Positions 1-64,000 of a stretch of DNA of 64,000 nt are shown piece by piece (position 1 is the first letter of the stretch; every line of letters begins with the position of its first letter). The stretch lies in contig MGCQ01000001.1 in assembly GCA_001790445.1 (NCBI GenBank), positions 187,157-251,156 of the forward strand, written 5' to 3'. Under the pieces are notes generated by a model. The model was not told the DNA's origin. It made no database searches and saw nothing but the letters and a program-made list of their open reading frames with translations. The translations under genes were made by a program, and so were the position numbers. The stretch comes from Candidatus Saccharibacteria bacterium RIFCSPHIGHO2_12_FULL_41_12. Lineage in GTDB: Bacteria > Patescibacteriota > Saccharimonadia > Saccharimonadales > 2-12-FULL-41-12.

Positions 1-316
1 ATGTAAACACTGCCAGTGGCTTACGAAAACGAAATAGTAGTTCGATGGGAACCAGACTGATCAGTACAAATGCTAGCAGACCAAGCCCCACGCTTGCTAA
101 TTGTTTATTAATAAAATGCTCTGTTGAGACGCCCTGACTTGCGGCAAGCCCAGGACTGATTGAATAAACAACTATTAAACCTATCGACAATAACAATAAC
201 GACAAAAAAACTATAGCAAAATCAGGTCGATGACCGCGCGTAGTAGTAAACTGATTATTTATGTAGTTGCCAGTGGCAGGGTTATTACCTATTTTTTGTC
301 TACGTCGCCCACGCAT
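1..316 (-). CDS. ftsW: SEDS-family protein (FtsW/RodA-like), N-terminal part only; the gene runs off the window start
   Basis: Manual minus-strand translation from ATG at 316 gives MRGRRRQKIGNNPATGNYINNQFTTTRGHRPDFAIVFLSLLLLSIGLIVVYSIS... and stays open to position 1. It has a TM helix plus a VVYS-type motif and follows mraY in dcw order. It is absent from the ORF track because it is truncated. Confidence 0.55.
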   Translation of the reverse strand, partial: MRGRRRQKIGNNPATGNYINNQFTTTRGHRPDFAIVFLSLLLLSIGLIVVYSISPGLAASQGVSTEHFINKQLASVGLGLLAFVLISLVPIELLFRFRKPLAVFT

Positions 317-321
317 AGTTA

Positions 322-1368
322 TTACTGCCCGTAAACACCCAAAACATACACCACAAGCCCAGCTAACGCTGCAACTTGTCCAATTACCCAAAAACGCATA
401 GTAACCTTTGTCTCTGGCCATCCAAGCGCTTCAAAATGATGATGAACTGGTGCAATCTTGAATATTTTTTTGCCATTGCGCAGCTTTTTTGAAGCAACTT
501 GGATTATTGTTGACCCCGCTTCGGCGACAAAAACTATGCCAATAATTGGCAATATAAAGACTGTGTTGGTTATTATCGCAATCACGGCCAGCGCCATCCC
601 CAGAGAAAAGCTCCCAACGTCGCCCATAAAAAATCTTGCCGGAAATATATTAAACCACGTATAGCTAAGAAGTGCCCCCAAAATTGTCATGCAAAAGGCT
701 GCAACTCCATATCTCTGATCAACAAAAGCGATTATCGCATAAGCTCCAAAAGCAGAAGAAGCCAATCCGCCAGCCAATCCGTCTAGCCCATCACTAATGT
801 TAACTGCATTTGATGTAGCTACAATCACAAACACAAAAAGCGGAACGACTAACCAGCCCAAAAACAAATCCCCAAAAAACGGAACATTGATACTGTCAAC
901 ATCTAATTTTGTATAAAAATACATACTACACGCCAACGCTATCCCTGTGATTAATCCAAGTTTAAGTTTTGCTGGAAGACCCGCTGCCCCCTTGCCGTTA
1001 CCTCTTAAGTTTATTATGTCATCAATAAGTCCGACTAAACCTGCAGCAAAAAAAGCCACAATCAGTAACCATGTTTGCTCTCTCGACAAATTAGCCAGTA
1101 GAGTTATGAGTGTAACGCTGATAACAAAAACGATCCCGGCCATTGTTGGGATGTTACGTCTATGTTTTGCCGCATGTAATTTGTTAAACATGGTCGCTTT
1201 TTCGCCCGTTACCGATGATTCTCTGGGCTTTTTCCACCACATATATTTATACGCAAGAGTTGTATATATAGGCGTCATAATCATCGTCATTGCAAAACCG
1301 GCAAAGGCAAATGCAAAAATTTCTACAAATCTACTTATTTCGAAGGCGATTGAAAGTGTTTGTGTCAT
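322..1368 (-). CDS. mraY: Phospho-N-acetylmuramoyl-pentapeptide transferase
   Basis: 348 aa polytopic membrane protein with NAVNISDGLDGLA and PVHHHFE motifs; lies in the dcw cluster. Confidence 0.93.
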   Translation of the reverse strand: MTQTLSIAFEISRFVEIFAFAFAGFAMTMIMTPIYTTLAYKYMWWKKPRESSVTGEKATMFNKLHAAKHRRNIPTMAGIVFVISVTLITLLANLSREQTWLLIVAFFAAGLVGLIDDIINLRGNGKGAAGLPAKLKLGLITGIALACSMYFYTKLDVDSINVPFFGDLFLGWLVVPLFVFVIVATSNAVNISDGLDGLAGGLASSAFGAYAIIAFVDQRYGVAAFCMTILGALLSYTWFNIFPARFFMGDVGSFSLGMALAVIAIITNTVFILPIIGIVFVAEAGSTIIQVASKKLRNGKKIFKIAPVHHHFEALGWPETKVTMRFWVIGQVAALAGLVVYVLGVYGQ

Positions 1369-1394
1369 GTTATTCCTATCTTTTATTATATCAC

Positions 1395-3170
1395 TTAATG
1401 AGTTTGCGAAAGCAGACGATTATCCATTATTACATTTGATACTTTATTAAACAATGGTGCGGCGGCTTTTGCCCCAGCGTACCCGATGATAACTGGCTCA
1501 TTAACCCTTACCATAATCACATAATCTGGCTTGTCTATGCCCACATATCCAATAAATGTACCATTAATTTTGCTGTCATCATAATAGCCCCCGCCCGGTT
1601 TGGCAATCTGCGCGGTACCGGTTTTGCCACCAACGAGATAACCATCCCTCTTTAAAAATGTATAGCTCTTATTGACAGCCAGCTCCATAACACTTCTCAG
1701 CTGAGCTCCTGTTTCTGGCTTTATCACATCCTTTGCAAGAACTTTCACTCGATCATCTGTAGCTAATTGATTGTCTCCAACCTGGGCCACAATATGCGGT
1801 TGGTAGTAAGTCCCCCCATTCACAACTGCTGACAGTGCACTTGCCATCTGAAGTTGCGTAATGTTCATACCTTGACCAAAAGACATGTTGGCGTAGGCTA
1901 GATTTAAGCCAAAACCATCTTTCGGATCAGGCACATAACCATCTGCCTCATATCCTTGTTCGACACCTGTTTTATCCCCAAAACGATAATGATTGACTAA
2001 ATAATCATGAAATTTGACTCGCCCTTGCTCATTTAGCTCACCACCCCCCAGTTGTTGCAAAATATATACAGCTCCTGTATTAAGCGAAAAGGTGATTATG
2101 TCGGTTATCGGTCGATTTGCTGGTGTCTGATAACCACTAACATTCCTAACGTCTCTATCGCCAATTTGTATAACTCCGCGGTCATTATATGTCCCGCCCA
2201 AGTTAACAACACCCTCGTTAATACCGGCACTTATTGTTAGAGTCTTCATAATAGAGCCTACTTCAAATGGATCGGCAACGACAGCATTTTGAAACAATTT
2301 TTGGTCTTCCACCTTGTAGTATTCCGCAGGGTTATATGTTGGGAAGTTAGCCATAGCTTTAATGGCCCCAGTATTTGGGTCCATAACTATAACGCTGCCT
2401 GATTTTGAATTAACTGTTGGCAGATAATCTTTTAATATATCTTCGACGTGTTTTTGTAAACCAACATCTAGGGTAAGCAAGATTTTCTTGCCGTCTTTAG
2501 CGTCTTTTAAGACGTTTTCTTTGTTATTGATCAATGGCACGCCTTTTGCATCAGTTACAGCCTTAAGCACGCCAAGCTCGCCTTTTAGGTCACTGTTCAT
2601 GTATTGTTCAATGCCATACTTGCCATTACCCTCTTGATCAACATAACCAAGTGTTTGCGACGCTAGATTGCTGTTTGCATAAGACCGAACAGGCACTACC
2701 CTAAGCCCAACGCCAACGAGCTGAAGATCTTCTATTTGTTTTTTCTTTTTTTCGTTCAAACGTCTCTCTATAACGACGTACCTGGTCTGCGAATTATTTA
2801 TTTTTGTTTTTATATCTTTGGCACTGGCACCAAGAACTTTAGCTAATTTTTCTGCAGTTCTGTCTTTTTCCTTGATGTATTTTGGGTCGACGAACAACGT
2901 ATACGTGTCTTCGTTGAGTACAAAAGGTATGCGACTATTGCCATCGAATGCATCAATAGCCCCACGCCTGGGCAAAATTTGTTGCTCTTTATATTGACCG
3001 GCAAAAGCCCTATCTTTATATGGCTTATGCATAATGACCTGTAAATAAAAAAGCCTGACAATAATCACTAAAAATATGATCACTATCAGATAATAAACCG
3101 CCTCAAACCTACTCTTTTTAAAGATATCTGAATCTTTTAAAAACGGCTTTCGTCTCGGGCTTAAGTTCAT
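1395..3170 (-). CDS. ftsI: Class B penicillin-binding protein / peptidoglycan transpeptidase (FtsI-like)
   Basis: 591 aa with an N-terminal TM anchor. Transpeptidase motifs SxxK (GSIMK), SxN (SLN) and KTG (KTGT) are present. Lies between ftsL and mraY. Confidence 0.9.
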   Translation of the reverse strand: MNLSPRRKPFLKDSDIFKKSRFEAVYYLIVIIFLVIIVRLFYLQVIMHKPYKDRAFAGQYKEQQILPRRGAIDAFDGNSRIPFVLNEDTYTLFVDPKYIKEKDRTAEKLAKVLGASAKDIKTKINNSQTRYVVIERRLNEKKKKQIEDLQLVGVGLRVVPVRSYANSNLASQTLGYVDQEGNGKYGIEQYMNSDLKGELGVLKAVTDAKGVPLINNKENVLKDAKDGKKILLTLDVGLQKHVEDILKDYLPTVNSKSGSVIVMDPNTGAIKAMANFPTYNPAEYYKVEDQKLFQNAVVADPFEVGSIMKTLTISAGINEGVVNLGGTYNDRGVIQIGDRDVRNVSGYQTPANRPITDIITFSLNTGAVYILQQLGGGELNEQGRVKFHDYLVNHYRFGDKTGVEQGYEADGYVPDPKDGFGLNLAYANMSFGQGMNITQLQMASALSAVVNGGTYYQPHIVAQVGDNQLATDDRVKVLAKDVIKPETGAQLRSVMELAVNKSYTFLKRDGYLVGGKTGTAQIAKPGGGYYDDSKINGTFIGYVGIDKPDYVIMVRVNEPVIIGYAGAKAAAPLFNKVSNVIMDNRLLSQTH

Positions 3171-3182
3171 GAATTTATTGCC

Positions 3183-3527
3183 TTAACGAATAGTTTTTGT
3201 AGGAGTAATTGCCACAAGTTTGTTAGCTTCTTCGGAATTTGCCACTCTGTCAAAAGATTGCAATTTTGCTGCAGAAAGTTCGAGCCCGTCATGCTCTTTT
3301 TGAAGTGAAGAATACTCTTTCTTTAAAGAATCTATCTTGTACCCGTTTGCATTAACTTTTGTTACCTGTGATAGATAAAATAGCCCTAAGAGACAACCTA
3401 GCACAAGTAACAATACTGTGTTGGTAATTGGTCCAAGCACTCGAGCCTGTTCCCGAAAACTCACAGCATTTCGATGTCGGCTTTCAAACTGTCTTTTGTT
3501 TGTTGATATGGAACTTGAATATGTCAT
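3183..3527 (-). CDS. ftsL: Cell division protein FtsL-like (single TM plus coiled coil)
   Basis: 114 aa with one TM helix followed by a heptad-like region. Canonical position between rsmH and ftsI. Confidence 0.6.
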   Translation of the reverse strand: MTYSSSISTNKRQFESRHRNAVSFREQARVLGPITNTVLLLVLGCLLGLFYLSQVTKVNANGYKIDSLKKEYSSLQKEHDGLELSAAKLQSFDRVANSEEANKLVAITPTKTIR

Positions 3528-3647
3528 TGATCTCTCTTTTTGTTTTTATTATTTGTGCTTCTTTGCCCCGGCAAGCCGGGGCTGAAGCTTTGGCGTAATC
3601 CTTAGGACACGACTCGCACGTGAACCTTATACGCCCGGGAGGTGCTT

Positions 3648-4565
3648 TTAACCTGAATCGGCATTTATAGCTCCTTCCTTTTGTGTTTTTATTTTCGCTA
3701 CGACTCGCAGTTTTGCGCTACGTGATCGCGGGTTATAAACTAATTCATCTCTAGCTGGTCCAACCACTTTTTTTGTCAAGTTGATACCAGTAGCTTCATA
3801 TTTATTAGCTGAAACTTTCTGAACAAACTTTTTAACAATTCGGTCTTCCAAGCTGTGAAACGATATCACTGCTAGTTTGCCATCTTCTTTTAAAAGATCA
3901 AACCAAAGAGGAAGACTAGACTCAAGTTGATCCAGTTCATTATTGACTTCTATTCTAATAGCCTGAAAAACCAACGTGGCCGGATGGACCTTGCGCCATT
4001 TTTTTGTTCGATTTTTCTTAGCTATAAAGTCAGCTAATTCGAGCGTACTGTTAAATGGACGGTGCATGACTATTTGGTTGCTGAGATACATTGCGCTTGG
4101 CAGTTCACCATAATCCTTTAGGACTTTAGCTAGCTTGTTGGCGCTATACTCATTTACAACCTGGTATGCGGTTAACTTGGATCTTTGATCCATCCGCATG
4201 TCTAGTGGCCCGTCTCGTTTTAACGAAAAACCACGCTCTTTATTGTCAAGGTGCAACGACGACACTCCAAGATCTGCCAAAATCAAATCAAATTGCTCTG
4301 ATTGACTCAGCAAAGCTTCGCTCGCCGATTTAAAGTCCTGCTGCATTATTGTCACATTTTTATGACCTGAGAAGAGTTGTTCTAGCGTATTGATCGCCGC
4401 CATATCTTGGTCGACCAAAACAACATGTGCCTGCTTGCCCACCCGACTAAGCACAGCACCTGCGTGACCGCCGTAGCCGGCCGTCAGATCAAGATAGCTC
4501 TGACCATCTCTTGGATTAAGATAGTCCAACACTTCTCGCAGTAAAACTGGTTTGTGGTGATCCAT
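3648..4565 (-). CDS. rsmH: 16S rRNA (cytosine1402-N4)-methyltransferase
   Basis: 305 aa with HKPVLLREVL at the N-terminus, the DLGVSS motif and a SAM-binding fold. Lies in the dcw cluster. Confidence 0.92.
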   Translation of the reverse strand: MDHHKPVLLREVLDYLNPRDGQSYLDLTAGYGGHAGAVLSRVGKQAHVVLVDQDMAAINTLEQLFSGHKNVTIMQQDFKSASEALLSQSEQFDLILADLGVSSLHLDNKERGFSLKRDGPLDMRMDQRSKLTAYQVVNEYSANKLAKVLKDYGELPSAMYLSNQIVMHRPFNSTLELADFIAKKNRTKKWRKVHPATLVFQAIRIEVNNELDQLESSLPLWFDLLKEDGKLAVISFHSLEDRIVKKFVQKVSANKYEATGINLTKKVVGPARDELVYNPRSRSAKLRVVAKIKTQKEGAINADSG

Positions 4566-4989
4566 TGTTCTCGCTTTTGTTTTTGTTTTTGTTTGTTTCC
4601 TTGCATAGGATAAATCCTACTGAACAAGGTCACCTAATTAGCAGTCAGTTTTTTGTTTTTGTAATAGTTTTTGTTTTTGTTTGTTTTATTTGCCTTTTTA
4701 TCATCGAAAGTTGAACAGATATATCTATTCGGCTTAGAGCCGAAAACTATTCAAAGCTAATTTCTCGATGTACGAGCAAATAAGAGACTTATGTGAGGTG
4801 GAGTTTTGGGAGGTGTTTATATATAAAGAACTAGGGTTTTTAAGTGGTTATCCCTTTAAAGACGAATCTTCCACTTACTGACTGCCAAATAGCTAACCTT
4901 GTTGCCCTTATCTTCCTTGTCGATAAGAGTAATTTGCTATTGTTTGTTAAAGAACTTGCCTGCCCTGTGCCTGATAGATCAGAATATTT

Positions 4990-5364
4990 CTAATCCTTTG
5001 CACTCTCTGCAGCTATCAATCTCCAGTATTGACCAACACCGACGGCGACTACATCTTTGTCTATCCCAGCATAATCAATTTGATGCTGTTCTAGGATGAT
5101 CCGCCCCTGTTTTTCGTCAATGACCGTTTCTACCTTGCCAGTACGAAACTTAACATTGAGATCAGCAATGCGCTCATCTAAGATGTCTCCATCTAGTTTT
5201 GGCTCTACCATTGAGTCCCAGACTTCTTTGGGGTACAAATGAAGATATTTTCCAAACCCTCTTGTCACTACTACCCCATTTTTAAACACACCACGAATCT
5301 CAGAAGGTATAGTTAACCTTCTCTTGTCGTCGAGTTTGCGCTCAAAGTAGTCTAGTGTTGACAT
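4990..5364 (-). CDS. mraZ: Transcriptional regulator MraZ
   Basis: 124 aa with two SpoVT/AbrB-like halves (DDKRRLTIPS ... DEKQGRIILEQ). First gene of the dcw cluster. SD GAGAGG lies upstream. Confidence 0.9.
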   Translation of the reverse strand: MSTLDYFERKLDDKRRLTIPSEIRGVFKNGVVVTRGFGKYLHLYPKEVWDSMVEPKLDGDILDERIADLNVKFRTGKVETVIDEKQGRIILEQHQIDYAGIDKDVVAVGVGQYWRLIAAESAKD

Positions 5365-5435
5365 TTGTACCTCTCATATTTTTTAGTGGTTTTTTGTTTT
5401 TGTTATCGGCTAGACTGTTTTGGTCTTACCTACTG

Positions 5436-5474
5436 CTACCCACTTATTAGAGTTTACTACCCACCCATACCCAT
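5436..5474 (-). promoter_or_regulatory. Candidate MraZ operator: three direct (G/A)TGGGTA repeats upstream of mraZ
   Basis: The minus strand reads ATGGGTA (5474-5468), GTGGGTAG (5464-5457) and GTGGGTAG (5443-5436). Spacings are about 10-11 and 21 nt, and the boxes lie 72-110 nt upstream of the mraZ ATG. This resembles the known GTGGG-type MraZ boxes. Confidence 0.45.
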
Positions 5475-5626
5475 TTGCAAGTGTTTTATCCCTGTTTTCA
5501 TCAGAAAGGTCCAAGGTTATCCACAGTTTTGAAGAGCACGCTATATATGGGGTACGTATACATTTCTGAACACAAAATACATGATCTGCCAAATTATATA
5601 AAATATTTTACATTCATTTAGAAAAA

Positions 5627-6016
5627 CCATTTCGATTAAAGCCCCTCAGACTTTTATCACCATACTTTCTTGTGCAAACAAGAAAGTATGCAAAGAAATA
5701 GCAGGCTATTGAAGTAACATGATTGAAATATCTATTCAGGGGCCTGAAACAAAGCAGTCTAAAGTCATAATTAATAATATTTCCAAAGGAAATATACAAG
5801 GGAAGCTTGGGTCAGGCCTTGAGCAGACCTGAGAGATTTCGTCGAGATTACAACTAACAGCTGAGGACTGTTTGAACGACCAAAGGGAGAGAGTTCCGGA
5901 AGCTGTTGTAATCCTCGACAAGAAATCACTTCAAGTCTGTTCAACAGCCTGTCGGTTTTTGGGTTCCGTTTTGCCGATTCAAAATGGAACAAAAGTAGGC
6001 TTGCTTGCAAGCCTAC
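5627..6016 (-). repeat. Family-1 composite structured intergenic element, copy A (short form)
   Basis: Modules present: outer hairpin 5627-5660; HP1 perfect 13-bp hairpin 5661-5690; core long helix arms 5841-5854 / 5905-5919; GC hairpin 5995-6016. The strand given is the one reading GC-hairpin -> core -> HP1. Confidence 0.8.
5981..6016 (-). terminator. Intrinsic terminator-like hairpin downstream of pyrF (this is the GC-hairpin module of family-1 copy A)
   Basis: Minus strand reads GUAGGCUUGCAAGCAAGCCUAC followed by UUUUGUUCCAUUUUG, 23 nt after the pyrF stop. Confidence 0.55.
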
Positions 6017-6039
6017 TATTAAGTGATTGGTGGACTCTA

Positions 6040-6834
6040 CTAACGATATTGGTTGATTTCGTCGCGGAGTGCTTTCGCTGCCTTGGCTGGGTCTTCTGAA
6101 AAAATAATACCTCTTGCAGAGTTGATCATCAGACCTTTGCCTGACTTATCAAGCCCAGATCTGACGGCATCACCAACATCACCGCCTTGCGCACCAACAC
6201 CAGGCACTAAAAACGTCACCCCTGGAGTAATCTCTCTTATACGTTTCATTTCCTCAGGATAAGTTGCCCCAACAACTAGCATACAATTGCTATTCTTGTT
6301 CCATTCGTTTGCTACTTTTTCGGCCACAATCTCCCAGATTGTCTGACCATCTACCACGAGATCTTGGAACTCACCTGCGCCACTGTTAGAAGTTCGACAC
6401 AGTATTATCGAAACCTTGTCTTTTCTATCCAAAAACGGCTTTAACGCTTCACTGCCTAAATATGGATGGAGGGTAATCGAATCAAAGCCAAGCCAATCAA
6501 AAATGAACTTCGCATAGCCATTGTTGGTATTGCCGATATCAGCTCTTTTGGCATCACAAGAAGTAAATATATCCGGATATTGTTCAATCAGAAAATCCAT
6601 GGTCATTTTTAGCTCATGGATTCCTTGCTCCCCCCGAGCTTCATAAAAAGCAATGTTAGGTTTAAAGGCGGCCGCATACTCAGCGGTTTGCTCTATAATC
6701 CATCTGTTAAATTCAAATTGCGGAAACTTTTTTTGTTTGAATTTTGTGGGTAATTTGTCAAAATCAGGATCAAGCCCTACACAAAGAAGCGAATTTATGG
6801 CGTCGACTCTTTGGTTATACTTATCAATTAACAT
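6040..6834 (-). CDS. pyrF: Orotidine 5'-phosphate decarboxylase (type 2)
   Basis: 264 aa with VGLDP and DAKRADIGNT motifs. Overlaps pyrE by 11 nt. Confidence 0.9.
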   Translation of the reverse strand: MLIDKYNQRVDAINSLLCVGLDPDFDKLPTKFKQKKFPQFEFNRWIIEQTAEYAAAFKPNIAFYEARGEQGIHELKMTMDFLIEQYPDIFTSCDAKRADIGNTNNGYAKFIFDWLGFDSITLHPYLGSEALKPFLDRKDKVSIILCRTSNSGAGEFQDLVVDGQTIWEIVAEKVANEWNKNSNCMLVVGATYPEEMKRIREITPGVTFLVPGVGAQGGDVGDAVRSGLDKSGKGLMINSARGIIFSEDPAKAAKALRDEINQYR

Positions 6835-7462
6835 TTTTCGCTTCCATGTATTTACGGCCGTGTCCTATCTGTTGATTAACTGGTATACTCTCTTTGCACA
6901 TGGGACAATTTGACTCTTCGTATACTTCAACTATAAACTCCCCTAGTGCATAAAAAGGTACTCCAAAATATTCAGATGTCACCTCTGATGGGTTACGATT
7001 AACCAATACAACGACACCGACGACTTCACCGCCAGCTAGCCTAACTGCGTCTAAGACACTTTTTGCGCTTCCTCCTGTAGAGGTGACGTCCTCGACAATT
7101 AAGACTTTTTTTCCATTTACAAATTTGTCATAGCCACGAGTAAAAATTTGGTCTTCATCCTTATTTTTTTCAGTGTAAACACCGTAAATCTCTTTGCCCC
7201 CTTGTTTCGATGCGTGCCAAGCGGTCCACTGCGACAAGATTATTCCGCCAAGAGCCGGACCAACAACTACGTCGTAGTCCAAATCTTGTGTCTTATCGAC
7301 GAAAGCAATGCAAGCCTGGGACGTCAAGTCTGTATGTGGGTACAAGGCATCTTTATTGATATATTTACTGGCGTGCTTGCCCGATTTTAGGACAAAATGA
7401 TCATCTATAATTACTCCACCTACTGATTCGAGCACCTTGATAATATCAAAACTCATAGTCAC
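6824..7462 (-). CDS. pyrE: Orotate phosphoribosyltransferase
   Basis: 212 aa with the PRPP-binding loop VLIVEDVTSTGGS. Adjacent to pyrF. Confidence 0.85.
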   Translation of the reverse strand: MTMSFDIIKVLESVGGVIIDDHFVLKSGKHASKYINKDALYPHTDLTSQACIAFVDKTQDLDYDVVVGPALGGIILSQWTAWHASKQGGKEIYGVYTEKNKDEDQIFTRGYDKFVNGKKVLIVEDVTSTGGSAKSVLDAVRLAGGEVVGVVVLVNRNPSEVTSEYFGVPFYALGEFIVEVYEESNCPMCKESIPVNQQIGHGRKYMEAKNVN

Positions 7463-7509
7463 CTCTTCTATTTACACAATATTTTACTACTGAAAGTAGA
7501 TTTTAGCAA

Positions 7510-8052
7510 TCAAAATGTGTGCTTGATAATATGGTCAACCCTATCTTCTACACTCATAACAGGGATTTTTTTGACATTCATGCCGTATTTTTTATATGCC
7601 TGTTCTGTAAGCCTATGTAATTCTTCTGCTTCTGCCTTATCTTCTATTCTTGCATAATCTGTCTGGTAGTAATCGTCTAGCATATCGAGCAACAACACCT
7701 TATCATAAATATATTTTCGAAGTATACTATCAATTTCTGTGGTCATGTCTATTCTGTCAGCTTTGAAATAAGCCCAAGCATCGTGCATACCCCTGTCGAC
7801 AAAGACAATTTTACTACTATCTAAACTATCGAACCATTGCACCTCATTTTGAATCTTTTTTTCGATAATTGCCATCTGGAATTGCAAATTATCGCCTCTT
7901 ATTTCGTCAATTGTCATTCCCTTTGATAAACCTTCGTCTATCACCTGTCGTGCAGCCTCGTGGACTACAGTATGCCCACGTCTTTGGAGTTCATCAATAA
8001 CAGCAGTTTTACCTGTACCAGGACCTCCAATTATAGCAATAACTCTACTCAT
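7510..8052 (-). CDS. P-loop ATPase/kinase (AAA_28, NadR-like)
   Basis: 180 aa with Walker A GGPGTGKT and a size and pattern typical of AAA_28 small kinases. Confidence 0.55.
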   Translation of the reverse strand: MSRVIAIIGGPGTGKTAVIDELQRRGHTVVHEAARQVIDEGLSKGMTIDEIRGDNLQFQMAIIEKKIQNEVQWFDSLDSSKIVFVDRGMHDAWAYFKADRIDMTTEIDSILRKYIYDKVLLLDMLDDYYQTDYARIEDKAEAEELHRLTEQAYKKYGMNVKKIPVMSVEDRVDHIIKHTF

Positions 8053-8123
8053 AATATTATTTATACCATATAATGAAAATTTACAGAATACTTATTATGT
8101 GTTATTATACTTAAATAATTATT

Positions 8124-8810
8124 ATGAGCTCGGGAAATATATCACCAGAAAGAAAACCTATCCTAATATCTGATATTGATGCATTTCTGATTGACCCAAG
8201 AGAAATAAATGCACATTGGCTCCCTGGTGAGCCAAGATATCTTGACCTACCTGCTGACGAAAGCGCGATGGCAGAAGTCTATGGCATGAATTTACATGAA
8301 TTTTATAGAAAAAAAGATAAGTTTTTGAACTCCAGTGAAGCGATCCTCATACCACCGATTAAAGATTCTCCAGAGGTATTAGGTCTAGTAGCCATTCGAT
8401 TCGAAATAATTTTTGCAAGTGCAAGAGTACCTAATGTACACGAAAGCACTCTTGCCTGGCTAGAAGAACACTATGGTAACGCTGTCGGTAACCTGCAAGA
8501 AGAATTGAAACTTTTTACAATCGGTAGCGAAAAAACACATTATCTAGATTCTAAAGAAGCTATTTACAGAGCCTTTGGTGCGGAAGCGATGGCAGACGAC
8601 AAAAGACAACACCACATAGAAGCAAGAAATGCCGGTGTATCAACAAGGATATACTATCAGGACTCTAGGCTCGGTGGTGAGTCAAGAAGCGGGGCGACGC
8701 CTGAAGGCTCACATCTAGCTACAAATTTTCAGGAAGTTAAAACAATAATTTTGCCCCCTGATTACTCAAACGGAGACGATACGCCAAAAGTCACGTCTGC
8801 AGATCTTTAA
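8124..8810 (+). CDS. Hypothetical protein (possible HAD/nucleotidase-like fold)
   Basis: 228-aa ORF with good coding look. SDIDAFL near the N-terminus weakly resembles HAD motif I. No firm family recognised. Confidence 0.4.
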   Translation: MSSGNISPERKPILISDIDAFLIDPREINAHWLPGEPRYLDLPADESAMAEVYGMNLHEFYRKKDKFLNSSEAILIPPIKDSPEVLGLVAIRFEIIFASARVPNVHESTLAWLEEHYGNAVGNLQEELKLFTIGSEKTHYLDSKEAIYRAFGAEAMADDKRQHHIEARNAGVSTRIYYQDSRLGGESRSGATPEGSHLATNFQEVKTIILPPDYSNGDDTPKVTSADL

Positions 8811-8823
8811 TTAATCTTGGGTT

Positions 8824-10086
8824 TTATTTCCCGAGCCAGTCAGCAAACCACTTAGCACTGGGGCGAATTGTTCGTTTCATGCCATGTTTTCTATCTACAG
8901 CTACAAGCCCAAATTTTGGCCACCAACCAAAGCCCCATTCAAAATTATCTAGTAAACTCCAGTGTAAGTAACCTCTCAAATCAACACCTTCACTGATAGC
9001 TCGCTCCATGGCGACTATATTCTCTTCTATCCACCACCGCCTGTATTCATCTCGGGCATCAGCCAGACCGGTTTCCGTGATAAAAATGGGCTTTTTATAA
9101 TGAGCCCAAGCTCGGGTAATAATTGGGTATAGCCCTTCTGGCTCCATGTACCAACCAAGATCACTGACCGGTTGATGTGGGTTTTTGATTTTACCAAGCC
9201 CTGTGTAATAATCCGCAAAATAATAGTTAAGACCTACAAAATCCATAGTTCGGCGCACTCTGTTTAAAAACCACCAATTCCAGACGTAGCGCATCACCTC
9301 TGTTGTTAGAATATCAAATACATTGTGTGGCCTTTTTGGCTGAATATTAGACGTATTTGGTGCAGCGCCAATACTAATATCTTTTCTTTGTTTTTTTATA
9401 ATTTTGTAAGCTCTTCTATGAGCCAGAACAAGATTATAATAAGTAATTCCAGCAGAAAGCATTTTGCCCTTTTTACCCGGAGGCCACTCCCCAAGTATAT
9501 AGCCAAACGACACATAGTTATTGGGCTCATTCAGAATTATTACATACTGAACATCGTCCAGCAATTCATCGGTGATTTTTTGGATAAATCTTTCAAAATA
9601 TTGTAAATTACTTCTTTTTTCAAATCCCTTTTTTTCTGCCAACCAGACAGGTAATGTCCAATGCCAAATATTGAGAAATGGCTCAATCTTTTGTCTGCGT
9701 AGTTCCTTAATATAATTTTTGTAATGTGCTATTGCCTCCTCGTTCCATTTGCCCTCTTCTGGTTCAATCCTCGACCACTCTACCGTAAAACGAAAAGCAT
9801 TAAGATTTAGTTTTTTGACTAAAGCAAAATCTTCTTTGTATCTGTTGTAATGGTCCACACCCGTGCCTGATATATAGTTGTCAGGATCTTCTGCCTCATC
9901 TTTAATCCGGTCCCATGCAGGCAACCAGCTTAGTCGTTGGTGTGCCGTACGAGCCAGTTCTTTGGCGTATTCGGCTTCCCAAATAGTCCATTGATTGTAT
10001 TGACCACCTTCAACTTGGTGAGATGCTGTTGAAGCGCCCCAAAAGAATGTCTTTGGAAAATTATTTAATCTGTTATCTTCAGTCAT
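8824..10086 (-). CDS. Glycoside hydrolase family 1 (beta-glucosidase-like)
   Basis: 420 aa with the acid/base motif LNEPN and the nucleophile motif ITETG. Confidence 0.88.
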   Translation of the reverse strand: MTEDNRLNNFPKTFFWGASTASHQVEGGQYNQWTIWEAEYAKELARTAHQRLSWLPAWDRIKDEAEDPDNYISGTGVDHYNRYKEDFALVKKLNLNAFRFTVEWSRIEPEEGKWNEEAIAHYKNYIKELRRQKIEPFLNIWHWTLPVWLAEKKGFEKRSNLQYFERFIQKITDELLDDVQYVIILNEPNNYVSFGYILGEWPPGKKGKMLSAGITYYNLVLAHRRAYKIIKKQRKDISIGAAPNTSNIQPKRPHNVFDILTTEVMRYVWNWWFLNRVRRTMDFVGLNYYFADYYTGLGKIKNPHQPVSDLGWYMEPEGLYPIITRAWAHYKKPIFITETGLADARDEYRRWWIEENIVAMERAISEGVDLRGYLHWSLLDNFEWGFGWWPKFGLVAVDRKHGMKRTIRPSAKWFADWLGK

Positions 10087-10171
10087 TTTTAACCATTTTT
10101 GTTTTATATTTCCTGTGGATATAGTATATTCTTACTCATAAAATAGCAAGTTTTGCTGTCATATTGTGTGT

Positions 10172-10177
10172 TATAAT
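10172..10177 (+). promoter_or_regulatory. -10 box TATAAT 6 nt upstream of the pyrB ATG (leaderless-type)
   Basis: Sequence is gtgtgTTATAATtttcatATG. No SD lies between the box and the ATG at 10184. Confidence 0.4.
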
Positions 10178-10183
10178 TTTCAT

Positions 10184-11107
10184 ATGCATGTGGTGTCCAT
10201 AGACCAGTTTGATAAAGATGCGCTGTTTGAATTATTTACTAAGACCGATCAGATTAAGGAAGCACTTACTAGCCCTTCAGGGAGAAAAAAGCTTGCTGGT
10301 AAACATCGCGATAAACAAATCTGCACACTGTTTTATGAACCGTCAACTCGTACCCGTCTTAGTTTTGAAACTGCCGGCTACAAATTGGGTTTTGGTGTAG
10401 TCAGTACAGAAAGCGCCGGACAATTCTCTTCCGCCAGCAAGGGTGAGACCATGGAAGACACTATGGGAGTACTCGATGGATATGGCTATAGCGCAGTTAT
10501 AATTCGTCATCCAGAGACGGGCATGATTGGGCGAGCTGCAAAAGTAGCAAAAACGCCAATTATTAACGCTGGTGACGGCGCTGGCGAACACCCCACACAG
10601 TCGCTACTCGATACCTACACAATTTACAGCAACTTTGGTCGTTTGGATAATTTAACAGTTACCATGGGCGGAGACCTTAAATATGGCCGTTGTCCGAGGT
10701 CTCTGGCTAAAGTTTTGGCAAAATTTGACGACAATCATATCAAGTTTGTCTCCACCAAGTCCTTGGCTATTGGGCAAGATATAAAAGATTTTTTGAAGCA
10801 AAACAACACCACATATGAAGAAACCTCTGATATAGAAAAGGGCGTTGCTGGTTCTGATGTGATTTATTGGACTAGGCTTCAAAAAGAACGACTAGATGAA
10901 AAAGATAAGGGTCTCGCACATGGGTTTATAATAGACAAAAATACCCTAAAGTTAATGAAAAAAGACGCAATTATTATGCACCCTCTGCCCCGTGTTGACG
11001 AAATAACCACCGATGTTGACGATGACCCTAGAGCCAAATACTTTGAGCAAGCAGGCAACGGACTTCTTATCCGCATGGCCTTGCTCGACACAATTGCTAC
11101 TGAATAA
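10184..11107 (+). CDS. pyrB: Aspartate carbamoyltransferase catalytic subunit
   Basis: STRTR, HPTQ and HPLPR motifs are present. The track ORF starts at GTG 10166, but that would contain the TATAAT box, so ATG 10184 (MHVVSIDQF...) is preferred. Confidence 0.88.
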   Translation: MHVVSIDQFDKDALFELFTKTDQIKEALTSPSGRKKLAGKHRDKQICTLFYEPSTRTRLSFETAGYKLGFGVVSTESAGQFSSASKGETMEDTMGVLDGYGYSAVIIRHPETGMIGRAAKVAKTPIINAGDGAGEHPTQSLLDTYTIYSNFGRLDNLTVTMGGDLKYGRCPRSLAKVLAKFDDNHIKFVSTKSLAIGQDIKDFLKQNNTTYEETSDIEKGVAGSDVIYWTRLQKERLDEKDKGLAHGFIIDKNTLKLMKKDAIIMHPLPRVDEITTDVDDDPRAKYFEQAGNGLLIRMALLDTIATE

Positions 11108-11125
11108 AGAAGTGAACTTCAAAAA

Positions 11126-11669
11126 CAACCTTTCGCCGGCACTAAAGTGCCTGATGCAACATACTTTCTTGTGTTGACAAGAAAGTATGCAAAGAAGCAA
11201 CAGGCGGTTGAACAAACTTGAAGTGATTTCTTGTCGAGGATTACAACAGCTTGCGGAACTCATCCCGCCACGGCGGGGCTCAGACAGTCCTCAGCTGATA
11301 GTTGTAATCTCGACGAAATCTCTCAGGTTTGCTCAAGGCCTGACCAACAATCTGTATATTTTCAAAGAAAATATTATTAATACTTTAGACTGCTTTTGGT
11401 CCCCTTTTAAAAACACCTTTGGATTATTCAATACCAAAACAGATTAATCTGAGGACTAGGCTTTATGCCCGACTGGAAGGAGTCCCGCAAGAGTAGTTTG
11501 TTTTGGTATTGAATAATTAAGGGTAATTGTTTTTAAACCGGGGTGGCACTTTTTGCTTACTTTTTCTTGCTATTGAGAAAAAGTAAGGTGATAAAAGCCT
11601 CTTTGGAGGCTTTAGCGCAATGCAGCTAACCCTTAGTCAAGAATTTTTTGACACAAAAATGGAACAAAG
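11126..11669 (+). repeat. Family-1 composite structured intergenic element, copy B (long, rearranged form)
   Basis: Modules present: outer hairpin 11138-11151; HP1 11160-11189; core arms 11233-11247 / 11301-11314; apical GC hairpin 11264-11277; stem 11423-11442 / 11497-11517 carrying the X module 11451-11488; HP2 11556-11587; outer hairpin 11594-11613; end piece 11650-11669. Confidence 0.8.
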
Positions 11670-11690
11670 ATTTGGTTCTTTGGAAAAGAA

Positions 11691-12389
11691 CTACTTTAAT
11701 TTAAGGTAGTGTTGGCGGGTTTGTTCAGGCAATTTTTCTATTGAGTATCTCAGCATAGTTCTAGGCATTTCGTGCGCATGTTTATCCAAAAAATCTATTA
11801 ATATCGCCTCATCCACCCTACCCCCAACTTCTCTAAGCATCCAGCCCACCGCCTTATGGATCAAATCATGGTTATCTTTTAGTAATTTTTCGGCTAATTC
11901 TATTGATGTAACTGCGTGACCATTTTTTATGAAATGAAAAGTTGCCAATACTGCAACTCGTCTCTGCCACAAATTATCACTACTTGCCAGATCAAACAGT
12001 AAATCACGCGGTTTATCTATCAAATATCCACCAACTATCTGATGAGCAGAACTATCGACTATATCCCAGTTATTTACTCTATTTCTGTAGACATTATTCA
12101 GATACAAATCAAATATTTTTTGCTTATTTTTGTTAAATTGGTTAACCAGCAAAATAACTGCCGCCAAACGATGCTCATGGATCGGGCTATCAAGTAGCTT
12201 CTGTATTTCCCCCAGCGATAAGTCCTTAAACACTTTGCAAACTTTGCGGGTATCTGGCACGCGCGCGCCAATAAACACGTCTCCTTCCCCATATTCTCCT
12301 TCGCCAGTCTTGAAAAATCTCTGCAAAAAACTTGCGTCACTGTCACTAGCATATTTTTGGATAGCCAGTTCAAAATCCTCAGCCGTCAT
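11691..12389 (-). CDS. DNA alkylation repair protein (AlkD/AlkC-like HEAT-repeat glycosylase family)
   Basis: 232 aa. N-terminal FLQRFFKTGEGEYGEGDVFIGARVPDTRK is typical of this family. Confidence 0.75.
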   Translation of the reverse strand: MTAEDFELAIQKYASDSDASFLQRFFKTGEGEYGEGDVFIGARVPDTRKVCKVFKDLSLGEIQKLLDSPIHEHRLAAVILLVNQFNKNKQKIFDLYLNNVYRNRVNNWDIVDSSAHQIVGGYLIDKPRDLLFDLASSDNLWQRRVAVLATFHFIKNGHAVTSIELAEKLLKDNHDLIHKAVGWMLREVGGRVDEAILIDFLDKHAHEMPRTMLRYSIEKLPEQTRQHYLKLK

Positions 12390-12390
12390 A

Positions 12391-12837
12391 TCATCTCTCT
12401 AGTATTTGGCGGGGGTTGCCAGAGAAGTTGACTTCGTCAAAGAGTATGAAAGATTTTGGTGTAAATTTATATAGATCATGTTGGTTTGTACCAGCTACAA
12501 AATTATCGTAAAAATCCGCGCCCTGGCCGTATTTTTTTACATACTCACCCATCACCTTTTTGACAATTTCTGGGTCTTTGACCACTGTTGAGAGACCCTC
12601 AGACTGGATACCAATAATTGGCCAGTCAGACTTTACTGCTATGGCAATCGCTGTTTTATTATTATCGGCAATCTCCCTACTATGTCGTCGTGCAGGCGTA
12701 CTTAGCCAGTACAAATTCTGCTGATCATCAGCCACAAAAAATACCGTACAAATCCACGGCTGATCACCGCTAACCGATGCAATTTGCATCATCTTCATCC
12801 TGTTCAAGTGTGTTTTTATTAGGTCACTAACCTGCAC
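12391..12837 (-). CDS. Pyridoxamine 5'-phosphate oxidase-family (FMN-binding split-barrel) protein
   Basis: 148 aa with a split-barrel-like pattern. GTG start. Confidence 0.55.
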   Translation of the reverse strand: MQVSDLIKTHLNRMKMMQIASVSGDQPWICTVFFVADDQQNLYWLSTPARRHSREIADNNKTAIAIAVKSDWPIIGIQSEGLSTVVKDPEIVKKVMGEYVKKYGQGADFYDNFVAGTNQHDLYKFTPKSFILFDEVNFSGNPRQILER

Positions 12838-13073
12838 ATTAACCTTCAGTCTCTTGTGTTAAAACGCTAGTTTTAAACTCATTTAATATCTGCTCAAAAG
12901 ACTCAATGAGTATATCTAGTTTACAATTCATGATCTCTAAAATCTCGTTGATAGAGCTATCGTCCATATTCATATCTAGTAAATTATACCATTCCATCCC
13001 GAATATTTTTTGATATCATTTTTGATACACGTGCATGCAAAATGATATTGAGTGAACAATAGTTTTTGAAGTT

Positions 13074-13655
13074 TCATAGCAGTTTTTCGAGCAGTTCCGG
13101 GAACTCTACCGTGCCCATTTCTTCTATTCTAAAATGGCCGTGATTCGGTAGAGATATTAACTCTGCGCCTTTGATAGTATCAGCAAGCATCTTAGCGGAT
13201 TTTTGGGTGCTTTCCATGTCATTATCAGATGTAAATATATAAATACCATTTGTTCTACTTACCAGATTTGGATCAATTTCGAAGTCGAAAAAGCTTCGAT
13301 CTTCCCAGCTTATTCCTAGAGACGGAGCGACTAATGCGACTTTACCAACTCTAAGACCATTGTTCTCACTCAGATATCGCACCCAAAATCCACCGCCACA
13401 ACTATGCCCAACCAAAGTTGTATCCTGATCAATCTCAAACCGCTCAACCTCTTTCTTCCAAATATCATATTTAGGTTCATAGGCATGTGGAATCTCTGGA
13501 GCAACAGCCAATATATCTCTTGTGATCAGCTGTTTTGAAAGCCACGGGACCCAATGATTGTTCGATGGACTAGGATATTTAGGATCATAATGCTTATCCT
13601 TACTCGGCTTCCCATGCAAAATAATCGCCCGTTTCATACGACTATTATGACACAC
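13074..13655 (-). CDS. Alpha/beta serine hydrolase (YdeN/RBBP9-like)
   Basis: 193 aa with the nucleophile elbow GHSCGG and a C-terminal NHGHF motif. Confidence 0.65.
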   Translation of the reverse strand: MCHNSRMKRAIILHGKPSKDKHYDPKYPSPSNNHWVPWLSKQLITRDILAVAPEIPHAYEPKYDIWKKEVERFEIDQDTTLVGHSCGGGFWVRYLSENNGLRVGKVALVAPSLGISWEDRSFFDFEIDPNLVSRTNGIYIFTSDNDMESTQKSAKMLADTIKGAELISLPNHGHFRIEEMGTVEFPELLEKLL

Positions 13656-14935
13656 TACTCATCGTCTGAAGGAACCAGCGTAGCAAACAAATCGTCAACG
13701 GTTTCTTTTCGACGTATCAAACGCGGTGCCTCATCGCCAGCGTCATTAATCAATACTTCGCCAGCCCGAAGTTTGCCGTTGTAATTGAAACCCATTGCCC
13801 GTCCGTGCGCTCCAGTAGTATGAATTACCATGATATCACCTTCTTGAGTCTTTGGTAGCTCACGGTCTATAGCAAATTGATCGTTATTTTCACACAAACT
13901 ACCTGCAACATTTACTGTTTCTGTGTCTTCCGGGTCAAAATCTGGTCTATCACTTAAAACTGTAATGTGATGATAAGCTCCGTACATTCCTGGTCGCATA
14001 AAATCAGCCATCGTAGCGTCAACTCCAACAAATGTTTTATGAGTATCCTTGCGATTGATAACTTGCGCTAACAAAAACCCTGCATCCGCAGTAACCCAAC
14101 GACCATTTTCCGTAATAACTTGGGGTGAGCCTAATTTGTCCATACCCATGTCAGCATAAAGCTCGCTCAATTCTGCCCCGTATGATTCGATATCAAAATC
14201 TTCTTGCTCAGGCCTGTAAGCTACACCAAAGCCCCCTCCAAGATTGATCATTTCCATATCAATGCCAACGAATTTCTTAATTTTTCCAGCAAGCTCAAAC
14301 ATGTGCCGAGCTATGGCTAAATGATTTTTATGGTCAAGCTCGTTACTGAGAAGCATAGTGTGCAGCCCAAAACGCTCAACCCCACTACCCTTTAACAACC
14401 TATACGCCTCAACTATTTGTGGGTCTGGCATACCGAACTTAGCCTCACTCGGTTTGCCAATAATATCCTCATTTACTCCTTCAAACTCAATATCACCAGG
14501 GTTTGACCTACAAAAAGCTATCGGCAAAGTTGGCCTATTTTGACCTACAAACCTTTCGACTAGTGATAAATCGTCGAAGTTAATCATTGCATGCGCACCT
14601 ACAGCAGCGTCGAATTCCCCATCTGCCGTATTGTTTGACGTAAAGATCATTTGTTCACCCTCTGCACCCGCTCTCTGGGCCAATGTGATTTCTGGCGGGC
14701 TACTACAATCAAAACCCATGCCTTGTTCTCTAGCAATTTCTAATATTTCCGGATTTGGCAAAGCCTTAACTGCAAAATAATTTTTACATACCTGATCACC
14801 TACCCGCATAGCCCAGTCGTATTGTACACATCTACCTCGAATGGCCGCTGCATCATAAACATACACCGGTGAACCAGCATCCGGCACCTCCATTAGTGCC
14901 TGTGTTTGTTCGTATCCTAAATCCCAAGTACGCAT
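13655..14935 (-). CDS. lysA: PLP-dependent diaminopimelate decarboxylase (Orn/DAP/Arg decarboxylase fold)
   Basis: 426 aa with the GGGFGV motif and alanine-racemase-like barrel plus beta-domain patterns. Adjacent to dapL. Confidence 0.75.
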   Translation of the reverse strand: MRTWDLGYEQTQALMEVPDAGSPVYVYDAAAIRGRCVQYDWAMRVGDQVCKNYFAVKALPNPEILEIAREQGMGFDCSSPPEITLAQRAGAEGEQMIFTSNNTADGEFDAAVGAHAMINFDDLSLVERFVGQNRPTLPIAFCRSNPGDIEFEGVNEDIIGKPSEAKFGMPDPQIVEAYRLLKGSGVERFGLHTMLLSNELDHKNHLAIARHMFELAGKIKKFVGIDMEMINLGGGFGVAYRPEQEDFDIESYGAELSELYADMGMDKLGSPQVITENGRWVTADAGFLLAQVINRKDTHKTFVGVDATMADFMRPGMYGAYHHITVLSDRPDFDPEDTETVNVAGSLCENNDQFAIDRELPKTQEGDIMVIHTTGAHGRAMGFNYNGKLRAGEVLINDAGDEAPRLIRRKETVDDLFATLVPSDDE

Positions 14936-14943
14936 GATATATC

Positions 14944-16185
14944 CTAAAGCTTAAGTTGACCTATTCGCTCTACTGCTTCCTTAACATTTTTACGAGCACC
15001 AAATGCGCTTAATCTGACAAAGCCTTCACCCTGTCTGCCAAAACCTACCCCCGGAGTACCTACAACATGCGCTTCTTGCATTAGCTTGTCAAAGAAATCC
15101 CAAGAGCTTAGATCGTTCGGTGTTTTTACCCAAACAAAAGGTGCATTTTCTCCTCCATAAGCTTCCATACCTAGCTTGCCCAAGTTCTCTCTTATGATCC
15201 TAGCATTTCCCATATAGTAATCAATTAATTCTTGGGATTCTTTTTGACCTGCAGGAGTTAGTGCTGCAATTCCAGCTAATTGTGCGATATTAGACGCTCC
15301 ATTAAATGTAGTAGCCTGTTTTCTGCCCCAGATCTGTTTGACTTCCTCTTTTTCTGTGCCCTCTACCACAAGCTCATCAGGTATAATAGTCCAGCCTAAG
15401 CGCACCCCCGTAAATCCATCAGTTTTTGAAAAGCTACATATTTCGATCGCGCACTCATTTGCCCCATCAACTTGATAAATAGTTCTTGGTAAATCTTTGT
15501 CAGATATGTAACCAGAGTAGGCGGCGTCATGAATAATCACTGCTTTATGCTCTCGAGCATAATCTACAAAAGTTTTCAATTGGTCATGAGTGGCCACTGC
15601 ACCAGTTGGATTATTCGGATTACATAGATAAATTATGTCAACTTTTTTGCTTGGCACTTCCGGGAAAAATCCATTCTCTTTAGTGCAGGGCATATAGACA
15701 ATTCCCTCATACCTGTCGTCTATGGAACGTCCCGCTTTGCCACCCATTACGGCTGCCTCCACATATGGTGGATAAGTTGGGTCTTGAGCCGCAACAACTG
15801 AATCAGGTGAAAAAATTGTTTGGATACCAGCTGTATCTGACTTTGCGCCATCATTGACAAAGACTTCGTCAGGGTACGGGAATCTGGTTGCAAACGGGAA
15901 TCTGGTTGCAATTCGTTCGTAATGACTAGCAACGGCTTCTCTTAGTCCACGCATACCCCGCTCATCACCGTAACCCATATAAGTTTTTGGGTCTGACATT
16001 AGATCAACAGCTTTATGCATCCCATCAATCACAGTTTGAGTCAATGGCAGAGTTGTATCACCAATACCAAGCCTGATAAGCTCGACTTCAGGATTCTGCT
16101 CCGTGAATGCACTTGTCCTATCAGCTATTTCCGTAAATAAATACGAAGCCTTTATATTTCCAAAAGTTTCGTTAACATGCGCCAC
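14944..16185 (-). CDS. dapL: LL-diaminopimelate aminotransferase
   Basis: 413 aa with the N-terminal NETFGNIKASYLFTEI region and PLP-lysine motif SFSKTDGFTGVRLG, both typical of DapL. Confidence 0.8.
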   Translation of the reverse strand: MAHVNETFGNIKASYLFTEIADRTSAFTEQNPEVELIRLGIGDTTLPLTQTVIDGMHKAVDLMSDPKTYMGYGDERGMRGLREAVASHYERIATRFPFATRFPYPDEVFVNDGAKSDTAGIQTIFSPDSVVAAQDPTYPPYVEAAVMGGKAGRSIDDRYEGIVYMPCTKENGFFPEVPSKKVDIIYLCNPNNPTGAVATHDQLKTFVDYAREHKAVIIHDAAYSGYISDKDLPRTIYQVDGANECAIEICSFSKTDGFTGVRLGWTIIPDELVVEGTEKEEVKQIWGRKQATTFNGASNIAQLAGIAALTPAGQKESQELIDYYMGNARIIRENLGKLGMEAYGGENAPFVWVKTPNDLSSWDFFDKLMQEAHVVGTPGVGFGRQGEGFVRLSAFGARKNVKEAVERIGQLKL

Positions 16186-16279
16186 TGTATACTCCTTGTC
16201 ATTGCCACCCTGCGCTTGTCATAGCACTTAATCGATATTTTATATCAGATTGGCAGTAATCCAAAGCATAAGCAAGAAG

Positions 16280-16540
16280 TTATTTTTGAATTTTTAGACT
16301 ATATTGGTGAATAATATGCCAGATTTCTGTGATCATATCTGGATCCAGCTCATTTTGCGCAGATTTGTCAGTCAACCTCTTTAAAATCCCGTCAAACCTA
16401 GCTTGTTGCAGACTATCAATACCTTTTTGTTTTTTAAGCACCCCTATTTGCCTGACTAATTCAAACCTTTGGGATAGCAGATCCAGCAACTTACTATCTA
16501 TCTCATCTATATCGCTCCGCAAATCGTCTAACTCTGGCAT
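16280..16540 (-). CDS. Chorismate mutase (AroQ class)
   Basis: 86 aa with LRSDIDEIDSKLLDLLSQRFELVRQIG, typical of the AroQ helix 1. Confidence 0.8.
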   Translation of the reverse strand: MPELDDLRSDIDEIDSKLLDLLSQRFELVRQIGVLKKQKGIDSLQQARFDGILKRLTDKSAQNELDPDMITEIWHIIHQYSLKIQK

Positions 16541-16542
16541 AA

Positions 16543-17022
16543 TTATGCTACCGCAAGCTTGCCAGCCTCAAGGTAATTAGCGACATTAGCATGATAGCCC
16601 TCAATACACTCTTCTATCCTACCCCTTAATGACCCACAAATCCCACGCATAGCAAGTCTCACCGGAAAACTTCCAGGCTCCAACAGGAATTTATAAAGGG
16701 CATCTGTACCTTTACCGTTATCACTAAGATCGATAGATAAGGCCATATGCACAAAACTCGACCCTTCTCCTCCTTCTATCTTGATACACCTACCTTTTTT
16801 AAATTCTCTAACTTTGCTATCTACGTGACCTAAAATTGGTATATTATCCATAGACATACCGAGAGGAACCCCTAGTGCTAAGTTGCTTAAAGCTTCTTCT
16901 GTTTCAAAATGAATCCCGCCTACACCGTTTGGCAGTAGATCAACAAGGCTACCAGCGTAAAATACATCACGCCTTTTAAATCCCAGATATACTTCATTCG
17001 TTATTTCAATCATGATACTCAC
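16543..17022 (-). CDS. Hypothetical protein, 2 nt from the chorismate mutase start
   Basis: 159-aa ORF with no family recognised. Its stop lies 2 nt before the start of the chorismate mutase gene. Confidence 0.45.
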   Translation of the reverse strand: MSIMIEITNEVYLGFKRRDVFYAGSLVDLLPNGVGGIHFETEEALSNLALGVPLGMSMDNIPILGHVDSKVREFKKGRCIKIEGGEGSSFVHMALSIDLSDNGKGTDALYKFLLEPGSFPVRLAMRGICGSLRGRIEECIEGYHANVANYLEAGKLAVA

Positions 17023-17426
17023 TGACCTATGGGCTATTAAATCACATCGTTTAACGTTTTGCTACAAAATTATAGCAACAAAATTGAGCCAACGGTGATA
17101 ATTGAGACCATCTACTACTCCGTTTTCTGGCTTGCTATCCAGTGCATTACTACCGCTACACAAACCAAATATGGAAACCAATTTATCAGCGTATCACTTG
17201 CAGAATGGCTATGTCTATCTATTGCCGTAAAATTATAACAACAAAATAAATCATAGGAATATACGGCAAAGCACCCTGCCACGTTATCGGCAGATAACTA
17301 CCTCTGACCTTTTTGAACCATGGTTTTTGTTTGTTTTTTTTATTTTTGTTCATTGTTTTTGGCGAACTTTTTATAATGTTATTGTTCTAGAAATAGATTA
17401 TACCGCTTATGTTAAATTTCCTACAG

Positions 17427-17654
17427 CTAACTGTCGTCGATAGATATTACTTTGATGGAGCTGGTTAGACCTCTGATGATTTCTATTTGAGATTTTGTCA
17501 CGTCGTAGTGCTCCGCCAGCAGTTTGATCACTGCCCTGTTTGCCTTGCCGCCAATCGCAGGCTCTTTAACATGCACCAGCAACGACCCGTCAAAAGCCGG
17601 CTGGACAAACTCGCCTTTTTTACTACTTGGCTTAACCTTGATCGTAACTTTCAT
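17427..17654 (-). CDS. DUF167 (YggU-like) protein
   Basis: 75 aa with the pattern VKPSSKK...V...PA.GGKAN..vikllA, typical of YggU. Confidence 0.7.
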   Translation of the reverse strand: MKVTIKVKPSSKKGEFVQPAFDGSLLVHVKEPAIGGKANRAVIKLLAEHYDVTKSQIEIIRGLTSSIKVISIDDS

Positions 17655-17663
17655 CTTGGTTGG

Positions 17664-17669
17664 ATTATA
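17664..17669 (-). promoter_or_regulatory. -10 box TATAAT 9 nt upstream of the ATG of the DUF167 gene (leaderless-type)
   Basis: Minus strand reads TATAAT-CCAACCAAG-ATG with no SD. Confidence 0.45.
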
Positions 17670-17708
17670 ACAGAGTGCACGTTTTAAGAGGTAAATTTCA
17701 TCAATTCA

Positions 17709-18776
17709 TCAACGACTGCCTTGTGAGACATATTCAGTGATCTCGCGGTATCTTGTAGCGTTAAGTCCCAGGCTCTCCAACTTATCGACGTATTTCTGCG
17801 CTTCAGCAAGATGAAAGTCAAGTTTCTTTTGCACCTCATCTGGTCCTAAAACCGTGACATAATTTGGCTTCTTGTTTTTTGCATCTTGGTTTTCAGATTT
17901 TCCTGTCTTTTTAATCGGCGCCCGAACGTCATCAATATCATCTTTTACCTGCCAGGCTATACCTAGGTGATACGCGTAGTATAACAAAGGTTGTTTTGCC
18001 TCTTCTGGACATTTTGTTCCGGCGATAATAACTACCCCCATTATCGCCGACTCAATGGCCAAACCTGTTTTTAAATACGAAATCCTATCTAAATCATCTA
18101 CTTTTATATCCTTTGGTGATTTATTACGTAACCTCAAATCTTCACCTTGCCCCTTACATAGTCCATTTTCACCACACACCGTGCTCATATAATCAGCAAG
18201 CTCATAATTAGAGCCATTGTCCCTGTCTGCAATTACAATAAGTTTATAAGCATTATTGATCATAGCAATGGCTGTCAACTGGGCTTCCCATTCGCTGAAC
18301 GCCACATGAAGTGCATCCACACCTCTTCTCTTAGAACTGTTATCTTGCGCGGGGAGATCATCAACAATCAAAGACGCTGTATGAAGAAGCTCCAATGCGA
18401 CACAGAATTCGGCAAGATCATCACGAGGAATACCTAACATATCCCCAGTCATAAATGCCACAACCGGTCTAAGTCTTTTTGCAGTGCCTGCAAGTAGACT
18501 GTGATCATACGTTTTAGCAAAATAATTTGCCACGTTTAGAGATCGTTCCTGGTTGTTTATAGCAGTAGGACTTGGCACACCGTCAGATCGTCGTAGGTTA
18601 TTGATAGCAATGTCCGAGGTAAATCCAACAATACTGCCATCAGCAAACTGTACGGCGCCTCTTAAATACCCATCCCAATCCTGTCCTTGGAGAGCACCGC
18701 CCATCACTTCTGGCGAACCCGGTAGAAACTTGCCTCTTGATCCTTCCATTTGATTATTATATCCTTTTGTAGTCAA
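17709..18776 (-). CDS. Polyprenyl diphosphate synthase (trans-IPPS family)
   Basis: 355 aa with a first Asp-rich motif DDLPAQD and a second motif KDDIDD. Confidence 0.8.
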   Translation of the reverse strand: MTTKGYNNQMEGSRGKFLPGSPEVMGGALQGQDWDGYLRGAVQFADGSIVGFTSDIAINNLRRSDGVPSPTAINNQERSLNVANYFAKTYDHSLLAGTAKRLRPVVAFMTGDMLGIPRDDLAEFCVALELLHTASLIVDDLPAQDNSSKRRGVDALHVAFSEWEAQLTAIAMINNAYKLIVIADRDNGSNYELADYMSTVCGENGLCKGQGEDLRLRNKSPKDIKVDDLDRISYLKTGLAIESAIMGVVIIAGTKCPEEAKQPLLYYAYHLGIAWQVKDDIDDVRAPIKKTGKSENQDAKNKKPNYVTVLGPDEVQKKLDFHLAEAQKYVDKLESLGLNATRYREITEYVSQGSR

Positions 18777-18869
18777 ATATCTAATTTATTCCTTTTCAAA
18801 TGGATCACTAGCTTTCTGATCAACAGTGATACTGGCGCTTAGATTTTGACCACCACTTTTTTGACCTAG

Positions 18870-19589
18870 TTATTTTGAACAACCTACCTCCGGTATATTC
18901 TTCTCTTTCTCGCGTCTAATAGTCTCTATAATTGGAGCGTAGTTACTAAAATTTATACTATAAATCACTGGTCTTACAACTAAACTACTGTCTTTTTTGC
19001 ATGATTCACGTGAAGTGCTACTAGTCCAAAGATATTGCCCGCCATATTCAACATCATTTGGTACATAATCAACCTCTCCGATAATAGTGTTGCTTTCCTC
19101 GAATTTTGTCATTTTATCTGTTTTATATTTAGTGGTAAATAGAAAGTGCTTTGTAGTATCTTTACATGACCTGTTCAAATTCACACTCAGTTGAACTGTA
19201 TTGTCATCTTTTCTTGAGAACTCTATACCGTTACCTTCTACCAAGGGATATGTTAATTTACCGACAGTACATGATCGATAATAGTCTTCTTTCATCTCAT
19301 CGTTAAAATCTGGTTTCAAAGGAGGTGTTATTCTATTCGGATCATCATCGCACCCAAACGGTGAGCAAATATTGTCAATGGCATCTTGAATAGAATTATA
19401 TTCTCGTAGTGGATGCATAAGTCTGTAGCCATCAGGACTGAGTCTAGGCTCTGCTTGGCCTTGCTCTGGTGATCCAGATATAGCCAATAAAGTGCTCAAA
19501 AGAAAAGCTGCACCAATCCTTCGGAAATTATGACTCAACCAGTTGCGTTGTTCATGATTGCCCATTAGAGATCTATTTCCAATCTCCAC
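18870..19589 (-). CDS. Hypothetical secreted protein
   Basis: 239-aa ORF with a signal-peptide-like RRIGAAFLLSTLLAISG. The real start may be ATG 19565. Confidence 0.5.
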   Translation of the reverse strand: MEIGNRSLMGNHEQRNWLSHNFRRIGAAFLLSTLLAISGSPEQGQAEPRLSPDGYRLMHPLREYNSIQDAIDNICSPFGCDDDPNRITPPLKPDFNDEMKEDYYRSCTVGKLTYPLVEGNGIEFSRKDDNTVQLSVNLNRSCKDTTKHFLFTTKYKTDKMTKFEESNTIIGEVDYVPNDVEYGGQYLWTSSTSRESCKKDSSLVVRPVIYSINFSNYAPIIETIRREKEKNIPEVGCSK

Positions 19590-19638
19590 CCGTTTACATG
19601 CAGAATGTTAAAATAATCCTGTTAAAAATGCAAGCTAA

Positions 19639-20598
19639 TTATAGCAGTTCTTTCAGAGATTCTCTGCCAAGTTTAATCCAATAGTTTGACTCCTCAGAAT
19701 CGTCTTTATCTACATATTTGAGTTTATGTCCGCCCATAAATTCCTGCCCTGCACAGCCTGTAGCAAAGTTGAACAGCACCTCTTGTTCATATTCGGTTAG
19801 CGTACCGCCTGCGTCAAGATACGCATTCATTGCTCGATTAACTCTTTCGCTCAACAACGTCGGTGCTTCTAGATCAGTCAGCAAGCTAGTTGAAACAACC
19901 GCAATCTCTTGAATCTTGGGGTAGAGGTTTGATACCGCAAAATCAAGTACCCAAATTTTACCGTCTTCTCCTTTTAGTACATTCGTAGCGATTAAATCGC
20001 CATGGACAAAGCAAGTTGATAGTTTTGAGAAATCAATAGAACTATATCTCTCTATCGCTGTTTGCGCCAATTTCCTGCCTTCTTCGCCAAGAAACTCTTT
20101 GGTTTTTTCATACATTGCCACTATGTGCTGGGTTGACCATTCATCAAATACTTTTGGTGGAGCAAGGTCTAATGCATTGATTTTGACTGCTTCTGTCATT
20201 ATCTGCCCTATCTCTTGGTCGTTTGGCGTTGTTTTACTATCAAAATATGTCTTTCCGGCGATAAAATCCATGACCACCAGCTTGACCCCTTTTGGATGCT
20301 GATAAATATATTCATCGGTTCGCGTTTTGTAGAGAAAGGGGTGATTTACGCCACCTTCTAACGCTTTGACCATGACATTAACGTATCTTTTGATCTGTGG
20401 GGCGTCCCGAAAAGTAGCAAAAGCCTTGATGACAAAAGCCCCCTTGTCTGTCTCAACTTTGATATTGCAATCTTCAAACCCAACAGCAAGTACAGAGCTG
20501 CCTTGAACTACCCCAAGGTTAAACTCTTGTGCCACGTCAGCAATTAACTGATCACTGTCGCCCTCAAAACCTATCCGTGCAAAAAACTTCTGACTCAT
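19639..20598 (-). CDS. Phosphotransferase (APH / homoserine kinase type II family)
   Basis: 319 aa with catalytic loop HGDLIATN and the DFAVS (DFG-like) motif. Confidence 0.75.
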   Translation of the reverse strand: MSQKFFARIGFEGDSDQLIADVAQEFNLGVVQGSSVLAVGFEDCNIKVETDKGAFVIKAFATFRDAPQIKRYVNVMVKALEGGVNHPFLYKTRTDEYIYQHPKGVKLVVMDFIAGKTYFDSKTTPNDQEIGQIMTEAVKINALDLAPPKVFDEWSTQHIVAMYEKTKEFLGEEGRKLAQTAIERYSSIDFSKLSTCFVHGDLIATNVLKGEDGKIWVLDFAVSNLYPKIQEIAVVSTSLLTDLEAPTLLSERVNRAMNAYLDAGGTLTEYEQEVLFNFATGCAGQEFMGGHKLKYVDKDDSEESNYWIKLGRESLKELL

Positions 20599-20608
20599 TT
20601 ACGTTATA

Positions 20609-20614
20609 ATTGTA
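20609..20614 (-). promoter_or_regulatory. Extended -10 (TGC-TACAAT) 10 nt upstream of the ATG of the phosphotransferase gene
   Basis: Minus strand reads AACTGCTACAAT-TATAACGTAA-ATG. Confidence 0.4.
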
Positions 20615-20641
20615 GCAGTTTTTTATGATTAACCTTTATCG

Positions 20642-21025
20642 TCACAATTTCTGAGAATTTTTTTCTAACCATTCAGCAATTTCCGGTATTTCCAAGTGTT
20701 CCACTGCCACACGCACTGCAAAATCCTCCAGATCTTTGGGCATAGCGGTCAATCTATAACCGTTTCTCATCAAGAATATGCCGGACACAGTTATTGCGGT
20801 TCGTTTATTGCCATCAGAAAAAGGATGATCACCTATAATGTTGCGCATGTAAACCGCTGCTTTTTCACAGGTAGTCGCATACTGATCTTGTCCAAAAACA
20901 GATTGTTTTGGAGCGTTAACTACAGATTTCAATCTGTTTTCATCACGCACGCCATGACTGCCCCCAAAATCAGCAATTATCTGAAAATGGAGACGCAATA
21001 TCTCCTCTAGGTCGATGTATCTCAT
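20642..21025 (-). CDS. doc: Doc (death-on-curing) Fic-family toxin
   Basis: 127 aa with the Fic/Doc motif HPFSDGNKRTA. Overlaps the upstream antitoxin gene by 4 nt. Confidence 0.88.
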   Translation of the reverse strand: MRYIDLEEILRLHFQIIADFGGSHGVRDENRLKSVVNAPKQSVFGQDQYATTCEKAAVYMRNIIGDHPFSDGNKRTAITVSGIFLMRNGYRLTAMPKDLEDFAVRVAVEHLEIPEIAEWLEKNSQKL

Positions 21026-21249
21026 CGATCTTTGAGATTTTTTAGAGTTTGGCCGTATTGATCAACAAACTGGTCATATTCTTTCATCAATTTGCTGTGT
21101 TTTTGCGGTACTTCTTTCTTTGCAGGCTCGGCAGTAATTTTAACCATAGAACCAGTATCCAAACCTAGAGCTTTCAGATCTTTTGCGGGAATAGTTACGC
21201 CCTTGCTAGAGCCGATATTTATAACTTTTTGAGTTGTTGTAATAGCCAT
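21022..21249 (-). CDS. AbrB/MazE/SpoVT-family antitoxin
   Basis: 75 aa with the swapped-hairpin motif INIGSSKGVTIPAKDLKALGL. Lies upstream of and overlaps doc. Confidence 0.8.
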   Translation of the reverse strand: MAITTTQKVINIGSSKGVTIPAKDLKALGLDTGSMVKITAEPAKKEVPQKHSKLMKEYDQFVDQYGQTLKNLKDR

Positions 21250-21323
21250 ATTTAAAGATTAGCATAATCGTCAAAACATTACAATATTATTATAATATTT
21301 TCTCTTGGTTTAAGTATAACAAG

Positions 21324-21824
21324 TTAAGATTTTGATCGATATGTAACATTTGCCCAAGATGGATTAGATAGCTTTATCGGGTTCTTTTTGTATGTAAAGT
21401 CAAAAGCAGAATACGCTTGTTCAAAATAGATGAAATCTCCCAAATCTGGGTCAAATTCTACACTAACCTCTCCCTCAAGCAGTCTCTGATCAATCCGTGC
21501 TCCACGAAAAACCAGACGCCTCAACCAATAAACAACATTACCGCCGTTCACACTTCTGACAAGTTCTTCTTCATTTTCTCTAAGGTGATACGCTAGTGGC
21601 GAGCTAGGATTCTTAATACCAGCATGTAACACAAGACTTACTAAATCCTCGCGTTCTTCTTCGCTTAGATAATCTTCAATCATATTTAATTGCTTAGCCG
21701 CGTATTCCACGCGTTGCCCAAAATCTACTTCGTTAAATATAAATAGAAATTCACCATGCTCAAGTGTATAATTGTTTCCTAAATTTCCTGAATTGTAATT
21801 ATACCTATGGTTCGTATTGCTCAT
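21324..21824 (-). CDS. Hypothetical protein
   Basis: 166-aa ORF with no recognised family. Two TGCTA(C/A)AAT -10-like boxes lie upstream (21959-21969 and 21885-21895). Confidence 0.45.
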   Translation of the reverse strand: MSNTNHRYNYNSGNLGNNYTLEHGEFLFIFNEVDFGQRVEYAAKQLNMIEDYLSEEEREDLVSLVLHAGIKNPSSPLAYHLRENEEELVRSVNGGNVVYWLRRLVFRGARIDQRLLEGEVSVEFDPDLGDFIYFEQAYSAFDFTYKKNPIKLSNPSWANVTYRSKS

Positions 21825-21970
21825 ATGAATATATTATAAAACTTTTATTAATTTATAACAAACTCATCTTGATGATTTTAGCAGTTCACGTGCAGGTCTT
21901 AATACTGATCACATTTTTAGGCACGTGCTTAATTTTGTGACAGTTTAATATTCAATTGTAGCAGTTAAAT

Positions 21971-22246
21971 TTATGCGTCTCGGATTAATTTGATATCTGT
22001 TATTGCAATGACTTTGTGATAGACATTGGCGGGTATATGGAACATCTTTGGTGATTGTACCTTGGTCGATTCTTCGCCAATTGTTAGCTCAATCTCTCCT
22101 TCAACGAGATACAGCGTTTCAGCCTCTTCGTGGGTATGATCTGCAGAAATTGTACCTTTCTTGCGAACTATGTAGTTAACGGGTTCACAACGGTATATTT
22201 TGCCCCTGTCGTCGTCCTTAATAATTGGGATATCTTGAATTTTCAT
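21971..22246 (-). CDS. Small cupin-domain protein
   Basis: 91 aa with the HTHEEAETLYLVEGE ... H pattern of a cupin metal site. Confidence 0.6.
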   Translation of the reverse strand: MKIQDIPIIKDDDRGKIYRCEPVNYIVRKKGTISADHTHEEAETLYLVEGEIELTIGEESTKVQSPKMFHIPANVYHKVIAITDIKLIRDA

Positions 22247-22848
22247 ATTGGTTTAATTATATCATTTACTTGTTCTACGTTTTTATATAAGTGGGCGTCT
22301 AGACCTAGTCGCTTGCCGGCATCGACGTGTTTTTGTGTATCATCAAAGTAGATTATATCTTCTGGCTTAAGACTTGGGTTCTTGCCACAGATTGCTTCAA
22401 TAACTTTTTTAAAAAAGTCTGTACTTGGTTTTTTTGCTCCAATTTCAGCAGAAATAAAAAATCCGTCAAATTTGCCTTTGAACATTACGTCTTGCATATA
22501 CTTACCACGATATTTCTCTTGGTTAGTCACAACGTAGCATAGAATACCTTGGTTTCGTAACTTGGCAATGTAGTTTAGCAAGGCCTCATTTTGGACGTTC
22601 TCTGTCTCAAACCATAGCTTGAGTAAGTCTTCTACCTCGCCATCCCACCGCCAAATATCGTTATTCTCTGCTATAAGTTGCTTGAGATCTGCCCTGCCCA
22701 CCAACGCATCAGGAAACTTATCTTCAAAAAACTGCTCAAACGATTTTGGATTAAAATCATGCTCTGCGGCATAAATCTGGGCGAACAAACTTTCTGGGAC
22801 GGTGAGCACCCCATCTGCATCAAACAAAACTGCCTTAACTCTTTTCAT
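22243..22848 (-). CDS. HAD-superfamily hydrolase
   Basis: 201 aa with motif I FDADGV and motif IV-like FDD. Confidence 0.75.
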   Translation of the reverse strand: MKRVKAVLFDADGVLTVPESLFAQIYAAEHDFNPKSFEQFFEDKFPDALVGRADLKQLIAENNDIWRWDGEVEDLLKLWFETENVQNEALLNYIAKLRNQGILCYVVTNQEKYRGKYMQDVMFKGKFDGFFISAEIGAKKPSTDFFKKVIEAICGKNPSLKPEDIIYFDDTQKHVDAGKRLGLDAHLYKNVEQVNDIIKPI

Positions 22849-22857
22849 CTTGGTTAG

Positions 22858-22863
22858 ATTATA
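22858..22863 (-). promoter_or_regulatory. Extended -10 (TGC-TATAAT) 9 nt upstream of the ATG of the HAD hydrolase gene (leaderless-type)
   Basis: Minus strand reads AACTGCTATAAT-CTAACCAAG-ATG. Confidence 0.45.
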
Positions 22864-22915
22864 GCAGTTATCCGTACCTACAGTGGGGTTTGGTGGCTGT
22901 GTTTATCCAATATAT

Positions 22916-23422
22916 TTATGAATCTATTTCTAGCTGAATGTAGTCAGCAAAATACCCTTTGTACTTTTCCCGAAGTTTGGGGTTTTTGTAGTCAACCGAG
23001 GGTTTAATGAACTTGCGACATTCTGGTGAACCACACTGACAAGCAAATGACTGGGTATCGCTGGTCCATGCAGTTGCATAATCAACGGTTATTTCTTCAC
23101 CAGCACCGATATCTTTCATTGACCTTACTTCAATTTGACCTGAAATATATGCGTTGGGCGAGCAAGAATGGTTGTAGCCAATCAATGTTCGATCGACTTC
23201 GTCAAAAGTTAACCCTGTCATAAACAGATCTGGCTCAATTTGATGATGTGAACCGTTAATCACATCGGCATGCTTAATTACCGTAGCCTCATCCACAATT
23301 TTACCGGCTTTTACAGCTAGTAGTTCGTGTGCGGAGATATCCTTAATCGCAAAAAGCCCAACGCCTTGAAGACCCCCTTCTCTCCTTTGAACAAAATCAG
23401 ATCGCCAGCATTTCAGTTTCAT
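22916..23422 (-). CDS. SET-domain protein (putative lysine methyltransferase)
   Basis: 168 aa with NHSCSPNA and GEEITVDY motifs plus a post-SET-like CQCGSPEC cluster. Confidence 0.8.
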   Translation of the reverse strand: MKLKCWRSDFVQRREGGLQGVGLFAIKDISAHELLAVKAGKIVDEATVIKHADVINGSHHQIEPDLFMTGLTFDEVDRTLIGYNHSCSPNAYISGQIEVRSMKDIGAGEEITVDYATAWTSDTQSFACQCGSPECRKFIKPSVDYKNPKLREKYKGYFADYIQLEIDS

Positions 23423-23431
23423 CTTGGTTAG

Positions 23432-23437
23432 ATTATA
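23432..23437 (-). promoter_or_regulatory. -10 box TATAAT 9 nt upstream of the ATG of the SET-domain gene (leaderless-type)
   Basis: Minus strand reads ACTGGTATAAT-CTAACCAAG-ATG. The 9-nt spacer is identical to the one at 22849-22857. The box lies in the 10-nt gap and the 3' end of the upstream gene. Confidence 0.45.
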
Positions 23438-24044
23438 CCAGTTTTGCGATTACACGGGATGGGGAGGCTTCTATGTCTAACTTGAGGGGTAATGCCTGGA
23501 CTGTGAATTGTTTGTTTTCTAGCTGGGCGAGGTTGGTTAGATTTTCTATTATTAGCACATCTCCGCTGAGAAGGATTTTGTGGGTGCTAAAAGGTGGCTG
23601 GTCAGGACTGCACATGTCCATACCGACCATACTGATCTTTTTCTCTAATAAATACTGTGCTATTTCTTCTGGAATTTCTGGTGAGTTATCAAAATATTCA
23701 CTCTGCCCATACAGATCACTCATACCCGTATGGAATAACACAATATCGCCTTCTCTAATATCTGTGTTTTTGAGCTTTTCCAGATCAAATATCTTGTTTT
23801 CTACTTTGATATATACTCCCCTGCCAACAAATTTATCTAGTGGGTACTTATCAATGGTCTTGCCGTCTGCAATCATGTGAAGTGGTGCATCAATATGAGT
23901 CCCCACATGCGTACCAACAGATACATAATGGTCATTATAACCATCTTTATCAAAAACCCCAGCTACCTCAATTTTGGTAGCAGGATCTCCCGGATAAACC
24001 GGCGTCCCCTCGTTCAAAACCACAGATAAATCAACTATTTTCAT
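23433..24044 (-). CDS. Cyclase-family protein (kynurenine formamidase-like)
   Basis: 203 aa with the motif HVGTHIDAPLH. Confidence 0.75.
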   Translation of the reverse strand: MKIVDLSVVLNEGTPVYPGDPATKIEVAGVFDKDGYNDHYVSVGTHVGTHIDAPLHMIADGKTIDKYPLDKFVGRGVYIKVENKIFDLEKLKNTDIREGDIVLFHTGMSDLYGQSEYFDNSPEIPEEIAQYLLEKKISMVGMDMCSPDQPPFSTHKILLSGDVLIIENLTNLAQLENKQFTVQALPLKLDIEASPSRVIAKLV

Positions 24045-24054
24045 TAATCTAAGG

Positions 24055-24528
24055 CTAATTCTCTAAATCTTCCAAAAGGTTTTCTGCATACTTTTCAGGG
24101 TCATTTTCAAATCTTCTGCTCTCCAAAATAGTTATCCCTTCATTAATTCTAAGTCTCGGAAATAGTCTTAACAAATATTTTTTCCAAACCGTGACAACTA
24201 TATTATTTAGTGTAACGAGTGTAACAATTACTCCAAGAATAAAATAACACCCTTTTATAAAAGCTGGGTCTTGGCCCAAAATACTTTTAAAGTCAGAAGT
24301 GAAAAACGGGACCCAATAAGCAACAGTTGCAACTAACAATGGCATAATCTGGGTTTTCACGACATTGCTTTTAAATTGTATTAGTCTAAGCTTTAAATCT
24401 GAAAGCATAATGATCACAATTTGTTGATCTTTATTATGTAGACTATAAGAATTGTGAAAGCCAAAATCTTTCAAGTTACCAATCTCAAAACTAGTTTTTT
24501 GCTTTTTTTTCGCTGTCATCTTCTTCAA
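24055..24528 (-). CDS. Hypothetical membrane protein
   Basis: 157-aa ORF with two predicted TM helices in the middle. Overlaps the upstream small gene. Confidence 0.4.
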   Translation of the reverse strand: MKKMTAKKKQKTSFEIGNLKDFGFHNSYSLHNKDQQIVIIMLSDLKLRLIQFKSNVVKTQIMPLLVATVAYWVPFFTSDFKSILGQDPAFIKGCYFILGVIVTLVTLNNIVVTVWKKYLLRLFPRLRINEGITILESRRFENDPEKYAENLLEDLEN

Positions 24529-24808
24529 TAATAAATTTACTTATACCCTCTGAGTCTTCTATACCTATAACTTTTAAAGAGAAATCATAGATACTTCCAC
24601 AGTTGTCGCAAACCAAGGACACAGATGGCACTGATATGCCCGGAAATTCTAGCGATTTCAAAGTTTTTTGAAATTCGTGCCTATGAAATGCTCCCACTAC
24701 AGTAAAATTGTCTTTTTTGCATACACTACACTGAAAATCCGGAGCTTTTTCTTTAATAAAACTAATTATTTTTGGTGCAATTTTCTCAAACTCGTTAGAA
24801 TTTTTCAT
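24491..24808 (-). CDS. Hypothetical zinc-ribbon protein
   Basis: 105 aa with CSVC...CDNC (two CxxC pairs). Overlaps the glyQS stop by 4 nt. Confidence 0.45.
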   Translation of the reverse strand: MKNSNEFEKIAPKIISFIKEKAPDFQCSVCKKDNFTVVGAFHRHEFQKTLKSLEFPGISVPSVSLVCDNCGSIYDFSLKVIGIEDSEGISKFIIEEDDSEKKAKN

Positions 24809-26238
24809 TTTGATAAATCCTTGTTAACGTCGTTAATTTTAACTCGCTTTTGTTCGGCTGTGTCTCTGTCGCGGATTGTTACTGTGTTGTCCTCCAAGGT
24901 GTCGAAGTCTATTGTTATGCAGTATGGGGTGCCGATTTCGTCTTGGCGTCGGTATCTTTTGCCGATGTTGCCGTTGTCATCCCACATTACGTTTCCGTAC
25001 TCTTTCTTCAGCATTTTATAGACTTCTTGGGCTTTTTTGACCAGTTCTGGCTTGTTTTTTAGTAGAGGTGAAACAGCGACTTTCACTGGCGCTAAATGTG
25101 CTGGCAACTTCAAATAGGTTCTTTTCTCTCCGTTAATCTCGTCCTCAGTGTATGCACTAACTAGCACTGCCATAAGCAAGCGCTCTACACCAAAACTTGG
25201 CTCTATCACGTGTGGCACAAATGATTCTTTGCCGTCTTTAGTGCGGTATTCCATGTTTTTGCCTGAGGCTTTTTGGATATTCATAAGATCAAAGTCTGTG
25301 CGATATGCCAGACCAAGTAGTTCATCTCTTTTGTGTGGGAAATCAAACTCAAAATCAATTGTTCGCTTACTGTAATGCGCTCTATCTGCCTCTTCTACCT
25401 CTAGATTGTGAACTGATTCTTTTGGCAGACCAAGTTGGCCTAAGAAAACCTCGATATCTTTGACCCACTTCTCAAATTCCTGTTTCCATTCGTCTTTGTG
25501 AACAAAATATTCAATCTCCATCTGCTCAAACTCACGGCTACGAAAGACAAAATCACGCGGACTGATCTCGTTGCGAAAAGCCTTGCCAATCTGGGCGATA
25601 CCAAACGGCACATCTGGATAAAAACTATCCACCACATTCTTATAATTGGTAAATATCCCCTGCGCAGTCTCCGGCCGCAGGTATGTAGTATTTGGTCCCA
25701 CCACCTCACGATGCAACAAATCATCAACTGTAATTTTTACTTCTTCTAATTTATCTTTATTCATTGCGTCTATGTATTTTTGCGCAACTTTCTTTTCAAG
25801 AATCAGTCCTCTTTCTCCGGCGAATGGTCCAATTCTTGTCTCAAACATCATATTGAACTGCATCGGTTCATCAAAAGTTCCCTCTTTGCCACAAGTTGGA
25901 CATTTATCACCCTCTAAATGATCTGCTCGAAAGCGTGATTTGCAGTTTTTACATTCAACCAACGGATCTGTAAAAGTATCTACGTGACCACTAGCTTGCC
26001 AGACTTTCTGGTTCATCAAAATAGCTGCGTCAACACCGTACATGTCATCTCTATCTTCTACAAATGTCTTCCACCAGAGGTTCTGAATGTTCCTCTTTAA
26101 AGTCACACCAAGAGGCCCATAGTCCCATGTACCGCTCAGACCGCCATAAACCTCAGAACCCTGATAAATAAACCCACGGCGTTTACACAAACTTACGATA
26201 CTATCCATGCTGACTTTTTCTTTATTCTCTTTACTCAT
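24805..26238 (-). CDS. glyQS: Glycine--tRNA ligase (alpha2 type)
   Basis: 477 aa. The N-terminal VSLCKRRGFIYQGSEVYGGLSGTWDYGPLG region and class II motifs are typical of GlyQS. Confidence 0.93.
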   Translation of the reverse strand: MSKENKEKVSMDSIVSLCKRRGFIYQGSEVYGGLSGTWDYGPLGVTLKRNIQNLWWKTFVEDRDDMYGVDAAILMNQKVWQASGHVDTFTDPLVECKNCKSRFRADHLEGDKCPTCGKEGTFDEPMQFNMMFETRIGPFAGERGLILEKKVAQKYIDAMNKDKLEEVKITVDDLLHREVVGPNTTYLRPETAQGIFTNYKNVVDSFYPDVPFGIAQIGKAFRNEISPRDFVFRSREFEQMEIEYFVHKDEWKQEFEKWVKDIEVFLGQLGLPKESVHNLEVEEADRAHYSKRTIDFEFDFPHKRDELLGLAYRTDFDLMNIQKASGKNMEYRTKDGKESFVPHVIEPSFGVERLLMAVLVSAYTEDEINGEKRTYLKLPAHLAPVKVAVSPLLKNKPELVKKAQEVYKMLKKEYGNVMWDDNGNIGKRYRRQDEIGTPYCITIDFDTLEDNTVTIRDRDTAEQKRVKINDVNKDLSK

Positions 26239-26247
26239 ATTGCAATT

Positions 26248-26253
26248 ATTATA
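26248..26253 (-). promoter_or_regulatory. -10 box TATAAT 9 nt upstream of the glyQS ATG (leaderless-type)
   Basis: Minus strand reads TGTTATAAT-AATTGCAAT-ATG. Confidence 0.4.
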
Positions 26254-26785
26254 ACAGATGGCAGGTAAAGTTATAATCAGGGTTTGACTCCACTATAGTC
26301 ACCGGATATTTCTTTTTTAATTTAGGAATAACTTCTTCGACCATTTTTTGCTCATTTTCGACAAATATCAAAGGGTCATCATGGAAATAGCCTTGTTGCC
26401 ACCAACTCTTTTGTGAAAGTCTAGTGGCGCTAACCTCGCTATTTGCCGTTATTAGAATGATTCTAACTGCGCATTCGGGATTCATATCATGAACTTTATT
26501 GAATACGCCCTTATCCATATCGAGATACTGCCATTTGATGAAAACAACATCATTGGTTTTCAATAATTGGCTCACTTCGGCAGATATTGCCAGCCTTTTT
26601 TGTTCTGTTTGATCACCATAAAACTGCGCTGTGATTTCGATACTAATCTTGCTTACAACCAATTTCTTGTTTTCTAAATGTAGGTCAGCCAGCAATTTAT
26701 CTGTCGGTTTATTAGTAATATAGTCGCAGAAAGTCTTCTTCCCAACTGCACTGCTTGTGCCAAAAACCCAAATAATTTCTTTCAT
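26249..26785 (-). CDS. Hypothetical P-loop protein
   Basis: 178 aa with the Walker A-like motif GTSSAVGKKT. Overlaps recO by 4 nt. Confidence 0.45.
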   Translation of the reverse strand: MKEIIWVFGTSSAVGKKTFCDYITNKPTDKLLADLHLENKKLVVSKISIEITAQFYGDQTEQKRLAISAEVSQLLKTNDVVFIKWQYLDMDKGVFNKVHDMNPECAVRIILITANSEVSATRLSQKSWWQQGYFHDDPLIFVENEQKMVEEVIPKLKKKYPVTIVESNPDYNFTCHLL

Positions 26786-27450
26786 GCAATTCTTTTTATT
26801 ATTTCTGAAAGGAGTTTGGACGAGGCTGTTTGAAGGGCTTCGTCGCAGACCACTTGCTTGGGATTTTCTGCATCTGAGTAGTACTTAATTAGCTTGACCA
26901 TAGCTTGGTCGTATTGCCCAACACTGGATGGCACAAATTGATGGCTAGCAAAATCAAAATCAAGCGCCCCATCTGTTAAATCAGTCAAATTGGTAAAATT
27001 CAGTGTATATCCACTGATGCTAATTAGATGAATATACAGCCAAATATTGACATTTTTTGGACTAATTTTTTGTTCATTCAGGGCACTTAGACTGGTGCGA
27101 AGCAACTCAAAATAATCTTGCCCTTCGCCGTCTAGACTCAGCTTGTCTACGGTCTTAAGCCACTCATAAACCATCATAGTTGTGTCTATATCCTCTAAAA
27201 TCTTCGGATAATGTTCTATCGTCTTTGCACCTGTTAGCCTGACCATGCCACCCTCTCTGGATTGGACCAAATTAAGCTTGGAATAAGACAAAAGCTCTAC
27301 GTTGCCAGCCAATTTGCTGGTTGATCTGCGAATTCCCTTTGCCATGACCTTTTGCTTGCCTAACTTTGGGCCAATTACTGTCAGGATACGGTCGTTTTCC
27401 CCGTAATTAATGCGGGACAAGATTAAAACACTATCCTCTAAATACTTCAT
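26782..27450 (-). CDS. recO: DNA repair protein RecO
   Basis: 222 aa with an N-terminal OB-fold pattern (ILSRINYGENDRILTVIGPKLGK...KG) typical of RecO. Confidence 0.75.
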   Translation of the reverse strand: MKYLEDSVLILSRINYGENDRILTVIGPKLGKQKVMAKGIRRSTSKLAGNVELLSYSKLNLVQSREGGMVRLTGAKTIEHYPKILEDIDTTMMVYEWLKTVDKLSLDGEGQDYFELLRTSLSALNEQKISPKNVNIWLYIHLISISGYTLNFTNLTDLTDGALDFDFASHQFVPSSVGQYDQAMVKLIKYYSDAENPKQVVCDEALQTASSKLLSEIIKRIA

Positions 27451-27818
27451 TTTTGGAAGCCTTTTACCTCTGAGCTGAGATCTTTTAGTGAATCTTTGGA
27501 CTTATGCAGGACTTTGCTGATATTCAGATCGGCCATAACAGTCTTTGGCAGTCCCAATTCCCCCAAATTGGCCCTAGTGTAGACAATACACGGCAGATTC
27601 TGCCATTCTGGGTACGACCGAACTTCTTGCAGGAACTCAATACCGTTAGAACTGGGGATGACTAGCTCTAAAATGATCAAATCATAGTTGGTTTTGTCCA
27701 GATGATCTAAGCCATCTTGGCTTGTATGGGCGCTGTTAGCTTGCCAACCTTCCGATTCTAACCACTGCACCGTGGTCTTTGCTAGTTCTCTGTCTGGCTC
27801 AACTACTAAAATGATCAT
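27447..27818 (-). CDS. Stand-alone receiver-domain protein with Glu at the phospho-acceptor position
   Basis: 123 aa with a CheY-like fold pattern. The DLIILELVIP segment aligns to the canonical DLxxxDxxMP, so the acceptor Asp is replaced by Glu. Confidence 0.65.
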   Translation of the reverse strand: MIILVVEPDRELAKTTVQWLESEGWQANSAHTSQDGLDHLDKTNYDLIILELVIPSSNGIEFLQEVRSYPEWQNLPCIVYTRANLGELGLPKTVMADLNISKVLHKSKDSLKDLSSEVKGFQK

Positions 27819-28504
27819 ATTAGTGTGAGTTGTTGGCTAGCTTCTAGGCTCAATGAGAAGCCATAGAGCTTGTTTCTTTTAGTTAGAGCCAGTTGACTGC
27901 CCAAAAGCTGGCTAAAAAGCTCTGCAAGGTAATATTCTGGCAAGGCAGAGCTTGATTGTACGGCAAGGGGCATTTTGGCTTTAGATTTGATCAGTTTTTC
28001 TACATTAAAGTTCTCTGCAGATAGCGAAACGTCTGAAAACACACCAACTTTGGCTTTGCCTTTGCTCTGATATGCCTCCATGGTGATCTTTTTGTTGGTG
28101 GATTGGTTGCCTTCAAATGCAGCAATAAATAGCGCTAAACTCTTAACGATTTCTTTGACAACCCTGAAATCTGACGCAACTAGTGGTTGTTTTTTGTCTA
28201 TTAACACTTTAATCTGGGGACTAATAGCAAATTGGCTAATTTCGTAGTCCACTAGAGCTAGCACAGCGCCAAGATTCATCGGTTCGCTAATTAAAGCTAA
28301 CTGCCCTTGCTGATATGATTTGTGCAACATGTAGGTATCGATCAAGGCCAAGCCTCTTTTTGTAAAATCCTCTATCCGAGGGTCAATGTTGCCGGTTTTT
28401 TGGGATAATTCATGGGCACGCAAGGTATTGAGGAGATACTGCTCCAGGTCCAGAGCAATTGATCTGATTAGCAAAGATTCTTCTGACTCCCTCGGTAATG
28501 TCAT
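27815..28504 (-). CDS. Hypothetical protein (possibly a degenerate histidine-kinase-like partner)
   Basis: 229-aa ORF that overlaps the receiver gene by 4 nt. It bears weak resemblance to DHp (RAHELS) and HATPase regions. No firm motifs. Confidence 0.35.
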   Translation of the reverse strand: MTLPRESEESLLIRSIALDLEQYLLNTLRAHELSQKTGNIDPRIEDFTKRGLALIDTYMLHKSYQQGQLALISEPMNLGAVLALVDYEISQFAISPQIKVLIDKKQPLVASDFRVVKEIVKSLALFIAAFEGNQSTNKKITMEAYQSKGKAKVGVFSDVSLSAENFNVEKLIKSKAKMPLAVQSSSALPEYYLAELFSQLLGSQLALTKRNKLYGFSLSLEASQQLTLI

Positions 28505-28544
28505 TACCCCCTAATTATACACTCATTTATATAGAATTTGACCA

Positions 28545-29022
28545 ACAACCTTCCGCCGACACCAAGGTGTCTGATGCGTCATACTTTCTTGTGTTGACAA
28601 GAAAGTATGCAAAGAAACAACAGGCTATTGAATAACATTATTGAAATATCTAAACAATTAACCCAGTTTCTGCGGGACTCCTTCCAGTCGGGCTAAAGCC
28701 TAGTCCTCAAAACATGGCGTTAATCGCTCAGATATTTCATCAGTTATTAAATGGCCTGAAATTTAGTTGCTAGATTATTAATAATATTTTCATAGAAAAT
28801 ATACACTCTGCTTCTGGTCAGGCCTTGAGCAGACCTGAGAGATTTCGTCGAGATTACAACTATTAGACGAGGACTGTCTGAATGACCAAAGGGAGAGAGT
28901 TCCGCAGTCTGTTGTAATCCTCGACTAGAAATCCCACCCGGGTCTGTTCAATCGCCTGTCGGTTTTGGGTTCCGTTTTGCCGAAACAAAATGGAACAAGA
29001 AATGGCTTGCTTGCAAGCCTGC
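28545..29022 (-). repeat. Family-1 composite structured intergenic element, copy C (long form with X module)
   Basis: Modules present: outer hairpin 28558-28571; HP1 28580-28609; X module 28672-28708; core arms 28847-28860 / 28911-28925; GC hairpin 29004-29019. Confidence 0.8.
28985..29022 (-). terminator. Intrinsic terminator-like hairpin downstream of the 29041-29697 gene (GC-hairpin module of copy C)
   Basis: Minus strand reads GGCUUGCAAGCAAGCC followed by AUUUCUUGUUCCAUUUUG, about 20 nt after the stop. Confidence 0.45.
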
Positions 29023-29040
29023 TAATTAGAAATTTCTTAT

Positions 29041-29697
29041 TTATGGAATAAATGTAAACGTTGCTAGGACTGCATTATTATAATCACCAAAATAATCTGT
29101 TGATTGACTACTAATCTTGATGGTTTTATCACGAAGCGGAAGTACAACTACTACCCCAGACTTCTTCCCCCCAGGTATCTGCCCCTCAAACCTCAGCCCC
29201 TTGACGCTTGGCACTTTTGGCAAGGAATATGGCGTAGCCTTCATCTCACCAGCTTTGACCTGAGATTCATATTTTTTGACCTCTGTGTCATATTGAATAT
29301 TTGTCACTTCTACTACTGTTGCGAGAGAAACATCCACCCCAGATGACACGACTGCCGGCTGAAATTTAACAGTTGAAGCACTCCCGGAATTGTCTTCGTA
29401 AACACTCCAGGTTTTTGGATAACTCAGGTTAAAACTTCCAAATGATTCTGGCCCATTATATACCCTGTACGGCTCTTTTTCTTTTTGGACAAACTCGTTA
29501 TCTTTCTCTGTTTTGGCCCGCTCTACTGCGATTTTCACCGCTGAGGATATCAACGGATCAACTTGTGTTTTATATTTGGTGCGTTCCGTAAAAGCCCAAC
29601 CGCCAAAGCCAAGTGCTGCGACCAACAACACAATAGTCAAGATAAATGGGATCAACAAAACATTTATCTGCCCAGATTGTTCGTTCTTAACATTCAT
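29041..29697 (-). CDS. Hypothetical membrane-anchored protein
   Basis: The track ORF extends to 29790 but would overlap the upstream gene by 71 nt. ATG 29697 (MNVKNEQSGQINVLLIPFILTIVLLV...) gives an N-terminal TM anchor and no overlap. Confidence 0.5.
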   Translation of the reverse strand: MNVKNEQSGQINVLLIPFILTIVLLVAALGFGGWAFTERTKYKTQVDPLISSAVKIAVERAKTEKDNEFVQKEKEPYRVYNGPESFGSFNLSYPKTWSVYEDNSGSASTVKFQPAVVSSGVDVSLATVVEVTNIQYDTEVKKYESQVKAGEMKATPYSLPKVPSVKGLRFEGQIPGGKKSGVVVVLPLRDKTIKISSQSTDYFGDYNNAVLATFTFIP

Positions 29698-29719
29698 ACC
29701 GCTAATGTTAGCATATTTT

Positions 29720-30196
29720 TTAATATTTGTAGAGATGTACGGCAGATTCTGTCTTAACCGGTTTTCTCCCCGGTATAGCAAACCCCACACTGACTAATTT
29801 GACCGGTTTTTTTAGGCTTAACATCTTTTTATCCAGCTTTTTCATATATGCCCCTGCCAAAAAAACAAATATTCCGTCTGCACCCGACAAATCTGCCAGC
29901 CAATAATTTTTTAATTTGATCTTGATGGTCTTTCGGTATTTGAAACAAACCACAAGAGAGACCAGATACAAAATGGGGTTCAGCTCGTAGCCGATACAGT
30001 TAATCCCTCGCCTTGCAGCTTCTCTGAGAACTCGCCCATCACCAGAGCCAAGCTCAATCATAGTCTGACCTTTTTGCAAATTCAACAGATCAAGCCCTGC
30101 GTTAATATGTAATTTTTTGCTAGGGACATATGGCGCCCCCACCAAGACTATCCCCGTAAAGCAGATCAGAAGGAACCCAAATATTAGATAAATCAC
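29720..30196 (-). CDS. Class I SAM-dependent methyltransferase (small, N-terminal TM)
   Basis: 158 aa with SAM motif I ELGSGDGR. GTG start overlaps the xseB stop (GTGA). Confidence 0.6.
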   Translation of the reverse strand: MIYLIFGFLLICFTGIVLVGAPYVPSKKLHINAGLDLLNLQKGQTMIELGSGDGRVLREAARRGINCIGYELNPILYLVSLVVCFKYRKTIKIKLKNYWLADLSGADGIFVFLAGAYMKKLDKKMLSLKKPVKLVSVGFAIPGRKPVKTESAVHLYKY

Positions 30197-30360
30197 TTTT
30201 TCTTCGTATCCAACTGAGTTAAATATGCTTTGATCTGCTCAATAAGTTTTTGGCCTTTTTTTTGCAAAGCAATCGCATCATCTATATCGATATCGCCAGA
30301 ACTTAGTTGAGACAATACCTCATCTAGTTCTTGTTTTAGGTCTTTGTAAGTCTTTTTCAT
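30193..30360 (-). CDS. xseB: Exodeoxyribonuclease VII small subunit
   Basis: Not in the ORF track (55 aa). Manual translation gives MKKTYKDLKQELDEVLSQLSSGDIDIDDAIALQKKGQKLIEQIKAYLTQLDTKKK, a typical XseB helical hairpin. It lies immediately downstream of xseA. Confidence 0.75.
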   Translation of the reverse strand: MKKTYKDLKQELDEVLSQLSSGDIDIDDAIALQKKGQKLIEQIKAYLTQLDTKKK

Positions 30361-30369
30361 TTCGATTAA

Positions 30370-31485
30370 TTATACCCTCTCTACTGTAGAATAAATAGTT
30401 CCGTCAGCCAAAATTACCTCTAAGCCATCACCAATTTTTAAGCCTTTTTTGCTGATTAATCGCTTCCCGGACTTTCTAACAACCGCATAGCCACGATGCA
30501 ATATTGTCCGTGGATCCAATGACTCAAGCAATTGCTGTTTTATTTTTACATCATGCATTTCTCTAGTAATTACCTCTGTAAATAGCCGATTAATTGCTTC
30601 TTTGTACTGATCTATCTCGTCTCTTTTGGCTTGAATAATGCGTGTGCGAATGTCTTGCATTGTATACATTATTTGTTCTAAAAGCTTCAGCTCATGCTTC
30701 AAGTCAGGTACAAGAATTTCCGCTGCGTTGCTGGGCGTGCTTGCCCGCACGTCACAGGCAAGTTCTGCTAGAGACTCATCCCGCTCATGCCCAATTGCCA
30801 CAAGCGTAGGAACCCTGCTACTGGCGATTGCCCTAACTACCCGCTCATGGTCAAAAGCAACCAAATCGTCCTTTGAACCACCACCACGAACAATAACAAT
30901 CACCTCTGCGTCTGTTTGATTGGCCTGGGACGTTGCTGAAATGATCTGATCAGGCGCGTCTGCCCCCTGAACCTGGACATCATAGGTTTTTATATCGAGG
31001 CTAGACCAACGACTGTTGATAATCTTTATAAAATCGCCATATCCAGCAGATTCTTTTGACGATATTAGGGCGATCTTCTCTGGTGGATACGGCAATAGCC
31101 TCTTGCGAGCTGGGTCGAACAACCCCTCTTTTTCTAGTTTTTTATAGAGTAGGGCATTGGCTTTTTTGATCGAACCCTCTCCAACAGGTTTTATAGAACT
31201 GACTAATATACTAAAGCCAAAGTTATTGTGGAGCCTTGGCCGACCAATGATTTGGACCTGCATGCCATCCTCAAGAGGTCCAGGCAAAACATAAACCGTT
31301 CCAAACATCTTAATAGAGGATTCTTCATCTTTTAAATCAAAATATACCCACTTATTCTTGCTGATCCGCAGATTAGACACTTCACCAAATATACTAACTG
31401 CCGGGTATAACATCTCTATTGACTGGTTAAATACCGCGACAAACTGGCTAACGCTGAACTCTGGTAACTCTAGTTTACTATGCAT
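30370..31485 (-). CDS. xseA: Exodeoxyribonuclease VII large subunit
   Basis: N-terminal OB-fold (FSVSQFVAVFNQSIE...VSIFGEVSNL) and a catalytic region. Start ATG 31485 is preferred over track start 31530, giving an 8-nt overlap with the upstream gene. Confidence 0.85.
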   Translation of the reverse strand: MHSKLELPEFSVSQFVAVFNQSIEMLYPAVSIFGEVSNLRISKNKWVYFDLKDEESSIKMFGTVYVLPGPLEDGMQVQIIGRPRLHNNFGFSILVSSIKPVGEGSIKKANALLYKKLEKEGLFDPARKRLLPYPPEKIALISSKESAGYGDFIKIINSRWSSLDIKTYDVQVQGADAPDQIISATSQANQTDAEVIVIVRGGGSKDDLVAFDHERVVRAIASSRVPTLVAIGHERDESLAELACDVRASTPSNAAEILVPDLKHELKLLEQIMYTMQDIRTRIIQAKRDEIDQYKEAINRLFTEVITREMHDVKIKQQLLESLDPRTILHRGYAVVRKSGKRLISKKGLKIGDGLEVILADGTIYSTVERV

Positions 31486-32524
31486 TTTTTGGTCTTCTAT
31501 TAATGTTTTTGCTGTAGAAATAATAGCCAATGGGTAGCTGGATCAACATGCTGAGGATTCGATACATAATCACCACCGGAATACTGATAGACGCCGGCAC
31601 ACCGGCGGCAAGTAAAACTGCAGTGGTCAAACCCTCGTAAATACCCACCCCACCTGGCAAAACCGATATTAACCCAGCAAAATTAGCAATTGCGTAGGCG
31701 ATAATAACTGCCCCTATGTTCACCGGAGCGCCAAAAGCGATATAAACAGTATAGATGGTTGCTACCTCACTGAGATTGGCCATCAAAGCGTGAGCCATGG
31801 GCGCTTTCAACCCTGATAATTTGCCCCTCATCAACAAATAGTTATCATGCAGTTCGCCAAATAACTCTTCTACCTTCAGCAATTTGATAGATTCCTTGCC
31901 ACCAAATCGAGATTTATGTAAAACCCAATTGATAATTTTTGCTAAAAACACCATAAAACTGTTGATGCGTTTTTTGTCACTGACAATGTACATAGTCAAT
32001 ATTGTCCCAACCGCCAAAAGAGTGATCAAAGAGCTAGCAATTAATATAACCAAGTCACTGGCTTTCCCTTCTATGGCCAGAGCAAGTAGCCCAATAAAAA
32101 GCAAAACCTGAAAAGACAAAAACACACTGACGAACCGCATCATTTGGACTGTAGTCGCTGTGCCCGCAGAGACCTTAAATTGTTTCATTCTTAGACCAAA
32201 ATACGAAAACCCACTAACTCCAGCTGTTGGAAATATATTATTTACAAAGTTAATCTCAAAAGCTACTTTGAGCATCTCCTTATACGGAATATGTTTGTTA
32301 AACAAAGCAAAATAATGACGATACATCCGAGTATAGGCATTATAATTAAAACCTTGCCAAATTATCATTATCAGCAAAAGACTAGAGTTAATCTGTCCAA
32401 AATTAGAGACAGTATCACCAATTTGCTCTCTCGATACGTAAATCAGACCAGCCAATGCCGCAAATGTAATAAACGTCAAAAACATTCGCCACCTATAGAA
32501 AATAAAGTGTTTTATTTCACCCAT
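31478..32524 (-). CDS. Polytopic membrane protein (UPF0104 / lysylphosphatidylglycerol-synthase TM-region-like)
   Basis: 348 aa with about 8 TM helices. The pattern resembles the flippase-like LPG_synthase_TM family. Confidence 0.5.
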   Translation of the reverse strand: MGEIKHFIFYRWRMFLTFITFAALAGLIYVSREQIGDTVSNFGQINSSLLLIMIIWQGFNYNAYTRMYRHYFALFNKHIPYKEMLKVAFEINFVNNIFPTAGVSGFSYFGLRMKQFKVSAGTATTVQMMRFVSVFLSFQVLLFIGLLALAIEGKASDLVILIASSLITLLAVGTILTMYIVSDKKRINSFMVFLAKIINWVLHKSRFGGKESIKLLKVEELFGELHDNYLLMRGKLSGLKAPMAHALMANLSEVATIYTVYIAFGAPVNIGAVIIAYAIANFAGLISVLPGGVGIYEGLTTAVLLAAGVPASISIPVVIMYRILSMLIQLPIGYYFYSKNINRRPKNA

Positions 32525-32555
32525 AACTACAATGGATTATAACAGATAATAGAGG

Positions 32556-33923
32556 TTATTGATCAAGCAGTGCACGACAAAAAATAACATTTGCTGCCGC
32601 CGTTGGTCCCCAATATGACGCCCCTATTGGCGTGCCTGTGACTGAATTGTAGCCTTCAGAAAATTTACCGTGGCCATTTTTACCCTTCTTTGAGGCCAGA
32701 TATGCCTGCACCACAGACTCTCCGATAGCTTGTTTGAGATTTCTTTCACGCTCAATATCTGATTCCAGAGCATTAAACATCAAAAAGTTGACCATCGGAT
32801 GCATCGCACCCCTGTGTATCAACCCATCTTCGTGCCCAGTCGAAACCGGAAAATTCCTAGCCACTGTGTCTCTTTCTAGAGCAGACAGTGTCAAATTAAA
32901 CTGTTCAGTACTCATGGCAGCTCTACCCAAAAGAGCAATATACGGCTCCGCCCCCATATGACCTGCTAGCAGTTCATTAGATTGAGGCAAACGCGAAACA
33001 AAAGCGCCTGATTCTTCATCCCAAAGCTTATTTAGACTACTACGGGTTTTCATAAAATTAATTTTTAAGTGATCTGGAATGGTTTTGCCGGCAATAGCAT
33101 ACAACTCTTCTATTGCTTGATTATCAGCAATCATTACTCCGTTGACAGCGACGTCTTGTAGTCTAAAGTCATCTTTTGCCCCATATAACTTGGCTGCCGT
33201 TCGGAGTGACATGTATTGACCAGCGTCATAGGTTGAATCTCCCCTCCTCAGTACCTTACCCCCACCCTTTAACTGCAAATAAAGCCTGGCAACATTTTGG
33301 ACGAATTGGTTATTCCTGGTTTTTTCTTCTAAACGTGAGAGTTTACTTTCTTTAAGCCTTTCTAGAGCCTCCTTGTTACCTGTCCCATGTCTAAAAAAAG
33401 TCTCATCTGGATGTGTCTGGACTATCAAACCATCACGGTACATATCTCTTTCTTGGTATTGCCATAATTTAATCTTTTCTAAGCCAGGTAAGACCTTTTG
33501 TACCCACGATTCTCTCGTTGATCCTTCCGGTAAAGCCTCTGCAATGGCCAGTGCGGTCATACTCATCATCGGTATTCCGGAATGCGGTGTAGCCATAGCC
33601 CCGTTTTCCAGCTTTTTCGCTTTTTCTACAATTGGACCGTCGATGAATCTTCGGCGCAGGCTTGTGGTATCAACAATCAAATGAGGCACACGTCCTTCTG
33701 GCGTGATTCTCTCCAACCAGAAATCAAACATTTCCTGGGCTTGCTCAACATTACCTCTGGCAATATCAGCCAGCGTGTAGACATAAAGTTCATGAGCCCA
33801 GTGGTCGCTATGACTCTTAGCGGTTAGCGGATCAACTCTGCCTTCTCTTGATTTTTCCAAGGCAACATAAGCCTCTGTATTGACTATTAATAAATCCTCT
33901 CTTGACAGCTCAGGTCTAATCAC
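32556..33923 (-). CDS. Putative (alpha/alpha)6-barrel glycoside hydrolase-like protein
   Basis: 455 aa. The C-terminal EGYNSVTGTPIGASYWGPTAAAN resembles GH63/GH15/trehalase-type catalytic regions. Assignment is tentative. Confidence 0.35.
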   Translation of the reverse strand: MIRPELSREDLLIVNTEAYVALEKSREGRVDPLTAKSHSDHWAHELYVYTLADIARGNVEQAQEMFDFWLERITPEGRVPHLIVDTTSLRRRFIDGPIVEKAKKLENGAMATPHSGIPMMSMTALAIAEALPEGSTRESWVQKVLPGLEKIKLWQYQERDMYRDGLIVQTHPDETFFRHGTGNKEALERLKESKLSRLEEKTRNNQFVQNVARLYLQLKGGGKVLRRGDSTYDAGQYMSLRTAAKLYGAKDDFRLQDVAVNGVMIADNQAIEELYAIAGKTIPDHLKINFMKTRSSLNKLWDEESGAFVSRLPQSNELLAGHMGAEPYIALLGRAAMSTEQFNLTLSALERDTVARNFPVSTGHEDGLIHRGAMHPMVNFLMFNALESDIERERNLKQAIGESVVQAYLASKKGKNGHGKFSEGYNSVTGTPIGASYWGPTAAANVIFCRALLDQ

Positions 33924-33972
33924 ATCTATATTATATCATTTTTTGTCAATATATTCAAAGTATTTAAGATGT

Positions 33973-33978
33973 TATACT
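33973..33978 (+). promoter_or_regulatory. Extended -10 (TGT-TATACT) 6 nt upstream of ATG 33985 (leaderless-type)
   Basis: Plus strand reads gaTGTTATACT-gtgaac-ATG. Confidence 0.35.
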
Positions 33979-33984
33979 GTGAAC

Positions 33985-35145
33985 ATGTACATAAATATCC
34001 TAGGCAGACAGCCAGAAATTGGCATCGCCGAGCTTGAAAGTCTTTACGGCGCGGAAGCTTTAACGCCTCTGCCTCCCTACGCATGCTTAATTAATTCTGA
34101 GCAGATTGATTTTGATCGACTTGGCGGTTCGCAGAAATTAGCCAAAGTTCTGACGACTCTACCTACAAATGACTGGCACAGTATTACCAGATACATCTCT
34201 GGCGCTCTGCCAGGATACATACAGAACATGCCAGAAGGCAAAGTAAAATTCGGCCTGAGTGTCTACGGTGTCAACATCTCACCGAGTAAGATCAATGCCA
34301 GTGCTCTGCAACTAAAAAAGGTCATAAAATCATCAAAAAGAGGCGTCCGAGTTGTACCTAACAAGGAAACTCACCTTTCTACCGCCCAAGTTTTGCATAA
34401 TGGTTTGACTTCCTCCGTTGGAATTGAGCTTTTAATCATCAAATCTGGCAAAAGGACAATAATTGCCAGAACAACCCATGTCCAAGACATCAATGCCTAC
34501 GCCCACCGCGACCAAAACCGTCCCATGCGCGACACCAAAGTTGGCATGTTACCACCTAAGTTGGCCCAGATCATCATTAATCTAGCCAATCCAGAGCCAA
34601 ATAGCATTGTTTTGGACCCTTTTTGCGGAACAGGTGTAATGCTCCAAGAATCGTTGTTAATGGGCTTCAGCGCAGCAGGATCAGACCTAGACGAGAGAAT
34701 GGTTGAATACTCTGCCAAGAACATCCAATGGTTAAATCAAAAGGTTAATTTTACGGGCACTTTAAGCATAATTGAGCAAGCAGACGCCACAAACCATATC
34801 TGGCAGAGTACCCCAGATCGTGCTGCTTCAGAAACATATTTAGGTCGTCCGCTTTCTTCAGAGCCAGACAGCCAGACTCTAAGCAAAATCATGAATGATT
34901 GCGACACAATTCACACTAAATTTCTAAAAAATATTGCCAAGCAGACTTCTCTCGGCTTCAGAATGTGTCTTGCTGTGCCTGCGTGGAAAACTCGCCAAGG
35001 GTTCAAGCACCTCAAAACTCTTGATTCTCTCGAGAAATTGGGCTATAATAGGCTTAAGTTTGTTCACGCTGAGGATAAAGATCTTATTTACCACAGAAAA
35101 GGTCAGTTCGTAGGTCGAGAACTTGTAATTTTAGAAAGAAAATAA
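33985..35145 (+). CDS. SAM-dependent RNA/DNA methyltransferase (UPF0020 / Trm11-like)
   Basis: Contains LPPKLAQIIINLA and the SAM motif VLDPFCGTGV. Start ATG 33985 (MYINILGRQPE...) is preferred over track start 33880, which would overlap the divergent gene. Confidence 0.6.
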   Translation: MYINILGRQPEIGIAELESLYGAEALTPLPPYACLINSEQIDFDRLGGSQKLAKVLTTLPTNDWHSITRYISGALPGYIQNMPEGKVKFGLSVYGVNISPSKINASALQLKKVIKSSKRGVRVVPNKETHLSTAQVLHNGLTSSVGIELLIIKSGKRTIIARTTHVQDINAYAHRDQNRPMRDTKVGMLPPKLAQIIINLANPEPNSIVLDPFCGTGVMLQESLLMGFSAAGSDLDERMVEYSAKNIQWLNQKVNFTGTLSIIEQADATNHIWQSTPDRAASETYLGRPLSSEPDSQTLSKIMNDCDTIHTKFLKNIAKQTSLGFRMCLAVPAWKTRQGFKHLKTLDSLEKLGYNRLKFVHAEDKDLIYHRKGQFVGRELVILERK

Positions 35146-35168
35146 TTCCCGCTCCTGAAGATTCTTTG

Positions 35169-35269
35169 TGTCAGATAAATTACAAGGAAGAACTTGAGCA
35201 TCGCAAATGAGCCGTAGTAAAGCTACGGTGAATGCGAAGCGGAAATTCTGACGCAGTAATTTACTGACA
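35169..35269 (+). other. Structured 5' leader upstream of rpmA
   Basis: A 14-bp long-range stem joins 35169-35183 (tgtcagataaattac) to 35256-35269 (gtaatttactgaca). It encloses the hairpin 35212-35228 (ccgtag-taaag-ctacgg). The structure ends 12 nt before the rpmA SD. Confidence 0.4.
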
Positions 35270-35281
35270 GAAAGGATCGAA

Positions 35282-35554
35282 ATGTCAAAAGTTAAAGCAG
35301 GTGGATCAAGTAAGAATAATCATGACAGCCCCGGTCAACGACTTGGTGTTAAGCTTTTTGGTGGTCAGAGCGTCAAAACCGGTCAAGTTATTGTCCGCCA
35401 AACAGGAATGACCAAACGTGCTGGCAAAGGCACATTCCTTAGCCGCAACTTTACTATTCATGCATCAAAAGACGGAAAAGTAGTCTACAAAAAGCGACGC
35501 TTCAAGCTCTTTAGCGGACAAAGTGCACCCCGCACCGAAGTCACAGTAGAATAA
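35282..35554 (+). CDS. rpmA: 50S ribosomal protein bL27
   Basis: 90 aa with KAGGSSKNNHDSPGQRLGVK, typical of bL27. SD AAAGGA lies upstream. Confidence 0.93.
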   Translation: MSKVKAGGSSKNNHDSPGQRLGVKLFGGQSVKTGQVIVRQTGMTKRAGKGTFLSRNFTIHASKDGKVVYKKRRFKLFSGQSAPRTEVTVE

Positions 35555-35559
35555 AACTC

Positions 35560-36381
35560 CTAGACTTTAATACCTAGTTTTTGGGCAAATCTTATTGCTT
35601 CGTAACCACGAGTTGTCAGAAATGGATGTGATGCTGTTGACTGTGCCATCAGTTTCATCAACCCATGACTCATTTTTTGCTGGAAGGCGATGCCTTCTTC
35701 TCCCATATATTCTGCAAATTTCGAACCAACATAAACTTTGGTCAAAGCAGAAACAACAGTATGCGGGTTTCTTGTGTACGCAACTGCCACTCTATCTGCA
35801 GCTAATTCTGCGCGCCTACCCCAAAATCCAAATATCCAACCAATTACCGGACCCAAAAACGGTACGAGCACAGCCAGTGGATTAACGTAAGCACTGACCC
35901 AAGTATGTTTCAATTTAATGTGCCCCATCTCATGAGCAATTATGCTAGTAACTTCTTGCTGAGTCAGTTCTTCTACTATTGCCGAGTGCAAAACAATAGT
36001 ATATGGCTTGATATACCCAATAGCAAATGCATTAAGAAATGGGTTTTGACTGATAAAAACATCTACCTGGGGCATGTCCAAATCGCGACTAATTTTGTTC
36101 GCAATATCTCTTAAAAATGAATGCCTCCCATTTTGTACTCTCAGTGCATTACCAAGATAATTGATTTGGTACAAACGGACAGCAAAAAGAGAAAAACCCA
36201 GCACGCCGAAGATTACACATGCATTAAATATCAGATCAGCAGGGCCTTTGCCGAGAAACATTACAAAAATCAGAGAAATCACGACCAAAGCGATTGTTAG
36301 CCAGAGCACTACTCCATCGCCCACCCTTCTAACCTGTTTGACTATGCTTTTCGCGTACTCTTTGTTATTCAAGTTTTGCAC
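35560..36381 (-). CDS. M48-family zinc metallopeptidase (HtpX-like)
   Basis: 273 aa with TM helices and the HEMGH zinc motif. Confidence 0.8.
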   Translation of the reverse strand: MQNLNNKEYAKSIVKQVRRVGDGVVLWLTIALVVISLIFVMFLGKGPADLIFNACVIFGVLGFSLFAVRLYQINYLGNALRVQNGRHSFLRDIANKISRDLDMPQVDVFISQNPFLNAFAIGYIKPYTIVLHSAIVEELTQQEVTSIIAHEMGHIKLKHTWVSAYVNPLAVLVPFLGPVIGWIFGFWGRRAELAADRVAVAYTRNPHTVVSALTKVYVGSKFAEYMGEEGIAFQQKMSHGLMKLMAQSTASHPFLTTRGYEAIRFAQKLGIKV

Positions 36382-37585
36382 CGTTTAATAGTTTGTCAAT
36401 TTCTGGAGAATATTTGTTAAATGTGTCTGTCTTTTCAATCACACCGACTATATACATTGAGCCATTTCCGCTCATAATCAACTTCATTTTCATAGTACCA
36501 CGTACATCTCCGTCCTTGAACTCACAGCTAAACTTTACAGTAATTTCTATTCTTTTATTTTCTGGAGCAATAACTTCAGAGCTTACGTCTGGCTTATCCT
36601 TACACTCCGAATTAAGATCTTTTGTGAAAGATTGTGTCAGACTATCTTTTATGGTATTGAGAAACCCAGGTTGGGCAGATTCTGCTTGTTTTAAATCTTC
36701 CGGTGAAAACTTAAATGAAGAAGCAGCCGTAGCAACTGGTATAGCTACCATGACCCCTCCAGAATCAGCAATCCTGATACTATCAAGTCCACTTGTTTTG
36801 CTTTTAGAGGTATCCTTGTCGAACTTAATATTGGAGTAGACTGTGCCTTTCATTTCAGTATCACTTATGTCACTCTCCACTGTGTACTTTTTGGGGACAT
36901 CTATTGTTATTTTTTTGCCACTACTTTCAAATGTCTTTTGCGACACCTGGGTATAATCCGCGGGTGTTTTACCACTTATGCCCGCCATTACGCCGATAAA
37001 AAATATGATGCTCATGAAGGACGTAATAAGTCCTATTAACACGCTAATAATGCCCATAATTAACAGTGGTGGATTTTTGCCTTTTGCTTTAATGATAGAA
37101 ATTATACCCAGGACAAAACCAATAGGAGCAAAGATTACGGTTATAACCAAAACTAAACTAATAATACCCAAAACTGGGCTTTTACTTGTATCAGCTTGAT
37201 AATAATCAGGACCCTGCTGTCCAGACGCAAGGGGGCTACTTGGTGGAGTGGTGGGCTGACTCACTGTCGGTGGCGGTGGTGGCGGAGCTTGTTGTGTTGG
37301 CTGCTGTGGTGGGATCTGCTCTGGGGCGATGGCTTGAGGTTGGACAGAAGCATTTATCCCAGTGTTCAATGGATCCGGCTGAGAAGCCTCTGGTGATGGT
37401 GTATTTGTAGGTGTGACCACTGTCGGCGGTGTGTCAACTTGAACGCTGGGGATCGGCTGATTTTGTTCTATATTGGGTTGTGCGTCAATTTGGGGATTTG
37501 GAGATTGCTGATTTTGGCTGACCCCTGGCTGTACTGTTTCTCCTGGCTGATTAGCTCCGTTAACATTTTCATCTTGTGGGTTCAT
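36365..37585 (-). CDS. Hypothetical membrane protein with a Pro/Gln-rich N-terminal region
   Basis: 406 aa. About 130 aa of P/Q/T-rich low complexity is followed by two TM helices and a C-terminal globular domain. Confidence 0.5.
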   Translation of the reverse strand: MNPQDENVNGANQPGETVQPGVSQNQQSPNPQIDAQPNIEQNQPIPSVQVDTPPTVVTPTNTPSPEASQPDPLNTGINASVQPQAIAPEQIPPQQPTQQAPPPPPPTVSQPTTPPSSPLASGQQGPDYYQADTSKSPVLGIISLVLVITVIFAPIGFVLGIISIIKAKGKNPPLLIMGIISVLIGLITSFMSIIFFIGVMAGISGKTPADYTQVSQKTFESSGKKITIDVPKKYTVESDISDTEMKGTVYSNIKFDKDTSKSKTSGLDSIRIADSGGVMVAIPVATAASSFKFSPEDLKQAESAQPGFLNTIKDSLTQSFTKDLNSECKDKPDVSSEVIAPENKRIEITVKFSCEFKDGDVRGTMKMKLIMSGNGSMYIVGVIEKTDTFNKYSPEIDKLLNGAKLE

Positions 37586-37605
37586 TGTTGTACTCCTAAT
37601 TACTT

Positions 37606-38022
37606 TTACATATTGCGTATATTAGTAATTACACCCTCTGTGTTCATTATTACTAAGATAAAACTAACCACATTCATAATTATAACACCAGCTCTAGCGG
37701 ATGACTTGCCCCCACGTTTTACTATCAAATAGCTAATGACAATTGCACATAAACCACAAATTACTGCAATTAGAGAAAACAACATAACTATTATATGGGT
37801 TATTGTTTGTTGAGTGGCGTCATATCCAATAAAAGAGACAAAAATATACGACAGGGCAAAACCAATAAGTGGCAAGGCTATGCCTGCCACTACGCCCAAT
37901 GAAGCTACCGTTAGCGCGGAGTATTTCTTTTTTGGTTGAGTCGCCTCAGAATATAAGCCTGCGCCAACAGCGCCTACTGATGGCTGGGATGCAACGCTTT
38001 GTTGTTTATTGATATCTGGCAT
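37606..38022 (-). CDS. Hypothetical membrane protein
   Basis: 138 aa with about 4 TM helices. Confidence 0.45.
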   Translation of the reverse strand: MPDINKQQSVASQPSVGAVGAGLYSEATQPKKKYSALTVASLGVVAGIALPLIGFALSYIFVSFIGYDATQQTITHIIVMLFSLIAVICGLCAIVISYLIVKRGGKSSARAGVIIMNVVSFILVIMNTEGVITNIRNM

Positions 38023-38101
38023 TTGACATACTTTGTTTTCATTTTTATATTATTTACTTATTTCTCAGTTTATTTAAGATCAAACTGCTTGTCAATCTGT
38101 C

Positions 38102-38482
38102 CTAAGCAACGCCTAGGTGTTGTTTTATGGTATCAACAACGTCAGCGACTACAACTTGCGATTTGACCAAGTAATCATTTGCCCCCATTTGCATTGCCTT
38201 TGCTTTATCACTATCCTGACCGAGTGCAGTCAGCATAATAATTTTTACATCTGATGTTTCTGGTGTATTACGCAAAATGTCCAACACATCAAAACCACTA
38301 ACTTTGGGCATCATAATATCTACCAATATCAGGTCTGGTTTGTATTCGATAGCTTTAGCAAGAGCTTCTTCTCCGTTGGCGACACGTGCGATTTTAAAAC
38401 CTTCCGCTTCCAAACGCACCACATAAACATTCGCTAGATTGTCATCATCCTCGACTAAAAGTACCTTTTTATTTGAATTCAT
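38102..38482 (-). CDS. Single-domain response regulator (CheY-like)
   Basis: 126 aa with the canonical VEDDD acidic pocket, phospho-acceptor DLILVDIMMP, and conserved T and K. Confidence 0.85.
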   Translation of the reverse strand: MNSNKKVLLVEDDDNLANVYVVRLEAEGFKIARVANGEEALAKAIEYKPDLILVDIMMPKVSGFDVLDILRNTPETSDVKIIMLTALGQDSDKAKAMQMGANDYLVKSQVVVADVVDTIKQHLGVA

Positions 38483-38509
38483 GCCTCTTATGTTAATCTA
38501 TATCGCGGA

Positions 38510-40093
38510 TTATTTCAAGGCTTTAATAAAACCGACAAACAATGGGTGTGGTCTGACTGGGCGAGATTTAAATTCTGGGTGAAACTGTGATGCCACATAA
38601 AAGGGGTGGTCTTTACCTTCTATAACCTCGACTAGATTACGCTGCAAATTGCGCCCAACTACGTTGATACCAGATTGTTCTAACACATCCATATAATCAT
38701 TGTTGCACTCATATCTGTGCCGATGTCTCTCGACAATATTTTCGACTTTGTATAGTTCGTAAACCTTCGATGATTTATCAAGTTTGCAGTCATAATTACC
38801 GAGACGCATAGTCCCGCCAGTATTTTCTTTACCGAGCTGATCAGGCATCGTATAAATAACTGGATTTTTAGTATCCGGATCAAATTCTACAGAATTAACG
38901 TCTTTTGTGACAAGTTGACGCCGTACCGCTGCAATAATAGCCACCTGAAGACCTAAGCATAACCCCAAATATGGTATATTTGCCCGAAAAGCATAATCTG
39001 CAGCAAAAATCTTGCCTTCTGCTCCTCTTTGCCCAAAACCACCTGGCACCAAAATACCATCATAATTTTTTAATTGATCTTCAGAATTTAACTTTTCGGA
39101 ATCAATCCAATCAACCTCCAGATCAATGTTATGCCACAACGCTGCAGCGCGAAGCGCCTCAAATACAGATATATATGTATCCTGATTATCTAAATATTTT
39201 GCAACGAAGGCAATGCTCCGTTTTGTACGGTTTTTGGTCAAAGCAAGATCTACCATCTTATGCCATTCTTTGTTTTCCGGTTTTTTGACTTTTAGACCAA
39301 GTCTATTGACAATGTAATCGCCAATTTTTGAGTCTTCCAAAGTTAGCGGGACTTGATAAATGCTCTTTGCGGTTGGCAGTACGACAATGGCTTCTTCTGG
39401 AACACCGCTAAACATACTCGTTTTAGTAACAATATCACGCCCTGGTTGACTCTCACATCTAATTGCCAAAATATCAGGCATAATACCAACTGCACGAAGG
39501 TCTCTAACGGCGTTTTGCGCTGGTTTAGTCTTGAATTCCCCAGAAGCTCCCAAATACGGCGCATAAACAACATGGACAAACAACGCACTGTCATGTCCTT
39601 GCTTGAACCCCAGTTCCCTTATCGCTTCGATAAACGCCGGACTTTCAAAATCTCCGACAGTTCCACCAATTTCTACAATATGCACATCCGAATTTTTACC
39701 AGCCTCTACAATTTTTTTCTGAATCAAATCTGTTAAGTGTGGAATTACTTGAACAGTTTTGCCCAAATAATCCCCGCCTCTTTCTTGTTCTATGAGCTCT
39801 TTAAGAACGCGACCACTCATTAAACTACTTTTTTGAGACATTTCCTCATCTAGAAATCTCTCATAATGCCCGAGGTCAAGATCTGTTTCTGCACCATCTG
39901 CTGTGACAAAACACTCGCCATGTTCTGCCGGATTGAGTGTACCTGCATCAAAATTGAGGTACGGGTCACATTTTTGAATACTAACTTTGAGCCCACGACT
40001 TTTTAGGATGTTTCCGATAGATGCGGCAGTGATGCCTTTGCCAAGCCCAGATAGTACGCCTCCTGAAACAAAAATAAACTTAGTCATAGCCAT
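38510..40093 (-). CDS. pyrG: CTP synthase
   Basis: 527 aa with GGVLSGLGKG and the GATase nucleophile GLCLGLQ. The real start may be the second ATG at 40087 (MTKFIFVSGG). Confidence 0.95.
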   Translation of the reverse strand: MAMTKFIFVSGGVLSGLGKGITAASIGNILKSRGLKVSIQKCDPYLNFDAGTLNPAEHGECFVTADGAETDLDLGHYERFLDEEMSQKSSLMSGRVLKELIEQERGGDYLGKTVQVIPHLTDLIQKKIVEAGKNSDVHIVEIGGTVGDFESPAFIEAIRELGFKQGHDSALFVHVVYAPYLGASGEFKTKPAQNAVRDLRAVGIMPDILAIRCESQPGRDIVTKTSMFSGVPEEAIVVLPTAKSIYQVPLTLEDSKIGDYIVNRLGLKVKKPENKEWHKMVDLALTKNRTKRSIAFVAKYLDNQDTYISVFEALRAAALWHNIDLEVDWIDSEKLNSEDQLKNYDGILVPGGFGQRGAEGKIFAADYAFRANIPYLGLCLGLQVAIIAAVRRQLVTKDVNSVEFDPDTKNPVIYTMPDQLGKENTGGTMRLGNYDCKLDKSSKVYELYKVENIVERHRHRYECNNDYMDVLEQSGINVVGRNLQRNLVEVIEGKDHPFYVASQFHPEFKSRPVRPHPLFVGFIKALK

Positions 40094-40096
40094 GAC

Positions 40097-40261
40097 CTAC
40101 ACACCACACCTTTCTGCCGACCAGCGAAGCTGCCCACTCCAAAGGTGTTCTTGGCGTAGAATCAATTTTTTATTTGTGATACTCACTCCGCCGTACCAAA
40201 TGTACGACTTGTTCCGTTTCTCAATAATAAAATTGATTCTACGTCCAAGTGTGTTGGTCAT
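40097..40261 (-). CDS. Small ORF (54 aa) inside family-2 structured element, stop 3 nt before the pyrG ATG
   Basis: Manual translation gives MTNTLGRRINFIIEKRNKSYIWYGGVSITNKKLILRQEHLWSGQLRWSAERCGV. It is a paralogue of the ORF at 50000-50173, sharing EK.NK.Y..YGGV...QE.LW...AERC. It is below the track's 60-aa cutoff, and its coding status is uncertain. Confidence 0.4.
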   Translation of the reverse strand: MTNTLGRRINFIIEKRNKSYIWYGGVSITNKKLILRQEHLWSGQLRWSAERCGV

Positions 40262-40358
40262 GCTTATAAATATCCCATTTTATCTATATATTCTACATCA
40301 ATTAACTATAAATATCCAATAATAACTTCCACGAACTACTGAAAGTAACTGACAGTGT

Positions 40359-41567
40359 TTATTGTCTCAACTTGGTGATCGCGGCGTCTTTTTGGGGGTC
40401 TTTGTTGTTCTTATAGTCATCGTCGGTGATTTTTATTTCTTGATCTGGCTTAATGCCTTGTTTATCTATGTTCTTGCCATTTGGGGTAAACCACCTGGCA
40501 ATTGTGACTTTAAGAGATGCACCTCCCGCCAAATTGACTACCTGCTGGACACTTCCTTTGCCGTATGACTTTTCGCCGATGAGCGTTGCGAATTTATGGT
40601 CGCTCAAAGCCCCTGCAATTATTTCGCTGGCACTAGCACTACCACTGTTAATTAATACGACAGTGGGAACGCCTTTGAGAATATTATCGCCAGATGCATT
40701 AAGCTTTCTGATTGATTTGCCACCACGTTTTTCCTCTACCACGAGCTGATTTTGGTCCAACCACAAGCTGGTAAGATCAACAGAAGCATCGAGTAGCCCA
40801 CCGGGGTCATTGCGCAAATCAAGAACAATACCTTTGACATTTTTAGTTTTGAAATCAACTGCAGCTGCTCGGGTCAAACGTGCTGTATCATCGCCAAACC
40901 TTGACACCTTAATTACCCCCACTCCGTCAATAATTTCGCTTGTTACGCTTGGCAAGGTTATTTGTTCTCTGGTTACTTCAAAATCAAGTGGCTTGCCATC
41001 TCTAACTATTTTTAGTTTGACCTTTGTGCCCTTTGGTCCACGTATCTTTTTGACTGCTTGCGAAACAGATATATCGTAGGCCGTCTCACCATTTATTTCT
41101 GCAACTACATCTTTTGCCCGAATGCCGGCTTTGTCGGCGGGATATCCTGAAATTGGAGACACGACTTCTACGTATTTGTCGTTTTTGCTGAGTTCTGCAC
41201 CAATCCCTTCAAAACTTCCAGAAAGCTCATCGCTAAACTCTTTGCTTTCGTCAGCTGTAAAATACTCTGTATATGGATCGCCTGCGGATCGTACCAATCC
41301 CTCTTTGAGACCATCATTCAACTTCTGCTGGTCTAGCTGCCCATCAAAGTTATTCTTTAACTGATCATATACTTGATCTACGTCTGAATAATTAAGTTTT
41401 GCATTTTGGGTTTGCAGACTTTTTTGGTACACCCTATCAGGAGTAAATTTGTAGCTATATTTGCCAAAATATGCCCCGAGCAGAAATATAAAAGAAATGA
41501 TCGCGATATTACGAACAAAGCTTGGCCACTTTCGCTTTTTTGGAATTTTTATATTGTCTTCTTCCAC
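40359..41567 (-). CDS. ctpA: S41 carboxyl-terminal processing protease
   Basis: 402 aa with an N-terminal TM, a PDZ region and the catalytic Ser motif GSASASEI. GTG start has the SD AAGGGGGA. Confidence 0.85.
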   Translation of the reverse strand: MEEDNIKIPKKRKWPSFVRNIAIISFIFLLGAYFGKYSYKFTPDRVYQKSLQTQNAKLNYSDVDQVYDQLKNNFDGQLDQQKLNDGLKEGLVRSAGDPYTEYFTADESKEFSDELSGSFEGIGAELSKNDKYVEVVSPISGYPADKAGIRAKDVVAEINGETAYDISVSQAVKKIRGPKGTKVKLKIVRDGKPLDFEVTREQITLPSVTSEIIDGVGVIKVSRFGDDTARLTRAAAVDFKTKNVKGIVLDLRNDPGGLLDASVDLTSLWLDQNQLVVEEKRGGKSIRKLNASGDNILKGVPTVVLINSGSASASEIIAGALSDHKFATLIGEKSYGKGSVQQVVNLAGGASLKVTIARWFTPNGKNIDKQGIKPDQEIKITDDDYKNNKDPQKDAAITKLRQ

Positions 41568-41594
41568 CTGTTTCCCCCTTTGATCTATTCATAC

Positions 41595-41623
41595 ATTCTA
41601 GCTTTTTATGTAGTTAATGTCGA
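41595..41623 (-). promoter_or_regulatory. Sigma70-type promoter for the S41 protease gene
   Basis: Minus strand reads TCGACA, then a 17-nt spacer, then TAGAAT, about 28 nt upstream of the GTG start. Confidence 0.45.
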
Positions 41624-41650
41624 TAGACAGATGCGTATTTTAAGCAAAAT

Positions 41651-41823
41651 CTAAGGAGGAAGAGACCTTCCCAAGGTTTTCCCTCCGCCAATTCCCTAAT
41701 TGATAATACACACATCAATCATTACTTGCTCATTATTGATGTGTGCCCATGGAAAGGGAGGATCCCGAAGCTTTAGCTGAGGCTAAGGAGGCGAAAAACC
41801 TCTCTGGGTTTTCCCTCCTTAAG
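41651..41823 (-). repeat. Family-3 3'-flank structured element, copy F (downstream of the CHAP hydrolase gene)
   Basis: Three parts are present. The SD/anti-SD-like hairpin spans 41783-41823. The conserved ccatggaaagggaggatc occupies 41747-41764 on the plus strand. The hairpin 41709-41719 / 41735-41745 and a third hairpin at 41651-41687 complete the element. Confidence 0.65.
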
Positions 41824-41825
41824 GC

Positions 41826-42935
41826 TTAGAAGTGGATGAAGGCAAGCCCAGCAGGGCTAATATTATAACCTTCGGAATATGTTCCGTTATATGAGTAGTT
41901 ATAATCACTAACATTAATCGTGCCGTTAGGGTTAACACTTTCGACGTACATAGAGTGACCATAATAGCCAACATTCATAATTGCAATATCACCTGCACGT
42001 GGGGAACCATCTACGGGGATTCCTTCAGCGCGAGCGTTATCATCCCATTGGTTAGCATTGCCCCGTCCACCCCAATACGGCATATAGCCTCGAGTTTCAT
42101 AGACTTTCCAGGCGGTGTAACTAACACATTCACGGTTATACATACCCCAACTGTCCAACATAGAGTCTTGAGGAGAATTCCGCCAAATATTCGGATAGGT
42201 ATCACGACCATTTGATCCGGCAACAACTCTTGAGCCATTACCTTGAAAGAATTTGGCGTTTTCTGCAGCTTGCTGTGAGCGAAGCTGAGAGGCCTTTGCG
42301 CTATTGTCTTTGATCTGGGCATTTAGCGCGTCTTGCTGACCTTGGTTTAGCCCTAACAAACGATCATTTTCTGCGCGTTGAGCGACTATCTGATTTTGTA
42401 GAATTTGCTGTTCTGCAATAATTTTCTCTGTAGTTGCTTTTTGCGTGCTAAGATCTAGTTTAAGCTGTTGCACGCGATCAAGTGTGGCTTTTACTTTGTT
42501 CTGAACGCTTTCTTTATATTGCTGCTTGTCAAAGAATTCGCTTAAGTCTTTTGATGATGCCAACATCTCTAGCGTACTAACGTCCCCATCCAAATACATA
42601 CTTTTAATTATTCCGCCAAGTATAGTGCGCTGTTTGGCTAATTCTACCTCTGCTTTTGCTATCTCAATCTTTAGCTCTTCGATCTTTTTGCGATTGGCAT
42701 CAATTTTATTTTGCATAGCGTTAATATCGGCTTGGAGTTTCGATATAGTGTCTGCTAAAGAAGTGGCTTCCGCACCAAGTTGAGAATTCTGAGTTTGTTT
42801 GACAGAGGTGTCTTGGTTCAAAGCTCTAATCTGATCATCAAATCTATCCGCCCGCACCATTGGCACTATCAAAACAGCCACTACAAAACCCGTTACGGTA
42901 GTGGTATAAAGTGCTGTTTTGAGTTGTCTTCTCAT
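41826..42935 (-). CDS. Secreted coiled-coil plus CHAP-domain peptidoglycan hydrolase (PcsB-like)
   Basis: 369 aa with a signal/TM, about 200 aa of coiled coil, and a C-terminal CHAP domain with Cys (NRECVSYTAW) and His (YGHSMYVESV). Lies downstream of ftsEX. Confidence 0.8.
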   Translation of the reverse strand: MRRQLKTALYTTTVTGFVVAVLIVPMVRADRFDDQIRALNQDTSVKQTQNSQLGAEATSLADTISKLQADINAMQNKIDANRKKIEELKIEIAKAEVELAKQRTILGGIIKSMYLDGDVSTLEMLASSKDLSEFFDKQQYKESVQNKVKATLDRVQQLKLDLSTQKATTEKIIAEQQILQNQIVAQRAENDRLLGLNQGQQDALNAQIKDNSAKASQLRSQQAAENAKFFQGNGSRVVAGSNGRDTYPNIWRNSPQDSMLDSWGMYNRECVSYTAWKVYETRGYMPYWGGRGNANQWDDNARAEGIPVDGSPRAGDIAIMNVGYYGHSMYVESVNPNGTINVSDYNYSYNGTYSEGYNISPAGLAFIHF

Positions 42936-42989
42936 TAATTAACCTTGTCTATTGATGATATTGTTTTATTTTTGTTATCCAGTTGTTTT

Positions 42990-43018
42990 ATTCTAACAAA
43001 AAACGTAAGCTTTTTCAA
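42990..43018 (-). promoter_or_regulatory. Sigma70-type promoter for the CHAP hydrolase gene
   Basis: Minus strand reads TTGAAA (43018-43013), then a 17-nt spacer, then TAGAAT (42995-42990), about 55 nt upstream of the ATG. Confidence 0.45.
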
Positions 43019-43125
43019 GTGATAAATCCTCAAATTGCAAGATATTTGACAAAGTCTATGTTGTGCGGCTAAAACACTTCACATTTAATGCGATACGGCT
43101 CAGGTGGGTATAGTACGATCTAACA

Positions 43126-43600
43126 GCATTGCGATAAAACCTTACACGCTTTTTATCACCTTACTTTTTCTCAGTAGCAAGAAAAAGTAAGCAAAAAGTG
43201 CCACCCTTAGCTAAAAACAATCCATGAACTATTCAAACAACCTCTTAGCAGGCTTGCAGGCAAGCCATCTCTTGTTCCATTTTTGTGTCGACAAAAACGG
43301 AACCCAAAAAACGACAGGCTATGAACAGACTTGATGAGACTACCAGTCGATAGTTACAACAGCCTGCGGAACTCAGCCAGTAAACTGGCTTCAAACAGTC
43401 CTCGCCTTAGTAGTTGTAACATCGACGTAGTCTCTCGGGTCTGGTTCATGGCCTGAGAAGGCTTCCCTAGTATATTTCCTTAGGAAATATTATTAATCAT
43501 GACTTTAGACTGCTATTGGTCAGGCTGTTGTTTGTTTGTATACTTTCTTGTCAACACAAGAAAGTATGGTGATTAAATCCTTGAGCTTTAAGTGCAATGG
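43126..43600 (+). repeat. Family-1 composite structured intergenic element, copy D (both hairpin ends present, most divergent core)
   Basis: Modules present: left end with HP2 43160-43191; GC hairpin 43251-43266; core arms 43346-43360 / 43413-43426; apical hairpin 43375-43390; HP1 43540-43567; right end to 43600. Confidence 0.8.
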
Positions 43601-43624
43601 AAATTAAAAGCTGTATTTTATTTC

Positions 43625-44620
43625 TTATAATGTTTGTTGGCGACGTCGCCAGAGAACGTGGGATTTCTTCTGAGAAAATCGCAAAAATCGCTTTGTAGCG
43701 ATCAATGCAGAAACTGCCCCGATAAAAATACCCAGTAGGAATTGCATGCCCAAAAATATATAGAAATGATCTATAAAGTATTGATTGGCATAAGTTAGAT
43801 CAAGAAGACCTAAGCTGCTGGAGTTAAAAGCTTGATCTTGGATTAAAAACAAAGAATTACAGATAATTATAGACAGTATGGCTGATACAATTCCGTAAAA
43901 CATTGTTTCTACAATAAACGGTCCACGTATGAACCAAGTGCTGGCACCAAGAAGTCTCATGATCCGAAGTTCATCCCGCCGGTTAAAAATAGCCATCTGG
44001 ATAGTGTTAAAAATAATCAACATCGATATGACAGTAAAGACAATTACTGACACCAACACGGCTTTTTTGAAGAAGCTGGTGGCATTTGATATTTTGTCTA
44101 TGGCCTCTTTACGATCACCAGAGTAAGACGTTTCATCTGATTGAAGTGCCTTTATATCTGGGGTTTCGAGTATCGCTTTAATCTCTTCGTTGCGGGTCGG
44201 ATCTTTTGGCTTAACCTGGATAGTTGCCGGCAGAGGATTATCTGTCTGGGACACAGCCTGCAGTAGCTCAAGATTATCTTTGTTATCTGCGCGATACTGA
44301 ATTAAAGCATCTGATTTGGAAACATATTTGACACTTTTTACGTTATCAAGTCCCTGTAACTTATTAATCAATGCGTCTTTTTTATCTGGTGAGACATTGT
44401 CCTTTAGATATACAGAGACGACAATCTTATTGTTGATTTCCTCAATTGAATGGTTAAATGTCGCATTGGCTATAACAAAAAACAGAACAATGGTCAGTGT
44501 GACAACCATCACCGCAGTAGCTGCAACACTTAGAGAAATATTCCTAAAAAAGTTAACAAATCCGGTCTTAAAAATTCTTCCTAGAGTTGTTGATCTTCTG
44601 CCTCGTGTCTGCTTACCCAT
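43625..44620 (-). CDS. ftsX: Cell division permease FtsX
   Basis: 331 aa with TM1, a large extracytoplasmic loop and three C-terminal TM helices. Lies immediately downstream of ftsE. Confidence 0.85.
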   Translation of the reverse strand: MGKQTRGRRSTTLGRIFKTGFVNFFRNISLSVAATAVMVVTLTIVLFFVIANATFNHSIEEINNKIVVSVYLKDNVSPDKKDALINKLQGLDNVKSVKYVSKSDALIQYRADNKDNLELLQAVSQTDNPLPATIQVKPKDPTRNEEIKAILETPDIKALQSDETSYSGDRKEAIDKISNATSFFKKAVLVSVIVFTVISMLIIFNTIQMAIFNRRDELRIMRLLGASTWFIRGPFIVETMFYGIVSAILSIIICNSLFLIQDQAFNSSSLGLLDLTYANQYFIDHFYIFLGMQFLLGIFIGAVSALIATKRFLRFSQKKSHVLWRRRQQTL

Positions 44621-44625
44621 AAAAC

Positions 44626-45312
44626 CTAAACCTCGTATGATGCGTTAGCCTTGTCACTAACGATTTTACCGTCGCTTATTGTTATAACTCTTCTTCTAAG
44701 CTTGTTAACTATGTCTTGGTTGTGTGTGGTGAGTAGCACTGTTGTGCCAAATTTGTTGATTCTCTCAAGCACCCGAATAACGTCCCATGCATGCTTGGGA
44801 TCAAGGTTACCGGTCGGCTCATCAGCAATTAAAATTTTTGGCTGCCTCACGATAGCACGAGCAATGGCTACTCTCTGCCTCTCACCCCCGGAAAGCTCAC
44901 GCGGGTATCTGGATTCTTTTGATTTGAGCCCAACAATCGATAGAACTTTAGGTACAGTGTGTTTAATTTCGCGGTTGCTAACTCCTACTATTTCAAGGGC
45001 AAAAGCCACATTCTCAAAAACCGTCTTGTTGGGTAAAAGTTTGAAATCCTGAAAAACCACCCCGATCTTACGGCGAAGATTTGGTATGTCTTTGTCTTTG
45101 AGGTTTTCATAATCAATTCCGCCAACAATAATTTTGCCGCTGGTTGGCTTTTCTTCGCGTGTTAAAAGTTTAAACAATGTTGATTTGCCTGCACCGCTCT
45201 GCCCTACAACTATCACGAATTCTTTGGGCTCAACATGCAAACTAACCCGAGAAATCGCTGCGTCTTCAGAGTCTTTGCCATATACCTTTGAAACCCTATC
45301 GAGCAATATCAT
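44626..45312 (-). CDS. ftsE: Cell division ATP-binding protein FtsE
   Basis: Walker A GQSGAGKST, signature LSGGERQRV and Walker B ILIADEPTG. ATG 45312 (MILLDRVSKVYG) is preferred over track start 45378. Confidence 0.9.
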   Translation of the reverse strand: MILLDRVSKVYGKDSEDAAISRVSLHVEPKEFVIVVGQSGAGKSTLFKLLTREEKPTSGKIIVGGIDYENLKDKDIPNLRRKIGVVFQDFKLLPNKTVFENVAFALEIVGVSNREIKHTVPKVLSIVGLKSKESRYPRELSGGERQRVAIARAIVRQPKILIADEPTGNLDPKHAWDVIRVLERINKFGTTVLLTTHNQDIVNKLRRRVITISDGKIVSDKANASYEV

Positions 45313-45318
45313 TGTATT

Positions 45319-45324
45319 ATTATA
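45319..45324 (-). promoter_or_regulatory. Extended -10 (TGC-TATAAT) 6 nt upstream of the ftsE ATG (leaderless-type)
   Basis: Minus strand reads TTTGCTATAAT-AATACA-ATG. Confidence 0.4.
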
Positions 45325-45511
45325 GCAAACTTTGGATACTCGTCTGGTTTTTGCTAATATGAGTAAGAAAGGGACCACTAAGCTTGCTGTTATATGTGCT
45401 TGCTAGCCATGACATGATGATTTTTGAGGTAAAAATTTATAATAAATTCAGAAGCATATCTAAAGATACTTTGAGGAATTTTTATATATTTTTAACCAAA
45501 AAGGACGTGGC

Positions 45512-46264
45512 TTGGCTGTGAGGATATATGACAACAAGCTTAACACCGTGGAAGAACGTGTATTGAATGAGTCTGCCCTTAGGGATAATTCTTACCCTGG
45601 CAGAGGAATAATTATGGGGATTAATAGTAGTGGCACACATTTTGTGCAGGTCTATTGGTTGATGGGAAGAAGTGAAAATTCACGAAATCGTATTTTTGTG
45701 GTTGAAAATAATACATTGAGAACTAGAGCTTATGACCCAAGCAAAGTTGAAGACCCCAGCTTGATCATCTATGACGCTATGGTCGAGATCGACAATATGC
45801 ATATCGTCAGTAACGGCGACCAGACATCTACCATTGCAAATTTGTTGGATCAAGGAAAAACATTCGAGGAAGCCCTGACGGCTAGAACTTATGAACCCGA
45901 TGCGCCGCACTTTACGCCAAGAATTTCTGGAGTTTATGCTACATGTGGAACTGCCAAACTATCTATAATTCGGAAAAATAATGAGAAAACTGACCACAAA
46001 ACCTTTAATATTGATCTACAAAACACCGTACCCGGAGAAGGATTTTGTCTCCATACATACAAATCAGATGGCAATCCCTTGCCATCCTTTGACGGAGACC
46101 CCCTAGTTGTTGGTCTGCTTGAATCCGCAGAGGAGACAGCAAATAAATTCTGGGGTTTGCTTAATGAAGATAATCGGATAAGCATCGGGGTAAAGTTTAT
46201 TCCTCTCGATGGCGGAGACCCAGAATTTAACATTATTAACAAGAACGGAGACAGACAGAAGTGA
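45512..46264 (+). CDS. purO: IMP cyclohydrolase, archaeal PurO-like
   Basis: 250 aa. YPGRGIIMG...GRSENSRNR and YEPDAPHFTPRISGV match my recollection of the PurO signatures (Y.GR...G, SRSFPNR, YE.D..TPRIAGV). TTG start has the SD AAGGA. The stop overlaps the next gene (GTGA). Confidence 0.6.
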   Translation: MAVRIYDNKLNTVEERVLNESALRDNSYPGRGIIMGINSSGTHFVQVYWLMGRSENSRNRIFVVENNTLRTRAYDPSKVEDPSLIIYDAMVEIDNMHIVSNGDQTSTIANLLDQGKTFEEALTARTYEPDAPHFTPRISGVYATCGTAKLSIIRKNNEKTDHKTFNIDLQNTVPGEGFCLHTYKSDGNPLPSFDGDPLVVGLLESAEETANKFWGLLNEDNRISIGVKFIPLDGGDPEFNIINKNGDRQK

Positions 46265-47304
46265 GCCAAAAATTATCAGAAATAGACATAACATATGGCG
46301 AAAACCCCCAGCAAAAATGCTACGGCATTGATATGGCGACTGGAGTCGCAAATGACCCACTCGCCATCGGTAATTTTGAGCTAACTCAGGGTGCAAATCC
46401 AAGTTTTTGTAATATAACAGATTTGGACAGAATGCTCCAAACAATCACTCACATCGCTGCTGTGTATTTTCTAAACACAGGCAAAACTCCACTGATTGCT
46501 ATCGGTGCAAAACACGGTAATGCCTGTGGTGTTAGTGTTAGCGAGAACTGGGAGCAAGCCGTTCATAACATGCTAAATGGTGATCTGCGGGCTATTTTTG
46601 GCGGATCGATAATGGTCAGCTTCCCCGTTGATGGCGAAATAGCTAACGAGCTAGTCACTTATAATTCAAAGTTTGGCAAAAGACTGCTGGATATGGTGGT
46701 GGCTCCGTTTTTTACTCCAGAAGCTCTAGAAGTTCTGCAAAGGAAAAATGGAAAACTCCGTCTTTTTGCTAACCCGGCGCTAGCTACATTGGATAAAAAT
46801 TCTCTTGACTGCCAAAAAAGAGACCGATACCTGCGTGGTGGACATATCACTCAGGATAATTACACAAATATTTTTGATTTTAAATCTCCCGCAGTAACCA
46901 AAAATGCTATCGAGATGTCTGAGGGGCAAAAGAGCTCACTCATGCTTGCTTGGGCAATCGCTGTGACCAGTAACAGCAACACAATTACATTGGTCAAAGA
47001 CAATATGCTTATCGGCAACGGCGTAGGACAGCAAGACCGAGTTTCTGCCGCAGAACTTGGCGTCAAAAGAGCTAGCGCCGCCGGACATGACACCAATGGA
47101 TCAGTGGCTTTTGGTGATAGTTTCTTCCCGTTCACGGACGGCCCAGAGGTCTTGGCAAAAGCTGGCGTTAGTGCAATACTCACCACTAATGGCTCCGTCA
47201 AAGACGCCGAAGTTGCGAAGTCTCTAACAGATAGAAATGTTGTCTTCTGGACTGTACCTGACAATGCTGGCTCCGACTCCGGGCGTGGCTTCTACGCCCA
47301 CTAA
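46261..47304 (+). CDS. purH: AICAR transformylase domain only (PurH C-terminal half, no MGS-like IMPCH domain)
   Basis: 347 aa with YGENPQQK, AKHGNACGV and GDSFFPFTDG motifs of the AICARFT domain. The length matches the transformylase half alone. Confidence 0.8.
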   Translation: MSQKLSEIDITYGENPQQKCYGIDMATGVANDPLAIGNFELTQGANPSFCNITDLDRMLQTITHIAAVYFLNTGKTPLIAIGAKHGNACGVSVSENWEQAVHNMLNGDLRAIFGGSIMVSFPVDGEIANELVTYNSKFGKRLLDMVVAPFFTPEALEVLQRKNGKLRLFANPALATLDKNSLDCQKRDRYLRGGHITQDNYTNIFDFKSPAVTKNAIEMSEGQKSSLMLAWAIAVTSNSNTITLVKDNMLIGNGVGQQDRVSAAELGVKRASAAGHDTNGSVAFGDSFFPFTDGPEVLAKAGVSAILTTNGSVKDAEVAKSLTDRNVVFWTVPDNAGSDSGRGFYAH

Positions 47305-47309
47305 GAAAC

Positions 47310-47421
47310 CTTAAGGAGGGGAAACCCAAAAAGGTTTTTCGCCTCCTTAGACTACGCTATCGCTCCGTGATCCTCCCTTTCCATAGTTAATAATTCTGAT
47401 GAGTAAATAATCAGAATTATT
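47310..47421 (+). repeat. Family-3 3'-flank structured element, copy G (downstream of purH)
   Basis: The SD/anti-SD-like hairpin spans 47310-47350 (cttaaggaggggaaaccc-aaaaa-ggtttttcgcctccttag). The conserved gatcctccctttccat occupies 47369-47384. The hairpin 47389-47400 / 47410-47421 follows. Confidence 0.65.
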
Positions 47422-47610
47422 GTGTTTAATTACTACTATAGGGTGTGGTTGATGTAGGCGATACAATTTTGAACAAGAATAATCAAATCGTCGTGACCAA
47501 ACATAAACTATACTCTAATAATTTACACGATCGTTTAAATTATTAGAATTGCTATTTTGATTAGATTACTGTGTTTTGTCTGGCAAGACTATTGAGTAAA
47601 GTCTGACTTA

Positions 47611-48690
47611 TTAACTTAAGTTTTGATTTATGTAGGCGGTGATGAAGTCGTCTATGTCACCGTCTAGGACTTTATCGGGGTCTGACGTCTCGTATTTTGT
47701 GCGTAAGTCTTTAACTTGTTTGTATGGATGTAAAACGTAACTTCTGATTTGGTTCCCCCACTCTGCTGAGACATTTGGGCCTTTAAGATCTTGAATCTTC
47801 TCTTTGTGTTGTTGGAGTTGCAAAGCGACAAGTTTAGAACGCAAAATAGACATGGCCGTTTCTTTGTTCTGGATCTGACTCCGCTCATTTTGAATGCTTA
47901 CAGTCAGTCCTGTCGGCAAGTGCGTGACCCGCACAGCCGAGTCGGTTGTATTGACGCTTTGTCCGCCATGCCCGCCTGCTCGAAACACATCAATTTTGAG
48001 ATCCTTTTCGTCAATTTGCAGTGCTTCAGGTTTATCAATCTTGGGCAAAATATCCACTTTGGCAAAACTGGTTTGACGTAAATTGTCTGCATTGAAAGGA
48101 CTGAGTCTAACGAGACGATGCACCCCTGCCTCGCCCTTTAGCTTTCCGTATAAATAATTACCACCTATGAGCTCTACCTGGACGCTTTTCAAACCTGCTT
48201 CTTCACCAGAGGATTCTTCTATAACAGATGACTTGATTCCGTTCTTCTCTGCCCAGCGCAGGTACATTCTGAGTAACATTTGTGTCCAATCTTGTGCATC
48301 AGTGCCTCCTGCTCCAGCGAAAATTTCTAGATATACATCCGCATCGTCATACGGCCCACTAAATGCCAGCTCAATCTTTTTAGATTCAAACCGCTCAGTA
48401 ATTTGTTCGAACTGAGATTCAATATCACCAGCTAGTGACGGATCATCCATCCCCGCCAATTCAACCAAATCTTTGCTGTCATTTTTAAGACTTTGCCACT
48501 CAGAAATCTTATTCTCAAGCTTTGAAATTTCCTGCATGACTCCACTTGCCCGACTAGAATCTTGCCAAAAGTCAGACTGCCCAGATTCTGTCTTTTTTTG
48601 TTCCAAAATATTGATATCTTTATCCACGCCTAGCTTCTGATAAGCCTGCTCAATGTCTTTTTGAAGTAGTTCTACTTGCTTTTTATCCAT
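47611..48690 (-). CDS. prfB: Peptide chain release factor 2 (uninterrupted, no programmed frameshift)
   Basis: 359 aa with the SPF tripeptide (RLSPFNA) and GGQ (GGHGGQSVN). A single continuous ORF runs from the N-terminus. Confidence 0.92.
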   Translation of the reverse strand: MDKKQVELLQKDIEQAYQKLGVDKDINILEQKKTESGQSDFWQDSSRASGVMQEISKLENKISEWQSLKNDSKDLVELAGMDDPSLAGDIESQFEQITERFESKKIELAFSGPYDDADVYLEIFAGAGGTDAQDWTQMLLRMYLRWAEKNGIKSSVIEESSGEEAGLKSVQVELIGGNYLYGKLKGEAGVHRLVRLSPFNADNLRQTSFAKVDILPKIDKPEALQIDEKDLKIDVFRAGGHGGQSVNTTDSAVRVTHLPTGLTVSIQNERSQIQNKETAMSILRSKLVALQLQQHKEKIQDLKGPNVSAEWGNQIRSYVLHPYKQVKDLRTKYETSDPDKVLDGDIDDFITAYINQNLS

Positions 48691-48709
48691 TATACTTACT
48701 TATATAGTA

Positions 48710-49996
48710 TCAGAATATCTGTTGGATTTTGGATTCGAGGTTTTTGACTAGTTCTTTGTCTGCAGTGCCCAAGAAACCTATGGACCAGGTTTTGTCTTTT
48801 AGAATCTTTCTAGCTACGCTCACGCACTGTTCTTTTGTCACGCCCTTGATAAGTTCAGGGATTTTGTCATATTTAATCACACTGTTTTCGTAGCAATATT
48901 TCCACGAATAGCTGTTGGCGATCGAACCAACTGTCTGTGCCCCACGCTGAAAACTACCAAGTGCGTACTCTTTTGCTTGCTCAATTTCCTCATCAGAGAT
49001 GTTGCCAGCTTCTATATCCTTGATCTCTTTGACAATAAGGTCAAATATTCCGCCGATGTTTTTACGGCTAATCTGCCCACCAAACCACCAAATAGAGAAG
49101 TCCTTGTTGTAAGCAACGTCAGAACTTAGGCTATAAGCCCAACCTCTCTCCCGGGCCTCCCCCAAAATCCTAGAATATAGTGTGCCAGTCAAAAGATGGT
49201 TAGTTGCGCCTAGAGCCCGTCTTTCTGATGGTTTTTTGATTGGTTTGTTGGCAATTATATCAATATAAAAATGAAGATTTTCAACAGTTTTATTTTCAAT
49301 CACAAGTGGGGTTTTTAGCATTTTTGGCATTTCATCAGGCAACTCAATTCTACCAATCTCTGACGCAAACTGTGCTTGATCTATCATATTTTTAATTTTC
49401 TTTTCTTTTCCGGGAGGAATGTTCCCTGCGACAATAAAACGCATATTGGAGGCACTGTGGGTCTTTTTGTAGTGATTGACAATGTCTTTCAACTCAATAT
49501 TTTTCATAAGCTCAATACGGTGTTTATCGGTCTCTGCACACAAACCATATTTTTTGCGCATGGCTAGGCTGAGCTGACGGAAATAATTATTATTGCGAGA
49601 GATCAACTCTTCTTCTACGTTGCCGTATTCGCCCTTATATTCTTGCTCCAAAAACTTTGGTTTGGTGATAGCAAGCAGTAGTAAATCAGTGATCCTCTCC
49701 CACTCAAAATCAGCACATTCTGCAACATAACTTATCCCGTATGCCCCTGTACTAGCATTACAGTAAGCACCGTTTTTCTCAAATTCCTGTTGAAAAAGCC
49801 TTGCTTTGGGATATTTATCATTGGCACCAAGAAGCATGTGCTCCATTAGGTGAGGAACTTCCCACTTTTTCTTTGATACTAAAAACTCACCAGCAATAAA
49901 TTGGAACTCCAATGTCATCACCTGGGCACCTGGTACATTGATTATTAGGCCTTTGGCCCCACCCCCCAGGCTAACTTTTTTTACTCTATGTTTCAC
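48710..49996 (-). CDS. M16-family zinc peptidase (pitrilysin/insulinase-like)
   Basis: 428 aa with the inverted zinc motif HLMEH. GTG start lies 3 nt after the stop of the small upstream ORF. Confidence 0.8.
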   Translation of the reverse strand: MKHRVKKVSLGGGAKGLIINVPGAQVMTLEFQFIAGEFLVSKKKWEVPHLMEHMLLGANDKYPKARLFQQEFEKNGAYCNASTGAYGISYVAECADFEWERITDLLLLAITKPKFLEQEYKGEYGNVEEELISRNNNYFRQLSLAMRKKYGLCAETDKHRIELMKNIELKDIVNHYKKTHSASNMRFIVAGNIPPGKEKKIKNMIDQAQFASEIGRIELPDEMPKMLKTPLVIENKTVENLHFYIDIIANKPIKKPSERRALGATNHLLTGTLYSRILGEARERGWAYSLSSDVAYNKDFSIWWFGGQISRKNIGGIFDLIVKEIKDIEAGNISDEEIEQAKEYALGSFQRGAQTVGSIANSYSWKYCYENSVIKYDKIPELIKGVTKEQCVSVARKILKDKTWSIGFLGTADKELVKNLESKIQQIF

Positions 49997-49999
49997 AAC

Positions 50000-50173
50000 C
50001 TATGCAACACACCTTTCTGCTAACTGGCAAAGCCAGCAATTCCAAAGGTATTCTTGACCAAAAACAGCTTTTTCTTTTGCGAGATTCACTCCACCGTACT
50101 TCAGGTACGGCTTGTTCCATTTCTCAAAGAGAAAAGCTGTTTTTAACTCAAGTGCAAAGGTTATGATTTTCAT
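50000..50173 (-). CDS. Small ORF (57 aa) inside family-2 structured element, overlapping the secA stop (TAATG) and ending 3 nt before the M16 start
   Basis: Manual translation gives MKIITFALELKTAFLFEKWNKPYLKYGGVNLAKEKAVFGQEYLWNCWLCQLAERCVA. It is a paralogue of 40097-40261 and below the track cutoff. Its coding status is uncertain. Confidence 0.45.
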   Translation of the reverse strand: MKIITFALELKTAFLFEKWNKPYLKYGGVNLAKEKAVFGQEYLWNCWLCQLAERCVA

Positions 50174-52773
50174 TATTTTCTTTTTCTAGCTTTACTTTTT
50201 CTGGTTCGTTCAGCTTTACGCGCCTTTTTCTTGTTCTTGACCTGCTTTTTGGTCGCAGATCTGTCAGATTTTTGTTTTATAGAAAAATCTTCTTCTGCAT
50301 AACTATCAGCATGGAGAATTCGATCGGCGTTATCAACAGAATGTTTAGCGGCTAGAGTTAGCTCTGTTTCTACTGGCTCAGTTTCTACATCTACTGCCTC
50401 AATCCTTAGAATTGTCTTTGCAAAGATACTCCTTAGGCTCAACTGCATATTTTCAAAAATCTTTTGTGATTGTTTACGGTATTCGACTAACGGATCCCTC
50501 TGAGCCACTCCAACCCAGTGAATTCCTTGCTTTAAATAATCCATGTTCTCAAGGTGCTCCATCCAATGCTCATCAAGTAACTGGAAATAAATATCTCTTT
50601 CGACTTTTCTAAAGGTTTCTTCGCCAAATTCCTTTTCTTTGGCTATATATAGCTTGTCTACCTCACGGATAAGTTCTTTTTCAAACTCCTTTGGAGTTAA
50701 GTCAAATAGCCTGTCAAGCACATTGTCATCAAGCGGGAAAATACTTCTCAAAAATTCTTCATAATCCTTTGTTGTGGCCATCGGTGAATTAGCCAAATCT
50801 TCCGCCTCTGTCTTCAAAAATTGCTTTACCCTAGGCGATATATCTGGATTGTGGAGAATTTCACGACGCATAGAATACGTTGCACGACGGTGGCGGTTCA
50901 TAACATCATCGTATTTAACGACGTTTTTACGCATGTCGAAGTTAAAGCCCTCGACCTTTTCCTGCGCGCCTTCAAGACTTTTAGAAATGGTTCTATTCTG
51001 CACCGGTGTAGTGTCGTCAACTTTGAGTCGATTCATCAGCCCTAGGATCTTGTCACCACCGAAGATTCGCATCAAATCATCTTCGCATGATACAAAGAAC
51101 TGAGTCTTTCCTGCGTCGCCCTGACGTCCAGAACGCCCTCGTAATTGATTATCTATTCGACGCGATTCGTGTCTTTCAGATCCCAGTACGAACAGCCCAC
51201 CAGCCTTTTTCGCGTCTTCGTCCAGAACTATGTCCGTCCCACGTCCAGCGATGTTAGTTGCCAGCGTTACCGCGCCCTTTTGCCCGGCTTTGGCGATAAT
51301 TGTTGCTTCCCGCTCGTTATTCTTGGCATTTAGAATTTGATGAGGAATTTTGGCCTCCGTCAAGAATTTGCTCAATGCCTCGTTTTTTTCGATTGATGCA
51401 GAACCAATCAGTACTGGTTGCCCCTTTTTATGCAATTCTTTGACTAGTTCGATTATAGATTTGAACTTGCCGATTTCGTTTTTGTAAATCTTGTCTGGCA
51501 TGTCTTCTCTAATCAGTTTTTTGTTGGACGGTATTTCTAGAACATCAAGCTTGTAAATCATGTGAAACTCTTCTGCTTCTGTTGCTGCAGTTCCTGTCAT
51601 ACCTGATAATTTCTCATAAAGACGGAAATAATTCTGGAACGTAATTGTTGCCAATGTCATGGACTCTTCCTGGATCTCTACGCCTTCTTTGGCCTCAATA
51701 GCTTGGTGCAGTCCCTCGTTATATCGACGACCTTTTAACAACCGGCCAGTGTGTTCATCGACAATAACAATTTCGCCGTCACCAGTAACAACATATTCTT
51801 TGTCGCGGTGAAACAATGCTTCTGCCTTGAGAGCTTGCTCCATGTGGTAGATACTACGGATATTTTCACTAGTATAAAAATGTTTTACCCCGAGGATTTT
51901 TTCTATCAGATCAACACCGTCATCATTAAGCGCTGTTTCTCGACGTTTTTCATCGACTTCATAGTGTTTGTCGCGCTCAAGTTGCCGAGCAATCCGAGCA
52001 AATTGCTCATATGCGGAGGAACTAGACTGAGATGATGACGAGATAATCAGAGGTGTTCGAGCCTCATCGATCAAAATTGAGTCAACCTCATCGACAATAG
52101 CGAAATTTAGCTCTCTTTGGCGAAGTTGTGACTCGTCACGCACCATATTATCGCGCAAGTAATCAAAACCATACTCGTTGTTCGTCCCATATGTTATGTC
52201 TGCACGGTAAGCCTCTTGACGAGTACACGATTTGAGCTTGCGCATTCGTGGATCATCGTGATCTTTGTTGTCATATGTGGAGTCATACATAAATGACTCC
52301 TCGGCGATAATAACACCGATGCTGAGCCCCAAGAAGTCATAAATTTGCCCCATCCAGCCGGCGTCACGTTGGGCTAGATATTCGTTGACGGTGACCACGT
52401 GCACACCTTTGCCAGTGAGTGCATTCAGATATACTGGCAATGTTGCTACTAAAGTTTTTCCCTCACCAGTTTTCATTTCTGCGACCGTGCCCTGGTGCAA
52501 AGCCATTCCGCCAACTAGCTGAACATCGAAATGTCGCATTTTCAACGTTCGCACAGAAGCCTCTCGCACCAGTGCAAAAGCATCCGGCAATATTTTGTCC
52601 AAAGATTCTTTTTCTAGGCGTTTTTTCAGGATTTCTGTTTGTTTTTTGAGCTCTTTGTCAGACATTGCCAGATATTTTGGTGCGAGCACGTTGATGTTTT
52701 TGACGCGTTTAGTCAGTTGTTTGACGCGCTTTACGCCCGGATCACCTAAAACTTTTTTCAATACCTTCTTCAC
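50173..52773 (-). CDS. secA: Preprotein translocase ATPase SecA
   Basis: 866 aa with Walker A MKTGEGKTL, DEAD-like motor motifs and a basic C-terminal tail. GTG start. Confidence 0.95.
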   Translation of the reverse strand: MKKVLKKVLGDPGVKRVKQLTKRVKNINVLAPKYLAMSDKELKKQTEILKKRLEKESLDKILPDAFALVREASVRTLKMRHFDVQLVGGMALHQGTVAEMKTGEGKTLVATLPVYLNALTGKGVHVVTVNEYLAQRDAGWMGQIYDFLGLSIGVIIAEESFMYDSTYDNKDHDDPRMRKLKSCTRQEAYRADITYGTNNEYGFDYLRDNMVRDESQLRQRELNFAIVDEVDSILIDEARTPLIISSSSQSSSSAYEQFARIARQLERDKHYEVDEKRRETALNDDGVDLIEKILGVKHFYTSENIRSIYHMEQALKAEALFHRDKEYVVTGDGEIVIVDEHTGRLLKGRRYNEGLHQAIEAKEGVEIQEESMTLATITFQNYFRLYEKLSGMTGTAATEAEEFHMIYKLDVLEIPSNKKLIREDMPDKIYKNEIGKFKSIIELVKELHKKGQPVLIGSASIEKNEALSKFLTEAKIPHQILNAKNNEREATIIAKAGQKGAVTLATNIAGRGTDIVLDEDAKKAGGLFVLGSERHESRRIDNQLRGRSGRQGDAGKTQFFVSCEDDLMRIFGGDKILGLMNRLKVDDTTPVQNRTISKSLEGAQEKVEGFNFDMRKNVVKYDDVMNRHRRATYSMRREILHNPDISPRVKQFLKTEAEDLANSPMATTKDYEEFLRSIFPLDDNVLDRLFDLTPKEFEKELIREVDKLYIAKEKEFGEETFRKVERDIYFQLLDEHWMEHLENMDYLKQGIHWVGVAQRDPLVEYRKQSQKIFENMQLSLRSIFAKTILRIEAVDVETEPVETELTLAAKHSVDNADRILHADSYAEEDFSIKQKSDRSATKKQVKNKKKARKAERTRKSKARKRK

Positions 52774-52914
52774 AGCAAAAACAATATCCCTATCTTAATC
52801 ATTTAGAGAACATTATACCCCTTTTGGCAGAGAATTAACACCCCAAATCGGTGTTTTTGCTTGCTTCATTTATTATTAAAATTCTCTGAGATTAGCAGAG
52901 AGCAAGGGTGAAAA

Positions 52915-53315
52915 TTATTCCGTGGTTATGCCTTCGAACTCCTCGTCTTTGGCTTCTGCCTCAGCTTTGGTGGCACGAACAATGCCGTCTTTGTGATGAG
53001 GCGGCGAGTAAATGGTATATAGTTTGAGGCTACTGGTATCCGACGTGTTGATCACATTGTGATTGGCGCCAGCGGGCACAACAACTGCGCTCCCATCGCT
53101 CACTTCGTAGGTAGTCCCGTCAATAATTACTTTGCCCTGACCCGAATCAATACGAAAAAACTGATCATTTTCTGTGTGAACTTCCCCATACCGATCTCCT
53201 CTGCAGGCGCGAGACTCATCAAAACAAGCTGACTGTGCTTGCCTGTGTAGAGCACCTTTCAAAAATTCTCATTCGCTATGGTGTCTTCTTCTATATTTGC
53301 TACAAAACCCTTCAT
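52915..53315 (-). pseudogene. Cupin-domain gene disrupted by an in-frame TGA and a 1-nt frameshift
   Basis: ATG 53315 has the SD AGGAG and reads MKGFVANIEEDTIANENF, then TGA (53259-53261), then KVLYTGKHSQLVLMSLAPAEEIGMG in the same frame. The reading frame then shifts at the C4 run 53184-53187. The track ORF 52915-53262 continues as ...EVHTENDQFFRIDSGQGKVIIDG..HN.... Confidence 0.6.
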
Positions 53316-53480
53316 GGTAACTCCTATATTTACTCGTGAGACTTCATTTGTCTCTATATATATTATACTCCCCGCTGACAAGAACTACAGCCGCGTATCC
53401 CACCTTCACCTCTGTTAAATATATTATTATTTACTAAAGCTGCTAAGTTACGAATATGGCGACACGTCTCGGGTAGTTCC

Positions 53481-54557
53481 CTAAGCGCGCACCAATAGAA
53501 GTTCTTGCTTGGGTAACGGATAATATCTTTCTGTCGGTTTGAAACTACCTCCTTGTTTGAAATAGCCATCAACATCAGTCATTATTTGGTTTGCAATCGC
53601 TTCTGCAAATTTTACAGGAACTGCGTTACCTATCATTTTGTAACCATCTGAAATATTTGTGTATACGAATTGAAAATCATCTGGAAATGTCTGGATTCTA
53701 GCGCATTCACGAACACTCAATCGCCTATAAAGTGATTCTTTCCCTTTCACAAAAATCTGTTTATTTTCACCAACCTTCATCATCTTTGGCGCATCTGGGT
53801 GTATTGGTGCATGTCTACCACCTGCTTGTATAGTGAAGGATGGTTCATCCCAGGATCTAACTCTATTGCGCGACATGTATATTGTAGAGAAACCACCATT
53901 CATATACTCATGGTTAGGAGTTTCCAATTTATTTCCATGGGTCTTATTTTTATCTTTTGCAGGTTCTGCTGTTTTTCTCAAATCCCAGATGGAATCTTTT
54001 AAATTCTTTTTGTTCTCATCAACAATCGATTCGGGAAAACTAAACTTCTTGCCAAGTTTTTTATCATAGCCAATAAAAAATACTCTCTTCCTATCTTCAG
54101 GGACACCGTAATCATACGCATTTAAGAGCTTATATGTGAAGTGATACCCAAGTTTTTCAAATTCTTCAATAATGAAATCTAAAGAATCTTTGTGCCTGAC
54201 AGAAAGCATACCAGAAACATTTTCGGCGAGAAAAAAAAGTGGTTTCTTGTCTCTTATTACTCGTATATATTCGAGGAATATTTGTCCTCTTCTGTCTCCA
54301 AGACCTCTGCCCGCCCCAGCTTCACTCCAACTTTGACAAGGTGGACCGCCAATTATTCCAATAGCGTTAGGTATTTGAGCAGATGGGATGATTCCTAAAT
54401 TTCTGTCATCTACCTCTGTTTCTGGGAAGTTTAAACGAAGTGTAGGTGTAATTGTTTCATCAAACTCGTTAGCCCATTTTAGGTGAAAGCCCGCATTATG
54501 AAAGCCAAGGTCAAGACCTCCTGCACCACTAAATAGAGATACGAGGTCAAACTTCAT
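53481..54557 (-). CDS. DNA (cytosine-5)-methyltransferase, M.HaeIII-like (probable GGCC specificity)
   Basis: 358 aa with motifs FSGAGG, PPCQSWS, ENV and GNAVP. The variable region (DKNKTHGNK..PNHEY..STIYMSRNRVRSWDEPSFTIQAGGR) closely resembles my recollection of the M.HaeIII target-recognition domain. Confidence 0.85.
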   Translation of the reverse strand: MKFDLVSLFSGAGGLDLGFHNAGFHLKWANEFDETITPTLRLNFPETEVDDRNLGIIPSAQIPNAIGIIGGPPCQSWSEAGAGRGLGDRRGQIFLEYIRVIRDKKPLFFLAENVSGMLSVRHKDSLDFIIEEFEKLGYHFTYKLLNAYDYGVPEDRKRVFFIGYDKKLGKKFSFPESIVDENKKNLKDSIWDLRKTAEPAKDKNKTHGNKLETPNHEYMNGGFSTIYMSRNRVRSWDEPSFTIQAGGRHAPIHPDAPKMMKVGENKQIFVKGKESLYRRLSVRECARIQTFPDDFQFVYTNISDGYKMIGNAVPVKFAEAIANQIMTDVDGYFKQGGSFKPTERYYPLPKQELLLVRA

Positions 54558-55428
54558 AGCTGATAATCCTTGCTTCTATTAATTTTACCGGGTTATTTGG
54601 ATCTGATATCTGAACTTTGTTCATGATCATTTTATCATCAAGCTGTGCTTCAAATTTTAATCTTGACTCTTCTGGGAAAGAAAGATATTTACTGTCAAGA
54701 AGAAGGCAATACGCGCGAAACATAGCATCTTTTCTAGACTTAGGAATAATATCTTCGAATACTACAGCCGGATTTTTGACAATCCACATACCTCTTACTC
54801 GTAGACGAGTAATACCTAATGGATCTATCTTTGGCACCACGGCTAATTCATTAGTGTCAGAAAGTTCGGTTTTATCAAAACTTTGAGATATAGCACCGGT
54901 AATTCTTTGCGCCGCTTTTTCGTAAACACCATGTTCAGCGGCAAAACAATCACCATAGATAAACCAGAGTCTTGTGAGCAACTTATCCTTTCCGACAGAA
55001 CCTACGGCATAAAATATATCCTTTTGAGTCCAGTTTTCCTTAAGAGCAAGTTCTCTGCACGTTTTATTGATTCTCGTGTCTGAAGCCAGAAGGCACGCTT
55101 TTGGTGGGGAGCTATTCAACTGAATACTCGCTGTTAATGAATCAACTTTTTTTACTTCAATTGCATCTCCATTTTTCAAGATCATATCTGGAGGGTTATT
55201 TGAATTTCCTGCATATGCGAAAACCTTAAAATGTGCCTTCTTTTTCACAGCTTTACTCTTTATTTTCAAAGTGTCTGAGAACAAATCTTTGATATAATCT
55301 TCTAGGCCTGATCCTATTTTTTGTATGCTATTGCCACTGACTCCGTCAGATACAGATAATTCTACATTTTCTTTGAGAAAAATAAGAGCATTCAGGATAT
55401 TATTTTTTGATATGTTTCTTTTACCCAT
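54547..55428 (-). CDS. Type II restriction endonuclease (partner of the m5C methyltransferase)
   Basis: 293-aa ORF directly upstream of the methyltransferase, overlapping it by 11 nt. SD GAGAGGG. No general family motif recognised, so the call rests on context. Confidence 0.6.
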   Translation of the reverse strand: MGKRNISKNNILNALIFLKENVELSVSDGVSGNSIQKIGSGLEDYIKDLFSDTLKIKSKAVKKKAHFKVFAYAGNSNNPPDMILKNGDAIEVKKVDSLTASIQLNSSPPKACLLASDTRINKTCRELALKENWTQKDIFYAVGSVGKDKLLTRLWFIYGDCFAAEHGVYEKAAQRITGAISQSFDKTELSDTNELAVVPKIDPLGITRLRVRGMWIVKNPAVVFEDIIPKSRKDAMFRAYCLLLDSKYLSFPEESRLKFEAQLDDKMIMNKVQISDPNNPVKLIEARIISYEV

Positions 55429-55553
55429 TAGCTAGCCCTCTCAAACTTAATAATAACATTTAGGAGTTATTATTTGAATCTTTTCGCCTGCTCCTGTTAA
55501 ATTTATATTTTTATATAATCATAATCTTATTGCAATATTGAACAGATAAGATT

Positions 55554-55913
55554 TTAGAATTGGCGGTTGATACGACGAAGGATTCTCCGATGAAGCCGTG
55601 GACCGGAATGTTTGTCTTTGTATTTTTTGAGCTGGTTTTTAAGATTTTCTTCTGCAATATCTATAGCCGACAATGCCGATGAGGATCTTTCATGAACCGT
55701 CAGTGTGCTTTTGGGCAACTTCATAATAACTTCACACTCAAACGTTTGCATGTCTTTGGCTTTTTTTTCTTTAATTTTTATATCTACCTGAACGCTTTTC
55801 CTAGCATCTTTTGGTATGTACGTATCAAGTCCACCGATTTTTTTCTGAACATATGCACGGACTTCGTCTGTGAGTTTGCTATGCACACCGCTTAGCTGGA
55901 TTGACTTGATCAT
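55554..55913 (-). CDS. hpf: Ribosome hibernation promoting factor / RaiA family (short form)
   Basis: 119 aa. The beta-alpha-beta-beta-beta-alpha pattern and sequence (VRAYVQKKIGGLDTY...) are typical of HPF/YfiA. Confidence 0.8.
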   Translation of the reverse strand: MIKSIQLSGVHSKLTDEVRAYVQKKIGGLDTYIPKDARKSVQVDIKIKEKKAKDMQTFECEVIMKLPKSTLTVHERSSSALSAIDIAEENLKNQLKKYKDKHSGPRLHRRILRRINRQF

Positions 55914-55944
55914 ATTTATTCTCCTAACTATTAATTTTGAACAA

Positions 55945-57174
55945 CTATTCGGTTTGTTTTAATACATCAGGCAGATTGAGATTGCCGTTTTTGTCCTGCG
56001 AATTCTCGATAATTGCTATCGGCATGCGACTAGTAACCATGGCTGTACCGTTGAGGGTATGCAGGAATTTAATCTGTCCATCTTTGTCTCTGTACCTTAT
56101 ATTCATCCGTCTGGCTTGATAATCAGTCACGTTTGAACAGCTGGTAAGTTCACGGTAGCGGCCATCCAATGGGCTAAAATATTCTATGTCATATTTTTTG
56201 TATGCAGGACCGCCAAGATCACCGCTTGCAATATTGACTACGCGATATGGGATGCCTAGTTTTGCAATAATTGACTCTTCTATTTCCAAGATTTTGGCGT
56301 GCATTTGCTCAGATTGCTCCGGCGCACAAAACACGTACATCTCGACTTTATAAAATTGATGAACCCGAAAAATTCCTTTATTGTGCTTGCCGTAAGCACC
56401 ACCCTCTACGCGGTAGCATGGGCTGTAGCCAACGTAGCAAATCGGCAGTCTGTCTATGTCTATAATCTCATCAGCAAAGTATGCGGTCAGCGGTATTTCT
56501 GCCGTTGCGATCAAATTAAGATCTTCTCCCTCAACTTTATAAATCTGTTTTTCTTCTCCTTTTGGCGCAAAGCCAGTGCCTTTGATTGCTCTGGAATTAA
56601 CTAAATTTGGCACTATCATCGGCGTAAAACCATGCTTTTCGACCTCTGCCACAGCAAACTGAGTTAGTGCCAATTCCATTTTGGCCAAATCACCTATACT
56701 GTAAAAAAATTTGGATCCTGCAACTTTGGCTCCACGTTCAAAATCAACAAAACCTCTCTGTTCAAGCCAAGTCAGATGATCAACAACCCCTTCTTTTTTT
56801 TCTGCGGAGCCTACCACTTTGATAACTTGGTTGTTTTCTTCCCCACCAATTGGCGTGTCATCTGCATGCATGTTCGGGATATCGTCCAGCAAATCATCAA
56901 ATTCTTGTTTGGCTTTTTTAAGCAAATCTTCTTCGCTTGCAAGTTCCAACTTGATCTGTTTGCCCTCATTTACCAGCGATGGGTCAGGCTTACCGCCTTT
57001 CATCTTCTCGGCGACTTGATTGCGTTTTTCTCTGAGTGCATCAACACGCTGGATCAAATCCAGACGAATCTTATCTACCTCTAGCAATTTCTTAACATCT
57101 ACCTTGATATCTTTTTCAGCAGACTTCTTGGCTACCAGCTCTGGATTCTCTCGAATAAACTTTATATCTAACAT
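55945..57174 (-). CDS. serS: Serine--tRNA ligase
   Basis: 409 aa with the MLDIKFIRENPE N-terminus, a coiled-coil arm and class II motifs. Confidence 0.93.
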   Translation of the reverse strand: MLDIKFIRENPELVAKKSAEKDIKVDVKKLLEVDKIRLDLIQRVDALREKRNQVAEKMKGGKPDPSLVNEGKQIKLELASEEDLLKKAKQEFDDLLDDIPNMHADDTPIGGEENNQVIKVVGSAEKKEGVVDHLTWLEQRGFVDFERGAKVAGSKFFYSIGDLAKMELALTQFAVAEVEKHGFTPMIVPNLVNSRAIKGTGFAPKGEEKQIYKVEGEDLNLIATAEIPLTAYFADEIIDIDRLPICYVGYSPCYRVEGGAYGKHNKGIFRVHQFYKVEMYVFCAPEQSEQMHAKILEIEESIIAKLGIPYRVVNIASGDLGGPAYKKYDIEYFSPLDGRYRELTSCSNVTDYQARRMNIRYRDKDGQIKFLHTLNGTAMVTSRMPIAIIENSQDKNGNLNLPDVLKQTE

Positions 57175-57183
57175 ATCAATATT

Positions 57184-57189
57184 ATTATA
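57184..57189 (-). promoter_or_regulatory. -10 box TATAAT 9 nt upstream of the serS ATG (leaderless-type)
   Basis: Minus strand reads AGTTATAAT-AATATTGAT-ATG. Confidence 0.4.
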
Positions 57190-57191
57190 AC

Positions 57192-57986
57192 TTACTTCTT
57201 CCCCGATTTCCCGTTGATATGACCGAGGGTAAGTTCTGTTCTAGCGCGGGCGTAGGCGCAATGTTCACATGGACCACCCATGACGCTGACCCCCACCCCT
57301 GGCATTTCTCCCTCCAAACATTCCTTCATTTTCAATAGTGTAGGTTCTATCCATGAATCGTCCCCTTTGTGGGGAAAAACATTAGTCCGAAATTCAATAA
57401 TATTTTTAAAATGTTCCTTGCTGGCATCAGCATTGGCATAAACAAAATAACCTGTATCACTAACCTCAAAACCATTTTGCCGGAGTAACCATTGATAGAC
57501 TTCCATTTGTCGACGATAAGTGTCCTGCCAGCCACCAACTGGACCAAGATCGGTAATTTCTGACGTTTTTGCTGTAGCTTTGTAGTCTACCACAATCAGC
57601 TCACCCGCGGGATTAACCCAAATATCATCGACTGCGCCAAATATTAGCAAATTTGTTGGTTCGTGCAGTGCCTGTACTCCTGTAAAATTATGCCGCCAGG
57701 TATCTAAATCTTTATGGGCATAAGGCTTAGCATCAATCTTAAATTCAGTCTGGAGTGGATGTTTTTTGCCCTCGGCGCGGTAACTATCAAATTCTTTTTT
57801 AAACAATTCATCTATGGCTTTGTTGATATTAAAAGGCGGGCTACTCGGACGTCTGATTTTCATCCTACGATCAAGCCAAAAACACCGCTGACAATTATGA
57901 AAATCCTCAATTTTTGTACGACTAATCTTGAAAGATTCTTTTTGCCCCGGTAAATATGATTTTGTGTTGCGAGTGCTCACTGCCAT
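57192..57986 (-). CDS. PD-(D/E)XK nuclease superfamily protein with a Cas4/AddB-like Cys cluster
   Basis: 264 aa with an N-terminal CQRC, the VVDYK core motif and a C-terminal CEHC. The four Cys match the Fe-S arrangement of Cas4/AddB-type nucleases. Confidence 0.6.
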   Translation of the reverse strand: MAVSTRNTKSYLPGQKESFKISRTKIEDFHNCQRCFWLDRRMKIRRPSSPPFNINKAIDELFKKEFDSYRAEGKKHPLQTEFKIDAKPYAHKDLDTWRHNFTGVQALHEPTNLLIFGAVDDIWVNPAGELIVVDYKATAKTSEITDLGPVGGWQDTYRRQMEVYQWLLRQNGFEVSDTGYFVYANADASKEHFKNIIEFRTNVFPHKGDDSWIEPTLLKMKECLEGEMPGVGVSVMGGPCEHCAYARARTELTLGHINGKSGKK

Positions 57987-57993
57987 TATATTT

Positions 57994-57999
57994 ATTATA
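57994..57999 (-). promoter_or_regulatory. -10 box TATAAT 7 nt upstream of the ATG of the PD-(D/E)XK nuclease gene (leaderless-type)
   Basis: Minus strand reads TGTTATAAT-AAATATA-ATG. Confidence 0.4.
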
Positions 58000-58075
58000 A
58001 CAGGTCAAAAGCCTCAACAGTTAGATTTACTTACCTCCTCCTAACGGGCTTACACACATATGGAAATCTTGTGTC

Positions 58076-58547
58076 GGCTTGCAAGCAAGCCTGATTTTGT
58101 TCCATTTTGAATCGACAAAACGGAACCCAAAAACCGACAGGCGGTTGAGCAGACTTGATGGGATTTCTTGTCGAGGATTACAACAGACTGTGGAACTCTC
58201 TCCCTTTGGTCGTTCAAACAGTCCTCGTCTGATAGTTGTAATCTCGACGAAATCTCTCAGGTCTGCTCAAGGCCTGACTAACAATCTGTATATTTTCTTA
58301 GAAAATATTATTAATAATCTAGCCGCTTAAGCTCCAGGCCCTTGGATAACTGATGAAATATTTCTTCAAGCAACACCATGTTTTGAGGACCAGGCTTTAG
58401 CCCGACCATAGGGAGTCCCGCAAAAACTGGGTTGATTGAAGAGATATTTCAATAATGTTACTTCAATAGCCTGCTATTTCTTTGCATACTTTCTTGTTAG
58501 TACAAGAAAGTATGGTGATTAAAGCCTGGGAGGGTTTAAGCGCAATG
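58076..58547 (+). repeat. Family-1 composite structured intergenic element, copy E (long form with X module)
   Basis: Modules present: GC hairpin 58076-58091; core helix 58146-58270 with arms 58170-58184 / 58235-58248; AT hairpin 58291-58310; X module 58385-58421; HP1 58485-58514; outer hairpin 58521-58537. Confidence 0.8.
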
Positions 58548-58564
58548 AAGCTGTTGCGGATAAA

Positions 58565-59254
58565 TTAAAGAAATTTGCTGGCTGCTACAATTGCGGCTGT
58601 TTCTGCATGTAAAGTTAACTCACCCAACTCTAGCACTTTGGCGCCTCCAGATATAAGCGTTGTGACTTCCCCGTCCATAAATCCATCCTCAGGACCAACG
58701 ATGATACCTAACTTTGAGTCCTTTTTTACCTCGGTTAGCTCTGAATGACTTTGATGACAAACCAAGAGGTTAACCTGGTCACCATATTCACTTAACACTT
58801 CTTGAATATCTATTGGACGACGAATATGCGGGATAGTTGATCGTCCACATCGCTCGCTAGTTTCAAGAGCTATCTTTTCGGCTTTAGCTATATTGAACTT
58901 TGTTTTTGCAGATCTAGCAGAAAAAATTGGCACAAAATTAGTTACACCAAGTTCTGTGCATTTTTGAATCACCAAGTCATTTTTGTCACCACTAAGTAAA
59001 GACCAAAAGAGATAAACATGCGCCTTAGGGATCTTCGGTTCTAGCTCTGTTACTAGAAGAAGATGCGCTTCCTTGGGGCTAATTTCGCCAATTTTATATA
59101 GCCTGTCATTGCCCTTGCCATCAAACAGAACTATTTCTTGACCTGCTACAAACCTAAACACTCTACCCCATTGCCACAGCAGAGCTCGGTCATGAACCCA
59201 AAAATCATGTTTTAAATCTATTTTCCCACCAATATAAAATCTATGAATTTTCAT
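58565..59254 (-). CDS. rsmE: 16S rRNA (uracil1498-N3)-methyltransferase
   Basis: MKIHRFYIGG start is typical of RsmE, with a C-terminal SPOUT knot region. ATG 59254 is preferred over track start 59290, which would overlap the upstream gene. Confidence 0.75.
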   Translation of the reverse strand: MKIHRFYIGGKIDLKHDFWVHDRALLWQWGRVFRFVAGQEIVLFDGKGNDRLYKIGEISPKEAHLLLVTELEPKIPKAHVYLFWSLLSGDKNDLVIQKCTELGVTNFVPIFSARSAKTKFNIAKAEKIALETSERCGRSTIPHIRRPIDIQEVLSEYGDQVNLLVCHQSHSELTEVKKDSKLGIIVGPEDGFMDGEVTTLISGGAKVLELGELTLHAETAAIVAASKFL

Positions 59255-59262
59255 AATGTAAT

Positions 59263-60525
59263 CTATTTTAATTCTAACACGGCTAGACACTCGATGTGGG
59301 GCGTCCGCGGGAAAAAATTATAGACTACAAAATCTACTACTGAGTACGCCCCGAGCAAGCCAATGTCTCTCATCATGGTCACAGGGTTGCATGAAAGATA
59401 CACCACAGCCTTGGGTTTCACTTCTGATATAGCGAGGGTTACGTTTTTATGAAGTCCCGCCCGTGGGGGATCAACAATTAATATTTTGTCTTTTGTGACG
59501 CATTCCAATGCCTTTTCGCCCTGGGCTTGGATAATTTTTGCTTGCATTTTACTAGTATTCACCTTGGCATATTTAATATTTACAGGTTCGCTCTCTACAA
59601 TTACCGTATCTTTTGCGCCAATTCCCACGCTGATCGTCCCTACCCCGCCGTACATGTCTATAATTGGTTGATCACCAACGTAGTGAGCAATTCTGGCTAT
59701 TGCCAGCTCAAAAACTGGCAGATTAACCTGGAAAAACCCAAGAACTCCATAAGATATATTTTTGTCATTGATAGTTTCGGTTAAAACTTCTTTTCCAAAA
59801 CTCTGTAACTTCTCTGTTGGCAAAGAAGCTGGACTCTGAGGATTAGAATAATATACAAAAAACCCTGTAAACATGTCTGGGACTACAAGTTCAGGAAAAT
59901 CTTTTATCTTAGCGAACAGACAGCCTACTACGTCGCCACTGCTGCTGGTTCTGATGATCAAGGACTTAAGATCACTAGCACGTACATTTTGCGCCTTTAG
60001 TAGCTCTACGGTGGCCGTTGCGACGATATCTATTCTGTCGTCCGCCAAAGCAGAGCCAGAAACGATATTTTTATAATGAGTTCCTCTTTTGAATAATGCC
60101 AGATGAAGTCCCTGCTCATCACCGTAAAAGCTGTATTCCATTTTGTTGCGGTAGCCATAGCTCGATGATTCATCTATATGATTGGCTACCTCAAATTCCG
60201 GCAAAGTTATATTGTGTTGAACCGCCGCGTCAATAACTAACGCCTTTTTTGAGAAAGTCTCATAATTATAATCCATAATTTGCCACGGGCTGGTAGAAAG
60301 ATAGCTTTCGGGCTCTTTGGCTTCAATTCTGTGGCTTGAGGGCTCCAAAACGTTCTGGACTATACCTTCTGCATAGGAATTTTTGCTACGCGTCAGCCTA
60401 ACCTCTACCAACTCTGTCGGCAATCCACCCCAAACAAAGATTTTTTTGCCTGATTGAAGCACTCCAAGAGCTTGCCCGCCCTGAATTAGTTTGTTTATTC
60501 TAACTTTTTCTAGTTTTTTTAGCAT
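59263..60525 (-). CDS. TRAM-domain RNA (uracil-5-)-methyltransferase (RlmD/TrmA family)
   Basis: 420 aa with an N-terminal TRAM-like OB, a SAM fold and the catalytic Cys motif YLSCNP. Confidence 0.75.
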   Translation of the reverse strand: MLKKLEKVRINKLIQGGQALGVLQSGKKIFVWGGLPTELVEVRLTRSKNSYAEGIVQNVLEPSSHRIEAKEPESYLSTSPWQIMDYNYETFSKKALVIDAAVQHNITLPEFEVANHIDESSSYGYRNKMEYSFYGDEQGLHLALFKRGTHYKNIVSGSALADDRIDIVATATVELLKAQNVRASDLKSLIIRTSSSGDVVGCLFAKIKDFPELVVPDMFTGFFVYYSNPQSPASLPTEKLQSFGKEVLTETINDKNISYGVLGFFQVNLPVFELAIARIAHYVGDQPIIDMYGGVGTISVGIGAKDTVIVESEPVNIKYAKVNTSKMQAKIIQAQGEKALECVTKDKILIVDPPRAGLHKNVTLAISEVKPKAVVYLSCNPVTMMRDIGLLGAYSVVDFVVYNFFPRTPHIECLAVLELK

Positions 60526-61511
60526 TATTTGTGCAGAGCTATGGCCAGCACGACATAAACCAAGATTTTCGTTACAAGGTCAATCCTGACAAAGTTCCTC
60601 TCGTAATATATAAAATCTTTGTTCTTACCTGATACGTAACGATATTGATTGACAGCAAATCCAACAAACCCAAGCACGACAACCGCAGACACCACATAGA
60701 CATACCAAGCCAGATTATCTGTAGCCAAGATATATGTGCCCACCGTTGCCCCACAAATTGCTACCCAAGCAACAACTCCTGTAAATAGCGATGCAATGGA
60801 AGCCAGCCAATCAGACTTTTTGCTGTTTGCGTTGTTTCTATCACTGATGAAACCTAGAACAACTGTGGCTACAATTAGTCCTGCAGACATCTTTAGAACT
60901 GCTAAATCATTTAGCCCGACCAACAGCCCGACAAAAGTTAGCGTAATAACTGATGAAATACCAAGATAAATCCACCGCGGCGCTGAAGCTTTGTTTTTCA
61001 AAGATTTTTCGTACATACCACGCTTTTTGGTCGCTGTGATTGCATAACAGACTGCAGAAATAATTAGCAAACCAACCAATACCCACCGTAGGTCAACGGT
61101 GAAAAGATCTTTGACCCCAAGAAGTTGTTGCTGTGGATTCTGAGCCAAGTAGTCTTTTGTCTGATAATAGACCGACACTGTGCCATAAAATGGTTTTATA
61201 ACTAATGCTGTTAGCACTCCAAGCAACACATAGATCAGTGCTGATGATGATACCAAACTATTTAGTTTAACTAGCTTTTCATTATCTTTGTTGCCAAATC
61301 TTGAGGCTAGTGCTGACGCCTTTTGTTTAATTACGCTAAAAATCGCAGGTGATTTCGCTCCTTCGTTGCTCACTGCGGGTGTTGGCGCTTTAGTATTTTT
61401 AGTTACTTTAGTAGTTGCCTTTTTTGCTGGGGCTTTAGTGACTTTTTTTGCTGGCTTTTTTACGGCCTTTTTTGTCGTTTTTTTGGTTGATTTATTACTC
61501 TTCTCACTCAT
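60525..61511 (-). CDS. Hypothetical polytopic membrane protein with a Lys-rich N-terminal tail
   Basis: 328 aa. About 50 aa of K/T/A-rich sequence is followed by about 7 TM helices. Confidence 0.5.
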   Translation of the reverse strand: MSEKSNKSTKKTTKKAVKKPAKKVTKAPAKKATTKVTKNTKAPTPAVSNEGAKSPAIFSVIKQKASALASRFGNKDNEKLVKLNSLVSSSALIYVLLGVLTALVIKPFYGTVSVYYQTKDYLAQNPQQQLLGVKDLFTVDLRWVLVGLLIISAVCYAITATKKRGMYEKSLKNKASAPRWIYLGISSVITLTFVGLLVGLNDLAVLKMSAGLIVATVVLGFISDRNNANSKKSDWLASIASLFTGVVAWVAICGATVGTYILATDNLAWYVYVVSAVVVLGFVGFAVNQYRYVSGKNKDFIYYERNFVRIDLVTKILVYVVLAIALHK

Positions 61512-61518
61512 GAAGACA

Positions 61519-61524
61519 ATTATA
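61519..61524 (-). promoter_or_regulatory. -10 box TATAAT 7 nt upstream of ATG 61511 (leaderless-type)
   Basis: Minus strand reads TGTTATAAT-TGTCTTC-ATG. Confidence 0.4.
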
Positions 61525-61584
61525 ACATAACCCTGTGATTCATCTTAGAACTGATCATTTTAACAACATCCTAAGGAGATAATA

Positions 61585-62061
61585 TTAGTAGTTAGAGTGC
61601 GCTCTAAATTCACCTTCTACCAGTGGGGTAGCGATTTCATCAACAATCCAGGGCAGTAGCTCATCTTGTGTTAATGGTCCGTCTACCTCTGGATCTATTT
61701 CGTGATTCACCATTAATCCTGCGAAGAACTTAACATCTTTTCCATTTCGATCAATTGCAGGATGTATTGGACCCAACAGTATTGTGTCTGTAGCATCAAT
61801 AATTTCCACAATTACACCTGTGACAATTTCACGTCTTTCAGCTTCGTCGGCCTTCATATACTGCTCACATAAAAAACCACCGGATAGCTCGGACAAGAAT
61901 CTAAGGTCGCGGTCTGCCCTATCATACGCATCTGGTGAAGCACCATCTCCAACGTTTTCAAAATCTCTGCGCATATCAGATGTCGTTATACGATTAACAT
62001 GGCCGGGGCCATCTATCCTCTTAATAATTGGGTTTTCTGGTGTTTTTGTTTTTGTTGTCAT
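61585..62061 (-). CDS. Hypothetical protein
   Basis: 158-aa acidic ORF with no recognised family. Confidence 0.45.
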   Translation of the reverse strand: MTTKTKTPENPIIKRIDGPGHVNRITTSDMRRDFENVGDGASPDAYDRADRDLRFLSELSGGFLCEQYMKADEAERREIVTGVIVEIIDATDTILLGPIHPAIDRNGKDVKFFAGLMVNHEIDPEVDGPLTQDELLPWIVDEIATPLVEGEFRAHSNY

Positions 62062-62124
62062 AATTTAACTACTACTATTATAACATTTACTGTCAACAGC
62101 TAGAAGATTAATATAAAATATTTT

Positions 62125-63660
62125 TTATAATTTGACGTAGGGATAGATCTTTTTGGTGACTTCGCTGACTTCACGTCTAAGCTGGGGGAAAGGCACGCCC
62201 TCTCTAGCAGTGACGCCTTCAAGTAGCCAAAATAACCTCTCGCTATGGCCATAACCGCAAGCAGGAGGCATACCGTATTCCAACATTTCAACAAAATCTA
62301 TATCGAGCATCATCGCCTCGCTGTCACCAGCTTCACGCATCTTTTGTTGCTCCACAAACCTATCAAGCTGGACAACTGGATCATTCAACTCAGAATAAGC
62401 CTTGCACACCTCTGTACCGCCGATGATTAGGTTAAACTGCTCACTTAACTGGGGGTTGTCTTTTTGCACCTTTGCCAGAGGCTGCAGATACGTCGGGATA
62501 TCAACTAAAAATATCGGGCCAGAAATTCCCACTCTAAGTTTTTTCCAGAGCTTATCGATGACTCTCGATTTGTTGTCAATTTTCTCAACTTCTCCGCCTA
62601 TTTTCTTGAGTTGCTCCACTGCTTGCTCAAGACTACAGCTCAAAACATCAAGCTTGTAGTTTTTATTCATCAGCTCAACGAAACTCACTCTTTCGAAGTC
62701 CCCACCGTCTTTACCAAGATCTATTTCCTGACCATTGGACAGTTTGAATTTGCGTGTGCCCCATGTTCTATCAGCAATGTTTCTGATCATTGACTGAGTT
62801 AATTTCATGCCATCTTGCCAATTTGTGTATGCCGCGTACCATTCCATTGATACATGCTCTGGCAAATGCTCATCACTATAATTTTCATTTCTAAATCGTG
62901 GACCGATGTCAAAAACCTTTGTGTAACCGCCTGCAAGTAGCCTCTTTAGTGGCAGTTCGTGGCTTATGCGCAAGTAAAAATCTTGGTCAAGTGCGTCCAT
63001 ATTTGTCACAAAAGGAGTAGCATCTGCCCCACCAGTGGTATTTTCTAGCACAGGAATGTTAATTTCTACAAACCCTTCTTTGAGTAGGAAATCTCTAGTT
63101 GCTTGCCAAAATTCGCTTCTTCTAATAAACCTTTGGTAGACATCTTCGTTGATGTTTGTATCGATGTATCTTCGGCGCATGCGTTCTTCTTTATTAGTAA
63201 ATCCGTCATACGATGGCATTGGTCTCAAGGTTTTAGTCAACAATTGTAAACGTTCAACCTCTATTGAGATTTCGTCCGTCTGTGTTTTGATCAACTTGCC
63301 TGTGGCTTTTATAAAATCGCCACTATCAAGTAATCCTAACTCTTTCAGTCCGAGTGTATTGTCTTTGGCACTAAGTTTGCCCATTGCAGGTTCCCTGAGA
63401 AACAACTGTAGTGTGCCTGTCGAATCTTTAACAACCAAAAAAGCAATTTTGCCAAACTTCCTAATATTAAGTATGCGCCCGACGATGCAGAAATTTTTTT
63501 CTTTAAATTTATCGAAATTATTTGTTGCGGCTACACAAGTTATTGTGTCAGCATCAAAAATTTCCGCACTAGAAAATGACGGATACGGGTCAACACCAAG
63601 AGATTTCAACTCTGATAATTTCCTTAGCCGTTCGTCTCTGTACTCTTTTAAACTAGCCAT
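62125..63660 (-). CDS. lysS: Lysine--tRNA ligase (class II)
   Basis: 511 aa with an N-terminal OB anticodon-binding domain and class II motifs (FRNE, GGxGxGxxR-like). Confidence 0.93.
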   Translation of the reverse strand: MASLKEYRDERLRKLSELKSLGVDPYPSFSSAEIFDADTITCVAATNNFDKFKEKNFCIVGRILNIRKFGKIAFLVVKDSTGTLQLFLREPAMGKLSAKDNTLGLKELGLLDSGDFIKATGKLIKTQTDEISIEVERLQLLTKTLRPMPSYDGFTNKEERMRRRYIDTNINEDVYQRFIRRSEFWQATRDFLLKEGFVEINIPVLENTTGGADATPFVTNMDALDQDFYLRISHELPLKRLLAGGYTKVFDIGPRFRNENYSDEHLPEHVSMEWYAAYTNWQDGMKLTQSMIRNIADRTWGTRKFKLSNGQEIDLGKDGGDFERVSFVELMNKNYKLDVLSCSLEQAVEQLKKIGGEVEKIDNKSRVIDKLWKKLRVGISGPIFLVDIPTYLQPLAKVQKDNPQLSEQFNLIIGGTEVCKAYSELNDPVVQLDRFVEQQKMREAGDSEAMMLDIDFVEMLEYGMPPACGYGHSERLFWLLEGVTAREGVPFPQLRREVSEVTKKIYPYVKL

Positions 63661-63667
63661 TACAAAT

Positions 63668-63673
63668 ATTATA
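63668..63673 (-). promoter_or_regulatory. -10 box TATAAT 7 nt upstream of the lysS ATG (leaderless-type)
   Basis: Minus strand reads TGTTATAAT-ATTTGTA-ATG. Confidence 0.4.
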
Positions 63674-63692
63674 ACAGGTTAGTTCAGATCTT

Positions 63693-64000
63693 TTAGGCTA
63701 TTTGTTCAACTACGAATTTGCGTTTTTGATTGGCCAAGTTTATTTCTACTTCATCGCCTACATTTTTGCCAATTAATGCCCTACCAATAGGTGATTCGTC
63801 GGATATCTTGCCTTCAAGCGGATCAGCTTCTATCGTACCTACAACCACAAACTCTGCCAATTTGCCCTCACTTGTTTTAAGTTTGACCGTAGATCCGAGT
63901 GTCACTTTGCCTCTACCGCTACGTTTGGTTATTATCTCTACATTTTGCAAAATATACTCTATTTCTGCAATTCGGCTTTCTGTCTTGCCAGATTCGTCTT
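63693..64000 (-). CDS. greA: Transcription elongation factor GreA, C-terminal part; the gene continues beyond the window end
   Basis: The track ORF 63693-63950 encodes the GreA C-terminal domain (GSTVKLK...ISDESPIGRALIGKNVGDEV). The frame stays open upstream to position 64000 (…DESGKTESRIAEIEYILQNVEII), matching the coiled-coil end. Confidence 0.8.
   Translation of the reverse strand, partial: DESGKTESRIAEIEYILQNVEIITKRSGRGKVTLGSTVKLKTSEGKLAEFVVVGTIEADPLEGKISDESPIGRALIGKNVGDEVEINLANQKRKFVVEQIA

Follow-up and report, generated by a model that had tools for sequence, protein, structure and literature searches.

Five intergenic regions in a 64-kb stretch of DNA from an uncultivated Saccharimonadales (TM7) genome (hereafter the window, meaning the whole stretch analyzed) share a long, hairpin-rich sequence, raising the question of whether they are genes of a new structured RNA or copies of a hairpin-ended, non-autonomous mobile element, the two alternatives offered in the original prediction. 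The results described below favor the second alternative and give no specific support to the first: the repeat, designated family 1, is probably a lineage-specific, non-coding, non-autonomous mobile DNA repeat of 0.4–0.55 kb. The window corresponds to positions 91263–155262 of the 164,824-bp scaffold ANAN16-1_SAMN03842435 scaffold_103, which, judging from the sample names, appears to come from a Rifle-aquifer assembly. BLASTN comparison of the five large intergenic regions with the window bore out the presence of five homologous intergenic loci at the predicted places (Table 1), with no further significant family-1 match outside them; the self-comparison otherwise gave only two small repeat families, unrelated to family 1. 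The copies are 390–550 bp long and 73–90% identical; with reference to c5, the identity is 89–90% for c1, 86% over 443 nt for c3, 76–81% for c4, and 74% over 444 nt for c2. A 23-base core pattern (ACAGTCCTC N6–8 TAGTTGTAA NN TCGAC) occurs in all five copies and has no match in 100 shuffles, and a hairpin-module pattern likewise matches five modules in the window and none in shuffles.

Table 1 Family-1 copies in the window and modules of the reference copy c5 (window coordinates)
Feature	Position	Strand	Composition or description	Basis
Copy c1	5627–6018	-	A-B-C-(X 3' half only)-D(HP1)	BLASTN
Copy c2	11124–11671	+	inverted HP1 head (variant tail)-B-C-X-HP2 head-inverted A2 fragment 11644–11671	
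Copy c3	28544–29025	-	A-B-C-X-D (HP1, variant tail)	
Copy c4	43126–43600	+	inverted HP2 head-spacer-A-B-C-D(HP1), without X	
Copy c5	58073–58552	+	A1-A2-B-C-X-D; reference orientation for module order	
Module A1	58076–58101	+	GC hairpin GGCTTGCAAGCAAGCC (GGCTTGC..GCAAGCC) and T-rich tail; terminator-like in the A-to-D direction	
Module A2	58099–58126	+	hairpin GTTCCATTTTG...CAAAACGGAAC (GTTCC...GGAAC); left-arm head hairpin	sequence and fold
Module B	58138–58276	+	imperfect rod hairpin, ~140 nt, variable tip	fold
Module C	58290–58315	+	central AT palindrome ATATTTTC-TTA-GAAAATAT, then TATTAATA; symmetry center	
Module X	58353–58451	+	second rod hairpin, inverted paralogue of rod B	fold and profile
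Module D	58457–58552	+	right-arm head: linker GTTACTTCAATAGCCTGCTATTTC, HP1, GGTGAT, small hairpin, terminal GCGCAATG	9-module alignment and profile

Copies are also found beyond the window. A sixth, composed of X and an HP2 head, lies upstream of rpsB, ~10 kb past the right window end, giving six copies within the ~84 kb examined, or roughly one per 14 kb. The 165-kb scaffold terminates at this copy, other contigs and scaffolds break inside the element as well, and Logan contigs from the same sample start or stop within HP1 or HP2; these breaks within the element explain the fragmentation of assemblies in the lineage. A metagenome scan gave two additional copies in groundwater metagenomes beside unrelated genes, namely, L001 from the Hainich groundwater well H41, which shares a subfamily with c4 (89% identity), and L002 (Ga0155608_12), which is 95% identical to c5. 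As judged by eye from its sequence, L001 is positioned upstream of a DEAD-box-helicase-like ORF.

Every module that had been listed in the original prediction (the GC hairpin, the GTTCC hairpin, the rod, the AT hairpin, X, and HP1/HP2) is present, although the rod helix, put there at ~125 nt, measures ~140 nt. All six pairs of the A1 stem are invariant in the five copies carrying A1. In rod B, whose consensus comprises 45 pairs, 8 of them changed on both sides, the apical motifs CTGyGGAACTC and ACAGTCCTC are invariant, and the tip varies from 8 to 28 nt among copies, with an additional 60-nt hairpin inserted there in L002. Hairpin C consists of eight pairs, including two with compensatory changes. 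The second rod, X, with its conserved tip GAGGACCAGGCTTTAGCCCGAC...GGAGTCCCGC at 58385–58421, is optional: c2, c3, and c5 have it, c1 has lost half of it, and c4 lacks it. Within D, HP1 is a perfect 13-bp hairpin at 58485–58514, followed by the small hairpin AAAGCCT..AGGGTTT and an end reading GCAATG; over nine D modules, HP1 and HP2 are perfect hairpins of 12–13 bp with a GGTGAT flank, the stems being perfectly conserved and the loops variable. A variant tail is found on the D head of c3 and at the left end of c2.

The two halves of the element are related to each other. A profile of A-B-C matches the X-HP1 half in reverse complement and in collinear order (E = 1.8e-8 in c3 and 1.6e-3 in c5), with A2 corresponding to HP1 and rod to rod, and both alignments stop at hairpin C. 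Between the arms, the linker CCAAAAACCGACAGGCGGTTGAA aligns with CAAAGAAACAACAGGCTATTGAA, and CTGCGGAACTC aligns with CTGCGGGACTC; AGTCCTC and GGCCTGA are common to both. The collinear reverse-complement match thus establishes the canonical element as an old inverted duplication, in which two ~215-nt arms meet at the central AT palindrome C. From its outer end inward, each arm begins with a small GC hairpin (A1 or D-term), which is followed by an AT-rich hairpin with perfect or near-perfect pairing (A2, HP1, or HP2), then by a linker (CAAAGAA..CAGGC..TTGAA), and finally by a long imperfect rod (B or X) with a conserved apical motif, CTGCGGrACTC ... AGTCCTC, and a variable tip. Arm heads can replace one another, and the element can do without the right-hand rod. 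Accordingly, the build from two inverted arms accounts for the mosaic forms of c1, c2, c4, and L002: c2 is nearly symmetric, its left arm bearing a head of the HP1 type and its right arm one of the HP2 type, c4 carries an additional truncated arm head and lacks X, and both have inverted HP heads at their two ends. In the canonical copies, the two ends have diverged strongly and do not form clean terminal inverted repeats; their extreme termini share ~10 of 14 bases (TTAGCnGnnTTGC) when compared by eye.

The predicted fold of c5 is very stable (–174.3 kcal/mol on each strand; z = –8.2 and –10.2 relative to shuffles), and the better-folding strand alternates between copies. In the consensus structure derived from the A-B-C part of seven copies, comprising 59 pairs, 96.5% of cells are paired; 10 of the 59 pairs are changed on both sides, a number reached in only 1 of 500 shuffles, and the covariation score of 0.151, against 0.078, is reached in none of 500. 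Controls with the register slid gave zero double changes. L002 has lost pairing in the middle of the rod. Several of the double changes are common to c4 and L001, and because these two copies occupy different loci, the changes must have arisen in a source element and not in situ. Covariation in the hairpins, which had been named as a check, was thus found, but it is strand-symmetric: G·U occupies 10 cells and A·C/C·A 8, and of non-standard cells one strand has 14 and the other 16. Such symmetric covariation is the pattern expected of a DNA palindrome and not of an RNA gene read from one strand, and would fit double-stranded symmetric sites, hairpins on either strand, or correction within the palindrome.

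These data bear directly on the alternative of a structured non-coding RNA encoded in multiple copies, for example a regulatory, scaffold, or guide RNA, of which the DNA copies would merely be the genes. Folds with z values of –8 to –10, covariation that is significant in both rod B and hairpin C, the invariance of unpaired or apical motifs, and variable tips forming small hairpins, with the 60-nt hairpin insertion of L002 resembling an RNA expansion segment, would all be at home in such a gene. Nonetheless, we regard it as unlikely, since a structured RNA is expected to tolerate G·U and to avoid A·C on one strand, whereas here the two are about equally frequent, both strands fold equally well, and the build is that of a two-armed palindrome. 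In addition, the sole clear terminator stands at the 5' end of the A-to-D reading, no promoter consensus occurs at a fixed place, the copies are oriented at random relative to genes and GC skew, no match in Rfam was obtained even at E = 10, and, as described next, the element is missing from syntenic relatives at all three sites tested.

The copies are flanked by genes of the housekeeping type (mraZ, pyrF, pyrB, a DNA-alkylation-repair gene, ftsX, a CHAP hydrolase gene, rsmE, and a PD-(D/E)XK nuclease gene), and the closest homologues of RsmE and RsmH come from Saccharimonadales/Patescibacteria MAGs, in agreement with the Patescibacteria affiliation supposed in the original prediction. Copy c1 is located between pyrF and mraZ, c2 between the convergent pyrB and DNA-alkylation-repair genes, c3 between two genes of unknown function, c4 between ftsX and the CHAP-domain hydrolase gene, and c5 between the RsmE and PD-(D/E)XK nuclease genes. 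As predicted, the copies stand in both orientations relative to the genes, c1 and c3 being co-directional with their neighbors and c4 and c5 antisense to them, and the six copies, lying in one replichore of uniform GC skew, face each way three times.

Syntenic relatives were available for comparison at three of the five window sites, and all three are empty there. At the c5 site, the RsmE stop and the PD-(D/E)XK start are ~20 nt apart in two relatives (L006 and L007, with RsmE 74% and 73% identical to that of the window) whereas the window has 579 bp there; TGA-CCTGTTATAAT is a conserved motif, and TGACCTGTTATAAT is kept beside the nuclease gene in the window. At the c2 site, the stop codons of pyrB and the alkylation-repair gene are separated by 2 nt (TAG-AT-CTA) in four Hainich relatives (L013, L014, L016, and L017) and by 584 bp in the window; the Hainich relative used for this site has an RsmH 80% identical and a contig of 765,891 bp. 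The pyrF–mraZ spacer of the c1 site measures 274 bp in L018 and 264 bp in L028 but 676 bp in the window, where the conserved mraZ upstream region begins directly after the element; the same site is occupied in L014 by an unrelated ORF of 206–213 aa. No family-1 copy was detected by BLAST or nhmmer profiles in any of the relatives' loci. A D-term-like motif in the empty pyrF–mraZ site of L018 is not significant by profile and is missing from L028. Thus, relative to the syntenic relatives, the copies at these three sites are insertions, and short spacers just past stop codons tolerate them; the element has split gene pairs that abut in relatives.

The footprint of insertion was sought at the copy borders. 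In a search for target-site duplications, no exact direct repeat of at least 7 bp was found flanking any copy. Apparent TA flanks are seen by eye, and a decayed duplicate of the RsmE 3' end beside c5, considered as a relic of target duplication, scored no better than shuffles. Among the assemblies compared, the c3, c4, and c5 sites and the dcw region are filled in all, with no presence/absence polymorphism within the species; at the c3 site, an identical 537-bp gap is found in all contigs spanning it, from several Rifle-aquifer samples and assemblies.

This uniformity might be taken to mean that the copies are inert remnants that no longer move or serve a function, being either segmental duplications or the decayed ends of what was once a larger insertion sequence or prophage. 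That the copies are only 73–90% alike and hence not recent, that c1, c4, and c2 bear deletions and rearrangements, that L002 has lost its mid-rod pairing, and that no enzyme is encoded nearby would all agree with this explanation. We consider it quite improbable, however, because plain decay would not hold 96.5% of cells paired through compensatory changes, and because the subfamilies c5/L002 (95%) and c4/L001 (89%) occupy different loci, which indicates continued copying after the family had diverged. The same range of identity, read for a mobile repeat, suggests that its mobility may be ancient.

With regard to coding capacity, the sole long ORF of the element is broken in four of seven copies, and this 84-aa ORF has no homologue among 5.8 billion proteins, a search that also pulled no copies from other metagenomes; the element thus lacks conserved coding capacity. 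A terminator scan flagged A1 in c1, c3, c4, and c5, in each case reading A-to-D, and in the co-directional copies A1 comes 29 nt (c1), 21 nt (c3), and ~13 nt (L002, after a 409-aa ORF) past the upstream stop codon, so that the A1 hairpin with its T-run probably serves as an intrinsic terminator of the upstream gene in these copies. No sigma-70-like promoter recurs at a fixed place in the copies. In some copies, the apical GGAACT-N16-TCAAAC of rod B resembles the ECF sigma-E promoter consensus; an ECF-sigma promoter in the rod tip was rejected in view of the spacing, which ranges from 8 to 28 nt among copies.

The insertions at all three testable sites, the want of coding capacity, the inverted arms, the mosaic forms, and the tendency to break assemblies together uphold the mobile-element alternative, and the question of what mobilizes the element was addressed by searching ~50 window ORFs with Pfam, 10 ORFs of unknown function with NCBIfam, and the remainder through precomputed Pfam annotation. 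These searches revealed housekeeping genes only: neither the window nor the Pfam-annotated called genes of its ~10-kb flanks encode a transposase, recombinase, reverse transcriptase, TnpB, or IscB, and no TnpA, IS110, RAYT, or Y1 gene is found in the ~84 kb that they make up. The 64-kb window also contains no tRNA. The mobilizing enzyme is therefore hypothetical. We assume that a transposase or recombinase whose gene lies elsewhere in the genome may have spread the copies in trans, probably by recognizing the hairpin-bearing ends of the arms, be it in double-stranded form as symmetric sites or as single-strand hairpins that are extruded. Recognition of this kind would make both halves of each hairpin co-evolve, and equally on both strands.

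Both DDE-type and HUH/Y1-type mechanisms are candidates for the mobilization. The latter constitutes a sub-variant of the mobile-repeat explanation, differing in mechanism: a RAYT- or TnpA-like enzyme of the REPIN or IS200/IS605 type would read the HP hairpins and rods as single-stranded DNA. Ends defined by hairpins rather than flat terminal repeats, perfectly conserved stems with varying loops, REPIN-like rods whose arms are conserved while the tip varies, the conserved GGTGAT at the hairpin foot, and the lack of a detected target duplication are what such an enzyme would lead one to expect. On the other hand, the hairpins are perfect palindromes and have none of the asymmetric bulges by which these enzymes choose a strand, the two ends are inverted and not direct, three copies each way in one replichore reveal no lagging-strand bias, the element is ten times larger than a REP, and no Y1 gene occurs in the ~84 kb examined. 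The inverted ends and the copies facing both ways, in particular, argue against a strand-specific mechanism like that of IS200/IS605, and we hold the single-strand version as no better than a tentative possibility.

More speculative still is the notion that the mobile repeat is the non-autonomous form of an undescribed type of Saccharimonadales/CPR transposon, whose enzyme, encoded elsewhere, would recognize the 215-nt multi-hairpin arms; in its most exotic version, transcription of each arm would yield a structured RNA resembling a guide or bridge RNA, in which the variable tips of the rods would carry some specificity. We think this very improbable. Apical motifs that are invariant even between the diverged arms, hypervariable tips, and the lack of a match to any known family are compatible with it.

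The distribution of family 1 was examined in sequence collections and in the literature. The original prediction recognized no Rfam family in the element, and this held at both gathering and permissive thresholds: the window has no match at gathering thresholds in Rfam 15 (including HEARO, group II intron, 6S, OLE, ROOL, GOLLD, and ribozymes), c5 and c2 gave nothing at E up to 10 beyond chance hairpin matches of the microRNA kind, and L001 and L002 have no match at E up to 0.1. Phage and plasmid collections, searched with BLASTN, also yielded none. The B-core pattern has no match in GTDB genomes (one per species, 185,579 species) or in viral contigs, and the X and A patterns have none in viral contigs; the matches to the HP pattern (six in GTDB and two viral) were rejected as chance, lacking a hairpin or similar flanks, so that nothing real emerged from the four pattern scans of IMG/VR, the viral-contig collection used. 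Integron attC, retron, group II intron, 6S RNA, type I toxin–antitoxin, and TIGR-array identities were likewise dismissed, since none had a matching motif, partner gene, or Rfam match. The searchable literature contains no report of such repeats in Saccharibacteria or CPR. From the lack of any real match in the GTDB, IMG/VR, phage, and plasmid collections, it follows that the family is narrow, and with no sequence relative in any collection searched, the family itself is new.

CPR/Patescibacteria genomes are regarded as streamlined and repeat-poor. A selfish repeat of 0.5 kb that fills ~3.7% (~2.4 kb) of a 64-kb stretch in a supposedly streamlined CPR genome is worth attention in this respect, and it provides a ready marker for strain tracking. 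Should its partner enzyme come to light, this would suggest an active transposition system in a phylum with few genetic tools. The element is of an ordinary kind, palindromic intergenic mobile repeats being known in many bacteria; while the kind is thus already well known, the size and the multi-hairpin arms are unusual, and it is worth comparing the element with the known repeat systems in turn.

With the IS200/IS605 PATEs and the genes for TnpB/IscB omega-RNA and IS110 bridge-RNA, family 1 shares hairpin-bearing ends, structured segments of 150–300 nt per arm, and the occurrence of orphan copies. Those systems, however, have left and right hairpins in direct orientation, strand bias, and an adjacent guide segment, and a PATE of the IS200/IS605 type is marked by direct hairpins and one-strand insertion, whereas the ends of family 1 are inverted and its copies face each way three times. 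The resemblance to BOX of Streptococcus pneumoniae and ERIC/IRU of enterobacteria lies in the modular build with optional or repeated middle modules, the strong secondary structure, and the intergenic location; BOX is a linear boxA-boxB(n)-boxC array and not a two-armed palindrome, ERIC is only ~127 bp, and neither has any sequence relation to the present element. Closer in layout are the REP/REPIN/BIME–RAYT systems of Enterobacteria and Pseudomonas, in which palindromic units likewise occur as inverted pairs and form long hairpins whose arms are conserved and whose tip varies, units are combined into mosaics (as in BIMEs), the hairpins evolve by compensatory change, and the location is intergenic, just behind genes. 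REPs are imperfect palindromes of 20–40 nt with a conserved 5' tetranucleotide, present in hundreds of copies, whereas the units of family 1 are ~215 nt with perfect, GGTGAT-flanked head hairpins and do not conform to a REP unit; only the rod layout, with conserved arms and variable tip, is REPIN-like.

The comparison with MITEs, such as Correia/NEMIS of Neisseria and RUP of Streptococcus pneumoniae, shows differences in scale and in the ends. Family 1 is three to five times larger than these elements, is without a demonstrated target duplication or known parent insertion sequence, and ends in strongly diverged ~215-nt arms of three hairpins each instead of clean terminal repeats of 20–40 bp. 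Even so, its copies of 390–550 bp fall within the MITE definition of under about 600 bp and no coding capacity, and six copies in ~84 kb together with three empty sites of three provide the dispersal and the presence/absence between relatives that characterize MITEs. Like them, family 1 is short, non-coding, and dispersed in intergenic DNA in both orientations, is built of two inverted ends with little or nothing between, and shows insertion polymorphism between related genomes. Correia elements can supply terminators or promoters to adjoining genes, and the capacity to furnish such signals to neighboring genes is a further probable likeness between the MITEs and the present element.

A second repeat family of ~140 nt, the two copies of which share 73% identity, directly precedes two start codons, that of pyrG (CTP synthase) and that of an M16 peptidase gene. 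Each copy is composed of a conserved core, GAGAAAyGGAACAAGyCGTAC...GTACGGyGGAGTGA, enclosed by an outer stem and followed by a second hairpin, and the pairing of the outer stem is kept in both copies despite their wholly different sequence at this place. A search against Rfam gave no match at E up to 1. The family could represent a cis-regulatory leader RNA. A third, smaller repeat (87 nt, 84% identity) is located at the 3' ends of genes and carries a GC-rich hairpin, AAGGAGGCGAAAAACC...GGGTTTyCCCTCCTT; it looks terminator-like. The convergent spacer of purH and prfA holds an isolated, perfect AT-rich palindrome of 34 nt (CTCTAATAATTTA...TAAATTATTAGA).

Positions of features in the window
Feature	Positions	Strand or orientation
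mraZ-upstream boxes	~5420-5470	minus
Nucleotide-biosynthesis genes	6040-11107, 38510-40093, 45512-47304	
Second repeat family	40095-40232, 49998-50135	minus
Third repeat	41749-41835, 47298-47384	mutually inverted
Palindrome in purH/prfA spacer	47514-47547	
Restriction-modification gene pair	53481-55428	minus
Stretch beside copy c5	58005-58075	
Promoter-like motif in c5	58181-58213	
Heliorhodopsin gene	60525-61511	minus

In the spacer between pyrF and mraZ, where copy c1 of family 1, the hairpin-rich mobile repeat, is located, the relative L018 is empty of the element, but has AAAGTAACCTGAGTGTTTTAAGGCAATCG (L018:1197-1225), similar to the element's terminal small hairpin with GCAATG, at exactly the position of the c1 end in the window. 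A profile search gave this motif no significance, and L028, another relative with the empty site, lacks it; it could be a footprint or relic of the element, a target motif or a product of chance. The same spacer in four Hainich relatives contains an ORF of 206-213 aa (L014:8322-8942; also in L013, L016 and L017) matching no Pfam family. The ORF is absent in L018 and L028, which marks the pyrF-mraZ spacer as a hotspot of insertion and deletion in this clade. Upstream of mraZ, the window shares with L018 and L028 a conserved set of repeated GTGGGTAG boxes, presumably operator repeats for MraZ.

At the 58-kb copy (c5), ~70 nt separating the element from the PD-(D/E)XK gene belong neither to family 1 nor to the empty site of the relatives. 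Within this stretch lie GGAGGAGG and an ACACA..TGTGT hairpin; a suspected remnant of the 3' end of RsmE in it did not reach significance. The tip of rod B, the long imperfect hairpin of family 1, reads GGAACT-N16/17-TCAAAC or TCAGAC in c5, c1, c3 and c4, resembling the ECF sigma-E promoter consensus. This likeness is probably coincidental, because the corresponding spacing is 8 nt in L001 and 28 nt in L002 (metagenome copies) and 19 nt in c2.

The window further encodes an NgoPII-type restriction endonuclease paired with a cytosine-5 DNA methyltransferase (Pfam annotation), and a heliorhodopsin (PF18761) in this Saccharimonadales genome, conserved in L007, a relative syntenic at the c5 site. 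Its nucleotide-biosynthesis genes comprise pyrB, a phosphoribosyltransferase gene (probably pyrE), pyrF, pyrG, an IMP cyclohydrolase-like gene and purH, more than Saccharibacteria are usually credited with.
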